From an uncultured Acidobacteriota bacterium (GTDB taxonomy: Bacteria > Acidobacteriota > Terriglobia > Acidiferrales > UBA7541): DNA of 64,000 bases. The notes beneath the pieces are model-generated. The model was not told the origin of the DNA and made no database searches. It saw only the letters and a list, made by a program, of their open reading frames with translations. Both the position numbers and the translations under genes were made by a program. How positions within the stretch are numbered: the stretch's first letter is position 1; each line of letters begins with the position of its first letter. Location: NCBI GenBank assembly GCA_963836145.1, contig CAWIIJ010000012.1, positions 107,142-171,141 on the forward strand. The letters are read 5' to 3'. Below, piece by piece: positions 1-64,000 of the stretch.

Positions 1-160
1 CGGGCGTCCCATTCTACGGATGGAGCGTCGGCGCCCGCGGCCACATTCATCTTTGTGCCGGGCCGCACGAGGCGCACGATGGAGTGGCCCTGCCGCTTGA
101 GAGTTTCGACCAGCGCCGTGCCCACGAGTCCCGTCGAGCCTGAAACCAGAACGCGCATAT
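1..160 (-). CDS. SDR-type NAD-binding epimerase-family protein (YfcH/TIGR01777-like), N-terminal 53 codons only; rest lies beyond the left window edge
   Basis: Reverse-strand ATG at 158-160. Hand translation gives MRVLVSGSTGLVGTALVETLKRQGHSIVRLVRPGTK..., a Rossmann GxxGxxG N-terminus. Absent from the ORF track because it is truncated. Confidence 0.6.
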
Positions 161-330
161 GGTAGGTCTCCCTGTTCTCTCCCCACGCTACGGCCCGGGC
201 GCGGGCGAGGTCAAATGGATTTCGGAAACATAAGGTTCAAAAAAGTTGAACGATTCGAAAGAACAATTCAAAAGAATGAAGCGGCAGGACTTGCTTCGCC
301 CCTTGTGGTCGAAACGTTTATCCGGGCTCG

Positions 331-366
331 AATCCAAACCCGACAGGCTGAAAGCCTGTCCTACTC
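331..366. repeat. REP-like palindrome, family R1 (AAACCCGACAGGCTGAAAGCCTGTCCTAC)
   Basis: Hairpin GACAGGCT-GAAA-GCCTGTC. Near-identical copy at 15924-15952. Confidence 0.85.
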
Positions 367-415
367 GAGCGGTCCTACTCGCGCAGTGGAACTTTCCGTT
401 GGGCGCGGCTAGAAT

Positions 416-1135
416 GTGCCCATGCGCGTGCGTGTGCTTTTCTTTGGACGGCTAAAGGACATCGTGGGCAGGGCCGAGGAGCAGGCCGAACTGTCGGAAG
501 GGGCGCGTGTGGAGGATCTTTTCGAGCGCTACGGCAGGAGTTTTCCGGAACTGGCCAAGTTCCGTACTTCGGTGGTGGCTTCCGTGAACCAGGAATTTTC
601 GGAGTGGCGCGCGCCGCTCGCTTCCGGAGACGAGGTTGCGTTTCTTCCGCCCGTCAGCGGGGGAGCAATCCCGGCGGGCGCAGCGATCGAAGAAAACTTG
701 TGCGCGCTGGTGCGCGTGCCGATCGAGACTTCGGAGATTGTGGCGCAGCTGAAAGCCCCGCCCGACGGCGCGGTCGTCGTGTTCGAAGGAATTGTGCGCA
801 ATCATTCCGGCGGGCGCCCCACCTTGTATCTGGAATATGAGGCTTACGAGTCCATGGCCCTGGCAAAAATGCGCGAAATTGGCGCCGAAATGCGAGAACG
901 ATTTTCGATTCGGTGTTACGCCATGATTCACCGGCTGGGGCGGCTGGAAATCGGCGAGACTTCGGTTCTGATCGTGGTGTGCTCGGCGCACCGCGGCGCT
1001 GCCTTCGATGCCTGCCGCTATGGCATCGACACCCTCAAGCGCAACGTGCCCATCTGGAAGAAGGAGTTCTTCCGCGATGGCGCCGTGTGGGCTGAAGGAG
1101 AAATCCCTTCCCCTCGCGATGAACCCTCGCGGTGA
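416..1135 (+). CDS. moaDE: molybdopterin synthase MoaD-MoaE fusion protein
   Basis: aa 1-83 are MoaD-like and end in LPPVSGG (GG codons 659-664). The C-terminal ~145 aa are MoaE (VVVFEGIVRNHSGG, PIWKKE). The start may be ATG 422. Confidence 0.9.
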   Translation: MPMRVRVLFFGRLKDIVGRAEEQAELSEGARVEDLFERYGRSFPELAKFRTSVVASVNQEFSEWRAPLASGDEVAFLPPVSGGAIPAGAAIEENLCALVRVPIETSEIVAQLKAPPDGAVVVFEGIVRNHSGGRPTLYLEYEAYESMALAKMREIGAEMRERFSIRCYAMIHRLGRLEIGETSVLIVVCSAHRGAAFDACRYGIDTLKRNVPIWKKEFFRDGAVWAEGEIPSPRDEPSR

Positions 1136-2196
1136 ACCGCCTGAGCAATCCTTTTCGCGCTCGCAGGAATCGTATTTCTGTGCCGATATCGCCATTTCCC
1201 AATCGCTTTCATTACAATTCTGCGGTTGGCAAGAATGCCAGGGGCGCAGCCTGCCTGCGCAAGGCAATCGCCTTGGGATCCTGCGTCGTTCTGGTGGCGT
1301 TGTTTTTCGTTGCGGAGCTCAAACCGGCTGCGGCGCGCGAAGATAGCGATCAGGACCAGCGCGGCCGCATCCGCTCGGAAGTCACCTTGGTCAGCCTGCT
1401 GGCCAGCGTGCTGGACAATGACGGGCGTCCCGCGCTGGGTCTCACGGCGGACCAATTCGAGGTTTACGAAGAGGGCGTCAAACAAAAGATCGAAGTCTTC
1501 GAACCGGAAACGCAGCAACCCCTGGACCTGGCGCTGATGATCGATTCGAGCCTGAGCGAAATCAAGGAACTGGAGTTCGAGGAAGACGCCGCGTCGCGAT
1601 TTATCCAGAAGCTGGTGCGTCCCGCGGATCGCCTGGCGGTGTACGAATTTGCCGACGCAGTCTCTCAACTCGCGCCGTTTTCTTCAAGCGTGCCCTTCCT
1701 GCAGGCCTCCTTGCGTCGCATCGTCCCCGGTGACGGTACGGCCCTTTATGATGCGATCTTTCTGGGGTCACAGGCGCTGACCAGAAATCCGGCCGGGCGG
1801 CGGCGCGCCATCGTGCTTGTTACCGACGCCGGCGAGACCACCAGCCGAGCCGATTTTGAGACCGCCCGACGGGCCGCCCTGCGCGCCGACGCCCTCCTGT
1901 ACACCATCGTTGTGCGCGCCGTGAAAAACGAGGGTGGACGCAATACTGCGGGAGAGCACGCCCTCGAGACCATCGCCGACTCGACCGGAGGCGCCATCTA
2001 TTTCCCGGATTCCATCGCTCAACTCGGCGACATGTTTGACCTGATCGACCGCGAACTCCGCACCCAATACCGCATCGCCTACTATCCTAATCCGCGGCCC
2101 CCTGCTGGCACCTTCCGCACCCTGCAAGTCCGAGCCAAGTGCCAATGCACAGTGCGAAGCCGGCAAGCTTATTATTCAGGCGGCCGTCTGGATTGA
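1132..2196 (+). CDS. VWA domain-containing protein (Acidobacteria-type VWFA family)
   Basis: MIDAS-like DLALMIDSSLS, then VLVTDAGE, and a C-terminal YRIAYYP. N-terminal hydrophobic segment LGSCVVLVALFFVA. The GTG start overlaps the moaE stop (GTGA). TIGR03436 family name is from memory. Confidence 0.8.
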   Translation: MNRLSNPFRARRNRISVPISPFPNRFHYNSAVGKNARGAACLRKAIALGSCVVLVALFFVAELKPAAAREDSDQDQRGRIRSEVTLVSLLASVLDNDGRPALGLTADQFEVYEEGVKQKIEVFEPETQQPLDLALMIDSSLSEIKELEFEEDAASRFIQKLVRPADRLAVYEFADAVSQLAPFSSSVPFLQASLRRIVPGDGTALYDAIFLGSQALTRNPAGRRRAIVLVTDAGETTSRADFETARRAALRADALLYTIVVRAVKNEGGRNTAGEHALETIADSTGGAIYFPDSIAQLGDMFDLIDRELRTQYRIAYYPNPRPPAGTFRTLQVRAKCQCTVRSRQAYYSGGRLD

Positions 2197-2351
2197 GGAA
2201 TTGTCGTTGCTGGCGGGTGGTGCGTGATTCGCGCTAGTCAGTCTCCGTCCGCCGTTTGCCGATTGCTGTGTGGCGGATTTCCTACTTAAACCTCGTGCCT
2301 ACTTAAGCTGCGCGATTTCTGGCATGATTTAGGCAGAGGGTCTGACAGCGC

Positions 2352-3155
2352 ATGAATTCATTTCTTGATGTGGCGATCGAAACGGCTCGGGAGGCAGGGG
2401 CGATTCTGCTGGCGGAATTCGACCGGCCGGTGAAGATCAGCTACAAGGGAGAAGTGGATATTGTGACGCAGGCGGACAAGCGATCCGAGCAGGCGATTGT
2501 CTCCCGGCTGCGGAGCCATTTCCCCAAGCACGCCATTGTGGCCGAAGAAGGTGGCGGCAGGGAAAGCGAGTCCCCCTTCCGCTGGCACGTCGATCCGCTC
2601 GACGGCACGACGAACTTCGCGCATGGCTACCCATGTTTCGCGGTCTCCCTGGGGTTGGAGGAAGCGGGTGAACTCATCGCCGGACTGATTTTTCAGCCGG
2701 TCAGCGGCGAACTTTTCACCGCCGCCAAAGGAGAAGGGGCATACCTGAACCAAAAGAAAATCGAAGTGTCTCGCATTGAAAAGCTGGCCACGAGTTTGCT
2801 GGCCACCGGCTTTCCGAGCAACAAGCGCGCCCAAAATCCCAATATTCGCTACTACTGGGATTTTACCTTGCGCTCTCACGGGGTGCGCCGTGACGGCTCG
2901 GCCGCGCTGGACCTCGCGGCAGTGGCTTGTGGACGGTTCGAAGGTTTCTGGGAGTTTGGCCTGCACACCTGGGACACGGCGGCAGGCGTTTTGCTGGTGC
3001 GCGAGGCTGGGGGCGCAGTAACCCAATTCGATGGCCAGCCCTACCGGTTGGGAGATCGGGAACTTCTGGCTTCGAACAGCCGGGTTCATGACGAGATGAA
3101 GGAAGTCGCGATGTCCATCGCCCAGCGGGCGGCGTCCAATCCACTGCTGCCGTAA
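2352..3155 (+). CDS. suhB: inositol monophosphatase family protein
   Basis: WHVDPLDGTTNFAHG and WDTAAG motifs. Confidence 0.9.
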   Translation: MNSFLDVAIETAREAGAILLAEFDRPVKISYKGEVDIVTQADKRSEQAIVSRLRSHFPKHAIVAEEGGGRESESPFRWHVDPLDGTTNFAHGYPCFAVSLGLEEAGELIAGLIFQPVSGELFTAAKGEGAYLNQKKIEVSRIEKLATSLLATGFPSNKRAQNPNIRYYWDFTLRSHGVRRDGSAALDLAAVACGRFEGFWEFGLHTWDTAAGVLLVREAGGAVTQFDGQPYRLGDRELLASNSRVHDEMKEVAMSIAQRAASNPLLP

Positions 3156-3293
3156 CCCCCGATCTTCGGTTTCGAACGGCTTCCCTGAAGGGAATTGGAT
3201 GTTCCCATTTTGCACATTGGCCCCTAATACGCTGCATTGACCAGCGTTCAAGCGAATGTTAGGCTTGAACCAGTGGCTTGTATTTACTGAGGG

Positions 3294-4214
3294 ATGATGG
3301 GGAACAGCGTTACGTTTCCGGTTCCGGGAAATCCGGGAGCGGGCGAAAAAATTTCGCGATGGATTGGCCGATGGCGCCAGGGCGGAATTGAAACCTACTC
3401 CGCAGGCGAAGCTCTGAAACCTTCGACGGCGTGGCGGTATGGGGATCGGTTTGCCGTCACGGACGAACGCATCTGGCTGGACGCCCTCCCAAGCGCATTC
3501 CGTGGATTGCGCGTGGTACAAATTTCCGATATTCACCACGGCCTTTTTCTTCCTAAAGAGTGGCTCTCCGCGGCCGTCCGCCAGGCCAACCGTCTGAATC
3601 CAGACATCATTGCCCTTACGGGAGACTTCGTCACCTACTCGCGGCGGAATATTGGGCCGGCGGCGGAACTCCTTGGGCGCCTCCGGGCCCGCTATGGGGT
3701 TTACGCCGTTTTGGGCAATCACGACTTTCGGGTCGATGCCGACGCCATAACGCTGGCGTTGCGGCGGCAGCGGATTGACGTCCTGCGCAACCGGCACGTG
3801 ACTCTGGCTCTCGGCGGTCAGTCCGTCTACCTCGCTGGAGTCGACGATTACGGCTACGGGGCGGACTTACGGCGCGCGGTACGCGGAGTTCCCCGCGACG
3901 CGGTCACGATCCTGCTGGCACACAATCCCCGCGTGATTCACCTGGCTTCCCGGAATAACGTGAGTCTGGTCCTCTCCGGACACACGCACGGCGGGCAGGT
4001 AAACCTGCCGTTGCTTGGCACCGTGTACGGGCGCTCGCCGGAGCGCTTGCGGTACAAGATCGGCTGGGACCGCATGGGCACCACGCAAATTTATGTCAGC
4101 CGGGGGATTGGCACGATTGTCCTGCCGTGGAGACTTCGCTGCCCGGCGGAAATTACGCATCTTGAACTTTTCCAGGGCGCCTCTAGCATTTCCCGCTCGG
4201 CAGCCGCGGATTGA
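3294..4214 (+). CDS. metallophosphoesterase (calcineurin-like)
   Basis: Motifs SDIHHG, GDFV, GNHD and GHTHGGQ in canonical order. Confidence 0.85.
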   Translation: MMGNSVTFPVPGNPGAGEKISRWIGRWRQGGIETYSAGEALKPSTAWRYGDRFAVTDERIWLDALPSAFRGLRVVQISDIHHGLFLPKEWLSAAVRQANRLNPDIIALTGDFVTYSRRNIGPAAELLGRLRARYGVYAVLGNHDFRVDADAITLALRRQRIDVLRNRHVTLALGGQSVYLAGVDDYGYGADLRRAVRGVPRDAVTILLAHNPRVIHLASRNNVSLVLSGHTHGGQVNLPLLGTVYGRSPERLRYKIGWDRMGTTQIYVSRGIGTIVLPWRLRCPAEITHLELFQGASSISRSAAAD

Positions 4215-4226
4215 TCCCACAAGCGC

Positions 4227-5537
4227 ATGCGTACGATTGATCTGATCCGCCGGAAGCGGGATGCGGGCGAACTAACTCCAGCAGAGATTCAACAACTGAT
4301 CGCCGCTTATACCCGCGGCGATGTTCCCGATTATCAAATGTCCGCCTGGCTTATGGCGGTCGTGCTTCGCGGCATGAGCCGCCCGGAAATCGCGGCGCTC
4401 ACGGAGGCCATGCTGCACTCCGGCAGCGTTCTGGATTTTTCCGATTTGCCGGGGCGCAAAGTGGATAAGCATTCCACGGGAGGCGTGGGCGACAAGACTT
4501 CTCTGGTCATCGCGCCAATCGTGGCGGCCGGCGGCCTGAAAGTTCCCATGATCAGCGGGCGCGGCTTGGGCCACAGCGGCGGCACGCTGGACAAGCTGGA
4601 ATCCATTCCCGGATTTAACGTCAATCTGACGCTTGCTGAATTCCGGCGCGTCCTGGAAACCTGCGGATGCGCCCTGATCGGGCAAACCGCCGAGATTGCT
4701 CCGGCCGACAAGAAGATGTACGCGCTGCGCGACGTCACCGCAACGGTTGAAAGCCCGGCGCTGATTTGCGCCTCGATCATGAGCAAGAAGCTGGCCGAGG
4801 GCATCGACGCTCTGGTGCTCGATGTGAAGACGGGATCCGGCGCGTTCATGAAAAATATCGAGGATGCGGAAAACCTTGCGGGATTGCTGGTTGATACCGG
4901 GAAGCGCATGGGCAAGAATGTCGTCGCGCTCCTGACGGACATGAATCAGCCCCTCGGGCGCAAGGCCGGAAACTCGATGGAAGTTGCGGAAGCTCTCGAA
5001 GTTCTGGCCGGCGCCGGGCCTGCGGACCTGCGCGAGCTTTGCCTGGAGCTCGCGGCATGGATGTTTTACGTCGGAGAGCGAGTGAAGACGCTCGAAGAAG
5101 GGAAGAAGCTGGCCTCGGATTTGATCCTATCCGGGCAGGCGCGCGAAAAATTCCGTGAAATCGTGGGCCTGCAGGGCGGCGATGTGGGAGTGGTGGACGA
5201 TCCTGCGCGCCTGGCGCGTGCGCGGCAGACTCTGATCGTTACGAGCGCCAGCGGCGGATTCGTTTCCGCAATCCAGTGCGAACAGCTTGGCGTGGCCGGT
5301 GTGATCCTGGGCGGCGGCCGGGAAAAGAAGGAAGACCAGATCGATCCCGCCGTGGGCCTTGAATTTCACAAGCGCATCGGCGATGCCGTCGAGCGCGGCG
5401 AGCCGCTCTGCACGCTGCATTACAACTCCGAAGCGCGGCTGGCCGAAGCCCGCATGCTGGCCCAAACCGCATATCGCATCCAGCCGGAGAAACCGCAGTC
5501 CGTCCCTCCGCTCATCTATCGAACGATCGGCGCTTAA
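4227..5537 (+). CDS. deoA: thymidine / pyrimidine-nucleoside phosphorylase
   Basis: KHSTGGVGDK and SGRGLGHSGGTLDKLE motifs; typical 436-aa length. Confidence 0.92.
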   Translation: MRTIDLIRRKRDAGELTPAEIQQLIAAYTRGDVPDYQMSAWLMAVVLRGMSRPEIAALTEAMLHSGSVLDFSDLPGRKVDKHSTGGVGDKTSLVIAPIVAAGGLKVPMISGRGLGHSGGTLDKLESIPGFNVNLTLAEFRRVLETCGCALIGQTAEIAPADKKMYALRDVTATVESPALICASIMSKKLAEGIDALVLDVKTGSGAFMKNIEDAENLAGLLVDTGKRMGKNVVALLTDMNQPLGRKAGNSMEVAEALEVLAGAGPADLRELCLELAAWMFYVGERVKTLEEGKKLASDLILSGQAREKFREIVGLQGGDVGVVDDPARLARARQTLIVTSASGGFVSAIQCEQLGVAGVILGGGREKKEDQIDPAVGLEFHKRIGDAVERGEPLCTLHYNSEARLAEARMLAQTAYRIQPEKPQSVPPLIYRTIGA

Positions 5538-5755
5538 AATCGCTCCGGGCATATTGTCTTTTTCCCCGGCGGTCGCAAAGAGGAAAGAGCGCCTGCTCAC
5601 TTGACACCCATCCTGACAGTTGCCGTGATCGCTGCCCGCTAACCGCGCAGTTTGCGAATCGTGCACATCATGATTTCCACATCCCGGGCGCTTCTCCGGC
5701 GTGTTACTGTGACGGGCATTTCCCGGGTATTTGCCGGGACGCGAGGTGGCGCTGA

Positions 5756-6991
5756 ATGGGCCGATTCACAGGCTTGCTGGGGTTGCTGACCATGCTCGGG
5801 CTGGCCTATTTGTTTTCGACCAACCGGCGCGCGATCAAGCTGAAATTGGTGATTTGGGGTTTGACTTTGCAGATCGCCTTCGCGTTTCTGGTGTTTTACT
5901 GGACGTTCGGGCAAATGCTTTTTTTTCGCGCCGGCAACGGAGTGAATAGGCTTCTCGCCTACACGTTTGTGGGATCGGAATTTGTGTTCGGTGAATTGGG
6001 CAAGCAGCGCTCCTCGATCGGATTCATCTTCGCATTTCAGGTTTTGCCGGCGATCATCTTCATCGCATCGTTGTTTGCATTGCTGTACTACCTCGGCATC
6101 ATGCAGGTGCTGATTCGCGGGGCGGCCTGGGTGATGCAGCGGGTGATGGGCGCGAGCGGCGCGGAATCCCTGAACGTCGCGGCGAGCATCTTCATGGGGC
6201 AGACCGAAGCGCCGCTGACGATCCGGCCATTCCTGCCGGACTTGACGCAATCCGAGCTGATGACCATCATGACCAGCGGCATGGCGCACGTGTCGGGCGG
6301 AATCATGGCGGCGTATATTGCTTTTGGAGTCGAGGCGCGGCACCTGCTGACGGCCGTTATCATGACGGCGCCGGGCACGCTGCTGATTTCCAAAATGCTG
6401 GTGCCGGAAACCGAGCAGCCCAAAACGATGGGCGTCGTGCACATGGAAAATGTGGAGCACGACTCGAATTTTTTGGCGGCCATCGCCCGCGGCACGGGCG
6501 AGGGGCTGGCCATGGCGGTGAACGTCGGCGCGATGCTGGTGGCGTTCCTGGCGCTCATCGCGCTGACCAACGGCATCATGGGCGGGATTCACAACTTCCT
6601 CGGCGGGCACGGCATTTTGTGGTTTCCTACCAGCCTGCAGCAGGTTTTCGGCTGGGCCTTCGCTCCGGTGGCGTTTATTATCGGCGTGCCATGGCATAAC
6701 TGCGTGCAGATTGGAAATCTGCTCGGCACGCGCATGGTGCTGAACGAATTGGTGGCCTTTTCGTTTCTGGGCCCCATGAAAGGCGCTCTCGACCCGCGCT
6801 CGTTTACCATCGCCACATTCGCGCTGTGCGGCTTTGCGAATTTCAGTTCCATTGGAATGCAGATCGGCGGCATCGGCGCGCTGGCGCCCAACCAGAAGAA
6901 CCAGCTGGCCAAGTTCGGCATCCGCGCGATGCTCGCCGGAACGATGGCGAACCTGATGTCCGCTTCGATCGTGGGGATGTTTTTGAAATGA
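5756..6991 (+). CDS. nupC: concentrative nucleoside transporter, NupC family
   Basis: Polytopic membrane protein with SIFMGQTEAPL, GMAHVSGG and CGFANFSSIG motifs. Confidence 0.9.
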   Translation: MGRFTGLLGLLTMLGLAYLFSTNRRAIKLKLVIWGLTLQIAFAFLVFYWTFGQMLFFRAGNGVNRLLAYTFVGSEFVFGELGKQRSSIGFIFAFQVLPAIIFIASLFALLYYLGIMQVLIRGAAWVMQRVMGASGAESLNVAASIFMGQTEAPLTIRPFLPDLTQSELMTIMTSGMAHVSGGIMAAYIAFGVEARHLLTAVIMTAPGTLLISKMLVPETEQPKTMGVVHMENVEHDSNFLAAIARGTGEGLAMAVNVGAMLVAFLALIALTNGIMGGIHNFLGGHGILWFPTSLQQVFGWAFAPVAFIIGVPWHNCVQIGNLLGTRMVLNELVAFSFLGPMKGALDPRSFTIATFALCGFANFSSIGMQIGGIGALAPNQKNQLAKFGIRAMLAGTMANLMSASIVGMFLK

Positions 6992-7854
6992 GCGCTTCCC
7001 GTACCGCAAAAGCAAAACCCAGCCAGGAATTTCTGCGCGCTGACGCTGCGGCAAAATTCATCCTGGGCAAAACAAAATTGCGTCCGCGTATCGGTTTGGT
7101 GCTGGGCAGCGGGCTGGGCGCCTTTGCGGACGGAATGGCCGGCGCCGCGCGCATCGAGTACAGGGCCATTCCGCACTTCCCGAGGTCAACCGCCATCGGG
7201 CATGCCGGGCGCATGGTGATCGGCCCGGTGACCGACGTGCCGGTCGCCGTGATGCAGGGGCGCGTGCACTTGTATGAGGGCTATTCACCGAGCGAAGTGA
7301 TTTTTCCGATTCGCGTAATGGCCCGCATGGGAATCGGGGCCGTGCTGATCACCAATGCCGCCGGCGGAATCAACACGAATTTCAGGCAGGGATCGCTGGT
7401 AGTTTTGCGCGATCACATCAATTTGCAGGGGCGGAATCCGCTGATCGGGCCGAACGACGAGCACTTCGGCGCACGCTTTCCCGACATGACGCAGGTGTAC
7501 TGGAAACCGTACCAGGCCGTGGCGCTGCAGGACGGCAAGCGCCTGGGAATTGAAATTGCCGAGGGCGTGTACGCGGCCATGACCGGACCTAGCTACGAGA
7601 CACCCGCGGAAATCCGCTACCTGCGCGCGATTGGCGCTGACGTTGTGGGAATGTCCACCGTGCCGGAAGTGATTGCCGCCGCGCACCTGGGAATTCGCGT
7701 GCTGGGAATTTCGTGCGTGACGAATATGGCCGCGGGAATTCTGGACCAGCCCATCACGACCGAAGAAGTCATGCAAACCGGCGAGCGCGTGAAGGCGGAC
7801 TTTGTAGCGCTGCTGCGGGCGGTGATTCCACGCATGAGCAAGGACCTGCCATGA
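6988..7854 (+). CDS. punA: purine nucleoside phosphorylase (trimeric PNP type)
   Basis: Track ORF 6826.. trimmed to ATG 6988, which overlaps the nupC stop as ATGA. Motifs GLVLGSGLG, HLYEGY and MSTVPEV. Confidence 0.9.
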   Translation: MSASRTAKAKPSQEFLRADAAAKFILGKTKLRPRIGLVLGSGLGAFADGMAGAARIEYRAIPHFPRSTAIGHAGRMVIGPVTDVPVAVMQGRVHLYEGYSPSEVIFPIRVMARMGIGAVLITNAAGGINTNFRQGSLVVLRDHINLQGRNPLIGPNDEHFGARFPDMTQVYWKPYQAVALQDGKRLGIEIAEGVYAAMTGPSYETPAEIRYLRAIGADVVGMSTVPEVIAAAHLGIRVLGISCVTNMAAGILDQPITTEEVMQTGERVKADFVALLRAVIPRMSKDLP

Positions 7855-8267
7855 ACGAGCATGACCGGGCGCGAAGTGCCGGCCATGACGCGCTGATCGC
7901 CGCGGCGCGCACCGCGCGCGAGCACGCCCATGCGCCCTACTCCAATTTCCGCGTAGGCGCTGCGGTGCGCGCGAAGTCCGGAAGAATTTTCACCGGCTGC
8001 AACGTCGAGAATGCCACATTCGGACTGACGCTGTGCGCCGAGCGCGTGGCCGTCTTCAAGGCCATTTCGGAGGGTGAGCGCGGGTTTGACGCCGTGGCCG
8101 TAGTTGCGGATACCGGCGTCCTGACGCCGCCCTGCGGCGCGTGCCGCCAGATTCTGTGGGAATTCTGCGGCGACGCCGAAGTGATCCTCGCGAACCTTGG
8201 CGGCAAGCTGGAACGCTATCGCATGTCGGAACTATTGCCGAAGCCGTTTGACGGTTCGTACTTGTGA
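7851..8267 (+). CDS. cdd: cytidine deaminase
   Basis: Track ORF 7713.. trimmed to ATG 7851, which overlaps the PNP stop as ATGA. Zinc motifs CAERVA and PCGACRQ. Confidence 0.9.
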   Translation: MNEHDRARSAGHDALIAAARTAREHAHAPYSNFRVGAAVRAKSGRIFTGCNVENATFGLTLCAERVAVFKAISEGERGFDAVAVVADTGVLTPPCGACRQILWEFCGDAEVILANLGGKLERYRMSELLPKPFDGSYL

Positions 8268-8336
8268 CGCGCGATTGGCCGACGCCGGCCGTTTCGCAAC
8301 TACCTCGATTCGATAATCCGTTTTGGACCATGGAGC

Positions 8337-8396
8337 GCCCGCTTTCAGGCGGGCATCTGCTCGGTTACAAAGTGTCCGCCTGAAGGCGGACGCTAC
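8337..8396. repeat. two REP-like hairpins with CTGAAG/CTTTCAG centres
   Basis: GCCCGC-TTTCAG-GCGGGC at 8337-8354 and GTCCGC-CTGAAG-GCGGAC at 8374-8391, followed by GCTAC. Confidence 0.8.
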
Positions 8397-8492
8397 AAAA
8401 GGTGCCAAATATGAGTTCTCACATGGACTCTTTCGGCCCTGGCGTTCCAAGGCTGCGCGCCGAACCAGCATCTATGAGATGGCTATGGCTTC

Positions 8493-9440
8493 TTAGTCGC
8501 GCGCCGAGGAGCGCTGGCGCTGGAGGCGCATGGCGGAGGTGCGCAGCGTATCGGCGACATTCTTGTTGCTGGTCATGAATTTCAGGTCCAGCGGCTTCAG
8601 GTGCGGCAAAAGGTGCAAGGTCACTTCCAGGGGCGTCTTGGGATTGAACATCAGGCCCCGAAGAATGCTGTAGTTCTTGCGGAATTTGCGGTTGCCGGCG
8701 ATCAGCCGAAGCGTCTCGTCGCTAAGGCTGGCCATGTTCGCGAACGATTCCACTTCCTGTTCGGATAATTGCGGCGATTGCAGGACGGCGCGTTGCACGA
8801 TCTTGCAGGGATCGCGGATCAGCAGGAGGCGCTCATCGCGGCCGCCCTTGAGCGCGCGCTGCACGCGCTCCACGACGCGCATGTGCGACAATTTTTGCAG
8901 CAGCGTTTGACGCTTTGCCGCGTCCTGCTCCGCCGCTTCCACAGCTTCCACGAAGGCTTCGATGGGTTCCGGCTCGGCGCGTTGCAACTCCAGCAGCTGC
9001 CCGCGCTGTTCGGCATTGATTACTGAGGAGGCAATAAGCTCCGCTACCAGCGCCGGCGAAGTGCTCAGCCGGTCGAGGTCCTCGAATAATTCTTGAACCG
9101 CGGTGACCGAGAGGTAGCGAATGACCGGCCGAAGAACTTCGATGGGGCAGGTGGTATTTTGGGCCAGTGCGTCCGCCACGCCGGGTCTGCGGGGAAACTC
9201 GGCGGCGCAGTAGGCGAACATTTCCGGCGCCGCTCCCGGCCGCGCCAGCGCCGTGAGCACATACTTCAGCGGCTGCGTCAGCAAAACGCCGGCAGCTTTT
9301 TGACGCACCGAGGAATCGGAATCTGCCGCCAGAACACAGAGGGTTTCAACGCGATTTTCCGGCTCGAGCGAAGCCGCATCGGCGCAAATTTCCAGCTTGC
9401 GTTCACGGGTCGCGCGGCCCGAACGAATTTCCTCGCGCAA
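8493..9440 (-). CDS. hypothetical alpha-helical repeat protein
   Basis: 315-aa ORF lying 7 nt downstream of rodZ on the same strand. No family recognised; HEAT-like repeats are possible. Confidence 0.6.
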   Translation of the reverse strand: MREEIRSGRATRERKLEICADAASLEPENRVETLCVLAADSDSSVRQKAAGVLLTQPLKYVLTALARPGAAPEMFAYCAAEFPRRPGVADALAQNTTCPIEVLRPVIRYLSVTAVQELFEDLDRLSTSPALVAELIASSVINAEQRGQLLELQRAEPEPIEAFVEAVEAAEQDAAKRQTLLQKLSHMRVVERVQRALKGGRDERLLLIRDPCKIVQRAVLQSPQLSEQEVESFANMASLSDETLRLIAGNRKFRKNYSILRGLMFNPKTPLEVTLHLLPHLKPLDLKFMTSNKNVADTLRTSAMRLQRQRSSARD

Positions 9441-9447
9441 TGCCGAA

Positions 9448-10332
9448 CTAATTTCCGCCTCCTGCGGCGCTCTTTAGAGCATCGCGTGTAAGAATGACCT
9501 TGCCGGAGTGGCCGGAAGGACCAATCGGCGCCAGCGTTTTTCCATTCATTTCGAGAGAAAGAGCGCCCGCGTCTTTTGCGGAGACCTGAAAACGGTCCTT
9601 GGCGGAAAAGGTCCGGTTCTCACCGGCTTTCATGGTGCCGGCAAAGACGCGGTTGGCGTCCGCGACCACCGTCACCTTGGTTTTCTTGTCTGCCTCGACC
9701 GTGAGTTCGAACGTATCGGCTGCCGGCGAAGTTGCATCCGCGGATGGCGATGTTGCCGGAGCGCCTGCGGACGAATCCGCGGCGGCCGGCGGCGGTCCCG
9801 TCGTTGCGTCCCCGGCAGCCGTAGCGGCGGGAGCGGAATCGCTGTGCGAAGGCGCAGCATCGGCCGCGGCCCTGCGTGGCCCGCCATTCGTGCTCACGGC
9901 GGAGGGCTCCGCATCTACCTGCACGGCCAGCGCTGGTTGCCGCGCGGCACGCCAAGCAAGTAGTCGTCGCGTTCCGAACCACGCTCCAACGAGCAGAGCA
10001 GCGATCACGACGGCGGAGATCGTCCAGGCCAACCAGGGGAACTCCGGCGTGACCGCCGGCGGACTGCCGGTCCACACCGGTACGCTTGGCCGGTCGCCGA
10101 CGACCAGAGTGTATTCCGCCACGATGCTTTCCTCGTCGAGCCCGAGATAACGGGCCACGGCACGCACAAATCCGCGATTGAAGACCCCGCCGGGGAGCTG
10201 GTCCCACTGCTCGTTTTCAATGGCTTCCAGAAAACGCGTGGCGATGCGCGTGGCGCCGGAAATCTCGTCCAGAGTGACGCCCCGCAGTTCGCGTTCGCGC
10301 CTGAGGTTTTCGCCGAAAGTGCCTTTGGTCAT
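9448..10332 (-). CDS. rodZ: cytoskeleton protein RodZ-like (HTH + TM + DUF4115-like domain)
   Basis: N-terminal HTH FGENLRRERELRGVTLDEIS..TRFLEAIE, a TM segment, a Pro/Ala-rich linker and a C-terminal beta domain. Confidence 0.85.
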   Translation of the reverse strand: MTKGTFGENLRRERELRGVTLDEISGATRIATRFLEAIENEQWDQLPGGVFNRGFVRAVARYLGLDEESIVAEYTLVVGDRPSVPVWTGSPPAVTPEFPWLAWTISAVVIAALLVGAWFGTRRLLAWRAARQPALAVQVDAEPSAVSTNGGPRRAAADAAPSHSDSAPAATAAGDATTGPPPAAADSSAGAPATSPSADATSPAADTFELTVEADKKTKVTVVADANRVFAGTMKAGENRTFSAKDRFQVSAKDAGALSLEMNGKTLAPIGPSGHSGKVILTRDALKSAAGGGN

Positions 10333-10476
10333 GGGCCTTTGTTCTTTAAGGGGTCTTTTTTGGTCCCGTTGCGAATATAGGCGGGCGGCGGAGGAGTGTC
10401 AATCTCACGAGAAAGGGGCCGAGGCTCGGGTTTTGACGCGCTCTTCACTTTCGCGCAACAGTCCGCGAAGTCACCA

Positions 10477-10506
10477 TTGCACGGATTGACAAGAGCTGAC
10501 TATAAT
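10477..10506 (+). promoter_or_regulatory. sigma70-type promoter TTGCAC-N18-TATAAT
   Basis: -35 at 10477-10482 and a perfect -10 at 10501-10506, about 70 nt upstream of the GGDEF gene. An 8-bp hairpin CCTTCCGT/ACGGAAGG follows in the leader. Confidence 0.55.
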
Positions 10507-10575
10507 TTCTAGTGCCTCAATACCTTCCGTGGAACGGAAGGTGACCCGCAATCGAATCTGGCACTAAGGCTTGCA

Positions 10576-11673
10576 GTGACCACCACTGAAAATTTCTCTG
10601 GCATCGAGCGGCGCCGCAGCCCTTCAGCTCGGGGAGAACAACGCGAGGCGGGCGAGATTGCGGTGTTCCACGAACTGGGCAAGGCGCTCACTTCCTCCCT
10701 GCAACTCGATCAAGTCCTGCGCACCATCATGGAAAAGATCGACGAATTTCTGCGTCCGGATACCTGGTCGCTGCTTCTGGTGGATGATGTAAAGCAGGAA
10801 TTGTATTTCGAACTGGCCGTCGGCAAAGGCGCGCAGGCCCTGAAAGATGTGCGCATCAAAATGGGGCAGGGAATCGCCGGCTGGGTGGCGCAGCATGACG
10901 AAGCGGTGATCGTGCCGGACGTCAGCAAGGACACGCGATTTTTCTCCAAGGTCGACGAAAAGACGCAGATGGAAACGCGCTCGATCGTGGCCGTTCCGGT
11001 ACGCTACCGCGACCATTGCCTGGGCGTCATCGAGCTGATCAATTGCGTGGAGCGCGAAGGCTTCATGGAACGCGATCTGGCGCTGCTCGAAGCATTGGCC
11101 GACTTTGCCGCGATCGCGCTTGAAAATGCGCGGCATGTGAAACGAATCCATGAACTCACCATCACCGACGATTGCACCAGCCTGTACAACGCGCGGCACA
11201 TGGATTTTATTCTGGAAACGGAAATTTACCGCTCGCAGCGTTATGGCTACGAATTTTCAGTGGTTTTCATCGACCTCGATCATTTCAAGAGCGTCAATGA
11301 TACCCACGGGCACCTCGTCGGATCGAAGCTCCTCGCCGAAGTCGGGCAAATCGTGAAGAGCGCCTGCCGACGGATTGATTTCGCCTTCCGGTACGGGGGA
11401 GATGAATTTGTGATCGTTCTGCCGCAGGCCACCAAGGAAAACGCCTTTGTGGTCGCGCGCCGCCTGCACAAATTGATCGGGGAAACGCGCTGGCTGAGCA
11501 GCGAGGGGCTGGATGTGCATTTCACGGCCAGCATCGGAGTGGCGTCGTATCCCTCCGACGCGAAGACCAAGGTGGAATTGCTACACCTGGCCGACGAGGC
11601 CATGTATGCGATCAAGAACACCACACGCAACGGCGTGGCCGCGGCAAAAGTCGGCGCGTTGCCCACAAAATAA
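10576..11673 (+). CDS. GAF domain-containing diguanylate cyclase
   Basis: The C-terminal GGDEF domain has an intact RYGGDEF site, with RRID (RxxD I-site) five residues upstream. GTG start. Confidence 0.88.
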   Translation: MTTTENFSGIERRRSPSARGEQREAGEIAVFHELGKALTSSLQLDQVLRTIMEKIDEFLRPDTWSLLLVDDVKQELYFELAVGKGAQALKDVRIKMGQGIAGWVAQHDEAVIVPDVSKDTRFFSKVDEKTQMETRSIVAVPVRYRDHCLGVIELINCVEREGFMERDLALLEALADFAAIALENARHVKRIHELTITDDCTSLYNARHMDFILETEIYRSQRYGYEFSVVFIDLDHFKSVNDTHGHLVGSKLLAEVGQIVKSACRRIDFAFRYGGDEFVIVLPQATKENAFVVARRLHKLIGETRWLSSEGLDVHFTASIGVASYPSDAKTKVELLHLADEAMYAIKNTTRNGVAAAKVGALPTK

Positions 11674-11830
11674 ATCGGTTTTTGGACTCGATTTCCACAG
11701 CAGTATACATTCCCGCCTCCCGCATCTTCTTGATTCACTTCCTATGCCATGCTAGTCTCAGCGCTTCCGGTGACACGCCGCAGTGTGAATGGAGTGGATG
11801 TCCCGGTCGAGCATCCGAGACGAGGAGCGC

Positions 11831-12127
11831 ATGTCCAACGAAGCATTGGGGATGATTGAGACCAAGGGCCTGGTCGCTTCGATCGAAGCGGCCGACGCCA
11901 TGGTGAAGGCCGCCAACGTCATCCTCGTCGGCAAGGAATACATCGGCTCGGGATATGTCACCGTGATGGTGCGCGGAGACGTCGGCGCGGTGAAAGCCGC
12001 GACTGACGCGGGCGCGGCCGCAGCGCGCCGCGTGGGCGAGCTTGTTTCCGTGCATGTAATTCCGCGCCCGCACGAGCACGTGGAAAAGATTTTGCCCGGA
12101 GGCGGAGCGGCAGGAACGAAGAAGTAA
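11831..12127 (+). CDS. bacterial microcompartment shell protein, BMC-H (PduA/EutM/CcmK-like)
   Basis: [30 protein letters not shown]...[17 protein letters not shown] is the canonical BMC-domain sequence. Start trimmed to ATG 11831, behind GAGGAG. Confidence 0.9.
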
Positions 12128-12254
12128 ACCGCGAGGACGCGCGGTGCATCGAGCGGCCGCTAAGTTTCTGCAGCTCGCGTCAACGGTCTTCAGGCCTGCG
12201 GTTCCGGAGCCGGCGAACGAAGGCAGCGATGTTGGTAGGAGAAGGTAAAGCGTT

Positions 12255-14327
12255 TTGAGCCTGCGCGATCGCGACCTCATCTCCATTCAAGAAGCCCGCG
12301 AACTGGCGGCCCGGGCGGCTGCCGCACAGAAAAAATTCGCAGCATTTTCCCAGGAACAAGTTGACGCCGTCGTGGAGGCTTGCGCGAGAGCAGCCGCTGA
12401 AAATGCGGAGCCGCTGGCGCGCACGGCCGTGGAAGAAACCGGCTTCGGCAACGTCCCCGACAAGATCGTAAAGAACACGCTCGCCGCGGTGAACGTGCCG
12501 CGCGCGATTCGCGGCCTGTGCACCGTCGGAATTCTGCGCGAGGATCGCGACAAGGGAATCGTCGAGGTCGCCTCGCCGATCGGCGTTGTGGCGGCAGTGA
12601 TTCCTTCGACGAACCCAACCTCGACGGCCATCTACAAAACGATCATCTCCATCAAAGCGCAGAACGCGATTGTGCTGAGCCCGCATCCTTCGGCCATCAA
12701 GTGCATTTGCCAGGCGGCCACGCTGCTCGATCGCGCGGCACTTCAGGCGGGCGCGCCGGACGGCCTGATCCAGTGCATGTTGCACACCACGCTCGAAGGC
12801 ACGCGTGAGCTGATGCGCCGGCCCGAAGTCGGCGTCATCCTTGCCACCGGCGGCACGGGACTCGTGCGCGCGGCGTACGGGTCGGGCAAGCCGGCCTACG
12901 GCGTCGGTCCGGGGAACGTTCCGGCGTTCATCGAACGCACGGCCGACGTGCGCAAGGCCGTCGCGGACATCATCGCCGGGAAAACTTTCGACTATGGGAC
13001 GATCTGCTCATCCGAGCAGGCAGCGGTCGCCGAGGAATCGGTGCGCGAGCGCGCGCTCGAGGAATTCCGCCGGCAGGGCGCGTATTTTCTTTCTCCGGAT
13101 GAAATGGAAAGGGTCGCGCGCCTCGTTTTCCTGCCGGGATCGCACACGCCGAACACGAAAATTGTTGGCCGCGCGGCGACCGTGATTGCCGAGCTGGCCG
13201 GAATCAAAGTGCCGCCGGCGACGCGCGTGCTGATCGCGCGTCTCGAACCGGAACAAGTTGGCCGCGAGTTCCCGCTCTCGGCTGAAAAACTGTCACCGGT
13301 CCTGGCCTTCTATGCGGTGCCGAATCTCCCGGCGGGAATCGCTCTTTGCCGCCGGCTGCTGGAATTCGGAGGCCTGGGTCACACCTGCGCGATCCATTCG
13401 CAGAATCGCTCCGCAATTCTGCAATTCGGCGAAGCCATGCCGGCGTTTCGCGTAGTTGTGAACAGCGCGTCGGTGCACGGCTCGATCGGCTATTCGACCA
13501 ACCTCTTTCCCGCGATGACTCTCGGCTGCGGCGCACCCGGCGGCAACATCACTTCGGACAACATCGGCCCGCAACACTTGATGAACGTGAAGCGCATCGC
13601 CTGGGAATCGCGCGGCGTCGAGCACCACACCGTTCCCGCGGCGGAACGCATGGCGGGCGCGGCGATTGCGGCTGCGCCTGAAGCAGTCCAGGAAAGGGAG
13701 AGCGTGTCCCCGCCGCCGGCTGCGAAGCCCAATCCTGTTGAGAATCCGGCGGCGGCGCTGCCTGGGCCGAGGCTGGAGGAAAAGAAATCCGCCGCAAGCG
13801 CGGGGGCGCCCGCTTCCGCAGCCACCACCGGTGGAGTGGACCGCGCCGCTGTCGCGCGCGTGGTCGAGAATGTTCTCAAAGCGCAAGGGATCGTTCGTGG
13901 CAGCGGCGTTCCAAGGCCCATAAATCCGTCTCCGCCAGCACCGGAGCGCTCGACGAAAGAATTGCCCAGCCCGTCTTTGATCGCCGCTGAAGTTGCGGAC
14001 CGGCTTTTTGGTTTGGCGGCGCAATTGGGGACGAATGTTTCCATCGCTCCGCCCCAGGGCGGCGCTTCAGCATTGAGCGAGGGCCAGCCTAAAGGCTCGC
14101 GCGAAAACAACCAAGTCTCAAGCGGCGACTCCGGGAAAAAGCCCGAGGCCGCCGCAAAAATACCCGTCGAAATTCAAGGCTTTGTCAGCGAAAACGATGT
14201 GCGGCGCGCGATGACGCGCAGCGAAAAAATCTTCATCGGGCGCAAGACCATCCTCACGCCTTCCGCGCGCGATCTGGGTTTGGAGCACGAAGTGTTTGTG
14301 GAAACCGAATCCGGCTCAATCCGCTAG
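12255..14327 (+). CDS. CoA-acylating aldehyde dehydrogenase (EutE/PduP type) with ~230-aa C-terminal extension
   Basis: [26 protein letters not shown] and the catalytic [11 protein letters not shown] (Cys251). aa ~460-690 form a Pro/Ala-rich tail. TTG start behind AGGAGAAGG. Confidence 0.88.
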
Positions 14328-14342
14328 CTTTGGCAGGTCGTC

Positions 14343-14406
14343 TTCAGCCTGTCATGTTTAGACTTTCCGGTGGGCATGAATCAAAACCAACTAGGCTGAA
14401 CAGGCC
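14343..14406. repeat. R1-long element (CAGCCTGTnnnGTTTAGA ... AAAACCAnnTAGGCTGAACAGGCC)
   Basis: Long imperfect hairpin. Relatives at 15559-15628, 49491-49562, 57121-57192, 57402-57465 and 61370-61452. Confidence 0.8.
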
Positions 14407-14427
14407 GCGGAAAAAGTACTCGATATG

Positions 14428-14510
14428 GTCATTTCGAGCGGAGCGAGGAATTTGTCCTAGGCTTAACTATCGGAAAGAAAAGAAAGATTCGTCGCTCCGC
14501 TGGGAATAAC
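14428..14510. repeat. R2 inverted-repeat element (GTCATTTCGAGCGGAGCGAGGAAT ... GATTCGTCGCTCCGCTGGGAATAAC)
   Basis: ~24-nt arms around a GAAAAGAAAGA-containing spacer. Relatives at 25683-25765 and 57224-57307. Confidence 0.85.
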
Positions 14511-14551
14511 AAACGGTGGCGCGAGTTTTTCTTCAGCCGCTGAAGCGTGTC

Positions 14552-15439
14552 CTACTTTAAGTACTTATCGAAAAATGCCATGGTGCGATCCCACGCCAGC
14601 GTGGCCGCCTCCTTGTCGTACCGTGGCGTTGTGTCGTTGTGGAAGCCATGATTGGCTCCAGCATAGATGTACGCGGTGTAGGTGATGTGATTGGCCTTCA
14701 GCGCGGCTTCGAATGCCGGCCAGCCCGCGTTCACGCGTGTATCCAGCCCGCCGTAGTGAATCAGGAGCGGCGCCTTGATCTTGGCGACGTCCTCCGGGCT
14801 AGGCTGCATTCCGTAAAACGGGACCGCGGCCGCAAGATCGGGCATGCGCACCGCGAGCGCATTGGCCACGCCTCCACCGTAGCAGAAGCCGACCACTCCG
14901 ATCTTTCCCGTGCAGGCCGGGTTCGATTTCAAGAACATCGCGGCGGCGTACCAATCTTCCATCATTTTCTTGGGATCGAGCTTGGACTGCATATCGCGGC
15001 CCTTGTCGTCATCGCCGGGATATCCGCCGAGCGGAGTCAGTTCGTCGGGCGCTAGCGCGAGATAGCCCGCCACGCCCAGGCGGCGGGCGACATCCTCGAT
15101 GTAGGGATTCAGGCCGCGGTTTTCGTGGACCACGAGCACGCCCGGCAATTTCCCCTTGGCTTCCGCCGGCCGCGCGAGATAGGCGCGAATCGTGCCTTAT
15201 CCTTCTGGCGATTGGAACGTGATGTATTCGGTCTTCAGGCGCTTGTCATCTTTGGGGACTTGCTCGGCGAAGGCGTATTTCGGCGCGAGAGCTTCGTAGA
15301 TCGCGGAGGCGGTCAGGCCGCCCACGGCGAATTTCGCGGCGCCGTCCATGAACTCGCGGCGGCTGATTCCGCCGTGAACGTATTGATCGAAAAGATTGAG
15401 CAATTCCTGATCGAAGTCCGACGCTTTTTTTCGTTCCAT
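14552..15439 (-). pseudogene. dienelactone hydrolase family gene with Tat signal, interrupted by one in-frame TAA
   Basis: Track ORFs 15197..15499 and 14552..15148 are in the same frame. Read-through gives ...[35 protein letters not shown]..., with the TAA at 15197-15199. The N-terminus carries ISRREFMDGAAKFAVGG. ATG at 15439 behind GGGAGG. Confidence 0.8.
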
Positions 15440-15558
15440 GGGGGCCTCCCGTTTCACGCTGTTGGGCGAAGAATAACACGGGCCGGAATGGCGTACCACG
15501 CCATTGCGGGCGGCCGGATTGGTGGTATCGTACGGCTGGCTGGCGGTCGGGAAGCCGA

Positions 15559-15628
15559 TTTCAGCCTGTGTGGTTTAGAGTCTGGGTGGACACTAATCAA
15601 AACCAGACAGGCTTAAGAGCCTGTGTGA
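15559..15628. repeat. R1-long element
   Basis: TTCAGCCTGTGTGGTTTAGAG...AAAACCAGACAGGCTTAAGAGCCTGTGTGA. Confidence 0.8.
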
Positions 15629-15725
15629 CAACCTCCGGATCTTTTTCCGGCTCGTTGTGGAGCGTGCAGGGGACGCTAGGACAAGGTAGGCCGACTTTAG
15701 TGGCTGCGGAGAACTTAATTTATTT

Positions 15726-15760
15726 GTCATTCCTCGGGCAAAGGCAGCCCTCGGAATGAC
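15726..15760. repeat. short R2-related hairpin (GTCATTCCTCGGGC-AAAGGCA-GCCCTCGGAATGAC)
   Basis: Perfect 14-bp stem; the arms match R2 termini. Confidence 0.75.
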
Positions 15761-15823
15761 AAAACGAGTGGGTGGTTGCCCTTGGAGCGGTGGCTGCCCC
15801 CAGAGCTCGGGGCGGGTGCCGGT

Positions 15824-15850
15824 GAGATTCCTCGTTCCGCTCGGAACGAC
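15824..15850. repeat. R2 half-copy (GAGATTCCTCGTTCCGCTCGGAACGAC)
   Basis: Matches the right arm of R2 elements. Confidence 0.7.
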
Positions 15851-15923
15851 AAAATAGATTTTTTCTTGCGCAGGCGGTGAAGTGCGGGTTGGTGAAGTAT
15901 GGGTATTGGTTCTTGCAAGAACG

Positions 15924-15952
15924 AAACCCGACAGGCTGAACGCCTGTCCTAC
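15924..15952. repeat. REP-like palindrome R1
   Basis: AAACCCGACAGGCTGAACGCCTGTCCTAC, near-identical to 331-366. Confidence 0.85.
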
Positions 15953-15976
15953 TAAAGCTAAAGAGGAAAAATCGAC

Positions 15977-16738
15977 ATGCGAAAATTTTCGATTGGTGCG
16001 GTCGCGCTGGCGGCCGTGTTTCTGTTCTCGCAGGGAGTTGCGGCGCAAACGTCCGATGTCCGCGTGCTGGCCTCCAACGGCATCAAAGCCGTGCTTCAGG
16101 ATTTGCTTCCGCAAAGCGAGCGCACCATCGGTCACACGATCTCGGTTGAATATCGCCCCACAGCCGCTTTGAAGCAGGAAATTGAGGGTGGCGAACCCTT
16201 CGACGTGGTGATCGTGACCGTCGAAAGCATTGCCCAGCTGAGCAAGGAAGGAAAGACGATCGGCGGTGAAGGAACTCCCATCAGCCGCGCGGGCGTGGGC
16301 ATCGGCATTCGCAAGGGAGCGCCCCGTCCGGATATCAGCACGCCCGAGGCCATGAAACGCGCGCTGCTGGGAGCCAAGGCGATTGCCTACGGGCCCAGCG
16401 GCGCAAGTTTTCCCTACATCACCCGAATGTTCGAAACCCTGGGGATTGCCGACGCCATGAAGGCCAAAACTTTATTTTTCGATACGTCCGACGGCACCAA
16501 CGGCGCGGTCGCCGAGGGCAAGGCCGATTTCGGCTTCACGCTAGTCAGCGAAATCCTCCCGGTGAAAGGCATCGAATTGCTCGGTCCGTTTCCCGATGAG
16601 TTTCAAGGCTACGTGCGCTTCTCGGCCGCTGTTAGCGCCAGCGCCAAAAATCCCCAAGCGGCGAATGCGCTGATTCAATTTCTGGCGGGCCCGGACGCCC
16701 TGGCGTCGATCAAAGCCCGAGGCATGCAGCCTCACTGA
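15977..16738 (+). CDS. periplasmic substrate-binding protein (ModA/SBP_bac_11-like)
   Basis: Signal peptide MRKFSIGAVALAAVFLFSQGVAA and a PBP-type pattern including KADFGFTLVSEI. No cognate permease or ATPase is adjacent. Confidence 0.7.
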   Translation: MRKFSIGAVALAAVFLFSQGVAAQTSDVRVLASNGIKAVLQDLLPQSERTIGHTISVEYRPTAALKQEIEGGEPFDVVIVTVESIAQLSKEGKTIGGEGTPISRAGVGIGIRKGAPRPDISTPEAMKRALLGAKAIAYGPSGASFPYITRMFETLGIADAMKAKTLFFDTSDGTNGAVAEGKADFGFTLVSEILPVKGIELLGPFPDEFQGYVRFSAAVSASAKNPQAANALIQFLAGPDALASIKARGMQPH

Positions 16739-17006
16739 CGAAGGTTTCTTCGAGGAACACAGACACTTTTGCCTGCGGCTTTGGAGTTCGTCGCGGTCGT
16801 CGAAGACTTAGCGTCAGCGGCACAGGACCGCACGCCATTGCCGGCCGGGCCGGGGAAACCGTGCCGCGGTGAGTTCGACGCTCGTCATGCTAGAATCCGC
16901 GGAAACGCGGCCCGAAGAATAGGCAGACGCCCAGGTCAGAAATTTAATTCTTTCGCCGGCAAGCAGGCCTTCTGCAAAACTGCGAGGCACAGTGGGGAGG
17001 CAATTC

Positions 17007-18602
17007 ATGAATCGAATCGGCAACGTGTTAACCCTGGTCCTCTTTTGCTCTGCGTTTGCGTTCGGCGCGTCGGACGGGACGATTTCCGGCGTGATAAAGG
17101 GTCCGGCTGGAGCGGCCTTTCGCGGAGCATTCGTGCACGCCCAGAACACGCAATCCAAAATTACGGTGGAAGTTTTGTCCGACAACCAGGGACGCTACCG
17201 CATCCGGAACCTGCCTCCCGGAGAATATAACGTCGGCGTCACAGCGCCGGGCTACAAGAGCGACGCGCGTCGCGACCTGAAGCTTGCCGCCGGAGATTCC
17301 CCCGCGCTCGATTTCTCGCTGCAATACGGCACGGTGCGCTGGAGCGATCTTTCCCTCTATCAGGGCAAGGCGCTGATGCCTGCCAGCAAAGGCAAAGATA
17401 TACTGACGGGGAACTGTTTCGCGTGCCACGGATTCCAAACCCGCATGGCCGCGGTGAAACGCGATCATGACGGCTGGACGCAGGCGGTCAACTACATGCT
17501 GACCACTCGCCACGCGCGCCTCGGCAATCACATCGATGACCGGGACGCCGCGGTGCTCACGAACTACTTGGACAATGCTTTCGGAGTCGAATCGAAGTTG
17601 CCGAAATCGCCCGTCGACATGCCGGGATATAAGGCGACTCTGCGTCCCGTCAGCGACGAAGGCTTGAAAATCACCTACGTTGAATACGATATGCCCGGGC
17701 CGAATCGCATGCCCTTCAGCGCGGCACCCGACAAAGACGGCAAACTTTGGATTCCCGACATGGGTTCGGTGAACACCATCGGATGGCTTGACCCGGACAC
17801 CGGCGCGATCCAGGAATTTAAGGCTCCGAACTCGTTTCCGGCGGGCATTCACTCGGCGATTCCCGCGCCGGATGGCTCCGTCTGGCTCTCCGAGCAGGCG
17901 GCAAACAAGGTTGGCCGCTGGGATCCGAAAACGAAGCAGATTACGGAGTACCAGGATACGTACAAGCAGGGAATGGAAGGGCTCGAGGATGGCGGTTCAA
18001 AGCACACCGTGCGCGTGGATGCCAAAGGGCGTGTGTGGGGAACGGCCGTGTTCAATAATCTGACCGTATACGATCCGAAGAATAATGAATTTTCGCACTT
18101 TCCGGACACGTTTTCGCCCTACGGGCTGGAACTGGACAAGAGCGGCAATGTCTGGTTTGCCGAATTTTACCCGCAGGGAAAAATCGGCATGGTAGACGGG
18201 AACACCGGGAAGGTCACCAAATGGGATCCGCCGACCAAAGGAGGCTGGCCGCGCCGCATCGAAATTGACGACGACGGCATCGTCTGGTTCGCGGAATATC
18301 AAGGCGGCAAGATCGGGCGCTTCGATCCCAAGACGCAAACGTTTAAGGAATATGACTTGCCCGGACCGCGCGCGACGCCCTACGCGCTGGGCATCGATCG
18401 CGCGCACAACATCTGGTACTCGTCCGACGAAATGGACGTGATCGGACGCCTCAATCCAAAAACCGGCAAAGTCACCGAATATCCCTACGCGCATTCGGAA
18501 AACACGATGAAAGAATTTTTTCTCGATGCGCAGGGCCGCATGTGGTACGGCTCGGCGCCCAACAATAAGGTGGGCTACTTCGTCCCGTCCGACCTGGATT
18601 GA
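17007..18602 (+). CDS. secreted CarboxypepD_reg - cytochrome c - beta-propeller (virginiamycin-B-lyase-like repeats) protein
   Basis: Signal peptide, then GRYRIRNLPPGEYNV (Ig-like domain), a single CFACH haem-c motif, and repeated blades (GKIGRFDPKT, NKVGRWDPKT). ATG 17007 lies 7 nt after GGGGAGG. Confidence 0.8.
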   Translation: MNRIGNVLTLVLFCSAFAFGASDGTISGVIKGPAGAAFRGAFVHAQNTQSKITVEVLSDNQGRYRIRNLPPGEYNVGVTAPGYKSDARRDLKLAAGDSPALDFSLQYGTVRWSDLSLYQGKALMPASKGKDILTGNCFACHGFQTRMAAVKRDHDGWTQAVNYMLTTRHARLGNHIDDRDAAVLTNYLDNAFGVESKLPKSPVDMPGYKATLRPVSDEGLKITYVEYDMPGPNRMPFSAAPDKDGKLWIPDMGSVNTIGWLDPDTGAIQEFKAPNSFPAGIHSAIPAPDGSVWLSEQAANKVGRWDPKTKQITEYQDTYKQGMEGLEDGGSKHTVRVDAKGRVWGTAVFNNLTVYDPKNNEFSHFPDTFSPYGLELDKSGNVWFAEFYPQGKIGMVDGNTGKVTKWDPPTKGGWPRRIEIDDDGIVWFAEYQGGKIGRFDPKTQTFKEYDLPGPRATPYALGIDRAHNIWYSSDEMDVIGRLNPKTGKVTEYPYAHSENTMKEFFLDAQGRMWYGSAPNNKVGYFVPSDLD

Positions 18603-18607
18603 ATTCA

Positions 18608-18631
18608 GTAGCACAGGCTTTCAGCCTGTGC
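18608..18631. repeat. REP-like palindrome R1 (GTAGCACAGGCTTTCAGCCTGTGC)
   Basis: Sits immediately after the stop at 18602 and may act as a terminator. Confidence 0.85.
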
Positions 18632-18762
18632 GATTTGAATTTTGACGCAGGTCAAAAAAGACACACGCTGAAGAACACCTGCTGAAGCCTGTACCAGTTA
18701 GGTCCTCGACGCACCGCTTTTCGGCTTGGCTTGCTTTGATCTTGACGGGATGGAACTTCGGC

Positions 18763-18772
18763 GGTGTATGAT
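18763..18772 (+). promoter_or_regulatory. conserved GGTGTATGAT box (-10-like TATGAT) upstream of A1
   Basis: The same box recurs at 20373-20382 and 21268-21277, each 52-56 nt before the start codon. TTGACG lies 19 nt upstream here. Confidence 0.35.
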
Positions 18773-18823
18773 TCATTCCAATTGAATCTGGCACATGACT
18801 TGGGACCGGGGAGGAGTTTGAAA

Positions 18824-19615
18824 ATGCGAAGTAGCGCATTGGGTGTCGTGCTGGCGCTGCCGATTGTTTTCATTTGCGCTCCGGCGGTTTCCGCGCAAAC
18901 CAAGCCGGCGGCTCAAACGCCCGCCTCTTCGGCGCCCTTCGATCCCCATGACTTGTCCGGAGTTTGGAGCCAAGAGCACCCCCGAACGGCTCCGGTCGTG
19001 GAGCGCTATTGGAATTATGAGTTCAGCAAGGAACCGCCTCCCATGACGGCCTGGGGAAAGGCGCAGTTCGACGCGGCGAAATCCTCGTTCGGGCTTCACA
19101 CGTATCCCCTTGCGGAAACGAACGATCCTCTTTATCACAGCTGCACTCCGCCCGGACTGCCGCGCGTCTATCTGCATCCTTTCCCAATGGAAATTGTGCA
19201 GATGCCCGGAGAAATATTGATCCTGTTTGAGTACGACTCTCTCCGCCACCCGATTTACACGGACGGTCGAAAACATGACGAAACTCTGGGTCCGTTGTGG
19301 ATGGGTGACGCCATCGGCCACTGGGAGGGAGACACGCTGGTTGTGGACACCGTGAACTTCAATGACAAGACCTGGATCGACCGCGTCGGGCATCCGCACA
19401 GCGCCGAACTGCACCTCGTCGAGCATATCCGGCGGACTGACCGCGGGCACTTGACGGACGACATCACCATCGAGGACCCCAAGGCCTACACGCGGCCCTG
19501 GACGGCTCACCTGGATTTCATACTCCGGCCGACCTGGACTCTGGGCGAACAGTTCTGCGAGGACGAGCACAGTTTTGAAAACTTCGATAAGGGCGCGGCA
19601 ACGCCGCCGAAATAG
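18824..19615 (+). CDS. secreted protein, unassigned family A, paralog A1 (263 aa)
   Basis: Signal peptide MRSSALGVVLALPIVFICAPAVSA/Q. Family blocks DLSGVW, PPMTAWG, NDPLY..C.PPG.PR, TDGR, GHWEGDTLVV, GHPHS and DPKAYT. ATG behind GGGGAGGAG. Confidence 0.85.
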   Translation: MRSSALGVVLALPIVFICAPAVSAQTKPAAQTPASSAPFDPHDLSGVWSQEHPRTAPVVERYWNYEFSKEPPPMTAWGKAQFDAAKSSFGLHTYPLAETNDPLYHSCTPPGLPRVYLHPFPMEIVQMPGEILILFEYDSLRHPIYTDGRKHDETLGPLWMGDAIGHWEGDTLVVDTVNFNDKTWIDRVGHPHSAELHLVEHIRRTDRGHLTDDITIEDPKAYTRPWTAHLDFILRPTWTLGEQFCEDEHSFENFDKGAATPPK

Positions 19616-19806
19616 ACCTGCACCCTCCATGTGATGGCCGAATCGCGGCGACTGGGTTTTTGTGGTTACAGGGGATCCGCGCGCGACTACGGAGTTGACA
19701 CCACGCAACTTGGATGGGATATTTTGATCAGTTCACTCTTTTGTTGCTGAGTTTCCTCGGCAACCGTAACGTTAATTTGATTCGCTCCTTTTCCGGAGGC
19801 ACGGAA

Positions 19807-20184
19807 ATGAAAAAAATCGCGTTCTTTGTGGCCGTGGCCTTTGCGCCGCTTCTGGTATCGACCCCTGTTCTGGCGCATCACGGGGAAGCGAATTACGATA
19901 CGGACAAAGTCGTGTCCGTAAAGGGCACCGTGTCGGACTTTCAATTCATCAATCCGCACACGCTGATCACCCTGGACGTCAAAAACGACAAGGGCGAGAT
20001 TGAGAAGTGGAACTGCGAAATGAGAAGTCCCACCATGCTGGTCCGCGCGGGCGGTTGGGACAAGAACACGCTCAAGATCGGCGACGTCATCACGGTTTAT
20101 GGTTACCGGGCGAAGAATGGCACGACGGTTATGCGGCTGCAAAAGCTCACGCTCCCGGACGGCACGTTGAAAGACAATCTGTAA
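19807..20184 (+). CDS. secreted small protein, DUF6152-like, paralog B1 (125 aa)
   Basis: MKKIAFFVAVAFAPLLVSTPVLA/HHGEANYD..FINPH..W.CE..SP..L.R.GW..GD. The family name is recalled from memory. Confidence 0.8.
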   Translation: MKKIAFFVAVAFAPLLVSTPVLAHHGEANYDTDKVVSVKGTVSDFQFINPHTLITLDVKNDKGEIEKWNCEMRSPTMLVRAGGWDKNTLKIGDVITVYGYRAKNGTTVMRLQKLTLPDGTLKDNL

Positions 20185-20372
20185 GAGCGGGAAGCTTCGC
20201 CGAGCGGCAGGGCGCTCCGGGGGCGCCCCTGGTTACGGTTGACGAAATTACGTTTGGCGAAACACGCTGCCCGATCCGCGGCCTGATTTTTCCTCAGTGG
20301 TTTCTGTGCTCAATTTGCGCCTCTGATTCTCGTACGCCCTCAGGATTAGTCTTGACCTAGTCGAACCGCTGC

Positions 20373-20382
20373 GGTGTATCAT
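20373..20382 (+). promoter_or_regulatory. conserved GGTGTATCAT box (-10-like TATCAT) upstream of A2
   Basis: Same geometry as the box at 18763 (CTTGAC ... GCGGTGTAT(G/C)AT). It ends 56 nt before ATG 20438. Confidence 0.35.
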
Positions 20383-20437
20383 CGCCTGAAATCTGAATCC
20401 CAATAGACAGTTTTAAGTTTCGGGAGGCGTTCACGAG

Positions 20438-21220
20438 ATGCGAAATCCAATACCCGGCATGGCGTTCGCGTTCGCGATGGTCGTCACCGTCTCGTCGTTG
20501 GCGTCCGCTCAGAGCAAACCGGAATCGGATGCGGCCCCGGCTGTGAGCGTGGACCCATCGCACGATTTGTCAGGTGTCTGGATGAGAAACGCCCCGCCCG
20601 CGACCGGTCTGGAATACTGGGTCTACGAGTTCAGCAAAGAAGATCCTCCCATGACGCCGTGGGGCGAAGCGCAATTCAAAGCGGCCAAGTCCTCGTTCGG
20701 GGATCACCCGTATCCCCTCAACGAAGTGAATGACCCGCTCTACCACAACTGCGCCCCTCCGGGTGTGCCGCGCATTTATCTTCATCCGACGCCCGTGCAG
20801 ATCGTTCCGGCGCCTGGCGAACTGATCATGCTCTTTGAATATGACTTCATCCGGCGCCAGATTTTCATAGATGGCCGCCCGCACGACAAAACTTTCGGGC
20901 CCATGTGGATGGGAGATTCGATCGGACACTGGGAGGGCGACACGCTGGTCGTGGACACCGTGAATTTCAATACCAAGACCTGGCTGGACCGAATGGGCCA
21001 TCCGCACAGCGACGCCCTGCACGTGATCGAACGTTTCCGCCGGCCCGACCACGGGCACTTGTCGCTGGACATCACCATTGACGATCCCAAGGCTTATTCC
21101 AAACCCTGGACGACGCACCTGGATTTCCTGCTCAAGCCGTGGACTCTCGAGGAGCATCTCTGCGTGGACTACGACACCTTCCAGAATGTTGAGAACGGAG
21201 AGACGATGCCAGCGAAATAG
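20438..21220 (+). CDS. secreted protein, family A, paralog A2 (260 aa)
   Basis: Signal peptide ...VSSLASA/QSKP and all family blocks. RBS GGGAGG. Confidence 0.85.
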   Translation: MRNPIPGMAFAFAMVVTVSSLASAQSKPESDAAPAVSVDPSHDLSGVWMRNAPPATGLEYWVYEFSKEDPPMTPWGEAQFKAAKSSFGDHPYPLNEVNDPLYHNCAPPGVPRIYLHPTPVQIVPAPGELIMLFEYDFIRRQIFIDGRPHDKTFGPMWMGDSIGHWEGDTLVVDTVNFNTKTWLDRMGHPHSDALHVIERFRRPDHGHLSLDITIDDPKAYSKPWTTHLDFLLKPWTLEEHLCVDYDTFQNVENGETMPAK

Positions 21221-21267
21221 CCGCGATTCACGCGTTTGATAGATCGGCTGCTGGCTCGATGCGCCGT

Positions 21268-21277
21268 GGTGTATGAT
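21268..21277 (+). promoter_or_regulatory. conserved GGTGTATGAT box upstream of A3
   Basis: Ends 56 nt before GTG 21333. Confidence 0.3.
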
Positions 21278-21332
21278 TTCTCCAAAGCGAGAATTCAAAA
21301 AACGGAATTGGGACTTGCGGAGGTGTTTCGCA

Positions 21333-22124
21333 GTGCGAATTCATAACCTCGCCATTGCTCTCGCGCTCTCGATGCTCGGCAATTGTTCGGTTGTGCTCTT
21401 GGCTCAAACGCAACCGCCATCGAAACCGGCGCAGTCCGCTGCTTCCGGTCAGGTGCCTGACTTGTCAGGAGTTTGGTTCAACGATCATCCCCGGCCGATG
21501 ACCTCCAACGAGCGCTACTGGATCTACAAGTTCACGATAGAAGAGCCTCCCATGACCGCATGGGGCCTGGCGCAATACAACGCCACCAAATCTTCCTTTG
21601 GAACCCGATCGTATCCCCTGGCCGAGACCAACGACCCGCTGTACCACACCTGCGCTCCCCCGGGATTCCCGCGTATTTATCTCCATCCGTTTCCAATGCA
21701 GATCGTTCAAACGCCCAGCGAAGTCATCTTCCTGTTTGAGTACGACTCGATCCGCCACCAGATTTTCACGGACGGGCGCGCGCATGACACGACGCTCGGT
21801 CCACTGTGGATGGGCGACTCGATCGGGCATTGGGAAGGCGACACGCTGGTCGCCGATACGGTGAATTTCAATGACAAGACCTGGCTCGATCGTATCGGTC
21901 ACCCGCACAGCGCGGATCTCCACGTCGTGGAGCGCATCCGGCGAGTGGACCATGACCATTTAGTGGACGACATCACGATCGAAGATCCCAAGGCGTATAC
22001 CCGGCCGTGGACCACTCAGATCGAATTTCTGCTGAAGCCCAAGTGGACTCTCGAAGAACAGTTCTGCGAGGATGAAGAAAGCTTCCAATCGATGGACAAG
22101 GACGCCGCCGCACCAAAAAAGTAG
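21333..22124 (+). CDS. secreted protein, family A, paralog A3 (263 aa)
   Basis: Track ORF trimmed to GTG 21333, 9 nt after GGAGG. Signal peptide VRIHNLAIALALSMLGNCSVVLLA/QTQP. Confidence 0.82.
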   Translation: MRIHNLAIALALSMLGNCSVVLLAQTQPPSKPAQSAASGQVPDLSGVWFNDHPRPMTSNERYWIYKFTIEEPPMTAWGLAQYNATKSSFGTRSYPLAETNDPLYHTCAPPGFPRIYLHPFPMQIVQTPSEVIFLFEYDSIRHQIFTDGRAHDTTLGPLWMGDSIGHWEGDTLVADTVNFNDKTWLDRIGHPHSADLHVVERIRRVDHDHLVDDITIEDPKAYTRPWTTQIEFLLKPKWTLEEQFCEDEESFQSMDKDAAAPKK

Positions 22125-22156
22125 CCATCATGGCGGATCGAGCTAGGAGTTTTGGA

Positions 22157-22948
22157 ATGCGAAAGTATCCACTGGCCATTCTCGTGGCGCTGACGATCGG
22201 CCTGGGTTTCTTGGCCATGGCATCGGCTCAAAACAAACAACCCTCCGCGACGCCAAGCGCCGCCAGTTCGAATCCGGCGCACGATTTGTCGGGCGTATGG
22301 TTTGACGACCATCCGCGGCTCATTCGGGTCATGGATCGATACTGGGCTTACGAATTCACCAAGGAAGAGCCCCCCATGACGGCCTGGGGCGAAGAGCAGT
22401 TCAAGGCGGCCAAACCGTCCTTCGGAACTCGCTCCTATCCTCTCGCGGAATCCAACGATCCCATTTATCACACCTGCGATCCGATCGGATTCCCGCGGAT
22501 TTATCTTTATCCGTTGCCGATGCAGATCGTTCAAAGGCCCGGCGAGGTTATCCTGCTTTTCGAATATGATTCGCTGCGCCATCAGATTTACACGGACGGC
22601 CGCCCGCATGACACAAGTCTCGGCCCTCTTTGGATGGGCGATTCGATCGGCCATTGGGAAGGCGACACGCTGGTCGCCGACACCGTGAATTTGAACAACA
22701 AGACTTGGATCGATCGCATGGGGCACCCGCATAGCGATGCCCTGCACGTGATCGAACGATTTCAGCGCGTGGATCACGATCATCTCGTGGACGACATTAC
22801 CATCGACGACCCCAAGGCCTACACCAGACCATGGACCGCGCATCTCCCGTACGTGCTGAAACCGAAGTGGACTTTGGCCGAAGAGTTTTGTGAGGACGAG
22901 GGCTCCTTCCAGAACATTGAAAACGACGAAACCCAGCCGGCCAAGTAA
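22157..22948 (+). CDS. secreted protein, family A, paralog A4 (263 aa)
   Basis: ATG 22157 behind AGGAG. Signal peptide MRKYPLAILVALTIGLGFLAMASA/QNKQP. Confidence 0.85.
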   Translation: MRKYPLAILVALTIGLGFLAMASAQNKQPSATPSAASSNPAHDLSGVWFDDHPRLIRVMDRYWAYEFTKEEPPMTAWGEEQFKAAKPSFGTRSYPLAESNDPIYHTCDPIGFPRIYLYPLPMQIVQRPGEVILLFEYDSLRHQIYTDGRPHDTSLGPLWMGDSIGHWEGDTLVADTVNLNNKTWIDRMGHPHSDALHVIERFQRVDHDHLVDDITIDDPKAYTRPWTAHLPYVLKPKWTLAEEFCEDEGSFQNIENDETQPAK

Positions 22949-22970
22949 TTAACCGAGAGGTCCCCCCGCA

Positions 22971-23762
22971 ATGCGAAAGCATCTACCCGGAATTGCGTTG
23001 GCATTCGTAACCGCGCTGATTTATTCACCGGGCCCGCGCGCTCAGACCAAACAGCCACCGGACACCCAGAAGGCTCCCGCTTCATTCGATCCGCATGACT
23101 TGACGGGCGTGTGGATGCAGGACCGCCCTCGGTTGCAGACGGTCGTGGCGCGATATTGGATTTATGAGCTGACCCAGGAAGAGCCCCCCATGACCGCGTG
23201 GGGACTGGCGCAGTACAAAGCTGCCAAGTCTTCCTTTGGAACTCATTCATACCCGCTCGCGGAAACGAACGATCCGATCTACCGCAACTGCTATCCCACC
23301 GGCTTCCCGCGCGCTTTTTTTCATGCCTTTCCGCTGCAAATTGTCCAGACACCCGGCGAGGTCATCATGCTTTTCGAGTGGGACTCCCTGCGGCACCAGA
23401 TTTTTACCGATGGGCGCAAGCATGACAGCAGCCTCGGCCCGCTGTGGATGGGCGATTCGATTGGACATTGGGAGGGCGACACGATGGTTGCGGACACCGT
23501 GAATTTCAACGACAAGACCTGGCTGGACCGTATTGGCCACCCCCACAGCGAGGCTTTGCACGTGATCGAACGTATCCGGCGCCCGGATCACGGCCACCTG
23601 GAGGATGAAATCACCATCGACGATCCCAAGGCCTACACTAAGCCGTGGACCGGACGCATCGTTTTTGCGCTGAAGCCCACCTGGACTCTTTCCGAGGAAT
23701 TCTGCGAAGACATCAGCAGCTTTGAAAACATCGAAAAGCAGGAGGTTGCTCCCGCGAAGTAG
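22971..23762 (+). CDS. secreted protein, family A, paralog A5 (263 aa)
   Basis: Signal peptide MRKHLPGIALAFVTALIYSPGPRA/QTKQP. Starts 22 nt after the A4 stop. Confidence 0.85.
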   Translation: MRKHLPGIALAFVTALIYSPGPRAQTKQPPDTQKAPASFDPHDLTGVWMQDRPRLQTVVARYWIYELTQEEPPMTAWGLAQYKAAKSSFGTHSYPLAETNDPIYRNCYPTGFPRAFFHAFPLQIVQTPGEVIMLFEWDSLRHQIFTDGRKHDSSLGPLWMGDSIGHWEGDTMVADTVNFNDKTWLDRIGHPHSEALHVIERIRRPDHGHLEDEITIDDPKAYTKPWTGRIVFALKPTWTLSEEFCEDISSFENIEKQEVAPAK

Positions 23763-23773
23763 CGACTTTGGGA

Positions 23774-23803
23774 TTGACAGATCTCTAATTGAGGTGGGAT
23801 ATT
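23774..23803 (+). promoter_or_regulatory. possible sigma70 promoter TTGACA-N18-GATATT upstream of B2
   Basis: Perfect -35 at 23774-23779 and a weak -10 at 23798-23803. Confidence 0.35.
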
Positions 23804-23882
23804 TCCCTCAGATACTTTCCAAAGTCGCAACTTCAGCGCAATGGTGTGTCGATCTTGGTTGCTGCCTGCAGGAGGCTGGGAA

Positions 23883-24260
23883 ATGAAAACCTGGGTGCTG
23901 GGCCTGGCGATTATGCTTGCGGCTCTTTTTCTGTCGGCGCCGGTCATGGCGCATCATGGCGAAACGAATTATGATACTGACAAACTCGTGAGCGTGAAGG
24001 CCACCGTGACGAGCTTCGAATTCATCAATCCCCACGTGCAGATCACGTTGGAAGCCAAGAATGACAAGGGCGAAACCGAAAAATGGATCTGCGAAGCCCG
24101 CAGCCCGGCGATGCTGGTCCGCAACGGCGGCTGGGATAAAAATACGCTCAAGCCCGGTGACGTGATCACCGCCACCGGTTTTCGCGCCAAAAACGGAACG
24201 AATATCCTGCGCCTGAAAAAAATTGTGCTCTCCAACGGCACGGAGCTGCCCGACCTATAG
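23883..24260 (+). CDS. secreted small protein, DUF6152-like, paralog B2 (125 aa)
   Basis: MKTWVLGLAIMLAALFLSAPVMA/HHGETNYD..FINPH. Very similar to B1 by eye. Confidence 0.8.
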   Translation: MKTWVLGLAIMLAALFLSAPVMAHHGETNYDTDKLVSVKATVTSFEFINPHVQITLEAKNDKGETEKWICEARSPAMLVRNGGWDKNTLKPGDVITATGFRAKNGTNILRLKKIVLSNGTELPDL

Positions 24261-24342
24261 AACGGTCACTGCAGAACGGCCGCGCGGTTCGGAGCCGGCA
24301 ATCACAGCGTAAACGCGTAGATTCAAACTGCGAGGGTGTGGC

Positions 24343-24738
24343 ATGAACTTGAAGACGAAAGCCTCCATTTTCCTGATCGCAAGTTTTCTTCTGGCGAGTG
24401 TCCCGGCGCGGGCGCACCACGGAAATTCGGCTTACGACGAGAGTCATTGGATCACGCTCTCCGGCACGGTCACGGAGTTCGTGTGGTCCAATCCTCATTG
24501 CCAGATTTTTTTGGACGTGAAGGATGACAAGGGTGCCGTCGTAAACTGGGCCATCGAAAGCCAGAGCCCCGGCATTTTGCGGCGGAACAATTGGACCCGC
24601 AATTCCGTCAGGGCCGGCGACCAGATTACCATCACGCTGGCCCCCGCGAAAAACGGAGCGCCCGTCGGCTTTTCCGGAAATCAACTGGGAAAAGTCGTGT
24701 TCGCCGATGGCCACATATTAAAGATGGACATTCGCTAA
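24343..24738 (+). CDS. secreted small protein, DUF6152-like, paralog B3 (131 aa)
   Basis: MNLKTKASIFLIASFLLASVPARA/HHGNSAYD..WSNPH. More divergent than B1 and B2. Confidence 0.8.
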   Translation: MNLKTKASIFLIASFLLASVPARAHHGNSAYDESHWITLSGTVTEFVWSNPHCQIFLDVKDDKGAVVNWAIESQSPGILRRNNWTRNSVRAGDQITITLAPAKNGAPVGFSGNQLGKVVFADGHILKMDIR

Positions 24739-24843
24739 CAGCAGTAGCGCCGGGGTCCCGTCCTGTGCGCTTTTGGCGGCCAAACGTTTGTGCAGCGCCC
24801 GCTGTTCGATTTATCTTTTTCCGCAGCCGGAAAGAGGTCCGAA

Positions 24844-25641
24844 GTGCGAACAAGCCTAAAATCTTCTCTCCCGGCTTTTGCGGCGCTTTTGGCGGCGCTG
24901 ACGCTATTGACCGCCGCCCGCATGTATGCCGCCCCGCGACGAGCCGCCCAGAAATCCCCGGCCATGCCAGCTCCCAAGCGCGACCTGACCGGAGTTTGGC
25001 AACTCCAGAGCAAAGACGGCGGCGCGCAGCCTATCGCGCCAGACGACGACATGCCGCCGATGACGCCCTGGGCGAAGGCCAGATTCGTTGCAGAGAAGCC
25101 TGGATACGGCGCTCGCGGCGCCGCGGGCGGCAATGACCCCATCCTGCAGTGCGATCCGATTGGCTTCCCGCGAATCATGTTGATGCCCACGCCAAATGAA
25201 CTTGTTCAGCTTCCTGATCGAGTCCTCCAGTTCTGGGAGCGCGAACACGAATGGCGTCCCATTTGGACCGACGGCCGCTCGCTGCCCAGCGATCCCGACC
25301 CCACCTGGTACGGTTACGCTATTGGCCACTGGGAAGGTGACGACACTTTCGTCGTGCAATCGGCCGGCTTCAACGACAAAACGTGGCTCGGTCCCACAGG
25401 TTATCCGCACTCCGACGAGATGCAAGTCACGGAACGCTATCATCGCGTGGACCATGACACCATTGTCTACGACATGACCATCACGGATCCAAAGGCCTAC
25501 ACCAAGCCGGTCATGGCGCCTCAGCGAATCATGAAACTAAAGCCCCATGAAGAGATCGAAGAGCAGCCATGTGTCTGGTCGCAAGAAAATGAATTCACCC
25601 AAAGAATCCGGGAGCCCGCAACCCCCAAGCGCCGGCAGTAG
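24844..25641 (+). CDS. secreted protein, family A (divergent subfamily), paralog A6 (265 aa)
   Basis: GTG 24844 behind GGAAAGAGG. Blocks DLTGVW, PPMTPWA, GNDPILQCDPIGFPR, GHWEGDDTFVV, GYPHSDE and DPKAYT. Confidence 0.8.
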   Translation: MRTSLKSSLPAFAALLAALTLLTAARMYAAPRRAAQKSPAMPAPKRDLTGVWQLQSKDGGAQPIAPDDDMPPMTPWAKARFVAEKPGYGARGAAGGNDPILQCDPIGFPRIMLMPTPNELVQLPDRVLQFWEREHEWRPIWTDGRSLPSDPDPTWYGYAIGHWEGDDTFVVQSAGFNDKTWLGPTGYPHSDEMQVTERYHRVDHDTIVYDMTITDPKAYTKPVMAPQRIMKLKPHEEIEEQPCVWSQENEFTQRIREPATPKRRQ

Positions 25642-25682
25642 GACAGGCTACACAGGCTGAGGAGAAAGTACCCAGCCCTGTT

Positions 25683-25765
25683 GTCATTCCAAGAGGAGCG
25701 AGGAATTTCTCTTTCTTTTCTAATAGTCAGGCCCAGGAGAGATTCGTCGCTCCGCTCGGGATGAC
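25683..25765. repeat. R2 inverted-repeat element
   Basis: GTCATTCCAAGAGGAGCGAGGAAT...GATTCGTCGCTCCGCTCGGGATGAC. Same orientation as the 57224 copy and opposite to the 14428 copy. Confidence 0.85.
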
Positions 25766-25827
25766 AAATCGAGTGCTTTCTCCACAGCCTACGGAGCCTG
25801 GCAGCTTTAAATGCACGAACATGCAAA

Positions 25828-26688
25828 GTGCCCGGTGGAAAGAACTCTGTCGGTCAAGCACCCCGGCCAGCCGCCGCGGAAAGGAAAAGTAACATTCTCC
25901 CCAGCGCAAAATACGCCGCAGCAACGCTCCTGCCCTTGCTGCTCTCCTGCGCCGTATCGCCGGCAGCGGCTCAGCAGCCGCCCGCCGCAAAATCGACGGC
26001 GGCCCACGCCGCGGCTCCCGTTCCGAAGCGAGACCTTTCCGGCCTATGGCACTACCAAAGCACCGGCGCCTCCGAACCCATCGCCCCCGATAACATGATT
26101 CCGCCAATGACTCAGTGGGCCAAGGCAAGGTTCGACCTGGAAAAGCCAGGATACGGCCCCAGGCGCGCGCCGGGCGGCAATGACCCGATTTTGCGATGCG
26201 ATCCGATGGGTTTCCCGCGGGTGATGTTTTTAAATACGCCCTTCGAGTTCGTTCAGGCACCTGGCCGGGTGATTCAGTTTTTCGAACACGAACACGAGTA
26301 CCGCACCATATGGACGGACGGCAGGCCTCTGCCCACCGACGTCGATCCAACGTGGTATGGATACGCCATCGGCCATTGGGAGGGAGACGACACGCTCGTG
26401 GTTGAATCCTCAGGCTTCCGCGACAGTACCTGGCTAGGTTCCACCGGCTACCCCCACAGCGAAGACATGCGCGTTACCGAACGCTACCGTCGCGTGGATC
26501 AGGACACCATCCTCTACGACATCACCGTAACCGACCCCAAGGCCTACACCGAGCCCATCGTCGGCCCGCACCGAACCATGAAGCAGCGCCCGCACGACGA
26601 AATGGTGGAGGAGATTTGCGTCCCATCGGAAGAACAATCCTTTGCCGACCGGATCGCCGAGCCGGCCACGCCGAAATCCTCGAAGTAG
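25828..26688 (+). CDS. secreted protein, family A (divergent subfamily), paralog A7 (286 aa)
   Basis: The only canonical start upstream of the hydrophobic segment LLPLLLSCAVSPAAA/QQ is GTG 25828, giving a long n-region, so the start is uncertain. Blocks match A6. Confidence 0.75.
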   Translation: MPGGKNSVGQAPRPAAAERKSNILPSAKYAAATLLPLLLSCAVSPAAAQQPPAAKSTAAHAAAPVPKRDLSGLWHYQSTGASEPIAPDNMIPPMTQWAKARFDLEKPGYGPRRAPGGNDPILRCDPMGFPRVMFLNTPFEFVQAPGRVIQFFEHEHEYRTIWTDGRPLPTDVDPTWYGYAIGHWEGDDTLVVESSGFRDSTWLGSTGYPHSEDMRVTERYRRVDQDTILYDITVTDPKAYTEPIVGPHRTMKQRPHDEMVEEICVPSEEQSFADRIAEPATPKSSK

Positions 26689-26705
26689 GAGTTTTTTGGG
26701 TTATT

Positions 26706-26740
26706 GGCGGCACAGATTTCCGCCTGTGTGTTTTTTTTTG
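26706..26740 (+). terminator. possible intrinsic terminator after the array
   Basis: Short stem (GGCGG/CCGCC or CACAG/CTGTG) followed by T9 at 26731-26739. The stem is weak. Confidence 0.4.
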
Positions 26741-26756
26741 CGTGATCATTCCGAAT

Positions 26757-26787
26757 CAAAAAGCCACAGGCTGAACGCCTGTGCTAC
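26757..26787. repeat. REP-like palindrome R1 (CCACAGGCTGAACGCCTGTGCTAC)
   Basis: Lies between the convergent A7 and amidohydrolase genes. Confidence 0.85.
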
Positions 26788-26796
26788 TTACGGCAA

Positions 26797-27759
26797 TCAG
26801 AAACCGTATAGGCGGGCAGGATTGTCGACCAGGATCTTTTTGCGGATCGCCGGGTCCGGCGCCCACGTTGGAAGCAGATTGAGCAGGTGGCCGTCGTCGA
26901 CGGCGAACATGGGCATGGGGTCGGTAGGTTTTCCGCGATCGACCGGGGCCATCGGATGCGGCCAGTCGGTGCCCCACAGGATGCGATCCGGATTCGTCTC
27001 GATCAGGGCTTTGGCGAATGGCGCCATGTCCGGATAATCAGGGGCCTGTTTCGAGGAGCGGTAGGGCGCCGAAATTTTGACGTAGGCGCTGCCGGAACGG
27101 ACCAGTTCGAGCAGATCGGCGAAGCCCGGCTGCTGCAGGCCGCGCGCGGCTTGCGCTCCGGCGAAGTGGTCGAACACGGTGGGCACGGGCGAAGTGCGCA
27201 CCAGATCCTTCAGCGCGGAGACCACGGCCAGATCGGCGTAGATCTGAATGTTCCAGTTGTGCTTTTTGAATTGCGCGGCGGCCGCCTGATAAATCGGGCG
27301 CGCGAAAGTTGGATCGGGCAAGCCCGTGGCCGTGGCAATAACTCGCGCGCCGCGGACGCCCGCCTTGTACAGCGCTTCATAATCGTTATCGGTCATCTTG
27401 TCGTTGATCACCACGATGCCGCGCGCGTTCGCCCCGCGGGCCTTCATGGCGTAGAGCGTCGCGGAATTATCCGACCCGTAGGGGCTGGGGGTGACGATCA
27501 CCACCCGCTCCATGTGCAGCGCATTATGCAGCGCCGACATGTCTTCGGGGGTCATGGCCTCCGGCGTGTACACGTGCTGAGGGACGAGCGGAAACTGCCT
27601 GGTGTCCCCATAAAAATGGATATGGCAGTCGCAGGCGTGCGGTGGAACGGCAAAATTGACCGGCGTGGCCGGTTGCGGCGCCTTGGCAAGGCTTGGTAAG
27701 CCGCGCATCAACACACCCACGGCAATTGCTCCCGATACGAAGTTTCGTCGCGTCAGCAT
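26797..27759 (-). CDS. amidohydrolase family protein with Tat signal (LigI / 2-pyrone-4,6-dicarboxylate hydrolase-like)
   Basis: Track ORF 26797..28326 trimmed to ATG 27759, behind GGAGG. MLTRRNFVSGAIAVG, CDCHIHFYG and WGTDWPHP motifs. Confidence 0.85.
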   Translation of the reverse strand: MLTRRNFVSGAIAVGVLMRGLPSLAKAPQPATPVNFAVPPHACDCHIHFYGDTRQFPLVPQHVYTPEAMTPEDMSALHNALHMERVVIVTPSPYGSDNSATLYAMKARGANARGIVVINDKMTDNDYEALYKAGVRGARVIATATGLPDPTFARPIYQAAAAQFKKHNWNIQIYADLAVVSALKDLVRTSPVPTVFDHFAGAQAARGLQQPGFADLLELVRSGSAYVKISAPYRSSKQAPDYPDMAPFAKALIETNPDRILWGTDWPHPMAPVDRGKPTDPMPMFAVDDGHLLNLLPTWAPDPAIRKKILVDNPARLYGF

Positions 27760-27955
27760 CGCTGCCTCCGATCTGCTAATGGGATTTCCGGATTGGCTTT
27801 CTGGCTCGGAGCAGTATACGGTAACTTGCCTCAGGTTGGCGGGTGGAACTGGACTTTGAAGATGCGCCGGATCGATTGACTTGGAGACGTCTTTCGACCC
27901 CTGCCTTGCGAAACGAATTATAGAAGGGATGACGTACTCTCCGGTCGGAGGAACG

Positions 27956-28771
27956 ATGCTCGAGCCCGCCATCGTAGCGGAAGGATTGTCGCGCAGTTTC
28001 GGTAACCTCATTGCGGTGGACCATGTGGACTTGCGCGTGGATGCCGGACAATTCTTCGGTTTTCTTGGACCCAACGGAGCCGGGAAATCCACCACCATCC
28101 GCATGATGACCGGGCTGCTCGCGCCGACCGCCGGAAGCATCCGCCTGCTGGGGCTCAATCTGGAAACCAACTCGACCGAAGTAAAGCGCCAGATTGGTGT
28201 AGTCCCGGAAGGCCTGGCGCTGTTTGACCGCCTCACGGGAAGCGAATATTTGAATTTCGTGGGGCGAATGTACGGCCTGGACCGCGCCACAGCCGCGCAG
28301 CGCACGCGCGAATTGCTGGACTTCATGGACCTGGCCGACCGGCCGAAAACGCTGGTGGTGGACTACTCCCACGGAATGAAGAAAAAACTTGCTCTGGCCG
28401 CAGCCGTGATCCACGGGCCCAAGATTCTGTTTTTGGACGAGCCCTTCGAAGGAGTGGACGCGATCGCCGCCGGGACACTGAAGAGGATGTTAAACAACAT
28501 GACCGCGCGCGGGGCGACGATTTTTCTCACCTCTCACGTGCTTGAGATTGTGGAGCGCTTGTGCAGCCACGTGGCCATCATCAATAAGGGACGCATTATC
28601 GCGCAGGGTTCTCTGGACGAGCTTCGAGCGGGTGTGGCCGCCGCGTCGCACATGGATGGCGCCTCCGCGGCCCCGGCGCAGAAACTTACGCTGGAAGAAA
28701 TTTTTCTGGCCGTGGTGGGCAACGAAGCCGCGGCGCGGAAATCCGAGGAAGAGCTTTCATGGCTGAAGTAG
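27956..28771 (+). CDS. ABC transporter ATP-binding protein
   Basis: Walker A GPNGAGKST and an ABC signature region. ATG 27956 lies 5 nt after GGAGGA. Confidence 0.9.
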   Translation: MLEPAIVAEGLSRSFGNLIAVDHVDLRVDAGQFFGFLGPNGAGKSTTIRMMTGLLAPTAGSIRLLGLNLETNSTEVKRQIGVVPEGLALFDRLTGSEYLNFVGRMYGLDRATAAQRTRELLDFMDLADRPKTLVVDYSHGMKKKLALAAAVIHGPKILFLDEPFEGVDAIAAGTLKRMLNNMTARGATIFLTSHVLEIVERLCSHVAIINKGRIIAQGSLDELRAGVAAASHMDGASAAPAQKLTLEEIFLAVVGNEAAARKSEEELSWLK

Positions 28772-30450
28772 CCGCCGCGCCCAGCCTGAGCCGGCAGTTA
28801 TCGCTGGTGATGATGGTGCGCTGGCAGACATTCCGCAACGGCCTGCGCAGCCGATCCGAGAAGGCGCACCTCGCGGGATCTCTCGCGCTGGGCTTCTTTC
28901 TGGTGCTGCTGACGCTGGCGGCCTCGGTGGGAGTAGGTTTCGCCGCCTATGCCGTGGCGCTGACTCGAAACTGGCTGGCGCTGACTTTGATGTTGTGGGG
29001 GATTTTCGTCTTCTGGCAACTGGTCCCGGTGCTGGCCTCCGAAATGAATCCAGGCTTTGACGGACGCAACCTGTTGCGGTTCCCGTTGCGATTTTCCGCA
29101 TTTTTCCTGATGAGCGCGGCCTACGGCGTTGCCGATCCGTTTGCACTCACCGGCATCGCCTGGCACGTGGCCATCGGCATCGGGGTCGCGATGGCCCGCC
29201 CGGATCTTGCCTTGTGGGCGGCGCTGGCGCTGATTATTTCGATCAAAATGAATCTGCTGCTCAATCGCCTGGTGTTCGCGTGGCTGGAACGCGCGCTGGC
29301 CAAGCGCCGGATGCGCGAACTCGTTACGGCAATGTTCGTGTTGTTGTTTGTGTGCATACAGTTTTCGGGCATCGCCGTGCGCCGCTGGGGGCCGCAGTTG
29401 CGGCGCGGCGTGGAAAATTATGCGACCCTGTGGCGTTCGCTTCCCCCGGGATTGCCGGCAACCGTGCTGCAACACGCCGCCGCCGGCGAGTCTGCCGCGG
29501 CCCTGCGCGCCGCCGGCCTGCTGGTGATCTACGCGCTGGTGTTCGGCGGGCTTTTCGCGCTTCGAGTGCGCGCTCAGTTTACGGGTGAAGATTTAGGAGA
29601 AAGCGCCGCGCCTTCGCCGCCCAAGCCCGCCGCGAGATCCCTTTCCGAGTCCGCTGCGCGTTCGGGCGCGGTAACCCTACAGGGATCGCGGCCGCTTTCG
29701 AACGTCGTAAGCTCTCCGGTCGCCGCTATATTCGTAAAGGAGTTCCGCTATTTCTACCGCAACACGATGTTGATGATGAACGTGTTCATGCCGCTTATTT
29801 TGATCGCATTTTTCAGTCTGTCTTCGTCCATGCCGCGGCGCCACGGCGAGCCGTCATATCTGGGAAGATTCAGCGGGGACTTTGCCTATCCTGGCGCGGT
29901 CGTCTACATCCTGCTGCTGATGATGAATTTTTGCCCTAACAACCTGGCCTACGAGGGCCGCGGCATGGAGCGATTGTTTCTCGCTCCGGTGAAATTCCGC
30001 GACGTGATGCTGGGGAAGAATCTGTTTCACGGGGCGATTCTGGTGATGGAAGCGCTCATCGCGCTGGTTCTGGTAACCGAATTGGGGCATCCGCCACGCC
30101 CGGTCATCATTCTGGCGACCTGGGCGGCGCTTCTGTTTGCCGCTCTGGTGCACTTGGCGGCAGGCAACTGGCTTTCCCTTCAGTACCCGCGCAGATTCGA
30201 ATTCGGTGTGAGGCGACAGCGCCCTTCGGGGCTGACGATGATCATTACTTTTGGACTGTTTTTGGGGGAACTGGCGGTGATTTCCATCGCGGCAGCGCTC
30301 TGCATCTGGCTCGCGCGCCTGTGGCTCCTGCCGCTTGTCTATCTCGTTATGAGCGCGGCCGAGCTCGTTATCTACCTGCTGGCGCTCGAGGGAACCACGC
30401 GCCAGGCGATTCGGCAGCGCGATACTCTGCTGGATCAGATTTCACGCTAG
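28759..30450 (+). CDS. ABC exporter permease-like polytopic membrane protein
   Basis: 563 aa with many hydrophobic helices. Its start overlaps the ATPase stop by 13 nt. Confidence 0.75.
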   Translation: MAEVAAAPSLSRQLSLVMMVRWQTFRNGLRSRSEKAHLAGSLALGFFLVLLTLAASVGVGFAAYAVALTRNWLALTLMLWGIFVFWQLVPVLASEMNPGFDGRNLLRFPLRFSAFFLMSAAYGVADPFALTGIAWHVAIGIGVAMARPDLALWAALALIISIKMNLLLNRLVFAWLERALAKRRMRELVTAMFVLLFVCIQFSGIAVRRWGPQLRRGVENYATLWRSLPPGLPATVLQHAAAGESAAALRAAGLLVIYALVFGGLFALRVRAQFTGEDLGESAAPSPPKPAARSLSESAARSGAVTLQGSRPLSNVVSSPVAAIFVKEFRYFYRNTMLMMNVFMPLILIAFFSLSSSMPRRHGEPSYLGRFSGDFAYPGAVVYILLLMMNFCPNNLAYEGRGMERLFLAPVKFRDVMLGKNLFHGAILVMEALIALVLVTELGHPPRPVIILATWAALLFAALVHLAAGNWLSLQYPRRFEFGVRRQRPSGLTMIITFGLFLGELAVISIAAALCIWLARLWLLPLVYLVMSAAELVIYLLALEGTTRQAIRQRDTLLDQISR

Positions 30451-30556
30451 GCGCGCCCGAATCTTCAGCTTTTTTTCCCGGATATCCCTGCGTTCGGGTT
30501 TTCGGCTTCGGCGCCAAGTCCAGTCCGCGGCATTTCCGTGCTGGTAACCGCCGGCC

Positions 30557-30580
30557 CTACACAGCCTGAGGCTGTGCTGC
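30557..30580. repeat. REP-like palindrome R1 variant (CTACACAGCCTGAGGCTGTGCTGC)
   Basis: Hairpin ACAGCC-TGA-GGCTGT. Confidence 0.7.
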
Positions 30581-30609
30581 TGCCGCCTCAACCAGAGAAC
30601 TTCACGCTG

Positions 30610-30623
30610 CACCGAAGGTTGTT
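30610..30623. repeat. 14-bp direct repeat, left copy (CACCGAAGGTTGTT)
   Basis: An identical 14-mer at 37797-37810 abuts the other inverted repeat. Confidence 0.9.
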
Positions 30624-30661
30624 GGGGTAGTGTACAGCGACGGCAAAATGCTCCCTCCCCC
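30624..30661 (+). repeat. 38-bp terminal inverted repeat, left (GGGGTAGTGTACAGCGACGGCAAAATGCTCCCTCCCCC)
   Basis: Perfect reverse complement of 37759-37796. Imperfect similarity continues ~90 nt inward, including a shared GGCGAGCGGCGAT. Confidence 0.92.
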
Positions 30662-30806
30662 CTTTCTGAGCGTTTATGGCCATGGCGAGCGGCGATTGCG
30701 TTGTTGCGGGTGCGCGGAATCGGGAGCGGGCGGTCCAGCAATGCAATGTAGAAGCGCGCGCTAGATAAACGTGTGGCGCGGCGGTGTGGGGGATGGCAGA
30801 GGGAAT

Positions 30807-31532
30807 CTACTGTTTCAAAAGAAATGCCAGGAAATTGGAGTGAAATTTCTCAGCCAATTCATCAGCAGATCGCGTGTGAAAAGTTACATTCTCCCGAAGA
30901 GATGTTCTCGGGTCGAGAATGTTGAGACGGACCGCAAAAGTGATAGCTTCATGGCCCCCTGCAGGGGGAACGTTCCACCACGTAACCGTTTGCTTCCCGT
31001 CTTCATCGCCGAGTGCTATGTGGGCGTTGGCTCTGGCAAGTAATTCCTTCGGAACGAAGCGATTATAGATCGCAAACACGGGTTGCAGTTCAGCCACGTC
31101 TTCGAGTTCCTTGTATTTTTCAATTGGGATACCCGATGCCACTTGGCTGGCAATTGCAAGCGCGAACTCAATCGGTATGACTTTTAAGAAGGCGGTTAGT
31201 TGCCCTAAGAGTTCCTCGCGCCATACTTGCCACGAGTTGAAACTCACGCCCCAACCGGCCCAAAGCAGGATTTCATTGCGGGAGATTTTACATTGAAAGT
31301 ATGGGTTCGCTTCAGTCCCATCCCCTTTTACGAGACTAACTTGATTCGCGGGTTGTGCTTGAACAATTTCAGAGAACAGCTTCTCCCTTACGAGGAGATA
31401 CTCAGCCAGCGAGGCCATTAGGCTAGCGCCGAGGCATTCGAACTTGAAACTTATCGCACACTGGTACGTGTTTTTTCCGAAGTCAACAATAGCCAAAACA
31501 ATCTTCTCCGTACGAGCTAGGCTACGGCGCAC
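30807..31532 (-). CDS. hypothetical protein (241 aa), island cargo
   Basis: The long ORF overlaps the end of the reconstructed upstream gene by 11 nt. GTG start is uncertain. No family recognised. Confidence 0.55.
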   Translation of the reverse strand: MRRSLARTEKIVLAIVDFGKNTYQCAISFKFECLGASLMASLAEYLLVREKLFSEIVQAQPANQVSLVKGDGTEANPYFQCKISRNEILLWAGWGVSFNSWQVWREELLGQLTAFLKVIPIEFALAIASQVASGIPIEKYKELEDVAELQPVFAIYNRFVPKELLARANAHIALGDEDGKQTVTWWNVPPAGGHEAITFAVRLNILDPRTSLRENVTFHTRSADELAEKFHSNFLAFLLKQ

Positions 31533-31701
31533 CTTGCATCGCTAGTTTTTCCGCCGTTTTCGATTCTTGTCTTGTTTCGACACCTAACCCTTGCAAAGCT
31601 GCTGCTCTTATCTGGCGCGCCTCCAATGACATGAAGCGGCTTTCTTCCAAATGCTTTTGCCACTCGGTCAGATACCTGCCATAAGTTAACTGAAGTATTT
31701 G

Positions 31702-33135
31702 GAAATTGTCCCCGGTTTAGTTGAAAGTGGCGGCTCTCGACTTCGGGCACCTTATGCGACCTGCTCCTGCTGAGTCAATAACGGATTCAGTTTGCGCTGC
31801 AGGAGTTCCAGTTCCCGGAAGCCTTTCACCTTTCGGAATTTCTTTTCCGCTTCAAGTAATCCGGTGGCCGTCCAGCGCAGCGCGTGGTCCCCGGCTCGCC
31901 AGCGTTTCACATTCCGGGCCACGCGCTCGACCGTGGAAAGGCACGACTCGATGGGATTGCTCGAAGCCAACGTCTGCCGTAGCAGCCCTCCCACGCCCAG
32001 CCGGTGCACGGTGAGAGTTTCGTCCAACCCTTCTTCCAGGCTGTGTGCTGCGCTCGGATTGATGCGCTCCAGTTGCCGGAAGATTTTTTCAAGTTCCGCT
32101 TTGGCCTCCGCGTAGCCGGTCATCGCGTAGGCGTTGCGGATTCTTCGATCCGTATCTCCCTGGGCGCTCTTGGGCAAATGCTCTTTCACGTTCCGCCGCT
32201 TGTGGATCTGGCAGCGCTGCACTTCGGCCCGTTTGCCGAACACCCGCTCGATCCCCGCGCGCAGTGCCTTGGCCCCGTCGATCACGAACAAGTAGCGTCT
32301 CTCTGGGTTTAGGCCCCGTGCTACCAGGTCTTCCAGCAGTTCTTTGACCACGGTGGTGTTCTCCGTCGCGCCCTGCCAGAGTCCCAACACCTGCTTTTTC
32401 CCGCTCGTTTCGATGCCCAGCGCCACGACCAACACCTGCTTGCCCAGATGAATCCCGTCGATCAAGATCGCCACCAGATCCAGTTCCTCCAGTCTTTTCT
32501 CGTAGAGCTTTTTCAGTTGTGCCGCGCTGGCCGCCACGAACTGGCGGCTCACACTGGACTTCTCGATCCCGTAGCCCTCCAGCACGCTGTCCACCGCACG
32601 GTGATAGTTCCGCGAGGTCAGCCCGGCCACGATCCCTTCCCGCACCGCCCGCTGCCGTCGACCGTCGTGTTGCAGCCGCGCGTAACTGTCCAGCTGCACT
32701 TCTTCCCCTTGACGCGTGCGCACCCGCGGACGCTGCACCGCTACTTTCTGCCCAGCAAACACCACGTAGCCCGATTGCTGACCCCATCGCAAGCAACTCG
32801 ACGCCGCATCCGGTTGGTGGCGCGGCCCTACGCGTCGCATCACTTCATCTTCGATCACGGCACGAATGATCTTCAACCCCGCCAGCCCGGTCAGGTGTTC
32901 GACCTCTGGCTGCAACTCCTCCCACACCTCCACCAGCGGCAGCGGTAACCGCACCGCCACTTCTTTGCTTCCCAGCACCTCGAACTTCTTCGTGGACTTC
33001 TTCCCACTGCTCTGGTATCTGTCGGCCATAGCGGCTCTCCTCTCTAAAAAGAGTTCTCATCCCGGACTCTATCCGAGTCCGGGCCGAGAGCCGCTACTTC
33101 CTTCTTCAGGTTTCAACTAAAGGCGGGACAACTTC
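31702..33135 (-). mobile_element. IS256-family insertion sequence (1434 bp)
   Basis: Ends GAAATTGTCCCCGGTTTAGTTGAAAG and GAAGTTGTCCCGCCTTTAGTTGAAAC (reverse complement), flanked by the 8-bp TSD AGTATTTG at 31694-31701 and 33136-33143. Confidence 0.9.
31752..33029 (-). CDS. IS256 family (Mutator-type) transposase
   Basis: 425-aa ORF with the typical IS256 length and sequence character (...LIDGIHLGKQVLVVALGI..., ...VQRCQIHKRRNV...). Confidence 0.9.
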   Translation of the reverse strand: MADRYQSSGKKSTKKFEVLGSKEVAVRLPLPLVEVWEELQPEVEHLTGLAGLKIIRAVIEDEVMRRVGPRHQPDAASSCLRWGQQSGYVVFAGQKVAVQRPRVRTRQGEEVQLDSYARLQHDGRRQRAVREGIVAGLTSRNYHRAVDSVLEGYGIEKSSVSRQFVAASAAQLKKLYEKRLEELDLVAILIDGIHLGKQVLVVALGIETSGKKQVLGLWQGATENTTVVKELLEDLVARGLNPERRYLFVIDGAKALRAGIERVFGKRAEVQRCQIHKRRNVKEHLPKSAQGDTDRRIRNAYAMTGYAEAKAELEKIFRQLERINPSAAHSLEEGLDETLTVHRLGVGGLLRQTLASSNPIESCLSTVERVARNVKRWRAGDHALRWTATGLLEAEKKFRKVKGFRELELLQRKLNPLLTQQEQVA

Positions 33136-33718
33136 AGTATTTGAGGAATCAAGATTCTGGCGTAAGCATTCTGTGGTAACTCTTCTAAACTTTTCTCTAG
33201 TTGGAGCGTAAGTAAACGAGTCTTACCTATGCCTGATGAGCCGAGAATAAAAACATTGGGACGCATACCTTGATATCTAAGACGCCCCCAATCCTGCTGC
33301 AGCAACCCGCTCGGTATCACGTGTTGCGCCGAAGATATTCCGAGCACCTGTGACCAAGCTTCTTCCTCGTCAGGCTGGACCGTCGATGAAATATCGCCCG
33401 GCAAATCAACGACGAAACTTTCCGGCAGTTTTTCCATTTGGTGATCGAGGTCGGCGGGGGATAAAACACACATTTTGTCTTCGGCAGGTGGTGCAACTGG
33501 GTGCAAGACTCCCCTGACTGCATCTAGGATCGGTCGCACCAACGCAAGCACTCCCCAAAAAACGAGCGTGAGCGCAAGTCCTACTCCGACCCCAGTCACA
33601 ATAAGAACAAGAAGTTCAACCATTTTTCAAATCCTCTAACCTACCCCCGTGTGTACCCATAATATATGATGACCGAAATGATCGCTATCGACGCGACTCC
33701 GAAGACGCAACTCCAACT

Positions 33719-34243
33719 TTGCGAAAACCGACGAGCCAAAGGTATCCTGCTACTCGATTGACTCAAAGTCGCCGACGCCAAGCTAAGGGTAGCTCGTTTG
33801 ATCCAGGAGCCGAAAATACACTTCGTCCGCTGCGTATCTGTCGAATTTGCGGCGCGACCATTAAGCGGGGTCAGACCTACTGTGCATCGTGCGCTGTCGG
33901 AGTTTCGAGGGAAAGGTTGATCGAGGCCGCAAAACTCGGGCGCATTGCTACGCTCACTCTTGAAGCAGAGACCCTCCGCGCTAAGACCCAACGAAAGCAC
34001 GCTGCCGCCATAGCTGCATGGCAGCCCTCCGAGTTGCCGGAATGGCTTACTGAGGAAGCTTACCGCAAGAAGATTCAACCCGCGCTTGCTGAAATAACTG
34101 TTCCCGCTATCGCAACTGCTCTCGGCATCTCGGAGCCCTACGCTACAGATATTCGTGCGGGCCGACGCATCCCACATCCAAGGCATTGGCTAGCGCTTAC
34201 AAGGCTTGTTGGTGTTTCGGCCAATTCTTCCCAATCTGAGTAA
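33719..34243 (+). CDS. hypothetical zinc-ribbon + HTH-like protein (174 aa), island cargo
   Basis: CRICGATIKRGQTYCASCA (CxxC..CxxC) and a C-terminal IATALGISEPYATDIRAGRRIPHPRHW. TTG start is uncertain. Confidence 0.55.
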   Translation: MRKPTSQRYPATRLTQSRRRQAKGSSFDPGAENTLRPLRICRICGATIKRGQTYCASCAVGVSRERLIEAAKLGRIATLTLEAETLRAKTQRKHAAAIAAWQPSELPEWLTEEAYRKKIQPALAEITVPAIATALGISEPYATDIRAGRRIPHPRHWLALTRLVGVSANSSQSE

Positions 34244-34427
34244 AGTGTTAGTTTCAACTTGGGATCGGGGCAGGACTTATATCGCTCCTGTTATGTATTA
34301 TCGTGATAACGTATATCCAGGTACTATAAGAGATCAATGACTGGACCTTCCAACTCGGTAACTGTCCCCCGGTGCGGTCAGAATAAACGTGTGGTAATGT
34401 TGGCATAATCGGAAAGAAGGTGAAGGC

Positions 34428-35960
34428 GTGTCAACATCCGTCCAAGAGCTTCGCACGATTGTTCAAGAGAGTCTGCGTGTGCAGCGCGATAGTCCTGATC
34501 CGGTTGATTACATTGATGCAGCAAATGCGGTAAGTGATGCCGTCGCTCGACAGAACCATGTAATCTTCGGCAGGCGTGGATGCGGCAAGACTCTATTGAT
34601 GCATTTTTCCGCGAGAAAAGTCCGCGCTGATGTTCGGGTCGTCTACGTTAATTGTGAGGATTATAAGCAGCATTCCTTCCCTGACGTACTGATTGAGATT
34701 CTTGATCAATTATTTCGAGAGCTTGAACAGAACCTGCCTGGCTGGTTTGGAAAGAAAAGGCAATCGAGAGAGCTGATTCAGGAAATTCGAAATGAGCTTG
34801 CGAAATTGAAGCGGAACCCCGACGAACTTAAGTCTAAAGTCCGAGAATCTGTGTCGTCGGAGGGTAGTGTCAATGCGTCGGTGGCAGTTTTGGCAAGCGG
34901 TATCGGGATAGGGGCCGCTGCGCAGAGTGCTCAAAAAAGCGCAGTCGAAAAGGTCTATGAGCAAAACGATAGCAAAATTCATGAACTAGATCTATTGCTC
35001 CCGAGATTGAAGGAAAGGATTCGGCAATTCTTTTCGATTTCCGATGATGTCAAAAGCGTTTTTTTAGCGCTGGACGACTTCTACCATCTTCCGCGAGCTA
35101 TCCAACCTTACGTGGCTGATTACATTCACAGATTATGCAAAGATGTCCCGATATACTTCAAGATTGCGACATTGAGGCACGCGAGCATGCTCTATGCGGA
35201 TCGCAACAAGCAGCCGATAGGAGTTCAGGAACATCACGATTATCAGCCTATAAATATCGACTTCACGCTTGCCGACTTTAGCCGCACGTCTTCCCAATTG
35301 AGAAAGATTTTGTACGCATACGGGGAGAAAGCAGGAATGTCGCGCGATGAAATTGATGATTTGTTTATGGGTGAAGGATTTGAAAGATTGGTGCTCGCGG
35401 CTGGTGGTGTTCCAAGGGATTTCTTATCCCTGCTTTTGGAAGCCCTCTCTCCTAAGCCAATCGGCGACGAGAGAATTGGAAAGGACGATGTCCGGCAATT
35501 GAGTTTGGGTGTTTTTCAGAGACGAATCGCGGAATTAAAAGTCGATTCTGAAGAACAGGATCAAGATACCCTGCTCAAGGGGATTCATGCGATTACGACG
35601 TTTTGTTTGGAAAAGAAGGAAAATGTTTTCTTGGTGCCTGACCAAGCACTCCAAGAACAAAACGGGCTAAGAGAGCTGCTCAATAGGTTGTTGGACTACC
35701 GAATTATTCATTCCGTGGGGATTGCGCTCACCCACAAGAGCAACCCGGGCACCTTCACTGCCTACATGCTCGATATTGGCGCGTATGCTAAATATAGGAA
35801 ACTCGAAGGTCGCTTCAAAGAAATTGATGTTACAGCCCCTGATGCCCGAGAACGGTGCCGGAATTCGCCTGTGCTTGACCGTGACACATTATTGCAGCTC
35901 CTCGGCGTGGCTCCTGCGAATCCCGAGGTGGACCTTCCAGACGAAGATCACGCATCCTAA
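34428..35960 (+). CDS. ORC/Cdc6-like AAA+ ATPase (510 aa), island cargo
   Basis: Walker A GRRGCGKT (aa 48-55), Walker B VFLALDDF (aa 211-218) and sensor-2-like GGVPRDF (aa 326-332). The C-terminal part is wHTH-like. GTG start behind GAAGGTGAAGG. Confidence 0.8.
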   Translation: MSTSVQELRTIVQESLRVQRDSPDPVDYIDAANAVSDAVARQNHVIFGRRGCGKTLLMHFSARKVRADVRVVYVNCEDYKQHSFPDVLIEILDQLFRELEQNLPGWFGKKRQSRELIQEIRNELAKLKRNPDELKSKVRESVSSEGSVNASVAVLASGIGIGAAAQSAQKSAVEKVYEQNDSKIHELDLLLPRLKERIRQFFSISDDVKSVFLALDDFYHLPRAIQPYVADYIHRLCKDVPIYFKIATLRHASMLYADRNKQPIGVQEHHDYQPINIDFTLADFSRTSSQLRKILYAYGEKAGMSRDEIDDLFMGEGFERLVLAAGGVPRDFLSLLLEALSPKPIGDERIGKDDVRQLSLGVFQRRIAELKVDSEEQDQDTLLKGIHAITTFCLEKKENVFLVPDQALQEQNGLRELLNRLLDYRIIHSVGIALTHKSNPGTFTAYMLDIGAYAKYRKLEGRFKEIDVTAPDARERCRNSPVLDRDTLLQLLGVAPANPEVDLPDEDHAS

Positions 35961-37516
35961 TGCGAACAACGACCTGTATCTTTGTCATCATCGCTTCGCT
36001 AGCGGCCATTCCACTAGCGGCTCAAAACGCACCACCTCACCGACTATCGCGAGCGGTAGTTGATCCCGTGGAACTTAGCGGTCCGCCGAAAAAGCTTGTT
36101 CTTTTAACGCCAACGAAGCGAGCGTTCGCCCAAAGTGCGGTACTGGAAAAACTAAATTCGAAGGACCCATCAGTCCTAGCGTCCGCATTGAGCGACATTA
36201 CATCCTTCATTCAGCAAGACCCGACTGATACGGACCTTTTTAATCTCAGGGCAACCATCTCCTGTGAAATCGCGGGCAGCAATAAAGAGGTAATGCTTAA
36301 CGACATTAAGACGTCCATCAAACTTTGGAAGCCAAATGAGGACAGCGCGTTCTATTCTTTAAAGAACCACTACGCACTGAAAGCGAAAATCGACTTTCTG
36401 TTGGGGCGGTATGCAGATGCTCTAAATGATCTCGACGCGGGTATGCGGATCGACTACGCGGACGCCACTGAAATGTTCAATAATGGCAACGTTAAACCAG
36501 ATGAGCCGACAGCTATGCCGTGCATGTGGTCACAGGCTGATGTAAACAAATTGGCAGAATTGTTTCCGAGGGATTACCGAACGTCGCTTTACGTTGGCCT
36601 ATACGGGCTTGAATTTTCCAAGTGGTCTTTGGACACTGACTATCAACCCATCCTGAAAGCATTTGAACGCGCGGCTGAACTTAATCCGTCTTCGGCCCTA
36701 CCATCATATTTCACTGCGAGACCGTACGTTGCTGGCGGCATAGGGGGTTTGATGTCAGAAGCGAATGCCACATGTCTCGGCGACGTGGTACCACGCACGA
36801 AGGCGTGCCTCGAATTGGATGAAATCCACCGCACTGGCGTTCGAATTCTCACAAAGGCAATCGCCGCTGAACGGACATTTGAGCCTGCTTATGCTCTTCG
36901 TGCCGAGGCTTACCTTCAATTGCGTGAGAATCGGCAAGCAATTCGGGACTACACGGAAGCATTGGAACTCGCCCCGAACGCTAACCTGTATGGAGACCGT
37001 GGTTTGGCAGAGTCAGAGTTAAAGGAATATCAAGCGGCTATTCTCGATTACACCAAGAGGATTGCTGAGGGCTGCGAAGAGCCGTGTTCAGCCTATGAAA
37101 ATCGCGCAAACGTTTATTTGAAACTCCGCGATTATCCACATGCAATCAATGACCTCGGCCATGCCATTAGGAACTTTCTGGCGGGCACGATCTATGGATT
37201 CAATATCGAGCAATTCCGCATAATCTATCCCGAATATGACGCCGTAGCTGATGACGTATTGTGCGAGAAGCTTCGAGTGCTGTTTAACCCGCAAATGAGC
37301 TACGCGGATTATTCCAAACAGTTCTTGGTTAACGCGAAGGAATTTGATGATTTTGTCTTGCCAGAACTGTTTCTGAAACGGGGTGATGCATACGCCGATA
37401 TGGGAGACATCGCCAGCGCAAATCGAGAATATGATCGTGTGGCTGCGGGATTCCCGAAGTGGGCTGAAAACGCATTCGTGACGCGCAACGGAAAACGCGT
37501 TCGCGTCCGCCAGTAA
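35960..37516 (+). CDS. secreted TPR-repeat protein (518 aa), island cargo
   Basis: ATG overlaps the ATPase stop (TAATG). Signal peptide MRTTTCIFVIIASLAAIPLAA/QN. TPR-like repeats include AYALRAEAYLQLRENRQAIRDYTEALEL. Confidence 0.8.
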   Translation: MRTTTCIFVIIASLAAIPLAAQNAPPHRLSRAVVDPVELSGPPKKLVLLTPTKRAFAQSAVLEKLNSKDPSVLASALSDITSFIQQDPTDTDLFNLRATISCEIAGSNKEVMLNDIKTSIKLWKPNEDSAFYSLKNHYALKAKIDFLLGRYADALNDLDAGMRIDYADATEMFNNGNVKPDEPTAMPCMWSQADVNKLAELFPRDYRTSLYVGLYGLEFSKWSLDTDYQPILKAFERAAELNPSSALPSYFTARPYVAGGIGGLMSEANATCLGDVVPRTKACLELDEIHRTGVRILTKAIAAERTFEPAYALRAEAYLQLRENRQAIRDYTEALELAPNANLYGDRGLAESELKEYQAAILDYTKRIAEGCEEPCSAYENRANVYLKLRDYPHAINDLGHAIRNFLAGTIYGFNIEQFRIIYPEYDAVADDVLCEKLRVLFNPQMSYADYSKQFLVNAKEFDDFVLPELFLKRGDAYADMGDIASANREYDRVAAGFPKWAENAFVTRNGKRVRVRQ

Positions 37517-37758
37517 AAGGTTGTGGGGAATATTGCTTTCCCGGTGCGGGCCGAAGCGGCAAATACGGCAATTATCAAGAAATTGATGCCCGGCGATCTC
37601 GTTTTCGGCCACATGAAGGGACTCAGATACGTCGGGTTCGGACCCGTCAGCAACCGCCGCGCGCGCGCTTCTTTACCGCGCCCCGCACCGCCCGCCTTCC
37701 GCTCTGTCCACACTCAATGGCCCATCGCCGCTCGCCTGGGCAAACATGGCAGAAATAT

Positions 37759-37796
37759 GGGGGAGGGAGCATTTTGCCGTCGCTGTACACTACCCC
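37759..37796 (-). repeat. 38-bp terminal inverted repeat, right
   Basis: Perfect reverse complement of 30624-30661. Confidence 0.92.
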
Positions 37797-37810
37797 CACC
37801 GAAGGTTGTT
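37797..37810. repeat. 14-bp direct repeat, right copy (CACCGAAGGTTGTT)
   Basis: Identical to 30610-30623. Confidence 0.9.
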
Positions 37811-37834
37811 CGCTGCCAACGCCTCCCCTATACT
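37806..37834 (+). promoter_or_regulatory. possible promoter TTGTTC-N17-TATACT for the lptC-like operon
   Basis: The -35 overlaps the right direct repeat. The -10 at 37829-37834 lies 32 nt before ATG 37866. Weak match. Confidence 0.3.
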
Positions 37835-37865
37835 CGGCGTCTAAGTCTTCGAGGCGCTTGAACGG

Positions 37866-40214
37866 ATGCGAAATAGCGAAGCGCAGAGATATGCGCGGTG
37901 GTCGCTCGCAGCGGCCGGACTTCTGGCCGCGGTAGTGGCCGGCGTGTACCTGCGAAACATCTGGCTGGCGCGCCAGGCGGAAAAGAAGGCCCCGCCAGCG
38001 GTGCCTGCCAGCGTCGAGCAGCGTTCGAACGAGTTTTCCTACTCGAAAGTCGATGGGCAGCGCACGATTTATACGGTGAAGGCCTCGCGCACCACGGAAT
38101 TCAAGGAAGGGAGCAGGGATCTTCTCGAAGACGTGACCATCCTGGTGTACGGGAAAACCGGAACGCGCAACGATACCTTGCGCACACGCGCCTGCGATTT
38201 CATCTCCAATACCGGGAAAATAAGTTGCGAGGGAGAAGTCCAAATCAGCCTGCAGGCTGCCGGCGCGCCGCAAGCAATCGCCAATGCGATCCAGGTGGCG
38301 ACCTCCGCCTTGACGTTTGACAGGAATTCCGGCCAGGCGCGCACCGACCAGCCGGTTACGTTCCACTGGCCCGCGGGAGAAGGCAGCGCCGTGGGCGTGA
38401 GCTACGATTCGAACAGCGGAACGCTCCAGCTGCTGCGGAACGTCCAACTGAATCTTTCGCCTCCTTCTGCCGTGATCCCCGCCAAAATCAACGACACCGA
38501 CGAGAAGACGGTTCGCGTTTCAGGCGACAGCATGTCATTCCAGCGCGACGCCCGAGTCGTGGTGATTGACGGAAAAGTCCACTCGCAGCAGGCATCGCAC
38601 GAGCTTTACGCGGATCAGTTGCTGCTGGAGTTGGATTCGCAATTTCAAGCCCGGCGTTTTGTGGCCAGCGGACATCCGCAATTGCGCGACCTGAATCCGC
38701 AAGGGCCCGTCACCCTGAGCGCCGACGAAATTGCCGCGGAGCTCAGGCCCGACGGTTCCGTCGCTTCGGTCCAGGCGAAGGGAAATGTGCACGGGACGCG
38801 CGTCACGCCCGTCGGCGGCGACGCCATCGACGCCGGGCGCGTGCAGGTGAACCTCGCGACGGCCGACAACTTGCCGCGCCTGCTGACGGCGAGCGATGGC
38901 GTCATGCTTACCTCGACCAGCGCATCATTCAATGGGGGCACGCGCCACGTCGAAAGCGACGCGCTGGACGTCAACTTTTCAAACGATCCCGCCACGGGCC
39001 AGACGTTGGTGGAGAGCGTAAATACGCTCGCGCCAGCCAGCGTCGATTGGCAGAACGTCGCGTTGGTGAACGGCAAGCCGGTGCCTCAATCGACGCGCAT
39101 GTCGGGCAAGCAGATGAATCTGAAATTCGACGGCCAGAACCAGTTGCAGGAGCTGGTGAACACCGGCAGCGTGGAAGTAACACGCAAGCTGGGCGACGCG
39201 CCGGAGGAGACCACTACTTCGCGCGAACTTACCGCCGTGTTCGACAAAACGGGCCAATGGTCGACCATCGATCAAACAGGCGAAGTGCATTTCCACGACG
39301 GCCAGCGCGCGGGGCAGGGAAACCGGGCCCACCTGGATCGTGCGAGCGACGCGCTCACGCTCGACGGCTCGGTGGTCTTTTCCGACTCCACCACGCGAAC
39401 CACGGCGCAATCCGTATCCTTCGTTCAACCGATGAGCGCCTTGCGCGCGGATGGGCATGTGCTCACGACGGATCTGCGCCCCACGACGTCCGGCATCTCA
39501 AATCTCGCGCCGGAGCCGGCGCACATTTCGGCGGAACGCCTGGTGGCGGATACGGCGCGAGGTCACGCGGTGTACTCGGGTAAAGCGAGAATGTGGCAGG
39601 GACAATCGGTGATCCAGGGTGACTCCATCGAACTGGACAGCGCGACACACACGTTGCAGGCCAAGGGCCACGTAGACGGCGTTTTTCCACAGGCAGCCTG
39701 GAGCCCGAAGCCACGGGACGCCTCCGAGGTAACTTCGAGCAAGCCAACAAAGCAGTTATCGAAGTCCAGCGGAATTTCCAGCCCTTCGGATGCTCGCGCC
39801 TCCACGCAGTTGGGCCACGTTTACGGAGGATTACTTACGTATTGGGAGGCGGAATCGCGCGGCCGGATCGAACACGATGCCAGAGTGGATTCCGAGCGCG
39901 GCTCGATCCAAGCCGACCGGATCGATCTCTATTTCTCTGACGCGGGCTCAGGAGGCGCCAAACAATTGTCGCGGTCAGTGGCCAGCGGAGATGTGACCGT
40001 GCAGCAGCAGGATCGCCGCGGAACTTCAAATCGGGCCGAGTATACGGCCTCGGAAGGCAAGTTTGTTCTTTCGGAAGGGAAACCAACTTTATATAGCTCA
40101 ACTGGGGACACCACCACGGGGCGTCAATTGACCTTCTATTTTGCTGATGATAGGATTCTTGTGGATTCGGCGGATGGTTCGAAGACCGTGACGCTTCACG
40201 AGGTCGGGAAATGA
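37866..40214 (+). CDS. LptC-like anchor fused to multiple LptA/OstA-like repeats (782 aa)
   Basis: N-terminal TM segment WSLAAAGLLAAVVAGVYL, then an LptC-like segment, then repeated OstA-type patterns (e.g. AERLVADTARGHAVYSGKARMWQG.., ADRIDLYFSD..). Sits directly upstream of lptB. Confidence 0.75.
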   Translation: MRNSEAQRYARWSLAAAGLLAAVVAGVYLRNIWLARQAEKKAPPAVPASVEQRSNEFSYSKVDGQRTIYTVKASRTTEFKEGSRDLLEDVTILVYGKTGTRNDTLRTRACDFISNTGKISCEGEVQISLQAAGAPQAIANAIQVATSALTFDRNSGQARTDQPVTFHWPAGEGSAVGVSYDSNSGTLQLLRNVQLNLSPPSAVIPAKINDTDEKTVRVSGDSMSFQRDARVVVIDGKVHSQQASHELYADQLLLELDSQFQARRFVASGHPQLRDLNPQGPVTLSADEIAAELRPDGSVASVQAKGNVHGTRVTPVGGDAIDAGRVQVNLATADNLPRLLTASDGVMLTSTSASFNGGTRHVESDALDVNFSNDPATGQTLVESVNTLAPASVDWQNVALVNGKPVPQSTRMSGKQMNLKFDGQNQLQELVNTGSVEVTRKLGDAPEETTTSRELTAVFDKTGQWSTIDQTGEVHFHDGQRAGQGNRAHLDRASDALTLDGSVVFSDSTTRTTAQSVSFVQPMSALRADGHVLTTDLRPTTSGISNLAPEPAHISAERLVADTARGHAVYSGKARMWQGQSVIQGDSIELDSATHTLQAKGHVDGVFPQAAWSPKPRDASEVTSSKPTKQLSKSSGISSPSDARASTQLGHVYGGLLTYWEAESRGRIEHDARVDSERGSIQADRIDLYFSDAGSGGAKQLSRSVASGDVTVQQQDRRGTSNRAEYTASEGKFVLSEGKPTLYSSTGDTTTGRQLTFYFADDRILVDSADGSKTVTLHEVGK

Positions 40215-40220
40215 CATGGT

Positions 40221-40946
40221 ATGCTCAAGCTCCAGGCCGTCGAGCTCAGTAAGTCATATCGTGGGCGTAAAGTAGTCGATGATCTGAACTTAGAGATCAG
40301 TCAGGGCGAAGTGGTAGGGCTTCTGGGGCCTAACGGCGCTGGGAAGACAACGACGTTTTATATTCTGGTAGGTTTAGCCCGGCCGGATTCCGGGCGCGTC
40401 CTTCTAAACGGGGACGACATTACCGACCTCCCCATGTACCTCCGGGCCCGCAGCGGGATCAGTTATTTGCCGCAAGAACCTTCGGTTTTCCGGCAGCTTA
40501 CGGTCGAAGAGAACCTGATTGCGGTCCTGGAAACGCTGCCTCTGACTTCGGAGCAACAGCGTGACCGTCTCGAGGAGTTATTGGCGCAAATGAAGCTGGA
40601 AACGGTGCGATCCAACGGGGCTTACACGCTTTCAGGGGGCGAACGGCGCCGCCTGGAGATTGCGCGGTCGCTGGTGCTGGAGCCTGCTTTCATTCTGCTG
40701 GACGAGCCTTTCTCTGGAATCGATCCTTTGACCGTCGTGGATATCCAGAAGATTATCAGCGATTTGAGCCGCGAGGGAATTGGTGTTCTGGTAACCGACC
40801 ACCAGGTACGGGAAACCCTGAGCGTCACGAATCGCGCGTACATCGTCCAAAATGGCAAAGTGCTTGCCGCCGGGACACCGGATGACCTTAGCGGAAATGC
40901 CGAAGTTCGCCGAGTGTATCTCGGAGACCATTTCCGCTTGAATTGA
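40221..40946 (+). CDS. lptB: LPS export ABC transporter ATP-binding protein
   Basis: [15 protein letters not shown] and [13 protein letters not shown] motifs; 241 aa. Confidence 0.92.
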
Positions 40947-40951
40947 CGCTT

Positions 40952-42454
40952 ATGAGCTGGCTGCAGCCAAAACTTCACCTACGGGTCGCGCAGAAGCAGA
41001 TCCTTACGCCTGGCCTGGTCCAGATGGTGAGCGTGCTGGCGCTTAACCGTCTCGAGCTTCGGGAGATGATCAATCAGGAGATGATTGAGAATCCCGTCCT
41101 CGAGGAATTGTCCGAAGAAAGCGTTACCCCGGACGACTACAGCGACGAAACCTTCCTGAAAGCGGAGACCGAAAAAATTCCCGAGGTCGAACCCCCCAGT
41201 CCCTTTGAGGATTTCGATGTGGCGTCTTTTTTCAATCAATATCTCGACAGCGGCGGAGGGAATCCCGAGCGCGGCGAATCGGAAACCATCGAGCGTCCGT
41301 CGTTCGACAAGTTCCTTTCCTCGGCGCAAGGGCTTACCGAACATCTGGCGTGGCAATTGAGCGTAACGGTTTGCAACGACGTGGTGCGCGAGATCGCCGA
41401 AGCGATCATCGGCAACCTCGATGAGAACGGCTACCTCAGCGCTTCGCTGGAAGAAATTTCGCAAAACGGAAAGTATTCGATGGAAGACGTCGAGGAGGCG
41501 CTGGCGGTGGTGCAGGAATTCGACCCGCTGGGCGTGGCTTCGCGCAACCTGCGCGAGTGCCTGCTGACGCAGCTTCGTACGCTGGACGGGCAAAACGCGC
41601 TCGCCATGCAGATCGTCTCGGAATGTTTGCCAAAGCGGCCGCTCGCTGCCAGCGAGGCCGAGGAACTGAATGCGGAAACGCCGCTGGCGCGGCTCCTGCA
41701 GGCCAACCAGTTGAAGGAAATTGCGCGCGCGCTGAATCGCCCCGTGGAACTCGTCAAGCGGGCGGTGGACGTGATCAAGAAACTCGATCCGCGCCCCGGG
41801 TTGCGCTACAACAAGACGCAGCCGCGCTTGGTCGAGCCCGACGTATATTTCCGCAAGGTGGATGATCAGTGGCAAGTCTTCATGAACGACGATGACGTGC
41901 CGCAACTGCGCCTTTCGCCCGTGTACCGGCGCCTGATGGCGCGCGACGCCGCCGACCGCGAAGTGCGCAATTACGTGAAGGAGCGCGTGACCGCCGCGAT
42001 GCAGTTGATGAAGAGCATCGAACAGCGCAAGCATACCATCCTGCGCGTTTGCCAGATCATCATCCAGCGGCAGGCCGAATACCTAGATCACGGCGCCGAT
42101 CGCCTGAAGCCCATGATGATCAAGGAAGTCGCCGAGGAAGTGGGCGTGCATCCTTCGACCGTCAGCCGCGCTGTATCGAGCAAGTATGCGCACACGCCGC
42201 AGGGTGTTCTGGAGCTGCGATCCTTCTTTTCGGAATCGGTCAACGGCCCGGAAGGCAGCAACATGTCGCTGCAGACGCTCAAGCGCCTGGTGAAAAAAAT
42301 GATCGATGAAGAAGACACGACCCACCCGCTCACCGACGATCTGATCGCCAAAAAACTGGATGATGCCGGAATCCACGTCACCCGGCGCACCGTCGCCAAA
42401 TACCGCGAAGACCTCCGCATTCCGAGCACCCACCAACGCCGGGTCAAGGCGTAG
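40952..42454 (+). CDS. rpoN: RNA polymerase sigma-54 factor
   Basis: RpoN box TRRTVAKYREDLRIPS at the C-terminus. ATG 40952 is preferred over TTG 40943. Confidence 0.92.
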   Translation: MSWLQPKLHLRVAQKQILTPGLVQMVSVLALNRLELREMINQEMIENPVLEELSEESVTPDDYSDETFLKAETEKIPEVEPPSPFEDFDVASFFNQYLDSGGGNPERGESETIERPSFDKFLSSAQGLTEHLAWQLSVTVCNDVVREIAEAIIGNLDENGYLSASLEEISQNGKYSMEDVEEALAVVQEFDPLGVASRNLRECLLTQLRTLDGQNALAMQIVSECLPKRPLAASEAEELNAETPLARLLQANQLKEIARALNRPVELVKRAVDVIKKLDPRPGLRYNKTQPRLVEPDVYFRKVDDQWQVFMNDDDVPQLRLSPVYRRLMARDAADREVRNYVKERVTAAMQLMKSIEQRKHTILRVCQIIIQRQAEYLDHGADRLKPMMIKEVAEEVGVHPSTVSRAVSSKYAHTPQGVLELRSFFSESVNGPEGSNMSLQTLKRLVKKMIDEEDTTHPLTDDLIAKKLDDAGIHVTRRTVAKYREDLRIPSTHQRRVKA

Positions 42455-42458
42455 GCCG

Positions 42459-43340
42459 GTGCGCGTGAAGCGCCGAACTCCACGCGACGCCCGGCAACTG
42501 GTGGTCCTCACCGGCCTGAGCGGCTCGGGCAAGAGCACCGTACTTAAAACCTTCGAGGATCTCGGCTTTTACTGCGTCGATAATCTTCCTGTCGCGTTGA
42601 TTCCCACGTTCAGTGAATTGCACATGCAGGCCGGCGGAGCGTTCCAGCGCGCCGCGCTGCTGGTTGATGCGCGCGAGGGCGGCCAACTGGAGAAGTTGCC
42701 CGCGATTCTGCACCAATTGCGCGGCGAGGATCCTTCGACGCTGGTATTCATCGAGGCGAGCGAGGAGGCTTTGCTGCGGCGCTTCAGCGAGACGCGGCGG
42801 CCGCATCCGTTGGGGCATGACCGTCCCGTACTTGAGGGCTTGCGCCGCGAACGCGTGCTGATGGAGCCGATTCGCAAGCTCGCCGACGTGGTCATCGACA
42901 CCACCAAATTCAACGTGCATGAGTTGAGGCAGTTCATCATCCGCCGGTTCCAGAAAACGGACCAGCGGCCGATGATGGTTTCCCTCGTGAGCTTCGGATA
43001 CCGGTATGGGCTTCCGGCTGACGCCGACCTGGTATTCGATGTCCGCTTTTTGCCCAATCCCCACTTCATTCCCAAACTGCGAAAATATTCGGGACGCGAT
43101 CCGCGGGTGGCTCGTTACATTCGGTCGTTCCCGCAAACCGGGGAATTTCTGCGGCGCGTCGAGGGCTTGCTCGTCTATTTGATTCCGCACTATATCCGGG
43201 AAGGGAAGAGCTACCTGACGATTGCGTTTGGCTGCACCGGCGGGCGGCACCGTTCGGTGATGCTGGCGGAAGCGGTAAGCAAAACGCTGCAAAAAAAAGG
43301 ATACGCTTCTAAAGTTGTGCATCGCGACCTGGCGAAGTAG
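42459..43340 (+). CDS. rapZ: RNase adapter protein RapZ (YhbJ)
   Basis: LTGLSGSGKSTVLKTFEDLGFYCVDNLP and GCTGGRHRSV motifs. Start trimmed to GTG 42459, just after the rpoN stop. Confidence 0.9.
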   Translation: MRVKRRTPRDARQLVVLTGLSGSGKSTVLKTFEDLGFYCVDNLPVALIPTFSELHMQAGGAFQRAALLVDAREGGQLEKLPAILHQLRGEDPSTLVFIEASEEALLRRFSETRRPHPLGHDRPVLEGLRRERVLMEPIRKLADVVIDTTKFNVHELRQFIIRRFQKTDQRPMMVSLVSFGYRYGLPADADLVFDVRFLPNPHFIPKLRKYSGRDPRVARYIRSFPQTGEFLRRVEGLLVYLIPHYIREGKSYLTIAFGCTGGRHRSVMLAEAVSKTLQKKGYASKVVHRDLAK

Positions 43341-43496
43341 GACAGCGTTTTTAGAATGCCGGGACTTCGGGCCCGGCGTAACGCGTCGATCGCTAAAGGG
43401 CTCTTTAGCCCCGGAAGCTTCTGCGGCTGAAGCCGACCGCTAAAAGCAACCGTTATGGCCGAGCTGAAGCTCGGCCCTCCTAAGGGCGCAGCAGCT

Positions 43497-43557
43497 CAGA
43501 TTCGGGTCAACCAGATTCGGGTCACTCAGATTCGGAGCCACCCAGATTTGGGGACAC
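43497..43557 (+). repeat. tandem 15-bp repeat, ~4 copies (CAGATTCGGGTCAAC)
   Basis: CAGATTCGGGTCAAC / CAGATTCGGGTCACT / CAGATTCGGAGCCAC / (C)CAGATTTGGGGACAC, about 100 nt upstream of the msbA-like gene. Confidence 0.85.
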
Positions 43558-43654
43558 GGGCCTGGGGGCGCGTTGGCTTGACAAAAAGGCGGGCGATTCG
43601 TAGCGTACCAAGGCCTGCGGCATTCATCCGTCATACAGAGGGTCAGCGATTTCT

Positions 43655-45498
<1,844 letters not shown>

Positions 45499-45502
<4 letters not shown>

Positions 45503-46443
45503 AAGCAACGACTTCAAAAGAAAATGCTTCGCTCACGGGAATTTATTCGATGACCGGCTTCGCGCAGGCCCGCGTCGAGCGCGAAGGAACCTCCGTGCGA
45601 ATCAACCTGCGAAGCGTCAACCATCGTTTCCTGGACTTGCATCTTCGGATGCCGGACGGGTTCGAAGTGTTCGAGTCGCGCATCCGGCAAACGATTCGAA
45701 ACCGCCTGCGGCGCGGCCATGTGGACGTAAATATTTACTACGAGGCGGGCGGGATCGGATCGATCGAAATCAATCAGGCGATGGTGGAATCGTACATCAG
45801 GGCCGTTGAAAAATTGCGGCAGGAGTTCGGGGTAAAGGCGGAGCCTGACCTGGTCGCGCTATTCCGGCTTCCGGGAGTCGTGGCGGGGCCCGGAGGCGCG
45901 AGCGACCTGCAAAACGAGGAGAAGCAGGAAAAACTCGGCGAACAGGTCGAAACCTGCCTGGAACAGGCGCTGAACAAGCTGGAGGCGATGCGCCGGTCCG
46001 AAGGGCAATCCCTGACCGTGGAGATGCAGGTAATCCTGGGAAAGATTGCGGTTCGAACCGGGGAAATTGAGACGCTCGCGGAGCGCGTGCGCCCGGCGAT
46101 CGCACGCCGCCTAGCGGAACGCCTCGCTGATTTGTTGAAAGGCGTGCAGCTTGACCCGATACGCCTGGCGCAGGAAGCCGCGCTGCTGGCGGAGCGCAGC
46201 GACGTTAGCGAGGAACTCGCGCGGCTTCGCAGTCACGTGGAACAGTTTGGAAAATTGCTGACCGGGGTGGGCGAGGCCGGAAAGAAACTCGATTTTTTGC
46301 TGCAGGAAATGCAGCGCGAAGCCAACACCTTGCTTTCCAAAACTCCGGGGGTGGAGTCCGAGGGCCTGGCGATCACGGAATTGGCGTTGGAAGTGAAGTC
46401 CGACATCGAAAAGCTGCGGGAACAGGCGCAGAACGTCGAATGA
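45499..46443 (+). CDS. yicC: YicC/YloC family endoribonuclease
   Basis: SMTGFAQA N-terminus and NHRFLD motif. The start is either ATG 45499 (ATGA overlap with msbA) or ATG 45550. Confidence 0.88.
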
Positions 46444-47069
46444 CGCTGGCACAGGCACAGCAGCCACTGGTGTTCATCGTTTCCGGACCCTCGGGGTCGG
46501 GAAAGTCCACGCTGGTTCGGAAAATGCTGGAAGTGCCGGGGACCATGCTTTCCGTTTCCTGCACAACGCGTCCGCCGCGCACTACCGAAAGCGACGGAAA
46601 ATGGTATGATTTTATATCCGAAGAGGAATTCGACCGCAGGGTTCGCGCCGGGGCGTTCCTGGAACACGCCCGCGTATTCGGAAAACACCAGTATGGCACG
46701 CCGCGCCGCTGGCTGGATGATGCCAGGAGCAAGGGTCTGGACCTGGTGCTCGAAATTGACGTGCAGGGCGCGGAACAGGTAAAACAGAGCCTCCCTTTCG
46801 CGGTGGCCATCTTCATTCTTCCGCCCGCGAAGGAAGAGCTGGAGCGAAGGCTGCGCGCGCGCGGGCAAGACTCCGAAGACGCCATCGGGCGCAGGCTGGA
46901 ACGGGCCCGGCAGGAAATTCAGCGATACACGGAATACGATTTTTTGGTAGTGAATGACGAAATGGAGCGCGCGGGACGCGAAATTCAGGCCATTACGGTG
47001 GCCGCGCGCTGCCTTCGCAGTTGCTTGAGCGAGCGAGCGCGAAAAATATTGGAATCTTTTGGAGGATAA
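46440..47069 (+). CDS. gmk: guanylate kinase
   Basis: SGPSGSGKSTLV P-loop. ATGA overlap with yicC. Confidence 0.92.
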   Translation: MTLAQAQQPLVFIVSGPSGSGKSTLVRKMLEVPGTMLSVSCTTRPPRTTESDGKWYDFISEEEFDRRVRAGAFLEHARVFGKHQYGTPRRWLDDARSKGLDLVLEIDVQGAEQVKQSLPFAVAIFILPPAKEELERRLRARGQDSEDAIGRRLERARQEIQRYTEYDFLVVNDEMERAGREIQAITVAARCLRSCLSERARKILESFGG

Positions 47070-47076
47070 CGATCTC

Positions 47077-47304
47077 ATGACGGCTGAGACTCAGGCACCG
47101 GACAGCAAGTTTGCATTCGTAGTGGTGGCGGCGCGGCGGGCGAGGCAGCTGATGCTAGGGGCTTCGCCGCTGGTGGCCAATCCCCGCTCGCACAAGTCCA
47201 CTCGAGTGGCCATCGAGGAACTGGGCGCGGGCGTGCTCGAATATCAGTTGCCTGAAATCCCGGGCGATGCGATCGACAAGGACGGAAAGCGGCGCAAGGA
47301 CTAA
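47077..47304 (+). CDS. rpoZ: DNA-directed RNA polymerase subunit omega
   Basis: FVVVAARRARQL motif. ATG 47077 downstream of GGAGGA. Confidence 0.85.
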   Translation: MTAETQAPDSKFAFVVVAARRARQLMLGASPLVANPRSHKSTRVAIEELGAGVLEYQLPEIPGDAIDKDGKRRKD

Positions 47305-47326
47305 GAACGAAGGTCGCGAAACAATT

Positions 47327-48562
47327 ATGCGCGTGGCACTGGGTGTTTGCGGCGGCGTGGCTGCTTACAAAGCGGCGGAACTGGTGCGCAAGCTCCAGCA
47401 GGAAGACATCGATGTGCAAGTGGTGATGACTCGAAGCGCGCAGGAATTTATTACCCCCCTTACGTTTGCCGCTCTCACCGGACAGAAAGTCATTACCGAA
47501 ATGTTTGGCGCGGAAGAATCCGCGGGCGCGAATGTGGAGAGCGCCATCGAACATATCGCCGTGGCCCAGCGGATCGATCTCCTGGTGGTGGCGCCGGCCA
47601 CTGCGAACACGATCGCCAGCATGGCGCGCGGCCTTGCGGACGATTTCCTCACCACGCTCTATCTGGCGACCACCGCGCCCGTGGTTGTGGCTCCGGCCAT
47701 GAACGTCAACATGTGGGAACACCCGGCGACGCAGGAAAACGTGGAGACGCTGCGCGCCCGCGGCGTTCACGTTGTTGCGCCCGAGGAAGGCTACCTCGCC
47801 TGCGGAATGACCGGCGCGGGTCGGCTTGCCAGCGTCGAGGCCATCGCCAGCGCCGTGCGGGAACGCCTGGGAATTTCACACGACTTGCAGGATGAAACGG
47901 TGATTGTCACAGCCGGCCCCACGTGCGAAGACCTGGACCCGGTGCGCTTCCTGACCAATCGCTCTTCCGGCAAGATGGGTTACGCGCTGGCGCAGGCGGC
48001 GGCCAGGCGCGGCGCGCACGTGATTTTGATCAGTGGTCCGACGCGCCTCGATCCGCCCCAGGGCGTCCAGTTTGTTTCCGTGCGCAATACCGACCAGATG
48101 CGTCACGCGGTGCTTGAACATTTTCCGGGCGCAACCGCGCTGATCATGGCGGCGGCCGTGGCCGATTACCGGCCGGTGGCGCGTGCAACAAAAAAGATGA
48201 AGCGCGTCCAGGGCCGGCTGAATTTGGAGCTTGAGCCCACGGTGGACATTCTGGCCGACATCGCGCGCGGCAAGGGCGATCGCCTGCTGATCGGCTTTGC
48301 CGCGGAGACTGAGAACGTTGCCGTCCATGCGCGGGCCAAACTGGAATCCAAGCAAGCCGATCTGATCGTTGCCAATGACGTGACGGCCGAGGGCGCCGGC
48401 TTCGATCACGACACGAATGTGATCACGCTCTACTTCCGGGGTGGGAGCGAAAAAGCCTTCCCTCGCATGCCCAAGATCGACGCGGCGCACCGGATTCTCG
48501 ATCAATTGCGCGGCTTGCGGCAACCGGCGGGGCATGCGGCCGCCACGCAGCGTTCGCGCTGA
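47327..48562 (+). CDS. coaBC: bifunctional phosphopantothenoylcysteine decarboxylase / phosphopantothenate-cysteine ligase
   Basis: MRVALGVCGGVAAYKAAELVRKL N-terminus and PAMN motif. The ligase half includes SSGKMG. Confidence 0.92.
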   Translation: MRVALGVCGGVAAYKAAELVRKLQQEDIDVQVVMTRSAQEFITPLTFAALTGQKVITEMFGAEESAGANVESAIEHIAVAQRIDLLVVAPATANTIASMARGLADDFLTTLYLATTAPVVVAPAMNVNMWEHPATQENVETLRARGVHVVAPEEGYLACGMTGAGRLASVEAIASAVRERLGISHDLQDETVIVTAGPTCEDLDPVRFLTNRSSGKMGYALAQAAARRGAHVILISGPTRLDPPQGVQFVSVRNTDQMRHAVLEHFPGATALIMAAAVADYRPVARATKKMKRVQGRLNLELEPTVDILADIARGKGDRLLIGFAAETENVAVHARAKLESKQADLIVANDVTAEGAGFDHDTNVITLYFRGGSEKAFPRMPKIDAAHRILDQLRGLRQPAGHAAATQRSR

Positions 48563-48569
48563 ACTGCCG

Positions 48570-49490
48570 ATGGATTCCACCTCCACGCAAACACCACGCG
48601 AAAAACTGGAAGCCTGGCTTCGCTATTACGACGATTTAAATCTCGGTGCGTTTTATACCGACCGGAGAACCATGGGAAAACGCCCGACCAAACGCGTGGC
48701 GGCAAACGCCGCGGCCGCGTTTACGTCTGTACCGGCAGCAGCGGATGTCGCACCACGACTTGCGCCACAACCCTCGCCACAATCCGAGCTAACGGACCGG
48801 CCCCTGCGGTCTGCCAGCCAATCGGCGAAAGCCGTCGAGGCTCCCAAGAGCACGCCGACGCTTCCCGTGCTTCCGATCGTAAACGCGGTGTCGCTGTTCG
48901 ATGCCGCCGAGCGCGTCGAAGGCGACACGCTGGATCGAATCCATGGGGACCTCGGGGAATGCACGCGCTGCAGGCTCCACAAACAGCGCAACAAGATTGT
49001 TTTCGGAGCCGGCAATCCGCGCGCCGAACTTGTTTTTGTGGGCGAAGGTCCCGGGCACGATGAAGACGTGCAAGGATTGCCTTTTGTTGGCCGCGCCGGA
49101 AAACTCCTGACGCAAATGATTGACGCGATGGGCCTCTCGCGCGAACAGGTCTATATCTGCAACGTGGTGAAATGCCGGCCGCCGGAAAACCGCAGGCCCG
49201 AGGACGACGAAGTCGCGACCTGCTCCCCTTATTTGTATCGCCAACTGGATGCCATCGCTCCGAAGGCGATTGTCTGCCTTGGGGCAACCGCCGCGCAGGA
49301 ACTTTTGAAAACCAAGGAATCCATTTCGCGATATCGCGGCACTTGGTTTGACTTTCGGAACACCAAGCTTATGGCGACGTATCATCCTGCCTATCTGCTG
49401 CGCAACCCGAATGCCAAGGGCGAAGTCTGGAAGGATCTGCAAAAGGTGATGGCGCATCTCGGGTTGAAAGCGAAGAAAGCGTCCAAGTAA
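48570..49490 (+). CDS. uracil-DNA glycosylase, family 4, with ~130-aa N-terminal extension
   Basis: GECTRCRLH, GEGPGHDED and CNVVKCRPPENR motifs. Start trimmed to ATG 48570. Confidence 0.88.
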   Translation: MDSTSTQTPREKLEAWLRYYDDLNLGAFYTDRRTMGKRPTKRVAANAAAAFTSVPAAADVAPRLAPQPSPQSELTDRPLRSASQSAKAVEAPKSTPTLPVLPIVNAVSLFDAAERVEGDTLDRIHGDLGECTRCRLHKQRNKIVFGAGNPRAELVFVGEGPGHDEDVQGLPFVGRAGKLLTQMIDAMGLSREQVYICNVVKCRPPENRRPEDDEVATCSPYLYRQLDAIAPKAIVCLGATAAQELLKTKESISRYRGTWFDFRNTKLMATYHPAYLLRNPNAKGEVWKDLQKVMAHLGLKAKKASK

Positions 49491-49562
49491 AGGCTTCAGC
49501 CTGTCTGGTTTATATGTCGGCCGGCGATGAGCTAAAGCTGACAGGCTGAAAGCCTGTCCTAC
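49491..49562. repeat. R1-long element
   Basis: AGGCTTCAGCCTGTCTGGTTTATA...GCTAAAGCTGACAGGCTGAAAGCCTGTCCTAC. Confidence 0.85.
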
Positions 49563-49619
49563 TGTGGCCTGCCACGATTTCCATCTTGCCGGAAGTTCGG
49601 GCTAGACTGTTTCCCGCAC

Positions 49620-52088
49620 ATGCCTCCCACTTATTGCGAAGTCGCGCTGCCGGTTCCGCTGCGCTCGCTGTTCACATATGAGATTCCGGAGCGTCTCGCC
49701 GGATCGGTGAGCGTGGGCAGCCGCGTGCTCGTTCCGTTTCGCAATCGCGCCATGAGCGGTGTAGTTGTGGAGGCGCCGGTCCGGCGGCCCGATCCCCAAC
49801 GCGTAAAGAATGTAAGGGAAATTGTGGAAGCGCTGGATGCAATTTCTGCGCTGCCGCTGAATCTCGTGGAATTGGGCCGCTGGGTTGCCGGTTACTACGT
49901 GGCGCCGGTCGGAGAAGTGTTCCGGGCGATGCTGCCGCCGCAAATCGATCTGCGCCACGAGCGCGAGTTTTTGATGACGGATGCGGGCCGCGCGCGCCGC
50001 GCTGAACTGGATGCAGCGGGAAATCGCAGCGAATCCGAAGTGGCTGAACTGGCTCTGCTTTCACTGATGGAAATCGAAGGCCGGCCGGTGCGCGCGGACC
50101 GTCTGCGCAAGCTGCCCGGCGGCGAAGCAGCCGCGGAGCGGTTGCAGCGGCGCAAGCAGCTCGAAGCGCGCGAAGTCGCCGTGCACCGTCAGGCGCGGGT
50201 GCAGAAAATTGTAGCCTGGAACGCGGCCAATTCGACGGATTCCGCGAACTCAGAAACGGGCGCTTCGCTCTCCGAAAAAGAGGCGCGCGTTTTTCATGTG
50301 CTCGCGGAGGAGCGCGGGCCGCTGCCGCTTCCGCAACTCGCAAAACTTGCCGGGGTGTCGCGCCCACTCATTGAACGAATGATCGGGCAGGAAAAACTGA
50401 AGTGCTGGGAAGAGCCGCTGGCCGTGGAAGAAAATTTGTTCGATGCCGATTTCGCGCCGCCCTCGAACATTCTGAACGAAGATCAAACGCGCGAATTGGG
50501 AGTGATCCGCGGATGGCTCGACGCGGGCGCGTTCACCACCGGGCTTCTCTACGGCGTGACCGGCAGCGGAAAGACGGAAGTCTATCTCGGCGCGGTTGAG
50601 GCGGCGCTGGCGGGAAACAAGAGCGCCCTGGTTTTGGTTCCGGAAATTGCGCTGACACTCTGGTGCGGGAGATTGTTTCGCGCGCGATTCGGCGCGGGCG
50701 TAGCCGTGCTGCACAGCGCGCTGCCGGAAGTGGAGCGCGCGCGGGAATGGTGGCGCGTGCGGCGCGGCGAGGCTCGCGTGGTGGTGGGAACACGTTCGGC
50801 GGTATTCGCGCCGGTCGAAAATCTCGGACTGATCGTAGTCGACGAGGAGCAGGAGGCCAGCTACAAGCAGGAAGAAACGCCGCGCTATCACGGGCGGGAT
50901 GTTGCGGTGGTGCGCGCGAAGCTCGAAGGCGCCGTCGCCCTGCTCGGGTCCGCGACGCCTTCCCTGGAAAGTTTTCAGAACGCGCGGTCGGGTAAATATC
51001 AGCTTCTGCAGCTGGATTCGCGCGTGGAGAACCGGCCGCTCGCGCCGGTGGAAATCGTCGATCTGCGCGAGGATTTCAAGGCCACGCACCATGCCGGGCC
51101 AATCTCCTCGAAACTCAGCGAAGCCGTCGCCGCGCGGCTCGCCGAGGGAACGCAATCGCTCATTCTCATCAATCGCCGCGGTTATTCCTGGTTTGTGATT
51201 TGCCGCTCCTGCGGCGCGGGCGTGCAATGCGAGAACTGCAGCATTTCCTTGACCTATCACAAGCAGCGCAACCGGCTCGAATGCCACTACTGCGGATTCT
51301 CGCGGCGTGTGCCGGAGAGCTGCCCAAAGTGCAATTCGGAGCATATTTATTTTTTTGGTGCGGGAGCGGAACAACTGGAAGAAAAACTGCGCCAGAAATT
51401 TCCAGCCGCGACGGTCGCCCGTTTGGACCGGGATTCCGTGCGAACCAAGCAAGCGTACCAGCAGGTGCTCGGCGATTTCGCGTCGGGCAAAATCGACATC
51501 CTGGTGGGCACGCAAATGGTCGCCAAAGGCCATGATTTTCAGCGGGTCACGCTTGTCGGCGTGATTTCAGCCGATTCGCAGCTGAGCTTGCCCGATTTCC
51601 GCGCCGCCGAGCGCACCTTTCAGTTGCTGACGCAGGTCGCGGGCCGTGCCGGACGCGGCGACTTGCCCGGCGAAGTGCTCGTCGAGACCTACTATCCGGA
51701 ACACTACGCGATTCAATTGGCCGCGCGGCAGGACTACGTGACCTTCTTTGAAAAAGAGTTGCAATTCCGAAGACTGCTGCACTATCCGCCGTTTACGGCG
51801 CTGGCCAGTATTCTGGTGTGCGACACGAAAATCGAGAATGCCATCCGCTGGTCGCGCCAGTTGTCGGCGTTCCTCGCGCCGCAGGAATCGCGCGGCGTGA
51901 AAGTTCTGGGCCCAGCCGCGGCGCCGCTGGCGCGGCTCAAGCGCGAATATCGCTTCCAATTGTTATTGAAGGCTCCCCGGCGGGCGCAGCTTACGCGCGC
52001 GGTTTCGGAATTGCTGGCGTTCAGCGAGGAGAAGGAAATTCCCCAGAAGGCGGTGCTGGTGGATGTGGATCCGCTCAGTCTGTTTTAA
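49620..52088 (+). CDS. priA: primosomal protein N' (replication restart helicase)
   Basis: GVTGSGKTEVY Walker A, DEEQ box, and Cys-rich zinc region CRSCG..CENC..CHYCG..CPKC. Confidence 0.92.
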   Translation: MPPTYCEVALPVPLRSLFTYEIPERLAGSVSVGSRVLVPFRNRAMSGVVVEAPVRRPDPQRVKNVREIVEALDAISALPLNLVELGRWVAGYYVAPVGEVFRAMLPPQIDLRHEREFLMTDAGRARRAELDAAGNRSESEVAELALLSLMEIEGRPVRADRLRKLPGGEAAAERLQRRKQLEAREVAVHRQARVQKIVAWNAANSTDSANSETGASLSEKEARVFHVLAEERGPLPLPQLAKLAGVSRPLIERMIGQEKLKCWEEPLAVEENLFDADFAPPSNILNEDQTRELGVIRGWLDAGAFTTGLLYGVTGSGKTEVYLGAVEAALAGNKSALVLVPEIALTLWCGRLFRARFGAGVAVLHSALPEVERAREWWRVRRGEARVVVGTRSAVFAPVENLGLIVVDEEQEASYKQEETPRYHGRDVAVVRAKLEGAVALLGSATPSLESFQNARSGKYQLLQLDSRVENRPLAPVEIVDLREDFKATHHAGPISSKLSEAVAARLAEGTQSLILINRRGYSWFVICRSCGAGVQCENCSISLTYHKQRNRLECHYCGFSRRVPESCPKCNSEHIYFFGAGAEQLEEKLRQKFPAATVARLDRDSVRTKQAYQQVLGDFASGKIDILVGTQMVAKGHDFQRVTLVGVISADSQLSLPDFRAAERTFQLLTQVAGRAGRGDLPGEVLVETYYPEHYAIQLAARQDYVTFFEKELQFRRLLHYPPFTALASILVCDTKIENAIRWSRQLSAFLAPQESRGVKVLGPAAAPLARLKREYRFQLLLKAPRRAQLTRAVSELLAFSEEKEIPQKAVLVDVDPLSLF

Positions 52089-52094
52089 GTTCTT

Positions 52095-52169
52095 TGTAGC
52101 ACAGACTTCAGTCTGTGGATTTCACGTCGCGTCACCGGGCCGAAAATCCACAGACTGAAGTCTGTGCTA
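52095..52169. repeat. R1-type double palindrome (GTAGCACAGACTTCAGTCTGTGG ... CCACAGACTGAAGTCTGTGCTAC)
   Basis: Two inverted copies separated by ~30 nt, lying between the convergent priA and M50 protease genes. Confidence 0.85.
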
Positions 52170-52176
52170 CCTGATT

Positions 52177-53175
52177 CTACTGAAGGGTCACCGGCATGGG
52201 CATGAAACACAGAATAAACATCAGCACGGCTACAGCGGCCCAGACCAGCCGCTGGCGGTCGAGCTGCTCCCACCGATTCATCAAAGGCGGGTGACGGAAG
52301 CCGATTGCCAGCAGCAGGATCGACCACAGGATCCAACCCCTCCAAAAAACCACGCCGAGAGGAATCAAAAGCAGCGCGACACCCAGCGTGATTCTGCGGT
52401 GATATTTGCTGGCCACGGAATACAGGATGTGCCCGCCATCCAACTGTCCGCCCGGCAGCAGGTTCAACGCCGTCGCGAATAATCCGACCCAGGCCGCGCG
52501 TCCCACGGGATGCAGCAGCAGATCGCCGGGTGGGACGCCGGGACGCAGCAGGGCAACCAGCCAGCGCATCACCACCGGCTGGCCGAAGACAATCGAAGCG
52601 TGCGCGTCGGAAAACGGCACCACTCTCGAATAGAAAATAGCGATCGCCAGGGCCGGAATAGCAAAGAGAAAGCCGACCACGGGCCCGGCGAGGCCCACAT
52701 CAAACAGAGCTTTACGATTGTAGATCGGAGAGCGAATGCGGATGAACGCGCCAAGCGTTCCGATCAGCGTGGGCGCCGGAATGAAATAGGGATAGCTCGC
52801 CGAAATCCCATAATAACGGCAGGCGAAAAAATGCCCCAGTTCGTGCGCCAGCAAAATACCAATCAGCGTGAAAGCGAACGGGACGCCGGCCAGTAAAAGT
52901 TGAGGATGTGCCAGTAGCGTCCCGTACGTGGAAAAGAGTTCGTCAAAATCCGGCGTTTGTCCGGACGCATAGGAGGACGCAAATTGCGCGCCGACGGCGA
53001 GCGTGGAGATCAGCGTCAGCACAAAAAGTAAAACGGCGATGGCAAACGATTTCCGCTGCCGGCGGACATCCTGATTTTCCCAGTAGGGATTGGGAGGCAG
53101 GTCCCAGGCGGTTACTGCCGGGGTCAGTGTTTCCGCGGGAGCGGACTCAAACTCAAATTCGCTGCGATCGCTCAT
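52177..53175 (-). CDS. site-2 protease family (M50) membrane metalloprotease
   Basis: HELGHFFACRYYG (HExxH) within a polytopic membrane protein. The start is ATG 53175 or further upstream. Confidence 0.85.
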   Translation of the reverse strand: MSDRSEFEFESAPAETLTPAVTAWDLPPNPYWENQDVRRQRKSFAIAVLLFVLTLISTLAVGAQFASSYASGQTPDFDELFSTYGTLLAHPQLLLAGVPFAFTLIGILLAHELGHFFACRYYGISASYPYFIPAPTLIGTLGAFIRIRSPIYNRKALFDVGLAGPVVGFLFAIPALAIAIFYSRVVPFSDAHASIVFGQPVVMRWLVALLRPGVPPGDLLLHPVGRAAWVGLFATALNLLPGGQLDGGHILYSVASKYHRRITLGVALLLIPLGVVFWRGWILWSILLLAIGFRHPPLMNRWEQLDRQRLVWAAVAVLMFILCFMPMPVTLQ

Positions 53176-53277
53176 AGGCCATTGGATGCGCATTCGCGCG
53201 CGGAAAAGAACAGAAATCGCCTGCAAGAGACGCCCGTCGGAAATGGCTGAAGATACGGCAGCAATCGGAAATCGAGT

Positions 53278-53544
53278 TCAGAGCGTTTGCAGTTCCTTGC
53301 CGGGCTTGAAGCGCACCGCCTTGCCTGGCGGAATACTGACTTCCTGGCCGGTTCGCGGGTTGCGGCCGATGCCTGTTTTGCGTGGGCGGACGTTGAAGAC
53401 ACCGAAGCGGCGCAACTCGATGCGTTCGCCTTTGCCGAGCGCGGCCTTCATTGCTTCGAAAACGGTTTCGACGGCCTCTTCCGCTTTGGTCCGGCTTACG
53501 CCGGTCTTGGTTACTACCGCGTTCACTATATCCAGCTTGATCAC
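53278..53544 (-). CDS. HU/IHF family DNA-binding protein
   Basis: RRFGVFNVRPRKTGIGRNPRTGQEVSIPPGKAVRFKPGK is the canonical HU/IHF beta-arm. Confidence 0.9.
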   Translation of the reverse strand: MIKLDIVNAVVTKTGVSRTKAEEAVETVFEAMKAALGKGERIELRRFGVFNVRPRKTGIGRNPRTGQEVSIPPGKAVRFKPGKELQTL

Positions 53545-53657
53545 TCCGCCCTCCCGCTGTTCAACGGCAAGCTATGCTAGACACGCAGTTGCAGGTTGTC
53601 AAGGTGAACGCGCTCGGTTAAGATGCGCGTTTTGCAAGTTCACGCGGGAGGCCCTGG

Positions 53658-54212
53658 ATGTCGGTAAAGCCGGATCACTGGATACGCAAGATGGCGCTGC
53701 AGCACAAAATGATCGAGCCGTTTGAGGACCGCCAGGTCCGCGACGGCGTGATCAGCTACGGCGTGTCCAGCTACGGCTACGACATCCGCGTGGCCGACGA
53801 ATTCCGCATTTTTACGAACGTGAACTCCACGATCGTGGATCCGAAGCATTTCGATTCGCGCTCGCTTGTCGAGTTCAAGGGCGCCGAGTGCCTGGTGCCG
53901 CCCAACTCCTTCGCGCTGGGGCGCTCGGTGGAGTACTTCCGCATCCCGCGCAACGTTCTCACCATTTGCCTGGGGAAGTCGACCTACGCGCGCTGCGGAA
54001 TTATCGTGAACGTCACGCCCTTCGAGCCGGAATGGGAGGGATTCGTAACCCTCGAAATCAGCAACACCACACCGCTTCCCGCCAGGATCTACGCCAACGA
54101 GGGTCTGTGCCAGGTTCTATTTTTTGAGTCCGATGAGGAATGCGAAATTTCCTACAAGGATAAGAAGGGGAAGTACCAGGCGCAGCAGGGAATCGTGCTT
54201 CCGCGTTTGTAG
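53658..54212 (+). CDS. dcd: dCTP deaminase
   Basis: N-terminal pattern [14 protein letters not shown]; 184 aa. Confidence 0.9.
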
Positions 54213-54268
54213 CTTGAGTGCACGACGCGCGGCTCGCGCAGGACAGGCTTCAGCTCCTACTTGGCTTC

Positions 54269-55237
54269 TTACGCTTTGGCGGGTTGGATATCGCCGGTTT
54301 CGCTTTTGCCTTGGCTCAAGGGGAAGCCTCGGCTGCGCCATCCTTCGTAGCCTCCGGAGAGCGGGCGGATGCGCGTGATGCCCTTGCTGCGCAGCAGAAG
54401 CGCGAGCCGGGCGGCGGTCACTTCGTTAGGGCAGGCGCAAAATAATACAATTTCGCGGTCCCGGGGAATGACGTCGGAGGCTTCTTCAAACTCCGCGGCG
54501 TCCACATGCAGGGCTCCGGGAATTGTTTCGGGGTTCGCGTCGAAATCCAGGGAATGCCGCAGGTCGACCACCAGGATGTCCTCGCCCGCGTCCATTTTTT
54601 CCTTCAGTTCTTCGGGAGTGATTCGGGCGATTTTCAGTTTGCGCAGGAATTTTTGGCGGTTATAGAATTTCCAGAAAATATATCCCGCGAATGCTGCCAG
54701 CAAGAGAAAGAGCAGCGATTCTCCAAGATAAGCGGCCCTGGCGGCGACGCGCTCGATCTCGCCGCTGAACACGTAGCCGGTGACGGCAAAAGCGCTCACC
54801 CAGGCCAGCGCGCCGATGGCATCGAACAATAGAAACTTTCTCCAGCCCATCCGGATGATTCCCGCCAGAGGCGCGGCCATCGCGTTCAAGCCGGGGATAA
54901 ATTTCGCGCCGAGCAGCACGCGCGCGCCGTTGCGCGCAAAACTCACTTGCGTTCTTCGGACGCAGGAGTCGGGTTCGAGCGAAATCCGGCAAAGAAATTG
55001 CAGCACCCGGACGCCTTTCTGGCGGCCGATTACGTACCACATCGAATCGCTGGCCAGCGCGCCGATAACCGCGAACGCGATCGCCACTCCCAAATTCATC
55101 TGGTGCACTCCGGAAAGGGCTCCGACGGCCAGCAGCAGCGGCGCCGAAGGCACGGGAAGCCCACCCTGCTCGACAAACACCCACGCGAACACCAGCAGGT
55201 ACCCGTGCCGGACCACAAACTGGAGTATCTCGGTCAT
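54269..55237 (-). CDS. DedA-family membrane protein fused to a C-terminal rhodanese-like domain
   Basis: DedA N-terminus (YLLVFAWVFVEQGGLPVP). C-terminal VVDLRHS...FCACPNEVTAARLALLLRSKGI..PLSGGYEGW. Confidence 0.8.
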   Translation of the reverse strand: MTEILQFVVRHGYLLVFAWVFVEQGGLPVPSAPLLLAVGALSGVHQMNLGVAIAFAVIGALASDSMWYVIGRQKGVRVLQFLCRISLEPDSCVRRTQVSFARNGARVLLGAKFIPGLNAMAAPLAGIIRMGWRKFLLFDAIGALAWVSAFAVTGYVFSGEIERVAARAAYLGESLLFLLLAAFAGYIFWKFYNRQKFLRKLKIARITPEELKEKMDAGEDILVVDLRHSLDFDANPETIPGALHVDAAEFEEASDVIPRDREIVLFCACPNEVTAARLALLLRSKGITRIRPLSGGYEGWRSRGFPLSQGKSETGDIQPAKA

Positions 55238-55249
55238 TCAGTTTTCAGT

Positions 55250-55873
55250 TCACTTGGCTTCGGAAGAAACAGCGACCGGAGCCGGGTGGCCCCACGAGCC
55301 CGAAAAAACAAATTTCTCCAGCGGCTTACGTTGGCGCTGCGCGGTTTCCCGTTGCCGCAATTTCTCCGACAGCGAGTCCGGACTTCCCGGGTATCCGATC
55401 GCGATAACGCTGACTGGCTCCCATCCCTCGGGCACCGCGAAGCGCTCGCGCGCGGCCTCCACATTAAACCCGGCCATGGAATGCGTCGCCAGGCCCAGAG
55501 CCGTCGCCTGTAAGGACAAGTTCGCGGCCGCCTGGCCCAGATCGTAAAATGCGTACCGGTTGGGTTTTCCGTCCTTTTCGAATCGGATATGCGCCAGAGT
55601 CAGAATCAGGACGGGCGCTTTGTCGGCCCAGGCGCGATTGAAGTCTACCAGCACTCCGGCCAGAGCCTCGAAATTTTTCCGATCCTCTTGGGTGGCCACC
55701 ACAAAAGCCCACGGCTGCTCATTGCTCGCGGAGGCAGCCCAGCGGGCGGCTTCGAAAAGAGCCAGGATTTTAGCGGGTTCAACCGGACGGTCGGAGAAGG
55801 CCCGCGGGCTCCATCGCCGCTGAATCAATTCGTGAATGGGTACTTGTGTCTCGGCCAATTTTTCTACGCTCAT
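55250..55873 (-). CDS. nitroreductase family protein
   Basis: RRWSPRAFSDRPV and ASNEQPW motifs. Start trimmed to ATG 55873. Confidence 0.88.
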   Translation of the reverse strand: MSVEKLAETQVPIHELIQRRWSPRAFSDRPVEPAKILALFEAARWAASASNEQPWAFVVATQEDRKNFEALAGVLVDFNRAWADKAPVLILTLAHIRFEKDGKPNRYAFYDLGQAAANLSLQATALGLATHSMAGFNVEAARERFAVPEGWEPVSVIAIGYPGSPDSLSEKLRQRETAQRQRKPLEKFVFSGSWGHPAPVAVSSEAK

Positions 55874-55900
55874 CGGAAAGCTTTTCCTTTCAGGGCTCCA

Positions 55901-55926
55901 GTAGCACGGGCTGAAGCCTGTGCTAC
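55901..55926. repeat. REP-like palindrome R1 (GTAGCACGGGCTGAAGCCTGTGCTAC)
   Basis: Near-perfect 26-bp palindrome. Confidence 0.85.
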
Positions 55927-55952
55927 TGGAGGCCGCGACTCCTCGGCCCAAA

Positions 55953-56531
55953 TCACGCCGCAGGCGCTTGTTGGATCAATTCGGCTTCGATCGTGATCTT
56001 CACTTCATCTCCCACAACCACTCCGCCCGTTTCAGTCAAGGCATTGAAGGCGACGCCGAAATCCTTGCGGTTGATTTTTGCCGTGGCCGTAATTCCTGCG
56101 CGGATATTTCCCCAGGGGTCCTTTACGGCGGGAGTCGGACCTTCCACGTCGAAGCTTACTTCCTTGGTGACGCCGCGAATGGTCAGGTCGCCTATCAACT
56201 TGATCTCGTCGGCGCCTTTGGCTTGGACGCGCTTGGAACGGAAAGTGAGAGTCGGATGATTTGCGACATCGAAGAAATCAGCGCTGCGAAGATGCTCGTC
56301 CCGTTGCGGCTCGCGCGTATTCACGGATGTCGCGTCAATGGTCACCTCAACGGATGAGGCTGCCGGATTGGTCGGGTCGATGACCGCGGTGCCGCTGAGC
56401 TTGGTGAATTCTCCGCGAACATTCGAGATCATCAAATGCCGGACGCTGAAGTGCGCGGCCGAATGCGCAGGATCGATCTGCCATTTGGTCGGATTCGTGA
56501 CTCGTGTTGCGGTGGTGACTGCGGTATTCAT
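55953..56531 (-). CDS. YceI family polyisoprenoid-binding protein
   Basis: WQIDPAHSAAHFSVRHLMISNVRGEF is a YceI N-terminal signature. Confidence 0.88.
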   Translation of the reverse strand: MNTAVTTATRVTNPTKWQIDPAHSAAHFSVRHLMISNVRGEFTKLSGTAVIDPTNPAASSVEVTIDATSVNTREPQRDEHLRSADFFDVANHPTLTFRSKRVQAKGADEIKLIGDLTIRGVTKEVSFDVEGPTPAVKDPWGNIRAGITATAKINRKDFGVAFNALTETGGVVVGDEVKITIEAELIQQAPAA

Positions 56532-56588
56532 TTTATTTCCTCCTTGAATCAGTGCATTTTTCGGGAATGAAAGGGATGGGCCTTGAAA

Positions 56589-57068
56589 TCATTCGGGTAT
56601 GTCCGCCTCCACGGCGCGCTCGCGGGCGCGCTCGAGCAGTTTTGAGAGCTGCCGGAGTTGCCTGACGGGAAGGTGGCGGAACTGCCGGCGATGCAACTGG
56701 TGCACGGGCTGGTCCAGCTCTTCCAGAAGCCGGAGACCTTCCTCGGTGATACGGGTCTTTACAACCCGGCGGTCTTGCGCTTCCCGCGCGCGGGCAATCA
56801 GCCCGCGCGACTCCATGCGGTCGAGCAGGCGAGTCATATCCGGATCGCGGGAGATGAGCCGGCCGCCGACCTCGCGGCAGGCCAGCCCCTCGTCGCCGGC
56901 GCCGCGCAGGATCCGCAAGACATTGTACTGCGTTCCGGAGAGGCTGTAGGGCTTCAGGAGGGCCTCGGCGCCGCGGGAAAGGGCGTCGGCGGTGCGCATG
57001 AGACTGACGAAGACCTGGGCTTCGAGAGCGACTTCTTTGGCGCGTCTGGTTTTGACCTTCCGTTGCAT
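56589..57068 (-). CDS. MarR family transcriptional regulator
   Basis: Winged-helix core LSGTQYNVLRIL...GRLISRDPDMTRLLDRMESRGLI. Confidence 0.88.
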   Translation of the reverse strand: MQRKVKTRRAKEVALEAQVFVSLMRTADALSRGAEALLKPYSLSGTQYNVLRILRGAGDEGLACREVGGRLISRDPDMTRLLDRMESRGLIARAREAQDRRVVKTRITEEGLRLLEELDQPVHQLHRRQFRHLPVRQLRQLSKLLERARERAVEADIPE

Positions 57069-57120
57069 GGCGAGACAATACTCGTTTAAACGACTATTGT
57101 CAAGAGGAATGAATAGGGCG

Positions 57121-57192
57121 GGCTGCAGCCTGTGGGTTTAGACGTTCGTCGAACAGGGACCAAAACCAGGCAGGCTGAAGAGCCTGTGTGGG
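57121..57192. repeat. R1-long element
   Basis: GCAGCCTGTGGGTTTAGAC...AAAACCAGGCAGGCTGAAGAGCCTGTGTGG. Confidence 0.8.
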
Positions 57193-57223
57193 ACCGTGCT
57201 TGCCGGGTGCCCCTCGCCGTTAT

Positions 57224-57344
57224 GTGATTTCGAGCGGAGCGAGGGAATCTCTCTTTCTTTTCTGAAATCTAATCCGCGGAGAGATTCCTCGCTCCGCTCG
57301 GAATGACAAAATAAATGACTTTTTCCGCGGCCTGTTCAGCCTAA
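57224..57344. repeat. R2 element plus adjoining R1 fragment (inverted copy of the 14393-14510 composite)
   Basis: GTGATTTCGAGCGGAGCGAGGGAAT...GATTCCTCGCTCCGCTCGGAATGAC. ACTTTTTCCGCGGCCTGTTCAGCCT at 57319-57343 is the exact reverse complement of 14393-14417. Confidence 0.85.
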
Positions 57345-57401
57345 GGGGGTTGATTGCGGCGCGGTGCGCGCTCGTATTAACCCACTCCACAAGCTAAAAG
57401 C

Positions 57402-57465
57402 ATGGCAGGTTTGAATTTTCGCCGAGGCCGAATCTAAAGCTGACAGGCTGAAAGCCGGTTCCTGC
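57402..57465. repeat. R1-long element (degenerate)
   Basis: CATGGCAGGTTTGAAT...CTAAAGCTGACAGGCTGAAAGCCGGTTCCTGC. Confidence 0.7.
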
Positions 57466-58185
57466 TTACGGCTTGCGCGTCGGACGGATGTGCACTTCGC
57501 TGATGAAGCTTCCCGCGGATTGCGTTTCCAGCGCTTCGACCGCGTGCGCGATGTCTTCGGGCTGAAGTTTTTTCGAGGAGTTTTTGCCGCCCTGGCCGGG
57601 AAATTCCGTGGCCACCGAGCCGGGGCAAACGGCGCTCACGCGGATGCCGTAGCCGCGCAAATCCTCCGCCATGCTGCCCGTCAACCCCATAAGCCCCCAT
57701 TTCGACGCGCAGTAAATCGCGCCATTGGCAAATGTATTTTTCCCCGCGAGCGAGCTGATGTTGATGATGTAGCCGGTCTGGCGGCGAATCATTTCCGGAG
57801 CCACCGCCCGGCATGCCAGGAATACCGACTTCAAATTTGTATCCAGCACGTTATCCCAATCGGCTTCCGCCAACTCATGGAACGGCCCAAACACCCCGGT
57901 GCCGGCTTTGTTTACAAGAATGTCGATCGGTCCCAATGTTTGCTGCGTGGCTTGAACCAGCGCGGAAATCTGATCCGCGCGCGAGACGTCCGCCGGAACT
58001 GCGAGCGTGTCGATTCCTTCGCCGCGCAACGTGGACGCGGCGTGCTCGAGCCTGGCCCTTTCCCGGCCGCAAATCGAAACGCGAGCGCCCAGTTGCCCCA
58101 GTCGGCGGGCGATGGCCAAGCCGATTCCGCGGCTCGATCCCGTGACCAGGGCGACCTTACCTGCAAGGACATCCGCCGGTGGCAT
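57466..58185 (-). CDS. SDR family oxidoreductase
   Basis: GKVALVTGSSRGIG cofactor motif and the YCASK catalytic motif. Confidence 0.9.
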   Translation of the reverse strand: MPPADVLAGKVALVTGSSRGIGLAIARRLGQLGARVSICGRERARLEHAASTLRGEGIDTLAVPADVSRADQISALVQATQQTLGPIDILVNKAGTGVFGPFHELAEADWDNVLDTNLKSVFLACRAVAPEMIRRQTGYIINISSLAGKNTFANGAIYCASKWGLMGLTGSMAEDLRGYGIRVSAVCPGSVATEFPGQGGKNSSKKLQPEDIAHAVEALETQSAGSFISEVHIRPTRKP

Positions 58186-58336
58186 TGTTTCTCCTTTAGA
58201 GTGGGGACTAGTGATATTCTCTCGACAGGCTTCCCTTTTCCGGAATTTGTCGTCATAACATTAGTAGACGCCGCGACGGATGCGGCGTCCGCGTGGCGAA
58301 TCACGACTCCGGTTGGGTGGCGAAAGGGAATGACGC

Positions 58337-58365
58337 TTGCACGGCAGAGTAGGATTCCCTATAAT
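58337..58365 (+). promoter_or_regulatory. sigma70-type promoter TTGCAC-N17-TATAAT
   Basis: -35 at 58337-58342 and a perfect -10 at 58360-58365, 84 nt upstream of ATG 58450. Confidence 0.6.
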
Positions 58366-58449
58366 CCGAGAGCTTTGAGTCCCTAGACACTCTTACCTAT
58401 TGTTTTTCATGTGGGATTTTGTGAAATTTGCTGAGGAGGCTGGAAGCCG

Positions 58450-59784
58450 ATGATACGAAAGTGGATTGTGACGGGCGCCGGTCTGTTGTGGATCGCGCTG
58501 GGAATGGGATCTGGCGCGGCCAAATTGTGGGCCGTCCCGCAGGCTGCGGAGCAGGCGAAGCCCGCTTATTCTCTGGCCGAGTATAACCAATACCAGGCGG
58601 CCGACAAAGAAACGAACCCTCAGCAAAAGATCAAACTTCTCGACGATTTTGTGAAGGCTTATCCGAACTCGACGTTGATGCCGTACATTTACCGCGATTA
58701 CTACACGACCTACATGGCGCTGAAGAACTACGCGCAGGTGATCGACTACGCCGACAAGATGATCGCGCTGGGCGACAAAATTGACGCCGCGGGAAAGCTC
58801 GAAGCGTATTACACCCGCGCCCAGGCGTTCTACCTGGGGATGGCTGACAAGGCGTTGCAAACTCCCGATGCGCTGACCAAGGCGCGCGACGCCGCCCTCG
58901 CCGGCCTGAAAGCCCTCGACGATTTGAAAAAGCCCGACAACGTTCCCGCCGAACAGTTCGATAAGCAGAAAAAAGGCGTGCAAGTTCTTTTCAACGCGGT
59001 TGCGGCCCTGGCCTCGACCAGCATGAAGGATTACACCGCGGCGGCGGGATACTACAAGACGCTGCTGTCCATCGAACCGAACGACGCGGTTTCACACTAC
59101 CGCCTCGGAATCGTCGATCTGCAGATGACTCCGCCCATGGCCACGGACGGCTTCTGGGAACTCGCGCGCGCGATCGATCTGAAGATTCCCAACGACGCGC
59201 AAGTGCGCGCGTACCTTAAGAACCAAATCATTCGTTACCAGCAGCCCGCCTGCGACAAACTGGTCGATGATCAGGTCAACGAACTGCTTATGCTGGCCTC
59301 CACTTCCCCGGATAAGCCCGCCACGCTGAATGTTCCGAGCGCGGCCGACTTGCAGAAAGCGCGCGACGATACGGCGAACTTCATTCCCGCGCTCATGGCC
59401 GGAGGTGACGCCGGCAAAGTGATGTGGCTCGCCAGCTGCGGCCTCGAATATCCGGACGTCGGCGTTCGCGTGATGGACGCGCCCATGGTGGACGGCGACA
59501 ACGTGACCCTGATGGTCTACCGCGGCCAGACACCTGAGGAAATCGAGGCGGCCACCATGCCCAACATGACCGTCAAGATCGAGGGCCAGCCGGAAGCCAA
59601 GCGTCTTGAAAAAGACGCCGTCGTGCGATTCACTGGCACCCTGGTCGGTTACACGCAAAGTCCCTTCATGCTGACCTGGGACAAAGCCAAGATCAATCCC
59701 GAAGACCTGCCGGAAGAGAAGGGCGGTGCCAAGAAAGGCCCAGCCAAGAAAGCTGGGGCCAAAAAGGCTCCCGCAGGCGAGTGA
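58450..59784 (+). CDS. secreted TPR-like hypothetical protein with Lys/Ala-rich tail
   Basis: Signal/anchor segment WIVTGAGLLWIALGMGSGAA, a helical-repeat character, and the C-terminal tail EEKGGAKKGPAKKAGAKKAPAGE. Confidence 0.7.
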   Translation: MIRKWIVTGAGLLWIALGMGSGAAKLWAVPQAAEQAKPAYSLAEYNQYQAADKETNPQQKIKLLDDFVKAYPNSTLMPYIYRDYYTTYMALKNYAQVIDYADKMIALGDKIDAAGKLEAYYTRAQAFYLGMADKALQTPDALTKARDAALAGLKALDDLKKPDNVPAEQFDKQKKGVQVLFNAVAALASTSMKDYTAAAGYYKTLLSIEPNDAVSHYRLGIVDLQMTPPMATDGFWELARAIDLKIPNDAQVRAYLKNQIIRYQQPACDKLVDDQVNELLMLASTSPDKPATLNVPSAADLQKARDDTANFIPALMAGGDAGKVMWLASCGLEYPDVGVRVMDAPMVDGDNVTLMVYRGQTPEEIEAATMPNMTVKIEGQPEAKRLEKDAVVRFTGTLVGYTQSPFMLTWDKAKINPEDLPEEKGGAKKGPAKKAGAKKAPAGE

Positions 59785-59808
59785 GATTCAACCAAACCAC
59801 AATAGAAA

Positions 59809-59842
59809 ATGGCCCCGGCAAGTTTCCGGGGCCATTTTTTTT
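59809..59842 (+). terminator. intrinsic terminator
   Basis: 10-bp stem ATGGCCCCGG / CCGGGGCCAT with a 7-nt loop, followed by T8. Lies 25 nt after the stop. Confidence 0.85.
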
Positions 59843-60051
59843 GCGCCGATTGTAGAGGCGCGGCCAATTGGATTTCAATCCGCTAGTCACGTTCGCGCGA
59901 ACAGATCCGTTGCGCAGTGCGAAGCTTTTTTGTGGCAGCGATCGGACCGTAAATTAGGATCGATGGGTATTCAGTGAGCAGCCTTGCGTCGCTGCGGCGG
60001 TTGCAGCGAAAGGATTCACCCGTCAGCAGTCGCCCTGGCCGCTCACTCCGG

Positions 60052-60273
60052 TCACCTGGTTCTGCGTTGCCGATGGTCCAGCTTGTACAGATCGATTTTG
60101 CGGCTCAGCGTATTGCGGTGAATCCCAAGCAGGCGCGCGGCGCGCGATTGATTGCCGTGAAACCGGTCCAGCACACGCTTGATAAATTTTTTTTCAAATT
60201 CATTGACCGCTTCATCGAAATGGATCCCGCGTTCCACCATCAAACTAACCAGCGACTCCAATTGCTCCTTCAC
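60052..60273 (-). CDS. Fis-family helix-turn-helix DNA-binding protein
   Basis: GNQSRAARLLGIHRNTLSRKI is the classic Fis/NtrC-type HTH. Confidence 0.85.
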   Translation of the reverse strand: MKEQLESLVSLMVERGIHFDEAVNEFEKKFIKRVLDRFHGNQSRAARLLGIHRNTLSRKIDLYKLDHRQRRTR

Positions 60274-60327
60274 CGTAGCACGCTCCGCACAAGAGTTCTT
60301 CGCCTGCCGGACGATCCGGCGGCGCGC

Positions 60328-61227
60328 CTAGCTGAGTTCTTGGCCCGTTAACTGCCGGAACGCTTCCCTGTATTTTTCGCGGGTCGCGGCAACGACATCG
60401 GACGGAAGTTCAGGGCCGGGGGGTTGTTTATTCCACCCGATCCGTTCGAGGTAGTCGCGCACGTATTGCTTGTCGTAGGAGGGCTGCGCGCGGCCGGGCT
60501 GGTAGCCGTCCGCGGGCCAGAAACGAGATGAGTCCGGGGTCAAAGCCTCGTCAATCCAGATCAGTTCCTGTCCCACGAGGCCAAATTCAAACTTTGTGTC
60601 CGCCAGGATGATTCCGCGGGGTTCCGCGTAGGCGGCGGCCCGGCGGTAAATATCCAGGCTGATGGCGCGAACTTTCTCGGCAAGCTCCGCGCCCACAAGC
60701 GAAACCGCTCCATCGAATGAGATGTTTTCATCGTGGCCCGCCGTGGCCTTGGTCGAAGGAGTGAAAATGGCTTCCGGCAGGCGTTCCGACTCGCGCAGCC
60801 CCGGCGGCAGGGCGATGCCGCAGATTTTTCCGGTGGCGCGATAATCCTTCCAACCGGAACCGGACAAGTATCCGCGCACCACACATTCGATTGGCAGCGG
60901 ATTGGTTCGCTTGCAAAGCATGGAGCGCCCCTCCAGTTGCGCGCGGTACGGCGCCAGCTGGGCCGGGAAGTCGGTTGCCGTGACGATGTGATTCGGGATG
61001 ACCTCGCGCAGCAGGTTGAACCAGAACAGCGACAGCTGCGTCAGCACCCGGCCCTTGTCCGGGATGGGCGTCGGCAAGACGACGTCAAAGGCGGAGAGGC
61101 GATCGGTGGCGATGAGCAGCAGTTGGCCGTCCACCTCGTATAGATCGCGCACTTTCCCGCGATTCAGAAAGTGAATTCCAGGTAGATTTGTTTCCCAAAC
61201 AACTGAATTCAATTTTGGAGATGGCAA
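60328..61227 (-). CDS. purC: phosphoribosylaminoimidazole-succinocarboxamide synthase
   Basis: Long-form PurC (299 aa): GKVRDLY, LLIATDRLSAFD, ILADTKFEFG. Confidence 0.92.
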   Translation of the reverse strand: MPSPKLNSVVWETNLPGIHFLNRGKVRDLYEVDGQLLLIATDRLSAFDVVLPTPIPDKGRVLTQLSLFWFNLLREVIPNHIVTATDFPAQLAPYRAQLEGRSMLCKRTNPLPIECVVRGYLSGSGWKDYRATGKICGIALPPGLRESERLPEAIFTPSTKATAGHDENISFDGAVSLVGAELAEKVRAISLDIYRRAAAYAEPRGIILADTKFEFGLVGQELIWIDEALTPDSSRFWPADGYQPGRAQPSYDKQYVRDYLERIGWNKQPPGPELPSDVVAATREKYREAFRQLTGQELS

Positions 61228-61369
61228 AGGCGACTCTATCCCTTCAGAGAGGCGGCCATTCTAGCGTACGCAGTGGCGATGTCAACGGAGAAGAAAAACG
61301 AAAAGTGGAAAACTGATTTTGCGGAGAAAAATGAAAGCGATATGCAAAAGTTTTCACTTCCAGTTTTTT

Positions 61370-61452
61370 AGTAGAACAGGCTTTCAGCCTGTCAGGTTTA
61401 GATCTGTGGCCGACAAAAAAATTTAAACCGGGCAAGCTGAAGCCTGCCCTAC
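61370..61452. repeat. R1-long element
   Basis: GTAGAACAGGCTTTCAGCCTGTCAGGTTTAGATC...TTTAAACCGGGCAAGCTGAAGCCTGCCCTAC. Confidence 0.8.
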
Positions 61453-61455
61453 TCC

Positions 61456-64000
61456 TTACGCGGCGTTCGTCGCGGCTTGCGCGGCGGCGGGTTCGTCCCA
61501 GCGGACGGAAACGAGTTTGGAGACGCCCGGCTCCTGCATGGTCACACCGTACAACACCGACGCCATCTCCATGGTCCGCCGGTTGTGCGTCACCACGATG
61601 AACTGCGTCCCCGCGCTCATCTCGGAAACGAGTTTGGTGAAGCGCCCCACGTTAGCTTCGTCAAGCGGCGCATCGACTTCGTCCAGGATGCAGAACGGGC
61701 TCGGCTGGTAGCGGAAGATCGCGATCAGCAGCGCCAGGGCCGTCATGGCTTTCTCGCCGCCAGAAAGCAGCAGCACGTTTTGCAGTCGTTTGCCCGGCGG
61801 CTGTGCGACCACGTCGATGCCCGGCTCGCCGGAGCTGTCCGGCTCGGACAGCCGCATCTCGCCGGTGCCGCCGCCGAAGAGCGTGTGGAAGGCCGTGGCA
61901 AAATTCGCGTTGATGACCGTGAAGGCTTCCTCGAATTTCTGTTTGCAGACTTCGTCCAGTTCCTTGATGGCCTGCTGCGTGTCGGTGATCGATTGCAAAA
62001 GGTCGGCGCGCTCGCGCCCCAGGAACTCGAAGCGCTGTTCGCAGTCATTGTACTCCTCGAGGGCCATCATATTGATCGGGCCCATCGATTCGATCCGCAT
62101 TTTCAGTTCGTGATACTGCGCGTCGGACGAGCGCAGTTCCTCGCCGGTCAGCAGGGCGGGGAATTCGGCGATCAAATCTTCCGGCTGCGCGTTCAGCTCC
62201 TCGATGCACGATTGCCGCAGGTGCTCGCGCTCGGATTCGTTCCGCGCGCGCTCGATTTCCAGCTTGCTGCGTTCTTCACGGAAATCGCCGAGCTTCTGCC
62301 GCGCCTGGCGGAGCCAGTCGTCGACTTGCGTGGAGCTGATGCGCGTGTCATTGAATTCCTTCTCCATCTCCGCGCCGCGCGCTTCGAGGCACAACTTCTC
62401 CCCGCGAAGCGATTCGACCTGCCGGTGATGCTCGGCGGTCTGCGCCGTCAACTGTTCCTGTTCCTGCGCCAGCGCATCGCGCTGATGCAGGAGCGCGGAA
62501 CGCCGCGCCATAATTTCCTGTAGCTCGTGAGCCATCCGCGCCGCGATCGATTCCGCGCTGGCCAGGCGTTCGGCGAGACCGGCCATTTCCGCGCGTCGCG
62601 ATGCCAGGTCTTCCTGCTTGGCCTGCGCCGATTGCCGCAGGACGATTTGCTGCTCGGTCGCCCGAAGGATTTCCTGCTCGGCGGTTTCGCGAGCGGCCGA
62701 GACTTCGCCGCGCCTTTGTTGGGCGGCCTCGGCGCGCCGCTGCGCCGCGGACGCTTCGTGGCGCAAACGAGCGAGCTCGTTCTGGCAATCGCTAAGATCG
62801 ATGCCCAGTCGCACCATGTCGCCGCGCGCCTGGTCGCGCTGCAAGGTTGCGGCCACTTCGAGCTTTTCCGATTCGACGTGCTGCGCGCTGGCCTGCTCCA
62901 GGCCGGACTCGCAGGCGCGAAACTCTTCCTCGATATGCAGGAGCGCCGCGTGCGCTTCTGAGGCCGCCCGTTCCAGTTGCACGACTTCGGCGTCCAGCGA
63001 GCGCAATTCGCGTTTCATGCCCAGGGGGCCTGCCGCCGATGGGCGGCCGCCACTGACCACGCGACCTTGGTAAGTCGTGCCATCCGGCGTCAGAAACGAA
63101 TATGCGGGATTCTCACGCGCCAGACGCTCGGCCACTTCGGATTGCTCCACGAGAAACGCCGATTGCAGGCGCGGCAGGAACTGTTTCGCGGCCGGGCCCA
63201 GCGGATCGCGGAATTCGACCAGGCGGTCGAGACGCGAAACGGTTTCGCGCTCAATCTCGAAAGGCACGATGGGTTCGTTCGGCTGCAGATTCAGCGTGCG
63301 CAGGGAATCGACGAAAAAGGTTGCGCGGCCGCCGACTTCGTCGCGCAGCATGGCAATGCCCGCGCGGGCCACGTCAAACGTTTCGACGACCACGTACTCG
63401 AGCTCATCGCGCAAAAATTGTTCGATGGCGTGTTCATATTCCTGCCCGACTTCCGCGTAATCGGCCAGCACGCCGACGGCGCGGAAGCCTGAGGTTCCGG
63501 CCGGCTCCCCGCCATTTTGGCTCGAAGCAAACAGTTTCTGGACAGCGTCGGCGGTGTAGGAGCGCTCATTCAAAATCTGCTCGACCGATGCGCGGCGTGC
63601 CCGTCCGCTGGCCAGCGCGTCGCGCGAAGCGGCGGCTTGCGACGTCGCTTCCTGCTGCTGGCGGCGAAGTTCCGTCATGCGCGCCTGCGCGTTTCGCACC
63701 ATTTCTTCCAGCCTGCGCGTGCGTTCCATCACGGATTGCCAGTGCAGATCGGCGGCCTGCGCGCGCTCGCGATGGTGCAGGGATTCCTCGAGCAATTGCT
63801 GTTCCCGCTGCTCGTCTCGCCGGACGCTTTCGATATGATGCGCGAGCGTTTGCTCGGCCTGAGCCTGATCGCCGTGCAGGCGCGTCAATTCTTCGCCCAG
63901 TTCGGCGGCTGAGCGGCGCAGCGAGGCGATGCGGTCCTCCACGGAATCGTGCTCGCCCGAGATTTCAGCGGTGGCCGCGGCCAGCGCCGCCAGCAGCGTT
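61456..64000 (-). CDS. smc: chromosome segregation protein SMC, C-terminal ~848 codons (5' end beyond the window)
   Basis: Signature LSGGEKAMTALALLIAIF and Walker B FCILDEVDAPLD at the C-terminus, with coiled-coil and hinge upstream. The frame stays open to position 64000. Confidence 0.92.
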   Translation of the reverse strand, partial: TLLAALAAATAEISGEHDSVEDRIASLRRSAAELGEELTRLHGDQAQAEQTLAHHIESVRRDEQREQQLLEESLHHRERAQAADLHWQSVMERTRRLEEMVRNAQARMTELRRQQQEATSQAAASRDALASGRARRASVEQILNERSYTADAVQKLFASSQNGGEPAGTSGFRAVGVLADYAEVGQEYEHAIEQFLRDELEYVVVETFDVARAGIAMLRDEVGGRATFFVDSLRTLNLQPNEPIVPFEIERETVSRLDRLVEFRDPLGPAAKQFLPRLQSAFLVEQSEVAERLARENPAYSFLTPDGTTYQGRVVSGGRPSAAGPLGMKRELRSLDAEVVQLERAASEAHAALLHIEEEFRACESGLEQASAQHVESEKLEVAATLQRDQARGDMVRLGIDLSDCQNELARLRHEASAAQRRAEAAQQRRGEVSAARETAEQEILRATEQQIVLRQSAQAKQEDLASRRAEMAGLAERLASAESIAARMAHELQEIMARRSALLHQRDALAQEQEQLTAQTAEHHRQVESLRGEKLCLEARGAEMEKEFNDTRISSTQVDDWLRQARQKLGDFREERSKLEIERARNESEREHLRQSCIEELNAQPEDLIAEFPALLTGEELRSSDAQYHELKMRIESMGPINMMALEEYNDCEQRFEFLGRERADLLQSITDTQQAIKELDEVCKQKFEEAFTVINANFATAFHTLFGGGTGEMRLSEPDSSGEPGIDVVAQPPGKRLQNVLLLSGGEKAMTALALLIAIFRYQPSPFCILDEVDAPLDEANVGRFTKLVSEMSAGTQFIVVTHNRRTMEMASVLYGVTMQEPGVSKLVSVRWDEPAAAQAATNAA

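Follow-up and report, generated by a model that had tools for sequence, protein, structure and literature searches.

The DNA analysed here, called the window throughout, is a stretch of 64,000 nucleotides (64 kb) from an uncultured Acidobacteriota bacterium of the lineage Terriglobia, Acidiferrales, UBA7541. Two adjacent genes on its forward strand were examined, the first encoding a microcompartment (BMC) shell protein of the BMC-H type and the second a protein assigned from its sequence as a CoA-acylating aldehyde dehydrogenase (AldDh). The features of the locus are listed in Table 1.

Table 1. Features of the BMC-H and AldDh pair and its upstream flank, with positions in the window.
Feature	Position	Strand	Evidence
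GAF-GGDEF protein, upstream neighbour	10576-11673		Pfam
Conserved motif GATTTCCACAG, possible regulator site	11690..11700	+	Conservation of at least 80% over 69 aligned upstream regions of orthologues
Promoter-like element TTGATT-17 nt-TAGTCT, its second hexamer preceded by TG	11730..11758	+	Conserved, 69 loci
BMC-H shell hexamer protein, 98 aa	11831..12127	+	PF00936, E=2.3e-29; KAAN/PRPH interface motifs
Spacer of 127 nt with the Shine-Dalgarno sequence of AldDh and, right behind the BMC-H stop, a short GC hairpin (12128-12145)	12128..12254	+	Sequence
AldDh, assigned CoA-acylating aldehyde dehydrogenase, 690 aa, TTG start	12255..14327	+	PF00171, E=3e-22
AldDh catalytic domain, residues 1 to ~465	12255..13649	+	PF00171, TIGR02518; high conservation to ~residue 468
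Codon of catalytic Cys251, in GTICSSEQ	13005..13007	+	Invariant, 44 homologues
Encapsulation-peptide-like amphipathic helix 1, residues 528-545	13836..13889	+	Conserved island; predicted helix 530-543; hydrophobic-moment peak
Amphipathic helix 2, residues 573-590, possible second encapsulation peptide	13971..14024	+	Moderately conserved; predicted helix 573-585
Conserved C-terminal domain, residues 643-690, plus stop codon	14181..14327	+	Near-invariant among orthologues

The shell gene and the dehydrogenase gene

In a Pfam search the BMC-H protein covered the PF00936 profile in full (positions 1-75 of 75), and it matched the EutM-type NCBIfam NF012018 at 133 bits. It has the single BMC domain of about 80 aa with KAAN and (P/A)RPH inter-hexamer motifs by which BMC-H proteins are recognised, the edge motifs being KAAN and PRPH and the pore motif IGSG, and the stretches MVKAANV and IPRPHEH were found in the window protein as well as in 54 distinct orthologue sequences. 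The start at 11831 was accepted because it is preceded by an AGGAG Shine-Dalgarno sequence and because the N-terminus is conserved in 71 orthologues. Across about 70 species the conservation of BMC-H was visibly far above that of the neighbouring AldDh, for which identity fell to 54%, and such strong conservation is as expected of what would be a working major shell protein.

The TTG start of AldDh lies behind the Shine-Dalgarno sequence AGGAGAAGG. Of the NCBIfam families, the protein matched TIGR02518 (acetylating acetaldehyde dehydrogenase) best. The match covers residues 5-458 and 451/488 profile positions and, with 590 bits, is below the equivalog cut-off of that family (589.9 versus 620.1 bits), and the score against the EutE-like PRK15398 was likewise below the cut-off (271 versus 403 bits). 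With the TIGR02518 enzymes, which belong to Firmicutes eut loci and resemble the N-terminal half of AdhE, the window AldDh shares the GxxCSSEQ motif around the catalytic Cys and the predicted chemistry, in which aldehyde, CoA and NAD+ are turned into acyl-CoA, but it differs from them in its sub-cut-off score, in its 225-aa C-terminal extension and in the lack of linked eut genes. EutE and PduP are likewise BMC aldehyde dehydrogenases of the CoA-acylating kind and have, like it, a catalytic Cys and an encapsulation peptide, but the peptide of PduP is N-terminal and the window protein scores low on PRK15398.

An earlier, sequence-only reading of this DNA had described a textbook BMC-H followed after 127 nt by an EutE/PduP-type dehydrogenase with an intact catalytic Cys251. 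The description of the shell gene is borne out by the match over the whole PF00936 profile and by the edge motifs, the gap is exactly 127 nt and the Cys is invariant in the aligned homologues (Table 1). The label EutE/PduP-type is apt for the chemistry (CoA-acylating, Cys251) but not as a family name, given 590 bits for TIGR02518 against 271 bits for PRK15398.

The promoter-like element upstream of the pair lies about 75 nt ahead of the BMC-H start and would act as its promoter, although its match to the consensus is too weak for a generic promoter scan. Rfam, terminator and promoter scans around the pair gave nothing significant, and the spacer between the two genes was predicted to fold no more stably than shuffled controls (z=+1.6).

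The C-terminal tail of the dehydrogenase

After the catalytic domain of about 465 aa the AldDh continues in a C-terminal extension of roughly 225 aa, the layout of which was taken from an alignment of 61 full-length orthologues. Beyond about residue 465 the sequence is a variable linker, rich in Pro, Ala and Ser, with three conserved islands, namely two predicted amphipathic helices and a terminal domain of 48 aa. Neither the length of 690 aa nor the extension had been mentioned in the sequence-only reading.

Hydrophobic-moment peaks were found at both predicted helices, and both fit the pattern h-x-x-h-h-x-x-h-h, which is that of the classical encapsulation peptides of PduD, PduP and EutC. 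Helix 2 is in addition similar to a 'VVDRFL'-type peptide of distant clades. The AF2 model of the full-length AldDh was made from a shallow alignment and had a pLDDT of 37, and only the helix positions were taken from it.

The terminal domain modelled with more confidence, with a predicted order of beta-alpha-beta-hairpin-alpha-beta (AF2, pLDDT 89.8). It had no Pfam match, and a Foldseek comparison of the model with the PDB gave nothing at E<0.5 (best E=0.55); a weak match was obtained to the C-terminus of TIGR02536, an uncharacterised eut-locus family (E=0.008). The window domain contains no cysteine. A search of 1.84 billion representative proteins gave 376 matches to the domain at E<0.001. 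Its occurrence on other cargo was sought here, and among the 150 matches listed nearly all were the C-termini of AldDh-like proteins, in which linker, peptide, linker and domain followed one another as in the window AldDh. The tail appears to be a conserved putative docking module, made up of one or two peptides and the 48-aa domain and having no known fold relative, and it would make a clean target for cargo-loading experiments.

Surroundings of the pair and its conservation among relatives

Further shell genes were sought in the window by phmmer with the window BMC-H, EutN, PduN and CcmL as queries against all window ORFs of at least 40 aa, and nothing was found at E<0.2 (best E=0.25). This search was sensitive to pentamers, since the EutN query recovered PDB pentamers (2hd3 at 1.5e-60 and others at 1e-9 to 1e-16). 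Pfam scans of the other large window ORFs likewise revealed no metabolosome gene and gave housekeeping, transport, mobile-element and unknown genes, among them genes of nucleoside metabolism, a secreted-paralogue family, a transposase island, lptC/A, lptB, rpoN, rapZ, coaBC and priA. Set against the canonical metabolosome core (signature enzyme, AldDh, PTAC, AlcDh and BMC-P), the window holds AldDh and BMC-H alone. The two scans agree with the earlier statement that the 64 kb contain no other metabolosome gene.

The same reading had named a GGDEF cyclase and a broken hydrolase as the neighbours of the pair, and both were found; the break in the hydrolase, a dienelactone hydrolase downstream of AldDh, is a single in-frame TAA (15197-15199) with no frameshift. 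The GAF-GGDEF gene is directly upstream of the pair in 56/69 loci and the hydrolase is a neighbour in only 4/69, so that the first is a conserved neighbour and the second an incidental one. In many relatives lptC/A-lptB-rpoN directly follow the pair. In the window these genes are at 37.8-42.4 kb, which indicates that about 23 kb have been inserted after AldDh. A PF04909 amidohydrolase (26797-28326) came into question as a possible BMC partner, PF04909 being found in MIC3 microcompartments, but was rejected on its signal-peptide-like N-terminus and its position in the inserted segment between the pair and lptC.

An exact look-up of the window AldDh gave no record. Full-length homologues of the AldDh with 74-82% identity form more than 120 clusters in soil and peat metagenomes. 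A genome scan with AldDh, in which one genome was taken per GTDB species, yielded 75 loci, about 70 of which are from Acidobacteriota with the labels Terriglobia, Ca. Acidiferrales, Ca. Acidoferrum and Ca. Sulfotelmatobacter, the few remaining being evidently mis-binned MAGs. The gene context was compared in the 71 loci with upstream DNA (from genome-scan loci L003-L077 plus L001-L002), which have AldDh identities of 54-93%. Exactly one BMC-H was found in each of them (71/71), immediately upstream of AldDh, and within 10 kb on either side there was no pentamer, no second BMC-domain gene and no BMC-T. Near-complete contigs are among those with the orthologous pair, namely CAVUGO010000002.1 (5.18 Mb), CAVPIN010000002.1 (5.14 Mb), CAVTRV010000002.1 (3.73 Mb), CAVRDJ010000002.1 (3.32 Mb) and CAWJFI010000001.1 (2.97 Mb). 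The bare pair of BMC-H and AldDh was also present in two further distant lineages. A protein search with BMC-H gave the same picture in that all of the 120 matches listed, each at least 86% identical, were of the satellite type, and one exact BMC-H sequence, viewed in ten contexts, belonged to the same satellite each time. A metagenome scan with a BMC-P alignment retrieved 80 HO/SPU-type loci, in the order BMC-H, BMC-P, AldDh and BMC-T, none of which had the C-terminal domain or ACI features.

Relation to catalogued microcompartments

A comparison with published catalogues of BMC loci had been proposed in the sequence-only reading, and it showed that a satellite of BMC-H and AldDh is already on record for the ACI type (Sutter et al. 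2021, Nat Commun 12:3809, PMC8217296). The ACI type comprises 125 loci, all from Acidobacteria, and was placed 'primarily' in subdivisions 4 and 6 (PMC8217296). Its main locus encodes an aldolase (PF00596) that has an encapsulation peptide at its C-terminus, a hydroxyacid dehydrogenase (PF00389/PF02826) and, for the shell, a BMC-P triplet and a BMC-H (PMC8217296). In the published classification the ACI AldDhs have a clade in the AldDh tree, and the BMC-H classes of the type are H_fuchsia and H_royalpurple. The ACI AldDh is a satellite; towards its C-terminus it has an encapsulation peptide, after which comes a domain of unknown function some 50 aa long (PMC8217296 Supplementary Data 2), and this AldDh is occasionally accompanied by a BMC-H with standard motifs (PMC8217296).

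The pair in the window resembles this satellite in several respects. The host and its relatives are acidobacterial, the latter being Acidobacteriota MAGs, and the AldDh is located away from other BMC genes, with none beyond the pair itself either in the 64 kb or in the 10 kb to each side of the 71 loci. The tail contains a predicted helix at 528-545 (and another at 573-590) and then the domain at 643-690 without Pfam or PDB match, and the adjoining BMC-H has standard KAAN and PRPH motifs. The predicted order of AldDh, linker, encapsulation peptide and domain of about 50 aa matches the description in the catalogue, and the islands of conservation that stand out from a variable linker are the putative encapsulation helices and the C-terminal domain. 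There are also differences. The BMC-H is found only occasionally with the ACI AldDh, whereas here the pair is obligate (71/71 loci); the tail of the window AldDh has two apparent peptide-like helices; ACI is mainly from subdivisions 4 and 6, whereas the window clade is Terriglobia/Acidiferrales; and the ACI main locus was not seen in the window or around the loci of the relatives, its aldolase, hydroxyacid dehydrogenase and BMC-P triplet all being absent from the 64 kb. The main text of the catalogue groups the ACI AldDh with that of MIC3 from Planctomycetes, in which a long flexible linker likewise leads to a small domain at the C-terminus, but the MIC3 tail has four conserved Cys and no peptide (PMC8217296). 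The domain in the window is Cys-free and is preceded by amphipathic helices, and it therefore fits ACI and not MIC3.

A clade with the same AldDh C-terminal domain (FVSEDDVRRAIQKGEKIYV...TPSARD) is named Pyrinomonadaceae in NCBI records. This clade supports an assignment to ACI, since it belongs to subdivision 4, a lineage in which ACI has been catalogued. On two of its contigs (L174 and L175) genes for a BMC-P (PF03319), an ACT-domain protein, a Zn-ribbon protein and a DUF711 protein come after that of the AldDh, and in the table of the BMC catalogue an ACT HMM is given as common to ACI and MIC3 (PMC8217296). These contigs show that at least one lineage of acidobacteria has this type of AldDh in physical linkage with pentamers. 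The Pyrinomonadaceae loci are thus similar to the window in that the encapsulation peptide and the C-terminal domain of their AldDh are homologous to those of the window AldDh and in that a BMC-H is included, but the BMC-H, seen on one of the two contigs (L175), is downstream of AldDh there and upstream in the window, and the additional BMC-P, ACT, Zn-ribbon and DUF711 proteins had no homologues either in the window or around the 71 Acidiferrales-type loci.

We consider it likely that the locus is the AldDh satellite module of an ACI-like metabolosome, and as such an ordinary part of a dispersed organelle. The main locus would then lie elsewhere in the same genome, as the catalogue literature and the Pyrinomonadaceae contexts suggest. 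The sequence-only reading had offered two alternatives, a satellite or a minimal shell-plus-cargo pair; the satellite is favoured because the rare AldDh architecture matches that of the ACI satellite, and the minimal pair is not. Against an ACI satellite, the clade is Terriglobia/Acidiferrales and the catalogued hosts are mainly from subdivisions 4 and 6. In addition, neither the window nor the 10 kb to each side of the 71 loci contained a pentamer, an aldolase, a hydroxyacid dehydrogenase or a second shell gene, and another acidobacterium is catalogued with a main locus of the PVM type.

As part of such an ACI-like organelle, BMC-H and AldDh would be transcribed from their own conserved promoter-like element and BMC-H would make up the shell facets as hexamers. 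The AldDh is expected to be NAD-dependent and CoA-acylating with Cys251 as its catalytic residue, and it might be tethered to the lumenal face of the shell by its one or two amphipathic encapsulation peptides together with the 48-aa terminal domain. Inside the compartment it would turn a toxic aldehyde into acyl-CoA; in ACI loci this aldehyde is presumably released from a sugar phosphate by the class II aldolase. Elsewhere in the genome would lie the genes for the remaining parts, among them the pentamers, the aldolase and the hydroxyacid dehydrogenase. If the pair is an ACI satellite, as seems likely, a catalogued and functionally uncharacterised organelle is extended to Acidiferrales/UBA7541 and relatives, an uncultured lineage abundant in soil and peat, in which BMC-H is obligately coupled to AldDh. 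No later literature on ACI or on BMCs in Acidiferrales was found.

It is unlikely that the two genes are instead a stand-alone system without pentamers, in which BMC-H and the peptide-tagged AldDh are the sole BMC genes of the Acidiferrales-type genomes and the hexamer, rather than building a closed icosahedron, assembles into open shells, sheets or tubes by which the dehydrogenase is scaffolded or sequestered. The presence of one BMC-H and of no BMC-P or BMC-T within 10 kb in 71/71 loci agrees with this, as do the conserved promoter-like element that the pair has to itself and the finding that the additional Pyrinomonadaceae proteins (BMC-P, ACT and DUF711) have no homologue near the pair. 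The stable housekeeping surroundings (rodZ-like, GGDEF and lptC/A-lptB-rpoN) also suggest that the pair behaves as a self-contained unit. Nevertheless, to our knowledge all characterised BMCs close their shell with pentamers, and the universality of this closure argues against a pentamer-less system. The catalogue, moreover, has this type of AldDh as a satellite, that is, in genomes with a main locus and a BMC-P triplet, and the shell genes of FRAG-type BMCs can be spread across as many as six places in the genome (PMC8217296). With fragmented BMC systems known at up to six sites, the absence of further genes within 10 kb says little. That a single BMC-H and an AldDh with two peptides and a 48-aa docking domain constitute, with no pentamer, the smallest natural shell-plus-cargo system is doubtful as well, and the pair would be notable as a minimal compartment only if the genomes prove to be pentamer-free.

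We regard it as rather improbable that the pair is a satellite of another catalogued type (PVM-, FRAG- or HO/SPU-like), which would work by the same mechanism with different partner enzymes and a different substrate. The acidobacterium Ca. Sulfotelmatomonas gaucii has been catalogued with a PVM main locus (PMC8217296), so the partner locus may belong to a different type. The AldDhs of FRAG5 and FRAG8, which have a C-terminal encapsulation peptide, are the closest relatives of the ACI AldDh (PMC8217296), and they resemble the window AldDh in this peptide and in belonging to systems with shell genes at several genomic sites. They differ in being from Planctomycetes and Gemmatimonadetes and in their SPU-type signature enzymes, and a terminal 50-aa domain is not described for them. 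A domain of about 50 aa after the encapsulation peptide has been described only for ACI (PMC8217296), the host taxon is Acidobacteria, and the Pyrinomonadaceae relatives with the same C-terminal domain have the ACI-associated ACT protein beside AldDh, all of which argues against another type and for the ACI-like satellite.

It is very improbable that there is no compartment at all, BMC-H being a relic or serving another role and the AldDh being cytosolic with a tail for oligomerisation or regulation, a reading for which there is no direct evidence and which can point to a C-terminal domain without known function, given that BMC-H is very strongly conserved with its KAAN and PRPH edges intact, that the amphipathic peptides are conserved and that the two genes are strictly coupled across distant lineages.

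The BMC-H/AldDh pair and its upstream region

Across about 70 species, the identity of the CoA-acylating aldehyde dehydrogenase (AldDh) falls to 54%, whereas sequence comparison showed the neighbouring BMC-H to be visibly far more conserved. This gap in constraint between BMC-H (11831-12127) and AldDh (12255-14327) is unusually large for one two-gene unit. A promoter-like element and an upstream motif are common to 69 orthologous loci, which suggests that the pair is transcribed as a unit of its own, with a regulator site that has been conserved.

Features around the BMC-H/AldDh pair (window positions)
Feature	Position	Strand	Remarks
Promoter-like element TTGATT-17-TAGTCT and upstream GATTTCCACAG motif	11690-11758		Conserved, 69 orthologous loci
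32-nt repeat, 3 copies	14482-14513, 15822-15853, 25737-25768		First two flank the dienelactone hydrolase
Dienelactone hydrolase, PF01738	14552-15499	-	YqhI-like N-terminus; interrupted gene
Secreted protein, 6 or 7 tandem paralogues	18764-26688		About 260-285 aa; shared motifs
PF04909 amidohydrolase	26797-28326	-	Twin-arginine-like signal
76-nt inverted repeats	30621-30696, 37724-37799		83% complementary
Mutator-family transposase	31752-33029	-	Between the inverted repeats
ORC/CDC6-like AAA ATPase	34428-35960		Between the inverted repeats
TPR protein	35960-37516		Between the inverted repeats

The segment between AldDh and lptC/A

About 23 kb (14330-37860) separates AldDh from lptC/A and looks like a series of accreted insertions. 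The segment is missing in many relatives, and in the related loci L158-L171 lptC/A-lptB-rpoN directly follow AldDh without it. The dienelactone hydrolase gene, present in only 4/69 related loci, is broken by a single in-frame TAA at 15197-15199 (...QSPEG*GTIRAY...) rather than by a frameshift. The secreted paralogues, for which no Pfam match was found, keep the motifs ...NFNDKTWLDRxGHPHS... and ITIEDPKAYT. Two DUF6152 genes lie interspersed among these paralogues, and this array recurs in two of the related loci (L001 and L002). PF04909 is listed as an enzyme of the MIC3 type of BMC (Sutter et al. 2021, PMC8217296), and this link of the amidohydrolase to BMCs is probably a coincidence given that its gene lies within the inserted segment and that the product, judged from its sequence, looks exported. 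The 7 kb bounded by the inverted repeats have a low GC content (0.49-0.55) and look like a mobile element, which perhaps carries a defence-type ATPase.

AldDh loci in other lineages

In the satellite locus of Pyrinomonadaceae (L174:233-3319 and L175:1-3383), the gene order is AldDh - BMC-P - ACT protein - Zn-ribbon membrane protein - DUF711 (PF05167) - BMC-H, with BMC-H present on L175, and AldDh has both the encapsulation-peptide-like region and the C-terminal domain. That ACT and DUF711 genes adjoin shell genes here may hint at what the ACI type of BMC does. In a lineage of groundwater MAGs (L172:4419-6332 and L173:3969-5882) AldDh is represented only by its last 147 aa, and this piece is preceded by about 1.2 kb after BMC-H without a forward-strand gene call. 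At another related locus (L161:8728-10444) AldDh is found in two pieces of 433 and 147 aa. These shortened and split genes may be either decaying genes or assembly errors.

Follow-up and report, generated by a model that had tools for sequence, protein, structure and literature searches.

What does a tight run of ten genes for secreted proteins, drawn from only two families, do in an acidobacterium? The window analysed here is a stretch of 64,000 nucleotides, and at positions 18824-26688 it carries ten + strand genes in the order A-B-A-A-A-A-B-B-A-A. As the preliminary description had reported, the layout of the open reading frames leaves no other gene between them; the remaining frames in the interval are only antisense or overlapping ones, of the type usual in high-GC DNA. 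The array is composed as follows.

18824-19615, + strand: A1, family A, 263 aa, Sec signal peptide (...AVSA/QTKP), profile score 399 bits
19807-20184, + strand: B1, DUF6152, 125 aa, predicted cleavage VLA/HHGE, Pfam PF19649 E = 1.3e-28
20438-21220, + strand: A2, family A, 260 aa
21333-22124, + strand: A3, family A, 263 aa
22157-22948, + strand: A4, family A, 263 aa
22971-23762, + strand: A5, family A, 263 aa
23883-24260, + strand: B2, DUF6152, 125 aa, predicted cleavage VMA/HHGE, Pfam E = 1.8e-24
24343-24738, + strand: B3, DUF6152, divergent subtype before A6/A7, 131 aa, predicted cleavage ARA/HHGN, Pfam E = 1.8e-28
24790-25641, + strand: A6, family A, divergent subtype, 283 aa as open reading frame, start codon uncertain
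25828-26688, + strand: A7, family A, divergent subtype, 286 aa as open reading frame

That only two families are present was borne out. The seven A proteins can be aligned over their full length with 62 invariant columns, which include the sequence blocks noticed before (DL.G.W, PPMT.W, NDP, C.P.G.PR, DGR, IGHWEGD, G.PHS and DPKAY). Identity is 59-66% among A1-A5 and 38-40% between A1 and A6/A7. The family A profile scored the seven copies at 364-427 bits, and its search of the 64 kb window found no copy beyond them. The three B proteins, described earlier as DUF6152-like, match DUF6152 in Pfam above the gathering score (E = 1e-24 to 1e-28). Some details had to be revised: the conserved cysteines of A, thought to lie one near each end, are at positions 107 and 245 of the A1 precursor, and the start of B1 was corrected to 19807. 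The reported 263 codons of A1, A3, A4 and A5, with gaps of 32 and 22 nt, hold only with internal ATG starts in A3 and A4, whose open reading frames begin at 21273 and 22130; these starts are a sensible choice, since homologs are most often 263 aa long.

Is the array the outcome of a recent amplification? Positional orthologs were found in five related genomes for nine of the ten genes, A2 being the sole copy without one. A1 orthologs hold the first array position in four related genomes, and B3 belongs to a separate orthologous clade. This sharing of positions with relatives shows that the array is ancient; of the dense amplification proposed at first, the multi-copy character stands and a recent, lineage-specific origin does not. 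The array is an old multi-copy form of a widespread A/B gene pair.

The coupling of the two families was surveyed in 80 loci from other genomes, containing 90 B genes. An A gene directly adjoins B on the same strand for 80 of these 90, with B preceding A in 62 of the 80 adjacent cases, and 58 of the 80 loci, spanning several orders and two phyla, contain such a pair. Adjacency is thus kept outside the array's own genome, across Acidobacteriota orders and in Alphaproteobacteria. In sphingomonads the A and B reading frames overlap, and two natural B-A fusions occur, both with B as the N-terminal domain and with a signal peptide followed by HHG retained. Distances between A proteins correlate with those between the adjacent B proteins (r = 0.81, as against 0.43 +/- 0.06 in within-locus shuffles, with 0 of 2000 as high), a co-divergence that could also stem from adjacent genes duplicated as one unit. 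That two unrelated secreted neighbours were simply amplified together in one lineage, with no functional link, is scarcely credible. A without B within 10 kb (22 of 80 loci) and B without A (several Proteobacteria) would fit such an origin, but it is already contradicted by the adjacency across orders and phyla, the fusions, the overlapping frames, the pair-specific co-divergence and the positional orthology of the paralogs. The A-B link is not a local accident, and the earlier idea of a two-component secreted periplasmic module gains support. The distribution of the module is patchy, often in accessory loci and on plasmids; cultured Sphingomonadales carry the pair, and in Croceibacterium the operon reads B-B-A-TonB receptor.

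What might the pair handle? All 114 unique B precursors have two histidines directly behind the hydrophobic signal segment, with Ala at position -1 in 108 of them. Export of B by Sec, followed by cleavage, would leave a mature protein beginning with His-His. Among 110 unique sequences, His1, His2, Pro27 and His28 never vary; Asn26, Trp45 and Glu48 are kept in 103-107 of them, and 107 have Tyr or Phe at position 7. B is predicted to adopt an OB fold: the AF2 model of B3 has a pLDDT of 86, with low values at the N-terminal residues, and the Foldseek matches are OB domains. The free amino-terminal histidine, together with Asn-Pro-His on the first OB loop, may form a divalent-metal site. The metal would most likely be Cu(II), held in the fashion of a histidine brace, and B could serve as a small periplasmic shuttle.

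Small exported proteins whose first mature residue is a His that serves in Cu(II) binding are known from CopC-CopD and YobA-YebZ-YebY (PMC8689200) and from YcnI-YcnJ (PMC8424229, PMC12362106). In those systems the gene of the His protein adjoins that of a CopD-type multi-pass membrane protein, and a third small periplasmic protein is sometimes present, namely YebY, DUF2511 (PMC8689200, PMC8424229, PMC12362106). B resembles them in its mature His start and in the presence of DUF6644 next to it in some proteobacterial genera. DUF6644 comes directly after B in four proteobacterial genera, Paracoccus, Cupriavidus and Azospirillum among them, the Sinorhizobium order is B-A-D-D, where D is DUF6644, and DUF6644 occurs in four of six sphingomonad loci. 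This membrane protein matches CopD (E = 4.7e-4) and DUF2214 (E about 3e-3) below threshold; in Proteobacteria, metal might pass to it from B. In contrast to the CopC and YcnI systems, B has an OB fold and not a cupredoxin-like or Ig-like one, and gave no CopC or YcnI profile match; A has no counterpart there, TonB receptors and propeller enzymes are often linked to A/B, and most acidobacterial loci, like the window, are without DUF6644. As regards CusF, B is likewise a small periplasmic OB-type barrel but lacks the His/Met/Met/Trp Cu(I) site, and hhalign gave a probability of 6.6%. The N-terminal segment of CusF is His-rich. The conserved residues of B (His1, His2, Asn-Pro-His, Trp45, Glu48) point to a site unlike that of CusF, with harder ligands. 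B1 also matches weakly, below threshold (E = 0.054), NOV5WD8W, a proposed family of CusF-like copper chaperones next to NosZ (PMC10849945).

Overall, the likeliest cargo of the A/B pair in the periplasm of soil bacteria is a metal or a compound with metal bound to it. We infer, tentatively, a hand-off module: the amino terminus of B would hold a metal, probably Cu(II), and A would be the partner that binds a ligand. This reading is supported because the free N-terminus of B is constrained (HH, with B kept N-terminal in the fusions), because the OB fold class also includes the Cu/Ag chaperone CusF and because B pairs with the CopD-like DUF6644. Counted against it are the low CusF hhalign value, the sub-threshold NOV5WD8W and CopD matches, the low pLDDT at the B N-terminus and a co-divergence that may reflect unit duplication.

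Family A, with about 17,000 representatives at 50% identity, maps to no characterised family, as had been suspected. No match was obtained in Pfam and NCBIfam with the seven window copies, in Pfam with 91 diverse representatives (calycin families included) or among PDB sequences with three family A profiles, and sphingomonad homologs are labelled 'hypothetical protein' by PGAP. We know of no described family with the motifs of its long invariant core (G.S.G.WEGDTLVV.T ... TW.D..G.PHS ... ER.RR ... DDP.AY). The predicted fold is a calycin/FABP-like beta-barrel made of a GxW first strand, in which G46 and W48 are invariant, and ten further strands, with a helical insert of roughly 60 residues behind the first strand. 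The best PDB structural matches of the model, FABP/CRABP, are weak (Foldseek E about 2e-3; TM 0.33 query-normalised, 0.57-0.61 target-normalised). Like the calycins (lipocalins, FABP/CRABP, ZinT, siderocalin-type proteins), A is secreted, has many diversified paralogs and would form an antiparallel barrel with an N-terminal G-x-W strand; unlike them, it has the helical insert, a conserved Cys pair and the long invariant core. Its conserved residues are mainly Gly, Trp, Pro and Cys, with Asp, Glu and Arg of the salt-bridge type, and no recognisable catalytic motif is found among them. The broad family has no conserved His/Met/Cys cluster, which counts against the hand-off: position 166 is R, K or H, H192 occurs in 84% of sequences and M74 in 49%. 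A may be pictured as a disulfide-braced calycin-type barrel and specific partner of B. The two would exchange cargo, which for A could be the metal itself or, more probably, a metal chelate or other small ligand entering via a TonB-dependent receptor, and the seven paralogs may have distinct ligand specificities.

The genes around the array and around A/B pairs elsewhere may bear on this cargo. Three flank the array in the window.

15977-16738, + strand: ModA-like solute-binding protein (SBP_bac_11; Pfam PF13531, E = 1e-34), possible accessory gene
16992-18602, + strand: V, secreted, with CarboxypepD_reg, CxxCH cytochrome c and a six-bladed Vgb-lyase-like propeller, next to the array on its upstream side
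26797-27741, - strand: Tat-signal Amidohydro_2 protein, convergent, possible functional neighbour (NCBIfam NF042924, E = 1.6e-55, under the family cut-off)

The ModA-like gene has the same position in loci L001 and L007, and an S-B-B-A order is found in the distant locus L018. V matches Vgb_lyase (E = 1.5e-36), CarboxypepD_reg (E = 3e-20) and, weakly, cytochrome c in Pfam, and the Vgb structures 2qc5/2z2p in the PDB (E = 4e-32). It is also the gene just before the array in L001, L002, L004, L005, L006 and L007; the L003 sequence ends after its second A gene. V-like genes adjoin A/B in L061 and L063, and V-type partners are limited to a sub-clade. The Amidohydro_2 protein is related to 4-sulfomuconolactone hydrolase and LigI-type lactonases, and such genes are found in the vicinity of A/B at 7-9 further loci, without significant enrichment. 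Enriched by A/B are TonB receptors (24 near versus 10 far, odds ratio 2.7), NHL propellers (29 versus 2) and metallo-beta-lactamases (MBL; 11 versus 0); SGL propellers (5 versus 0), cytochrome c genes (5 versus 0) and molybdenum oxidoreductases (6 versus 0) are likewise enriched by the module, and a multicopper oxidase adjoins it in two lineages. One MBL-A fusion has an MBL domain homologous to the MBL genes adjoining the module. The wider context varies, with sulfonate genes in Sphingobium, paa genes in Paracoccus and beta-oxidation genes in N. humi.

The hand-off reading is supported here because A and B are coupled, A looks like a ligand barrel, and TonB receptors, NHL propellers, metallo-beta-lactamases and multicopper oxidases are among the neighbours; it is weakened by the window itself, where genes for TonB receptors, DUF6644, NHL and metallo-beta-lactamases are all missing. 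The propeller enzymes (NHL, SGL and Vgb-like, the last fused here to cytochrome c), metallo-beta-lactamases and amidohydrolases might degrade or reduce the molecule that carries the metal. TonB-linked chelate processing is known from the enterobactin esterases PfeE, IroE and Cee and from MbnT with MbnP/MbnH. The neighbourhood logic is similar: a receptor gene stands with genes for hydrolase-type enzymes and small binding proteins of the periplasm, in some cases also for a c-type cytochrome. Yet no component is homologous, and the TonB link is moderate and absent from the window.

The same neighbours could serve an organic substrate with no metal trafficking, a reading we hold to be rather unlikely. 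A would then act in the periplasm, as binding protein or as enzyme, on compounds of hydrophobic, lactone or ester type (antibiotics, natural products, or lactones from lignin or humic matter, for instance). These would enter via TonB-dependent receptors and be converted by the lactonase-type neighbours, with B as an accessory subunit using His-His for ligand binding or catalysis. The barrel of A, its seven diverged paralogs kept over evolutionary time and the many A-A tandem fusions are consistent with this, and bacterial lipocalins capture antibiotics. The top enrichments (NHL, metallo-beta-lactamase, SGL) are hydrolase/lyase folds with known lactonase members; the MBL-A fusion, the Vgb homology of V and the lactonase-family amidohydrolase downstream point the same way. 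Left unexplained are the invariant free His-His end of B and its pairing with a CopD-like protein in genomes without A; in addition, A lacks a recognisable catalytic motif among its conserved residues and the wider contexts are heterogeneous.

The cytochromes raise a further alternative, which we consider improbable: an extracytoplasmic copper redox enzyme, in which B would be a histidine-brace centre on a new OB scaffold with LPMO-like oxidase or peroxygenase chemistry, A would hold the substrate or a redox cofactor, and the cytochrome c of V and neighbouring cytochromes would give electrons. Besides the propeller-fused cytochrome c directly upstream in the array's lineage and the cytochrome c and molybdenum oxidoreductase genes by the module, it draws on the N-terminal His, second invariant His and Tyr/Phe position of B, the typical ligand set of a histidine brace (as defined in PMC10952591). 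It offers no candidate substrate, B is related neither in sequence nor in fold to LPMO, CopC, PmoB or YcnI, and the V-type partners are confined to their sub-clade. Most histidine-brace proteins of the size of B are chaperones, not enzymes.

How the array may be expressed was read from the following sites.

18611-18631, + strand: REP-like, terminator-like hairpin in the V/A1 gap (terminator scan)
19695-19723, + strand: promoter-like site TTGACA-N17-(TG)GATATT, 5' of B1, 10/12 consensus positions
23774-23803, + strand: promoter-like site TTGACA-N18-(TG)GGATATT, 5' of B2, 10/12 consensus positions
26710-26729, + strand: terminator-like hairpin after A7 (terminator scan)
26765-26783, no strand assigned: REP-like hairpin after A7 (motif count/scan)

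L006 and L007 retain both hexamers of the B1 site, L001 and L005 part of them; six genomes share the B2 site, GGATTGACA ... TGGGATATTT, without change. The B genes seem to be where transcription units begin, and the promoters look like strong, plain sigma-70 sites. These apparent units, the His-His mature end of B and the cytochrome c/Vgb-like propeller partner upstream were absent from the preliminary description. Scans for the Fur, Zur and CueR consensus, which is proteobacterial, gave nothing near the array, and neither a regulator nor an operator of the classical metal-homeostasis types came to light; like the plain promoters, this counts against the hand-off reading. Conserved strong promoters, high copy number and barrel and OB folds would suit a structural or housekeeping role, with A as a LolA-like or lipocalin-like carrier of lipids, lipoproteins or outer-membrane components, and B as an unspecialised periplasmic stress protein with an OB fold, like BOF/YgiW. 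One A member does weakly match the LolA-like DUF2092 (E = 0.11). Such a role is nevertheless slightly more improbable still than the redox enzyme: the module is patchy, often in accessory loci or on plasmids, and not a universal envelope component, and neither A/B co-divergence nor an invariant His-His is expected of a generic carrier. The hairpin motif ACAGGC-N5/6-GCCTGT occurs seven times in the window, as against 0.02 expected.

The ORF listing of the window bore out the layout given in the preliminary description. Ten genes lie on the + strand between 18824 and 26688, in the order A1-B1-A2-A3-A4-A5-B2-B3-A6-A7, encoding seven large secreted proteins (family A) and three small ones (family B). 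Nothing is interspersed, the remaining ORFs between the genes being antisense or overlapping, and spurious. A family-A profile recovered exactly the seven array copies from the 64 kb window, and none besides. The seven A proteins align over their full length, with 59-66% identity within A1-A5 and 38-40% to A6/A7, and every A motif listed from first inspection falls within the 62 invariant columns of this alignment. The alignment of B1, B2 and B3 gave mutual identities of 42-64%. The length of 263 codons ascribed to A3 and A4, with gaps of 32 and 22 nt, depends on the choice of internal ATG codons; this choice is reasonable because 263 aa is the modal length of the homologs. The two conserved cysteines, described as lying one near each end of A, are actually at A1 positions 107 and 245.

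The array is old rather than the product of a recent burst. Related genomes (78-83% identity) carry A-B-A-A-B-B-A(-A) arrays at the same place. In neighbour-joining trees, A1, A3, A4, A5, A6, A7, B1, B2 and B3 each formed their own clade with positional orthologs, A2 being the only array gene without one, while B3 and A6/A7 made up a deeply separate subtype. With positional orthologs for the paralogs, the idea that the array might be a lineage-specific amplification of unrelated genes does not hold.

Scans of the seven window A copies against Pfam and NCBIfam gave no match, in agreement with the earlier failure to place family A in any characterised family. A Pfam scan of 91 diverse A representatives gave no match even at E <= 1, and at this threshold neither set matched lipocalin, FABP or related Pfam families. 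PDB sequence searches with three A profiles, including the 7- and 91-sequence profiles, returned nothing significant. A word-indexed search retrieved 7,649 family-A clusters at 90% identity, none of them named beyond 'hypothetical protein', the label that PGAP also gives to the sphingomonad homologs. At the 50% identity level, the exhaustive HMM search yielded 17,117 A representatives at E <= 1e-3, of which 9,910 also passed the stricter E <= 1e-10. In the library searched, no paper mentions DUF6152 or its accession PF19649 (the family of B), or DUF6644 (a membrane protein family). Neither A nor B belongs to a characterised family, and A is absent from Pfam and NCBIfam altogether. Although A comprises about 17,000 clusters (50% identity), neither database covers it. 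Thus a family that ranks among the larger ones of secreted proteins in soil Acidobacteria, a phylum among the most abundant in soil, is without an assigned function.

The AlphaFold2 model of A (pLDDT 74, pTM 0.72; pLDDT over residues 121-240 mostly 76-96, with the minima in blocks 131-140 and 181-190) predicts, in order, a strand at 46-50 with DLSGVW, a partly helical insert of about 60 residues, ten antiparallel strands at 114-234 and a C-terminal helix. Foldseek comparison of this model with the PDB gave weak matches only, all to CRABP/FABP/SAHS calycins (E ~2e-3), with TM-scores of 0.33 when query-normalised and 0.57-0.61 when target-normalised. The calycin-type G-x-W motif is present on the first strand (46-50): D43 is found in 84, G46 in 91 and W48 in 89 of the 91 members. 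The conserved core of these 91 members reads G161..G165-x-W167-E-G-D-T-L-V-V ... T-W184-x-D186 ... G189-x-P-H192-S ... E200-R201 ... R204 ... D218-P219. C107 and C245 are universally conserved among them and, since A is exported, probably form a disulfide. The histidines invariant within the window are not universal, position 166 being R, K or H and H192 being kept in 84% of sequences. A-A tandem fusions, 454-531 aa long, account for 12 of the 150 top-ranking family-A representatives (P0361, P0365, P0367, P0370, P0377, P0419, P0425, P0430, P0433, P0440, P0460 and P0489), and one further representative, P0413, is a metallo-beta-lactamase-A fusion whose metallo-beta-lactamase domain is homologous to the metallo-beta-lactamase genes adjoining A/B.

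The B proteins, already described as DUF6152-like, match Pfam DUF6152 with E = 1e-24 to 1e-28 and scores of 86-99 bits for B1, B2 and B3, against a gathering cut-off of 27. The predicted His-His start of mature B is the sharpest sequence signal of the A/B module. In precursors drawn from Acidobacteriota and Proteobacteria, His-His directly follows the hydrophobic signal segment in all 114 unique sequences, with Ala at position -1 in 108 of them (cleavage predicted from sequence). His1, His2, Pro27 and His28 are invariant in the 110 unique mature sequences. Asn26, Trp45 and Glu48 are kept in 103-107 of these, Gly68-Asp69 is nearly as constant, and an aromatic residue, Tyr or Phe, fills position 7 in 107. 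The B model (pLDDT 86; residues 22-26 below 50) is an OB fold; structurally it comes closest to LysRS anticodon-binding domains, PriB and SSB (E ~2e-3).

In a histidine brace, the first-residue His binds Cu(II) via its amino group and side chain, and a second His completes the T-shaped site (PMC10952591); the brace occurs in the periplasmic copper carriers CopC and YcnI (PMC8424229, PMC12362106). B shares the first-residue His, given the predicted cleavage, and the His of its Asn-Pro-His motif, invariant in 110/110, is the candidate second ligand as judged from sequence. In contrast, the OB fold predicted for B is not that of the known histidine-brace families, among them LPMO, CopC, YcnI and PmoB, and Pfam and NCBIfam scans gave no CopC, YcnI or LPMO profile matches to B. 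An enzymatic role for B, as a catalytic copper centre of histidine-brace type built on an OB scaffold, is in our view unlikely. Comparison with CusF gave no evidence of homology: when the B profile was aligned to E. coli CusF with hhalign, the probability was only 6.6%, which is not significant, the His/Met/Met/Trp site of CusF is not matched, no Met is conserved in B, and the OB fold class is the sole common feature. B1 weakly matched NCBIfam NOV5WD8W (E = 0.054), which is a proposed CusF-like copper chaperone family beside NosZ (PMC10849945).

The adjacency of A and B extends well beyond the genome in which it was first noted. When one genome per species was scanned, at least 595 family-A loci came to light, mostly in Acidobacteriota (Terriglobia, Bryobacterales, Acidoferrales, group 2 and Vicinamibacterales), with a few in MAGs labelled Proteobacteria or Verrucomicrobia. 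Local HMM searches of 80 fetched loci identified 155 A and 90 B genes. A same-strand A gene stands immediately beside 80 of the 90 B genes (B-then-A 62, A-then-B 18), and an adjacent pair is present in 58 of the 80 loci. P0394 and P0444 are two natural fusions: in each, a signal peptide and HHG precede a DUF6152 domain, which a linker connects to an A domain, and no internal signal peptide is left. For the 76 unique adjacent B-then-A pairs, A-A and B-B distances were correlated with r = 0.81, as compared to 0.43 +/- 0.06 when B partners were shuffled only within their locus (0/2000 shuffles attained 0.81). Therefore, A/B pairs are inherited, or co-evolve, as units. An association of A with B by chance is essentially excluded.

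The module is also found in cultured Alphaproteobacteria; for several PLSDB megaplasmids the ORFs were called locally. Croceibacterium atlanticum has DUF6152-DUF6152-A-TonB receptor on a single strand, the A-B-A-B genes of Sphingobium sp. TomTYG65 overlap in their reading frames, and the module is present in Novosphingobium and Sinorhizobium as well. These four carriers make genetics and biochemistry feasible at once. In the Sphingobium sp. TomTYG65 plasmid (AP027331.1 293183-309689), A-B-A-B lies inside a sulfur-scavenging island with two LLM monooxygenases, an FAD oxidoreductase, AhpC, a TonB receptor, TauD, sulfonate-binding proteins and SsuD. Sulfur scavenging as a general role was rejected, the TauD, SsuD, LLM monooxygenase and sulfonate-binding families being absent among the 25 commonest of the 116 Pfam families found in 140 immediate acidobacterial neighbours.

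B also occurs with a second partner. In Paracoccus, Cupriavidus and Azospirillum (P. versutus, C. campinensis and A. brasilense), a DUF6644 gene (D) immediately follows B and no A is present; Sinorhizobium mexicanum has the order B-A-D-D, and a DUF6644 pair is carried by 4 of the 6 sphingomonad loci.

DUF6152-DUF6644 pairs without A, or in the order B-A-D-D (fetched locus, coordinates)
L092, 6986-7849
L094, 5974-6858
L095, 5944-6841
L093, 7007-9483

DUF6152-DUF6644 looks like a second uncharacterised two-gene module having B in common. DUF6644 matches CopD (E = 4.7e-4, with 21 bits where the cut-off is 32) and DUF2214 (E ~3e-3) below threshold. In CopC-CopD and in the E. coli YobA-YebZ-YebY operon (PMC8689200), the gene for a small exported protein with a first-residue His adjoins that of a CopD-like membrane protein, sometimes joined by one for another periplasmic protein; B and DUF6644 are arranged alike, the CopD match of DUF6644 being sub-threshold. 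In addition, membrane proteins of about 325 aa were observed in which an N-terminal DUF2231-like domain (HLLLNHFPI motif) is fused to a C-terminal DUF6644.

DUF2231-like-DUF6644 fusions beside a stand-alone DUF6644 gene and B/A pairs (fetched locus, coordinates)
L025, 18879-19862
L040, 7682-8653
L046, 6641-7744

Genes located at most two positions from A or B were compared with genes at least five positions away in the same 77 loci, Pfam identities being assigned to the neighbour clusters by separate Pfam matching.

Neighbours of the module, near and far; p-values are somewhat optimistic because the clusters were defined from near genes
NHL six-bladed propellers: near 29, far 2 (odds ratio 16.6, p = 8e-8)
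TonB-dependent receptors: near 24, far 10 (odds ratio 2.7, p = 0.009)
Metallo-beta-lactamases: near 11, far 0
DUF6644-like membrane proteins: near 9, far 0
Sulfite-oxidase-like Mo enzymes: near 6, far 0
SGL propellers: near 5, far 0
Cytochromes c: near 5, far 0

The 64 kb window holds no NHL, metallo-beta-lactamase, DUF6644 or TonB receptor gene; in this last respect it departs from TonB-dependent uptake loci, whereas in Croceibacterium the receptor belongs to the same operon as the module. Identification of the NHL neighbour as PAL (peptidyl-hydroxyglycine lyase) was not supported, the PDB search giving only generic NHL repeats of the TRIM71/Thin kind. A multicopper oxidase gene was seen directly beside the module in two separate lineages (L002 14379-15848 and L080 7802-9295). 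In the window, the array is flanked by the following two genes.

16992-18602, + strand: V, with CarboxypepD_reg, a CxxCH cytochrome c and a Vgb-lyase-like six-bladed propeller
26797-27741, - strand: amidohydrolase of LigI / 4-sulfomuconolactone-hydrolase type, predicted to be Tat-exported, convergent and downstream of the array

V is directly upstream of the array in all closest relatives, and V-like genes adjoin A/B in loci L061 and L063. It matches Pfam Vgb_lyase with 126 bits (cut-off 50) and Vgb in the PDB with E = 4e-32; against the NCBIfam Vgb(A)/Vgb(B) models it scores 85 bits for a cut-off of 600, and it has the additional CarboxypepD_reg and cytochrome c domains. By these scores V is a Vgb relative, not a Vgb. 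Since V joins a propeller of lyase or lactonase type to a cytochrome c, it may be a periplasmic enzyme coupled to redox reactions. As to the amidohydrolase, the 509 aa ORF at 26797-28326 (- strand) is probably an over-extension. Its N-terminal part overlaps an ABC-transporter ATPase gene on the opposite strand (27881-28771), and only the C-terminal part of about 314 aa (26797-27741), with a Tat-like signal and Amidohydro_2, resembles a real gene. Further upstream of the array, where synteny is conserved in L001/L002, window positions 9448-14327 encode an HTH/RodZ_C protein, a GAF-GGDEF protein, a lone BMC shell protein and an aldehyde dehydrogenase of about 690 aa.

The data themselves show the export signals, the constant N-terminus of B, the genetic coupling of A to B and the enrichment of certain neighbours, together with the folds as predictions. 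The mechanism best supported by these data, which we put forward tentatively, is that A/B is a periplasmic hand-off module. We infer that B would bind a divalent metal, most likely Cu(II), at the amino-terminal His-His / Asn-Pro-His site and act as a shuttle. A would be its specific barrel-shaped partner, presumably in physical contact with it, and would bind the cargo, whether metal, metal-chelate or another small ligand. The cargo would often arrive via a TonB-dependent receptor, hydrolase-type and cytochrome-containing neighbours may process the carrier, and DUF6644 would be the membrane acceptor where present. By analogy, the logic of A/B resembles that of known periplasmic copper-uptake sets, with folds new to the role and, in addition, a large and unexplained partner family. 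The main rival, a possible but less probable reading, is a module that handles no metal and instead captures or converts organic substrates. The calycin-like barrel predicted for A, the diversity kept among the A paralogs and the neighbours of lactonase type agree with it; however, it leaves unexplained both the invariant, predicted free His-His of B and the pairing of B with the putatively CopD-like DUF6644. That the exported pair is an envelope carrier is improbable.

Should B prove to be a metal shuttle, the copper-binding proteins with an amino-terminal His would gain a new fold, and a periplasmic route of metal or chelate hand-off linked to TonB receptors would come to light. If B is catalytic or A a new enzyme class, the system would be categorically new. 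In the most far-reaching version, which we consider improbable, B would be an unrecognised histidine-brace copper class with an OB fold. It would work with A, serving as the barrel for a substrate or cofactor, and with propellers linked to cytochrome c, as a new extracytoplasmic copper-dependent oxidative or metal-extraction system, abundant in soil Acidobacteria, with A as a new enzyme or binding superfamily. The hand-off reading is a testable hypothesis, A being tied to B by adjacency, fusions and co-divergence, and B carrying a predicted free His-His N-terminus and pairing elsewhere with the putatively CopD-like DUF6644. A very abundant family, a sharp sequence signature and cultured hosts make the module a good target.

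B1 and B2 are each preceded by a strong sigma-70-like promoter match, TTGACA-N17/18-TGGGATATT. Six genomes conserve the site of B2; for that of B1, conservation is complete in three genomes and partial in another two. From these sequences, transcription units would start with B, as [B1 A2-A5] and [B2 B3 A6 A7]. Footprinting upstream of B1 and B2 showed conserved promoter hexamers and no operator-like palindrome. No Fur, Zur or CueR box was found near the array, the consensus used being proteobacterial and uninformative for this phylum. Finally, a REP-like hairpin, ACAGGC-N5/6-GCCTGT, occurs 7 times in the window, as compared to 0.02 expected by chance, at the following positions.

343, REP-like hairpin
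15607, REP-like hairpin
15931, REP-like hairpin
18613, REP-like hairpin, just after V
26766, REP-like hairpin, just after A7
49541, REP-like hairpin
61376, REP-like hairpin

The copies after V and after A7 bracket the array, and the hairpin may act as a terminator or represent an intergenic repeat.

Follow-up and report, generated by a model that had tools for sequence, protein, structure and literature searches.

A probable non-autonomous casposon derivative at a promoter-like site in a Terriglobia genome

Casposons are self-synthesising transposons moved by a casposase, an integrase of the Cas1 family. The CRISPR adaptation machinery has been proposed to descend from them, and the few genomes in which they are known are mainly archaeal. 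During integration, the casposase attaches the 3′ termini of the two terminal inverted repeats (TIRs) to a pair of target phosphates with a stagger of 14–15 bp, and repair of the gaps gives rise to a flanking duplication. Non-autonomous transposons produced by internal deletion are exemplified by Ds from Ac in maize and by the MITEs from bacterial IS elements.

As of 2023, the casposon reference set comprised 54 Cas1 sequences in four families (PMC9966878). The superfamily (Krupovic et al. 2014, PMC4046053; 2016, PMC4779613) combines TIRs, 14–15-bp duplications, a Cas1 casposase, polB and variable cargo with a site preference, and tandem insertions and solo TIRs have been described in it (PMC4779613); the sibling elements described below show each of these features. 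It inserts at the 3′ end of a tRNA gene, in aEF-2 or at an intergenic site not further specified. Members of family 1 (thaumarchaeal) possess a protein-primed PolB and a Cas1 without HTH, and integrate at aEF-2. Family 2 includes the M. mazei casposase (6OPM; Hickman et al. 2020, PMC6977970), whose C-terminal HTH domain is essential for integration and which reads its target via a short motif that marks one duplication end, together with ∼30 bp on that side. Family 3 has bacterial hosts, intergenic insertion sites, an RNA-primed-type PolB, HNH and, in some members, zinc-binding and HTH domains joined to Cas1 (PMC4046053, PMC4779613).

Anatomy of the element, its cargo and a nested IS256

The stretch of DNA analysed here (64 kb, referred to as the window) belongs to a member of the Terriglobia (Acidobacteriota), which are not among the published hosts of casposons. 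It harbours an element of 7,173 bp (positions 30624–37796; 5,731 bp after subtraction of a nested IS256) with five ORFs. The left TIR (30624..30661, plus strand) and the right TIR (37759..37796, minus strand) are perfect over 38 bp: the sequence GGGGTAGTGTACAGCGACGGCAAAATGCTCCCTCCCCC occurs exactly twice in the window with 0 mismatches, the number of matches expected from shuffled sequence being 0, and a profile of TIR variants retrieved no further copies in the 64 kb. Inside the TIRs, homology of the arms continues to ∼30770 on the left and inward to ∼37650 on the right, with 76 nt at 83% identity and conserved blocks GGCGAGCGGCGA, GGCGGGCGGT and AGAAGCGCGCGC to ∼150 nt. Both tips are abutted by the 14-mer CACCGAAGGTTGTT in direct orientation (30610..30623 and 37797..37810, plus strand); the match is exact (14/14), and the 14-mer has exactly two copies in the window, compared to a chance expectation of ∼0.01 matches. 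The GC content is 47–53% in the interior and 57–65% in the flanks. An Rfam search of positions 29500–38500 yielded no matches.

The first-pass annotation had described this segment as an AT-richer mobile-element insertion bounded by perfect 38-bp TIRs and a 14-bp direct repeat, with weaker similarity of the arms further inward, and each of these points was confirmed. The 14-mer, for which a common REP had been considered, is found only at the two element flanks and is a genuine target-site duplication.

The leftmost cargo ORF (30807..31532, minus strand, 241 aa) belongs to no recognisable family; it gave no Pfam or PADLOC match and has no homologue in the other loci. The next (31522..33623, minus strand) encodes a small P-loop protein of 219 aa after removal of positions 31702–33143, with the Walker A motif GSSGIGKT and a weak AAA_16 match, and is interrupted by the IS256-family element (31702..33135, minus strand). 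The latter exhibits the features of its family, namely a Mutator-type transposase (Transposase_mut ORF 31752–33029; PF00872, E 2e-30), short inverted repeats (31702–31726 and 33111–33135) that are unrelated to the outer TIRs, and an 8-bp duplication (AGTATTTG at 31694–31701 and 33136–33143) within the 8–9 bp typical of IS256. Its GC content of 60–64% is host-like and forms the exception within the AT-richer interior. The reading of it as a nested IS256 with its own ends and duplication was therefore correct, and we regard it as a later, unrelated passenger. On the plus strand follow a 174-aa remnant of cas1 (33719..34243), an ORC/Cdc6-like (Sll1717-type) P-loop ATPase of 510 aa (34428..35960) and a TPR-repeat protein of 518 aa (35960..37516). 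A gene 91–92% identical to that of the ATPase at the amino acid level lies in casposon L074, directly 3′ of a full-length cas1 and before the right end. For the ATPase, PADLOC returned nothing above its threshold, only weaker matches, and we do not claim a defence role for it.

Sibling elements with the same ends and the casposase remnant

A search with the 22-nt tip of the TIR located it at 12 sites in Terriglobia/Acidobacteriaceae genomes and in 55 metagenome stretches, a census that demanded the exact 22-mer and thus sampled one TIR subfamily only; the tip is absent from IMG/VR viral contigs. In Terriglobia genomes, the same tip together with 13–15-bp duplications bounds elements of 14–15 kb that encode Cas1 and a family-B DNA polymerase. 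At L014, the tips enclose a 14.3-kb element (491–14795) with the duplication CCTGAAACTTTGAC, a 507-aa Cas1 and a 977-aa polymerase; the element at L015 is equivalent. At three further loci (L048, L053 and L071), cas1 and polB follow a TIR that matches that of the window over all 38 nt, so that the first 22–38 nt of the window TIR are identical to the ends of the cas1- and polB-bearing casposons L014, L048, L053 and L071. Cas1 is present in the same-ended siblings L014, L015, L071 and L074, and polB in L014, L015 and L053. The arms do not represent a conserved feature of the host, for they occupy separate loci, with dissimilar flanks, from one genome to the next.

The same observations bear on the idea that foreign DNA was captured within the arms of a host palindrome or REP-like feature. 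The arms share the high GC content of the host and extend over ∼150 bp, which would suit such an origin, but they exist in two copies only in the 64 kb, their tips recur at unrelated loci in many genomes around varied cargo, cas1 and polB, and the duplication begins exactly at the tips. We consider this origin highly improbable.

The sibling Cas1 proteins match Pfam Cas_Cas1 (E 1e-39) and carry an HTH domain, and they score above the cut-off for TIGR00287. Their best match among solved structures is 6OPM, the M. mazei casposase (E 1e-19), a distant similarity confined to the Cas1 core. In the sibling polymerases, the family-B motifs DxE, NxxFD, YxxxD, DxxSxYP, KxxxNSxYG, DTDS and KxY are all invariant columns. 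The sole family match of these polymerases is to PF03175 (organellar/viral, protein-primed type) and is weak, below the cut-off for P0001; neither sequence nor profile searches of the PDB produced a match, and the predicted structure has a mean pLDDT of 37. Polymerase homologues number more than 3,000 at E ≤ 0.001, the best 120 of these being 73–100% identical, and the window accordingly points to a large bacterial reservoir of casposons.

Compared to the described families, the siblings share with family 2 the C-terminal HTH and a target marked by a short motif at one duplication end, and the 14-bp duplication of the window element has the length known from M. mazei; the siblings differ in an extra zinc ribbon before the HTH, in having no HNH gene on record, and in a polymerase that is not of the archaeal RNA-primed type by any match obtained. 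The bacterial hosts, the intergenic insertion and the fusion of Cas1 to zinc-binding and HTH domains are reminiscent of family 3. That family is described with an RNA-primed-type PolB and HNH; PF03175 is the siblings' only polymerase match, and L014 and L015 have no HNH match on record. The siblings do not fit family 1 in that their Cas1 has a zinc ribbon and an HTH and their targets are promoters.

The duplications are 13–15 bp long in ten sibling pairs, with a different sequence in each, and 14 bp in the window; their length therefore fits the casposase, which produces duplications of 14–15 bp (PMC6977970). The first-pass annotation had rightly regarded 14 bp as odd for a bacterial DDE element, whereas its suggestion of an undescribed element family did not stand, the superfamily being the casposons. 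A further reading, an integrative island formed by a tyrosine or serine site-specific recombinase with the 14-mer as att core, would account for a direct repeat around a low-GC island beside a conserved operon, and serine recombinases are present in the sibling L039. These recombinases are absent from the other elements, however, and no integrase was detected in the window element. A repeat whose sequence differs at every locus is a target duplication and not a conserved att core, and perfect TIRs, which the element has, are to our knowledge not part of att-site integration. Such an island is thus very unlikely.

The 38-bp repeat, with GGGGT at its start and GGCAAAA in its middle, presumably resembles the repeats of the Tn3 family (Tn4651, Tn1546), which prompted us to consider a non-autonomous Tn3-family derivative (TIME-like or mini-Tn3). 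Yet the flanking repeat measures 14 bp instead of 5, and the five tip-adjacent base pairs differ between the two sides (TTGTT on the left, CACCG on the right). A Tn3-type DDE transposase was found neither in the element nor in its autonomous siblings, and the Cas1-bearing elements L014 and L015 yielded neither a transposase nor a resolvase of the Tn3 kind. The 14-bp repeat and the Cas1-encoding siblings led us to drop this idea, whose probability is close to nil.

The ORF at 33719–34243 links the window element to the siblings directly. By tblastn it is 59% identical to residues 338–504 of the L014 Cas1 (E 2e-59) and 57% identical to the L074 Cas1; it corresponds to the 3′ third of the casposase gene, with the zinc ribbon and the HTH, its frame is still open, and it retains every invariant CxxC...CxxC and HTH residue. 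In contrast, residues 1–337 of Cas1 and polB gave no tblastn match anywhere in the 64-kb window, and neither the element nor the remainder of the window encodes a functional casposase or polymerase. Of the casposon hallmarks, the window element thus displays TIRs common to cas1- and polB-bearing elements and a duplication of ∼14–15 bp, whereas the Cas1-family integrase (reduced to its C-terminal 174 aa) and the family-B DNA polymerase are found in the siblings only. The first-pass annotation had noted the lack of a cognate transposase: a functional one is indeed missing, which makes the element non-autonomous as had been proposed, but a 3′ remnant of cas1 persists. The alternative that cargo had been captured inside a MITE-like repeat did not stand, since the C-terminal part of cas1 is retained and the same TIR bounds a cas1- and polB-bearing element; with 7,173 bp and five ORFs, the element also departs from the short (less than about 1 kb), non-coding nature of a MITE.

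Because the catalytic part of Cas1 is absent here and present in the siblings, we classify the segment 30624–37796 as a non-autonomous derivative and not as a full casposon, an assignment that on its sequence features is very probably correct. Judged by its ends and its cas1 remnant, the element is a member of a large casposon group of the Terriglobia, which are soil Acidobacteria. The parent casposon is not among the sampled loci; even the closest full-length Cas1 shares no more than 59% identity with the remnant. The 174-aa tail was also considered as a selected stand-alone regulator; this was unsupported, and a second example (L028) has stop codons.

Possible histories: internal deletion, decay in place and mobilisation in trans

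The retention of the zinc-ribbon/HTH part of the casposase gene suggests that the element arose from a full casposon by internal deletion, and we infer that a single deletion accounts for both the missing catalytic domain and the missing polB. The ancestor would have been a casposon of ∼11 kb with the order TIR, cargo, polB, two small genes, cas1, cargo, TIR. One internal deletion would have removed polB, the small genes and approximately the first two-thirds of cas1, leaving the two 38-bp TIRs, the cargo genes on either side and the zinc-ribbon/HTH tail of cas1. This derivative would have inserted at the promoter-like site of an lptC-lptB-rpoN cluster, with the duplication ending within the −35 hexamer, and IS256 would have jumped into one cargo gene later. 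For any further movement, an autonomous casposon of the group would have to provide the casposase in trans.

Such mobilisation appears plausible, given that elements with casposases as divergent as 40–66% identity share an identical TIR. Small elements of 1.6–4.1 kb with the same ends and without cas1 and polB were found in six cases (L038, L039, L042, L058, L064 and L010b), which likewise speaks for the plausibility of trans mobilisation. The flanks of the L058 element are inverted and not direct, probably an assembly artefact.

Alternatively, an autonomous casposon may have inserted at this site and lost polB and most of cas1 afterwards, so that the window contains a dead casposon that never moved non-autonomously. 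The cas1 remnant demonstrates an autonomous ancestor, inactivated casposon copies are known in Methanosarcina (PMC4779613), and the exact element was not found at a second locus, L001 (99.97% identical, without flanks) representing the same locus or organism. In L028 and L022, too, the TIR tips are followed by degenerate fragments of cas1 or polB. Against decay in place stand the TIRs (38/38) and the duplication (14/14), which are still perfect despite a deletion of ∼5 kb and an IS insertion, as well as the small cas1-less and polB-less elements, at least six in number, whose same ends and 13–15-bp duplications are easier to explain if they were mobilised. We rate decay in place somewhat below an even chance; it differs from our preferred explanation solely in the order of two events.

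The element would resemble Ds and MITE-type elements in its preserved terminal repeats and subterminal regions, in the partial or complete loss of the transposase gene and in a dependence on help in trans for movement; the differences are that Cas1 is not a DDE transposase and that the element is large, with intact cargo, and hence no MITE. Natural deletion derivatives with their ends preserved would be the casposon counterpart of Ds elements or MITEs, and we found no publication on casposon derivatives that occur naturally, carry genes and lack cas1 and polB. For annotation, low-GC islands of Acidobacteria with GGGGTAGTGTACAGCGACGGCAAAA ends and 14-bp repeats can now be given a name.

The target site and its promoter-like geometry

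Throughout the group, the duplicated target ends in TTGAC. In 22 of 32 flanks, as against 9% of control sites, the TTGACN hexamer is followed at a distance of 17–18 nt by a TAnnnT box. The 32 flanks include several promoters of the same gene in different genomes and amount to ∼9 clearly separate promoter groups, of which 9/9 combine TTGAC with the −10 pattern. The target motif of the group hence consists of nine variable bases, TTGAC, 17–18 nt and a −10 box, a defined and testable rule. It differs from the tRNA-gene, aEF-2 and unspecified intergenic targets of other casposons, and in particular from the family 2 motif CGCA beside a tRNA gene, in that TTGAC occupies the promoter-proximal end of the duplication, at a −35 box.

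At the window site, the corresponding promoter-like stretch (37806..37834, plus strand) consists of TTGTTC (37806–37811), a 17-nt spacer and TATACT (37829–37834). It ends 31 nt upstream of an lptC-like gene (37866) at the head of an lptC-lptB-rpoN-rapZ cluster and is conserved in the relatives L017 and L018. The hexamer TTGTTC agrees with the consensus at 3/6 positions, and a consensus scanner calls no promoter there. The duplication stops after base 5 of the −35 hexamer, the same geometry as in the 22 of 32 sibling flanks, and an intact copy of the site therefore still adjoins the genes. A clean empty site for this locus was not found among relatives, the nearest LptC relatives being 78% identical and none of them strain-level, and an exact-sequence look-up of the LptC-like protein gave no record; L018 carries a solo TIR at the same spot, and the L017 contig begins right there.

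Of 51 tips, about 19 face a second end tip-to-tip at a distance of 14 nt, which indicates tandem insertions with a common duplication; these and the solo TIR of L018 are further casposon hallmarks. Casposons of this group would make one of their cuts within the −35 hexamer of a promoter, and the duplication would regenerate that promoter, so that elements could pile up in tandem upstream of genes. Taken as a whole, the proposal that soil and peat Terriglobia contain very abundant, apparently undescribed casposons, that these target sigma-70-type promoters and that casposase-less cargo derivatives are mobilised in trans seems to us evenly poised between right and wrong. We found no published accounts of Acidobacterial casposons, of natural non-autonomous casposons or of promoter targeting.

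If true, this would be a natural case of Cas1-mediated insertions building up repeat by repeat beside a promoter, with relevance to CRISPR; the promoter here would fire away from the insertions, whereas the CRISPR leader fires into the array. The group bears on the question of how Cas1 integrases came to act beside promoters, and it offers a bacterial system for studying target choice by casposases and a possible reading of the −35 box by the zinc ribbon and HTH.

As several of the promoter-like right flanks are similar to one another, we also considered them as decayed TIRs. We rejected this, as the look-alikes lie in front of the same gene or its paralogues (valS, Ser/Thr kinases) and the duplications differ. 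Co-directional genes begin 10–300 nt downstream of the promoter-like right flanks in at least 13 loci.

Terminal repeats shared with complete casposons

The 38-mer GGGGTAGTGTACAGCGACGGCAAAATGCTCCCTCCCCC is found exactly twice in the window, at 30624-30661 on the forward strand and at 37759-37796 on the reverse strand, whereas no copy would be expected by chance. Behind these terminal inverted repeats (TIRs) the inner arms are similar over ~76 nt at 83%, with conserved blocks extending to about 150 nt. The 14-mer CACCGAAGGTTGTT adjoins both tips in direct orientation and has no further copy in the window. The GC content is 47-53% within the element and 57-65% outside. The TIRs, flanking repeat, low-GC interior and nested IS256 described in the first-pass annotation are thereby confirmed. 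Some 65 nt inward of either tip (30685-30696 and 37724-37735) is a conserved subterminal box, (A/G)GCGGCGA; it also occurs in L006 and L007, two of the stretches compared with the window, and is common to the window arms and those of the L014 casposon. This box may represent a second, putative protein-binding site.

A scan with the outermost 22 nt of the TIR, in which each species was represented by one genome, located this tip at 12 places, all in Terriglobia/Acidobacteriaceae genomes. The cargo behind the conserved tip was wholly different from place to place. Each of two contigs contained both ends of one element, flanked by its own 14-bp duplication (CGCAACTCGTTGAC and CCTGAAACTTTGAC). Inside one element we found a polymerase-like ORF for which >3,000 homologues scored E <= 0.001; among the best 120 listed, identity is 73-100%, most proteins measure about 960-1,000 aa, and many carry PF03175. 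Family-B exonuclease and polymerase motifs form invariant columns in the alignment. The DNA around two of the homologues revealed complete elements. The L014 element (491-14795; 14.3 kb) encodes a 507-aa Cas1 (casposase gene at 6746-8269) and a 977-aa polymerase; the one in L015 encodes a 509-aa Cas1, a 972-aa polymerase and, as cargo, an Rhs toxin. The Cas1 proteins of these sibling elements match Pfam Cas_Cas1 (E 1e-39), possess an HTH domain and score above the TIGR00287 cut-off; of the solved structures, 6OPM, the Methanosarcina mazei casposase, matches them best (E 1e-19). Peat metagenomes (L048, L053 and L071) contain a cas1+polB casposon whose TIR is identical to that of the window over 38 nt (casposase gene at L071 1496-3010). 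Casposons are defined by the joint presence of Cas1, PolB, TIRs and a 14-bp duplication (PMC4046053), and the generation of 14-15-bp duplications by casposases has been shown experimentally (PMC6977970). The L014 cargo also includes a 918-aa protein with RNase_H_2 and IS66-type DDE domains (PF13482 and PF03050; 2515-5271, reverse strand).

A cas1 remnant in the window element

Without the nested insertion sequence, the window element is 5,731 bp long. It carries a 241-aa ORF of no family and a 219-aa P-loop cargo ORF on the reverse strand, and a 174-aa ORF (33719-34243), a 510-aa ORC/Cdc6-like ATPase and a 518-aa TPR protein on the forward strand. The P-loop ORF is split by the IS256-family element (31702-33135; own inverted repeats, 8-bp duplication AGTATTTG), and its reading frame is restored by taking out the latter. 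This insertion sequence supplies the only complete transposase, and a Pfam search of the window element yielded no other transposase or integrase. Its GC content of 60-64% is host-like and unlike that of the casposon, which suggests that the resident genome supplied it once the casposon was in place.

A tblastn search of the window with the casposon core proteins yielded a single match, ORF 33719-34243, which is 59% identical to residues 338-504 of the L014 Cas1 (E 2e-59), the zinc-ribbon and HTH C-terminal domain. The ORF retains all invariant cysteines and HTH residues, and is 57% identical to the Cas1 of L074, a stretch with a related casposon. No match was obtained in this search to the catalytic two-thirds of Cas1, to two small conserved genes or to the polymerase. 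The full elements of L014 and L015 are arranged as TIR, cargo, polB, two small genes, cas1, cargo, TIR; a single deletion with one end within cas1 and the other at the distal end of polB would yield exactly the layout of the window element. We consider it highly probable that the window element is a casposon derivative. To judge from the sequences, its pair of ends works like that of a casposon and the element descends from one. Since the Cas1 catalytic domain and PolB, two defining features, are missing, the derivative is non-autonomous. The first-pass annotation had rightly anticipated this last property; the undescribed family it proposed is in fact the known casposon superfamily.

The ATPase cargo of the window recurs at 91-92% amino acid identity in the L074 casposon, immediately behind the full-length cas1 and shortly ahead of the right end. 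This element (2719-5325, reverse strand, and 7694-9244, forward strand; right end at about 11585-11621) belongs to a second TIR subfamily with the tip GGGTAAGGTTACAGAGCGGGGAAAAGTGATACACCCC. It encodes its own 516-aa Cas1 and a shorter, 868-aa PolB-like protein that is 33% identical to the L014 PolB. Residues 734-859 of the latter protein are homologous to residues 379-498 of Cas1, the zinc-ribbon/HTH region (28.6% over 133 aa, E 2e-7); polymerase and integrase may thus have a common DNA-binding module, perhaps for end recognition. Further homologues of the cargo ATPase occur in Pandoraea, Chlorobaculum and Deltaproteobacteria. One in L076 (10001-11527; 89% amino acid identity) lies just downstream of rpoB-rpoC, beside a ParD antitoxin gene, and has no window-type TIR nearby, indicating that the ATPase also travels outside casposons.

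Bacterial family 3 casposons, known from a few Proteobacteria, Streptomyces and Ca. Acetothermum, combine an RNA-primed-type PolB with an HNH gene. The Terriglobia parent group differs from them in polymerase matches, host and target, and has no HNH gene on record; in contrast to thaumarchaeal family 1, its Cas1 has a zinc-ribbon/HTH tail. Our searches of the open full-text literature returned no account of casposons in Acidobacteria, natural non-autonomous casposons or promoter targeting. New here are a casposon-derived cargo element devoid of casposase and polymerase, the large Terriglobia group and its predicted -35-box integration.

Target choice at predicted promoters

Flanks were read outward from the tip and duplicates removed, leaving 51. 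They form two mirror classes, and the target therefore has an orientation. The 14-bp duplication consists of nine variable bases followed by TTGAC. A TAnnnT hexamer lies 17-18 nt after TTGACN in 22 of the 32 TTGAC-side flanks, compared with 9% (91/1,012) when every TTGAC site of these loci is counted (binomial P 3e-16); the 32 include the same promoter from different genomes and represent about nine clearly distinct promoter groups, all of which display the pattern. Most of the remaining ten are tandem insertions, in which another casposon end follows the duplication immediately, tip-to-tip. In at least 13 loci a co-directional gene starts 10-300 nt further downstream; examples are valS, Ser/Thr kinase genes, rnpA and a rhomboid gene. 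These sequence patterns indicate that the Terriglobia group integrates at the -35 boxes of predicted promoters.

The window site has the same geometry: TTGTTC (37806-37811), 17 nt, TATACT (37829-37834) and an lptC-like gene at 37866, followed by lptB, rpoN and rapZ. The candidate target sequence is TTCACGCTGCACCGAAGGTTGTTCGCTGCCAACGCCTCCCCTATACTCGG. A consensus promoter scanner made no call at this site, where the -35 hexamer is weak; the promoter-like stretch is conserved in relatives.

With TTGAC inside the duplication, insertion leaves the predicted promoter intact beside the gene and open to renewed targeting, which accounts for the tandem arrays. The L074 element is located at a rhomboid promoter; an L074-type end stands tip-to-tip with the L014 casposon, 13-14 nt apart. 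The L074/L014 pair represents the before and after states at this promoter. Tandem casposons with one common duplication, and solo TIRs, have been described in Methanosarcina (PMC4779613).

The closest LptC proteins to that of the window are 78% identical. In one relative, L017, position 1 of the contig coincides exactly with the insertion point, which is what an assembly break at a repeat would produce. A second relative, L018, bears at this position upstream of lptC a solo right TIR (5908-5932) that is degenerate and stops 13 nt short of the base following the -35 TTGTC. The site has thus been in use repeatedly or over a long period. No clean empty site turned up in these closest relatives; the predicted junction of such a site is TTCACGCTG-CACCGAAGGTTGTT-CGCTGCCAACG. 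The window element itself is present in ERR11718638 at 99.97% identity.

Small relatives and mobility

The casposases of the Terriglobia group are 34-50% different from each other, yet have a common 22-25-nt tip, which makes cross-mobilisation of elements with this tip plausible. The chances that the window copy moved after the loss of cas1 are roughly even.

A metagenome scan for the tip recovered 55 further stretches, and non-autonomous relatives of the window element proved common. Six complete small elements have window-type ends and 13-15-bp duplications and lack cas1 and polB: L038 (3.0 kb), L039 (193-4167; 4.0 kb), L042 (4.0 kb), L058 (4.1 kb), L064 (2.6 kb) and one in L010 (1.6 kb). 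Since short contigs favour the detection of short elements, no weight attaches to the relative numbers of small and full ones. L039 carries two large serine recombinase genes (Resolvase and Recombinase domains). More cas1 or polB fragments lie behind tips in L028 and L022. In L058 the flanks (1-30 and 4097-4125) are not direct repeats but inverted copies of each other, comprising 14 nt and TIR-like sequence; an assembly artefact, or an element lying between two facing ends, could account for this arrangement.
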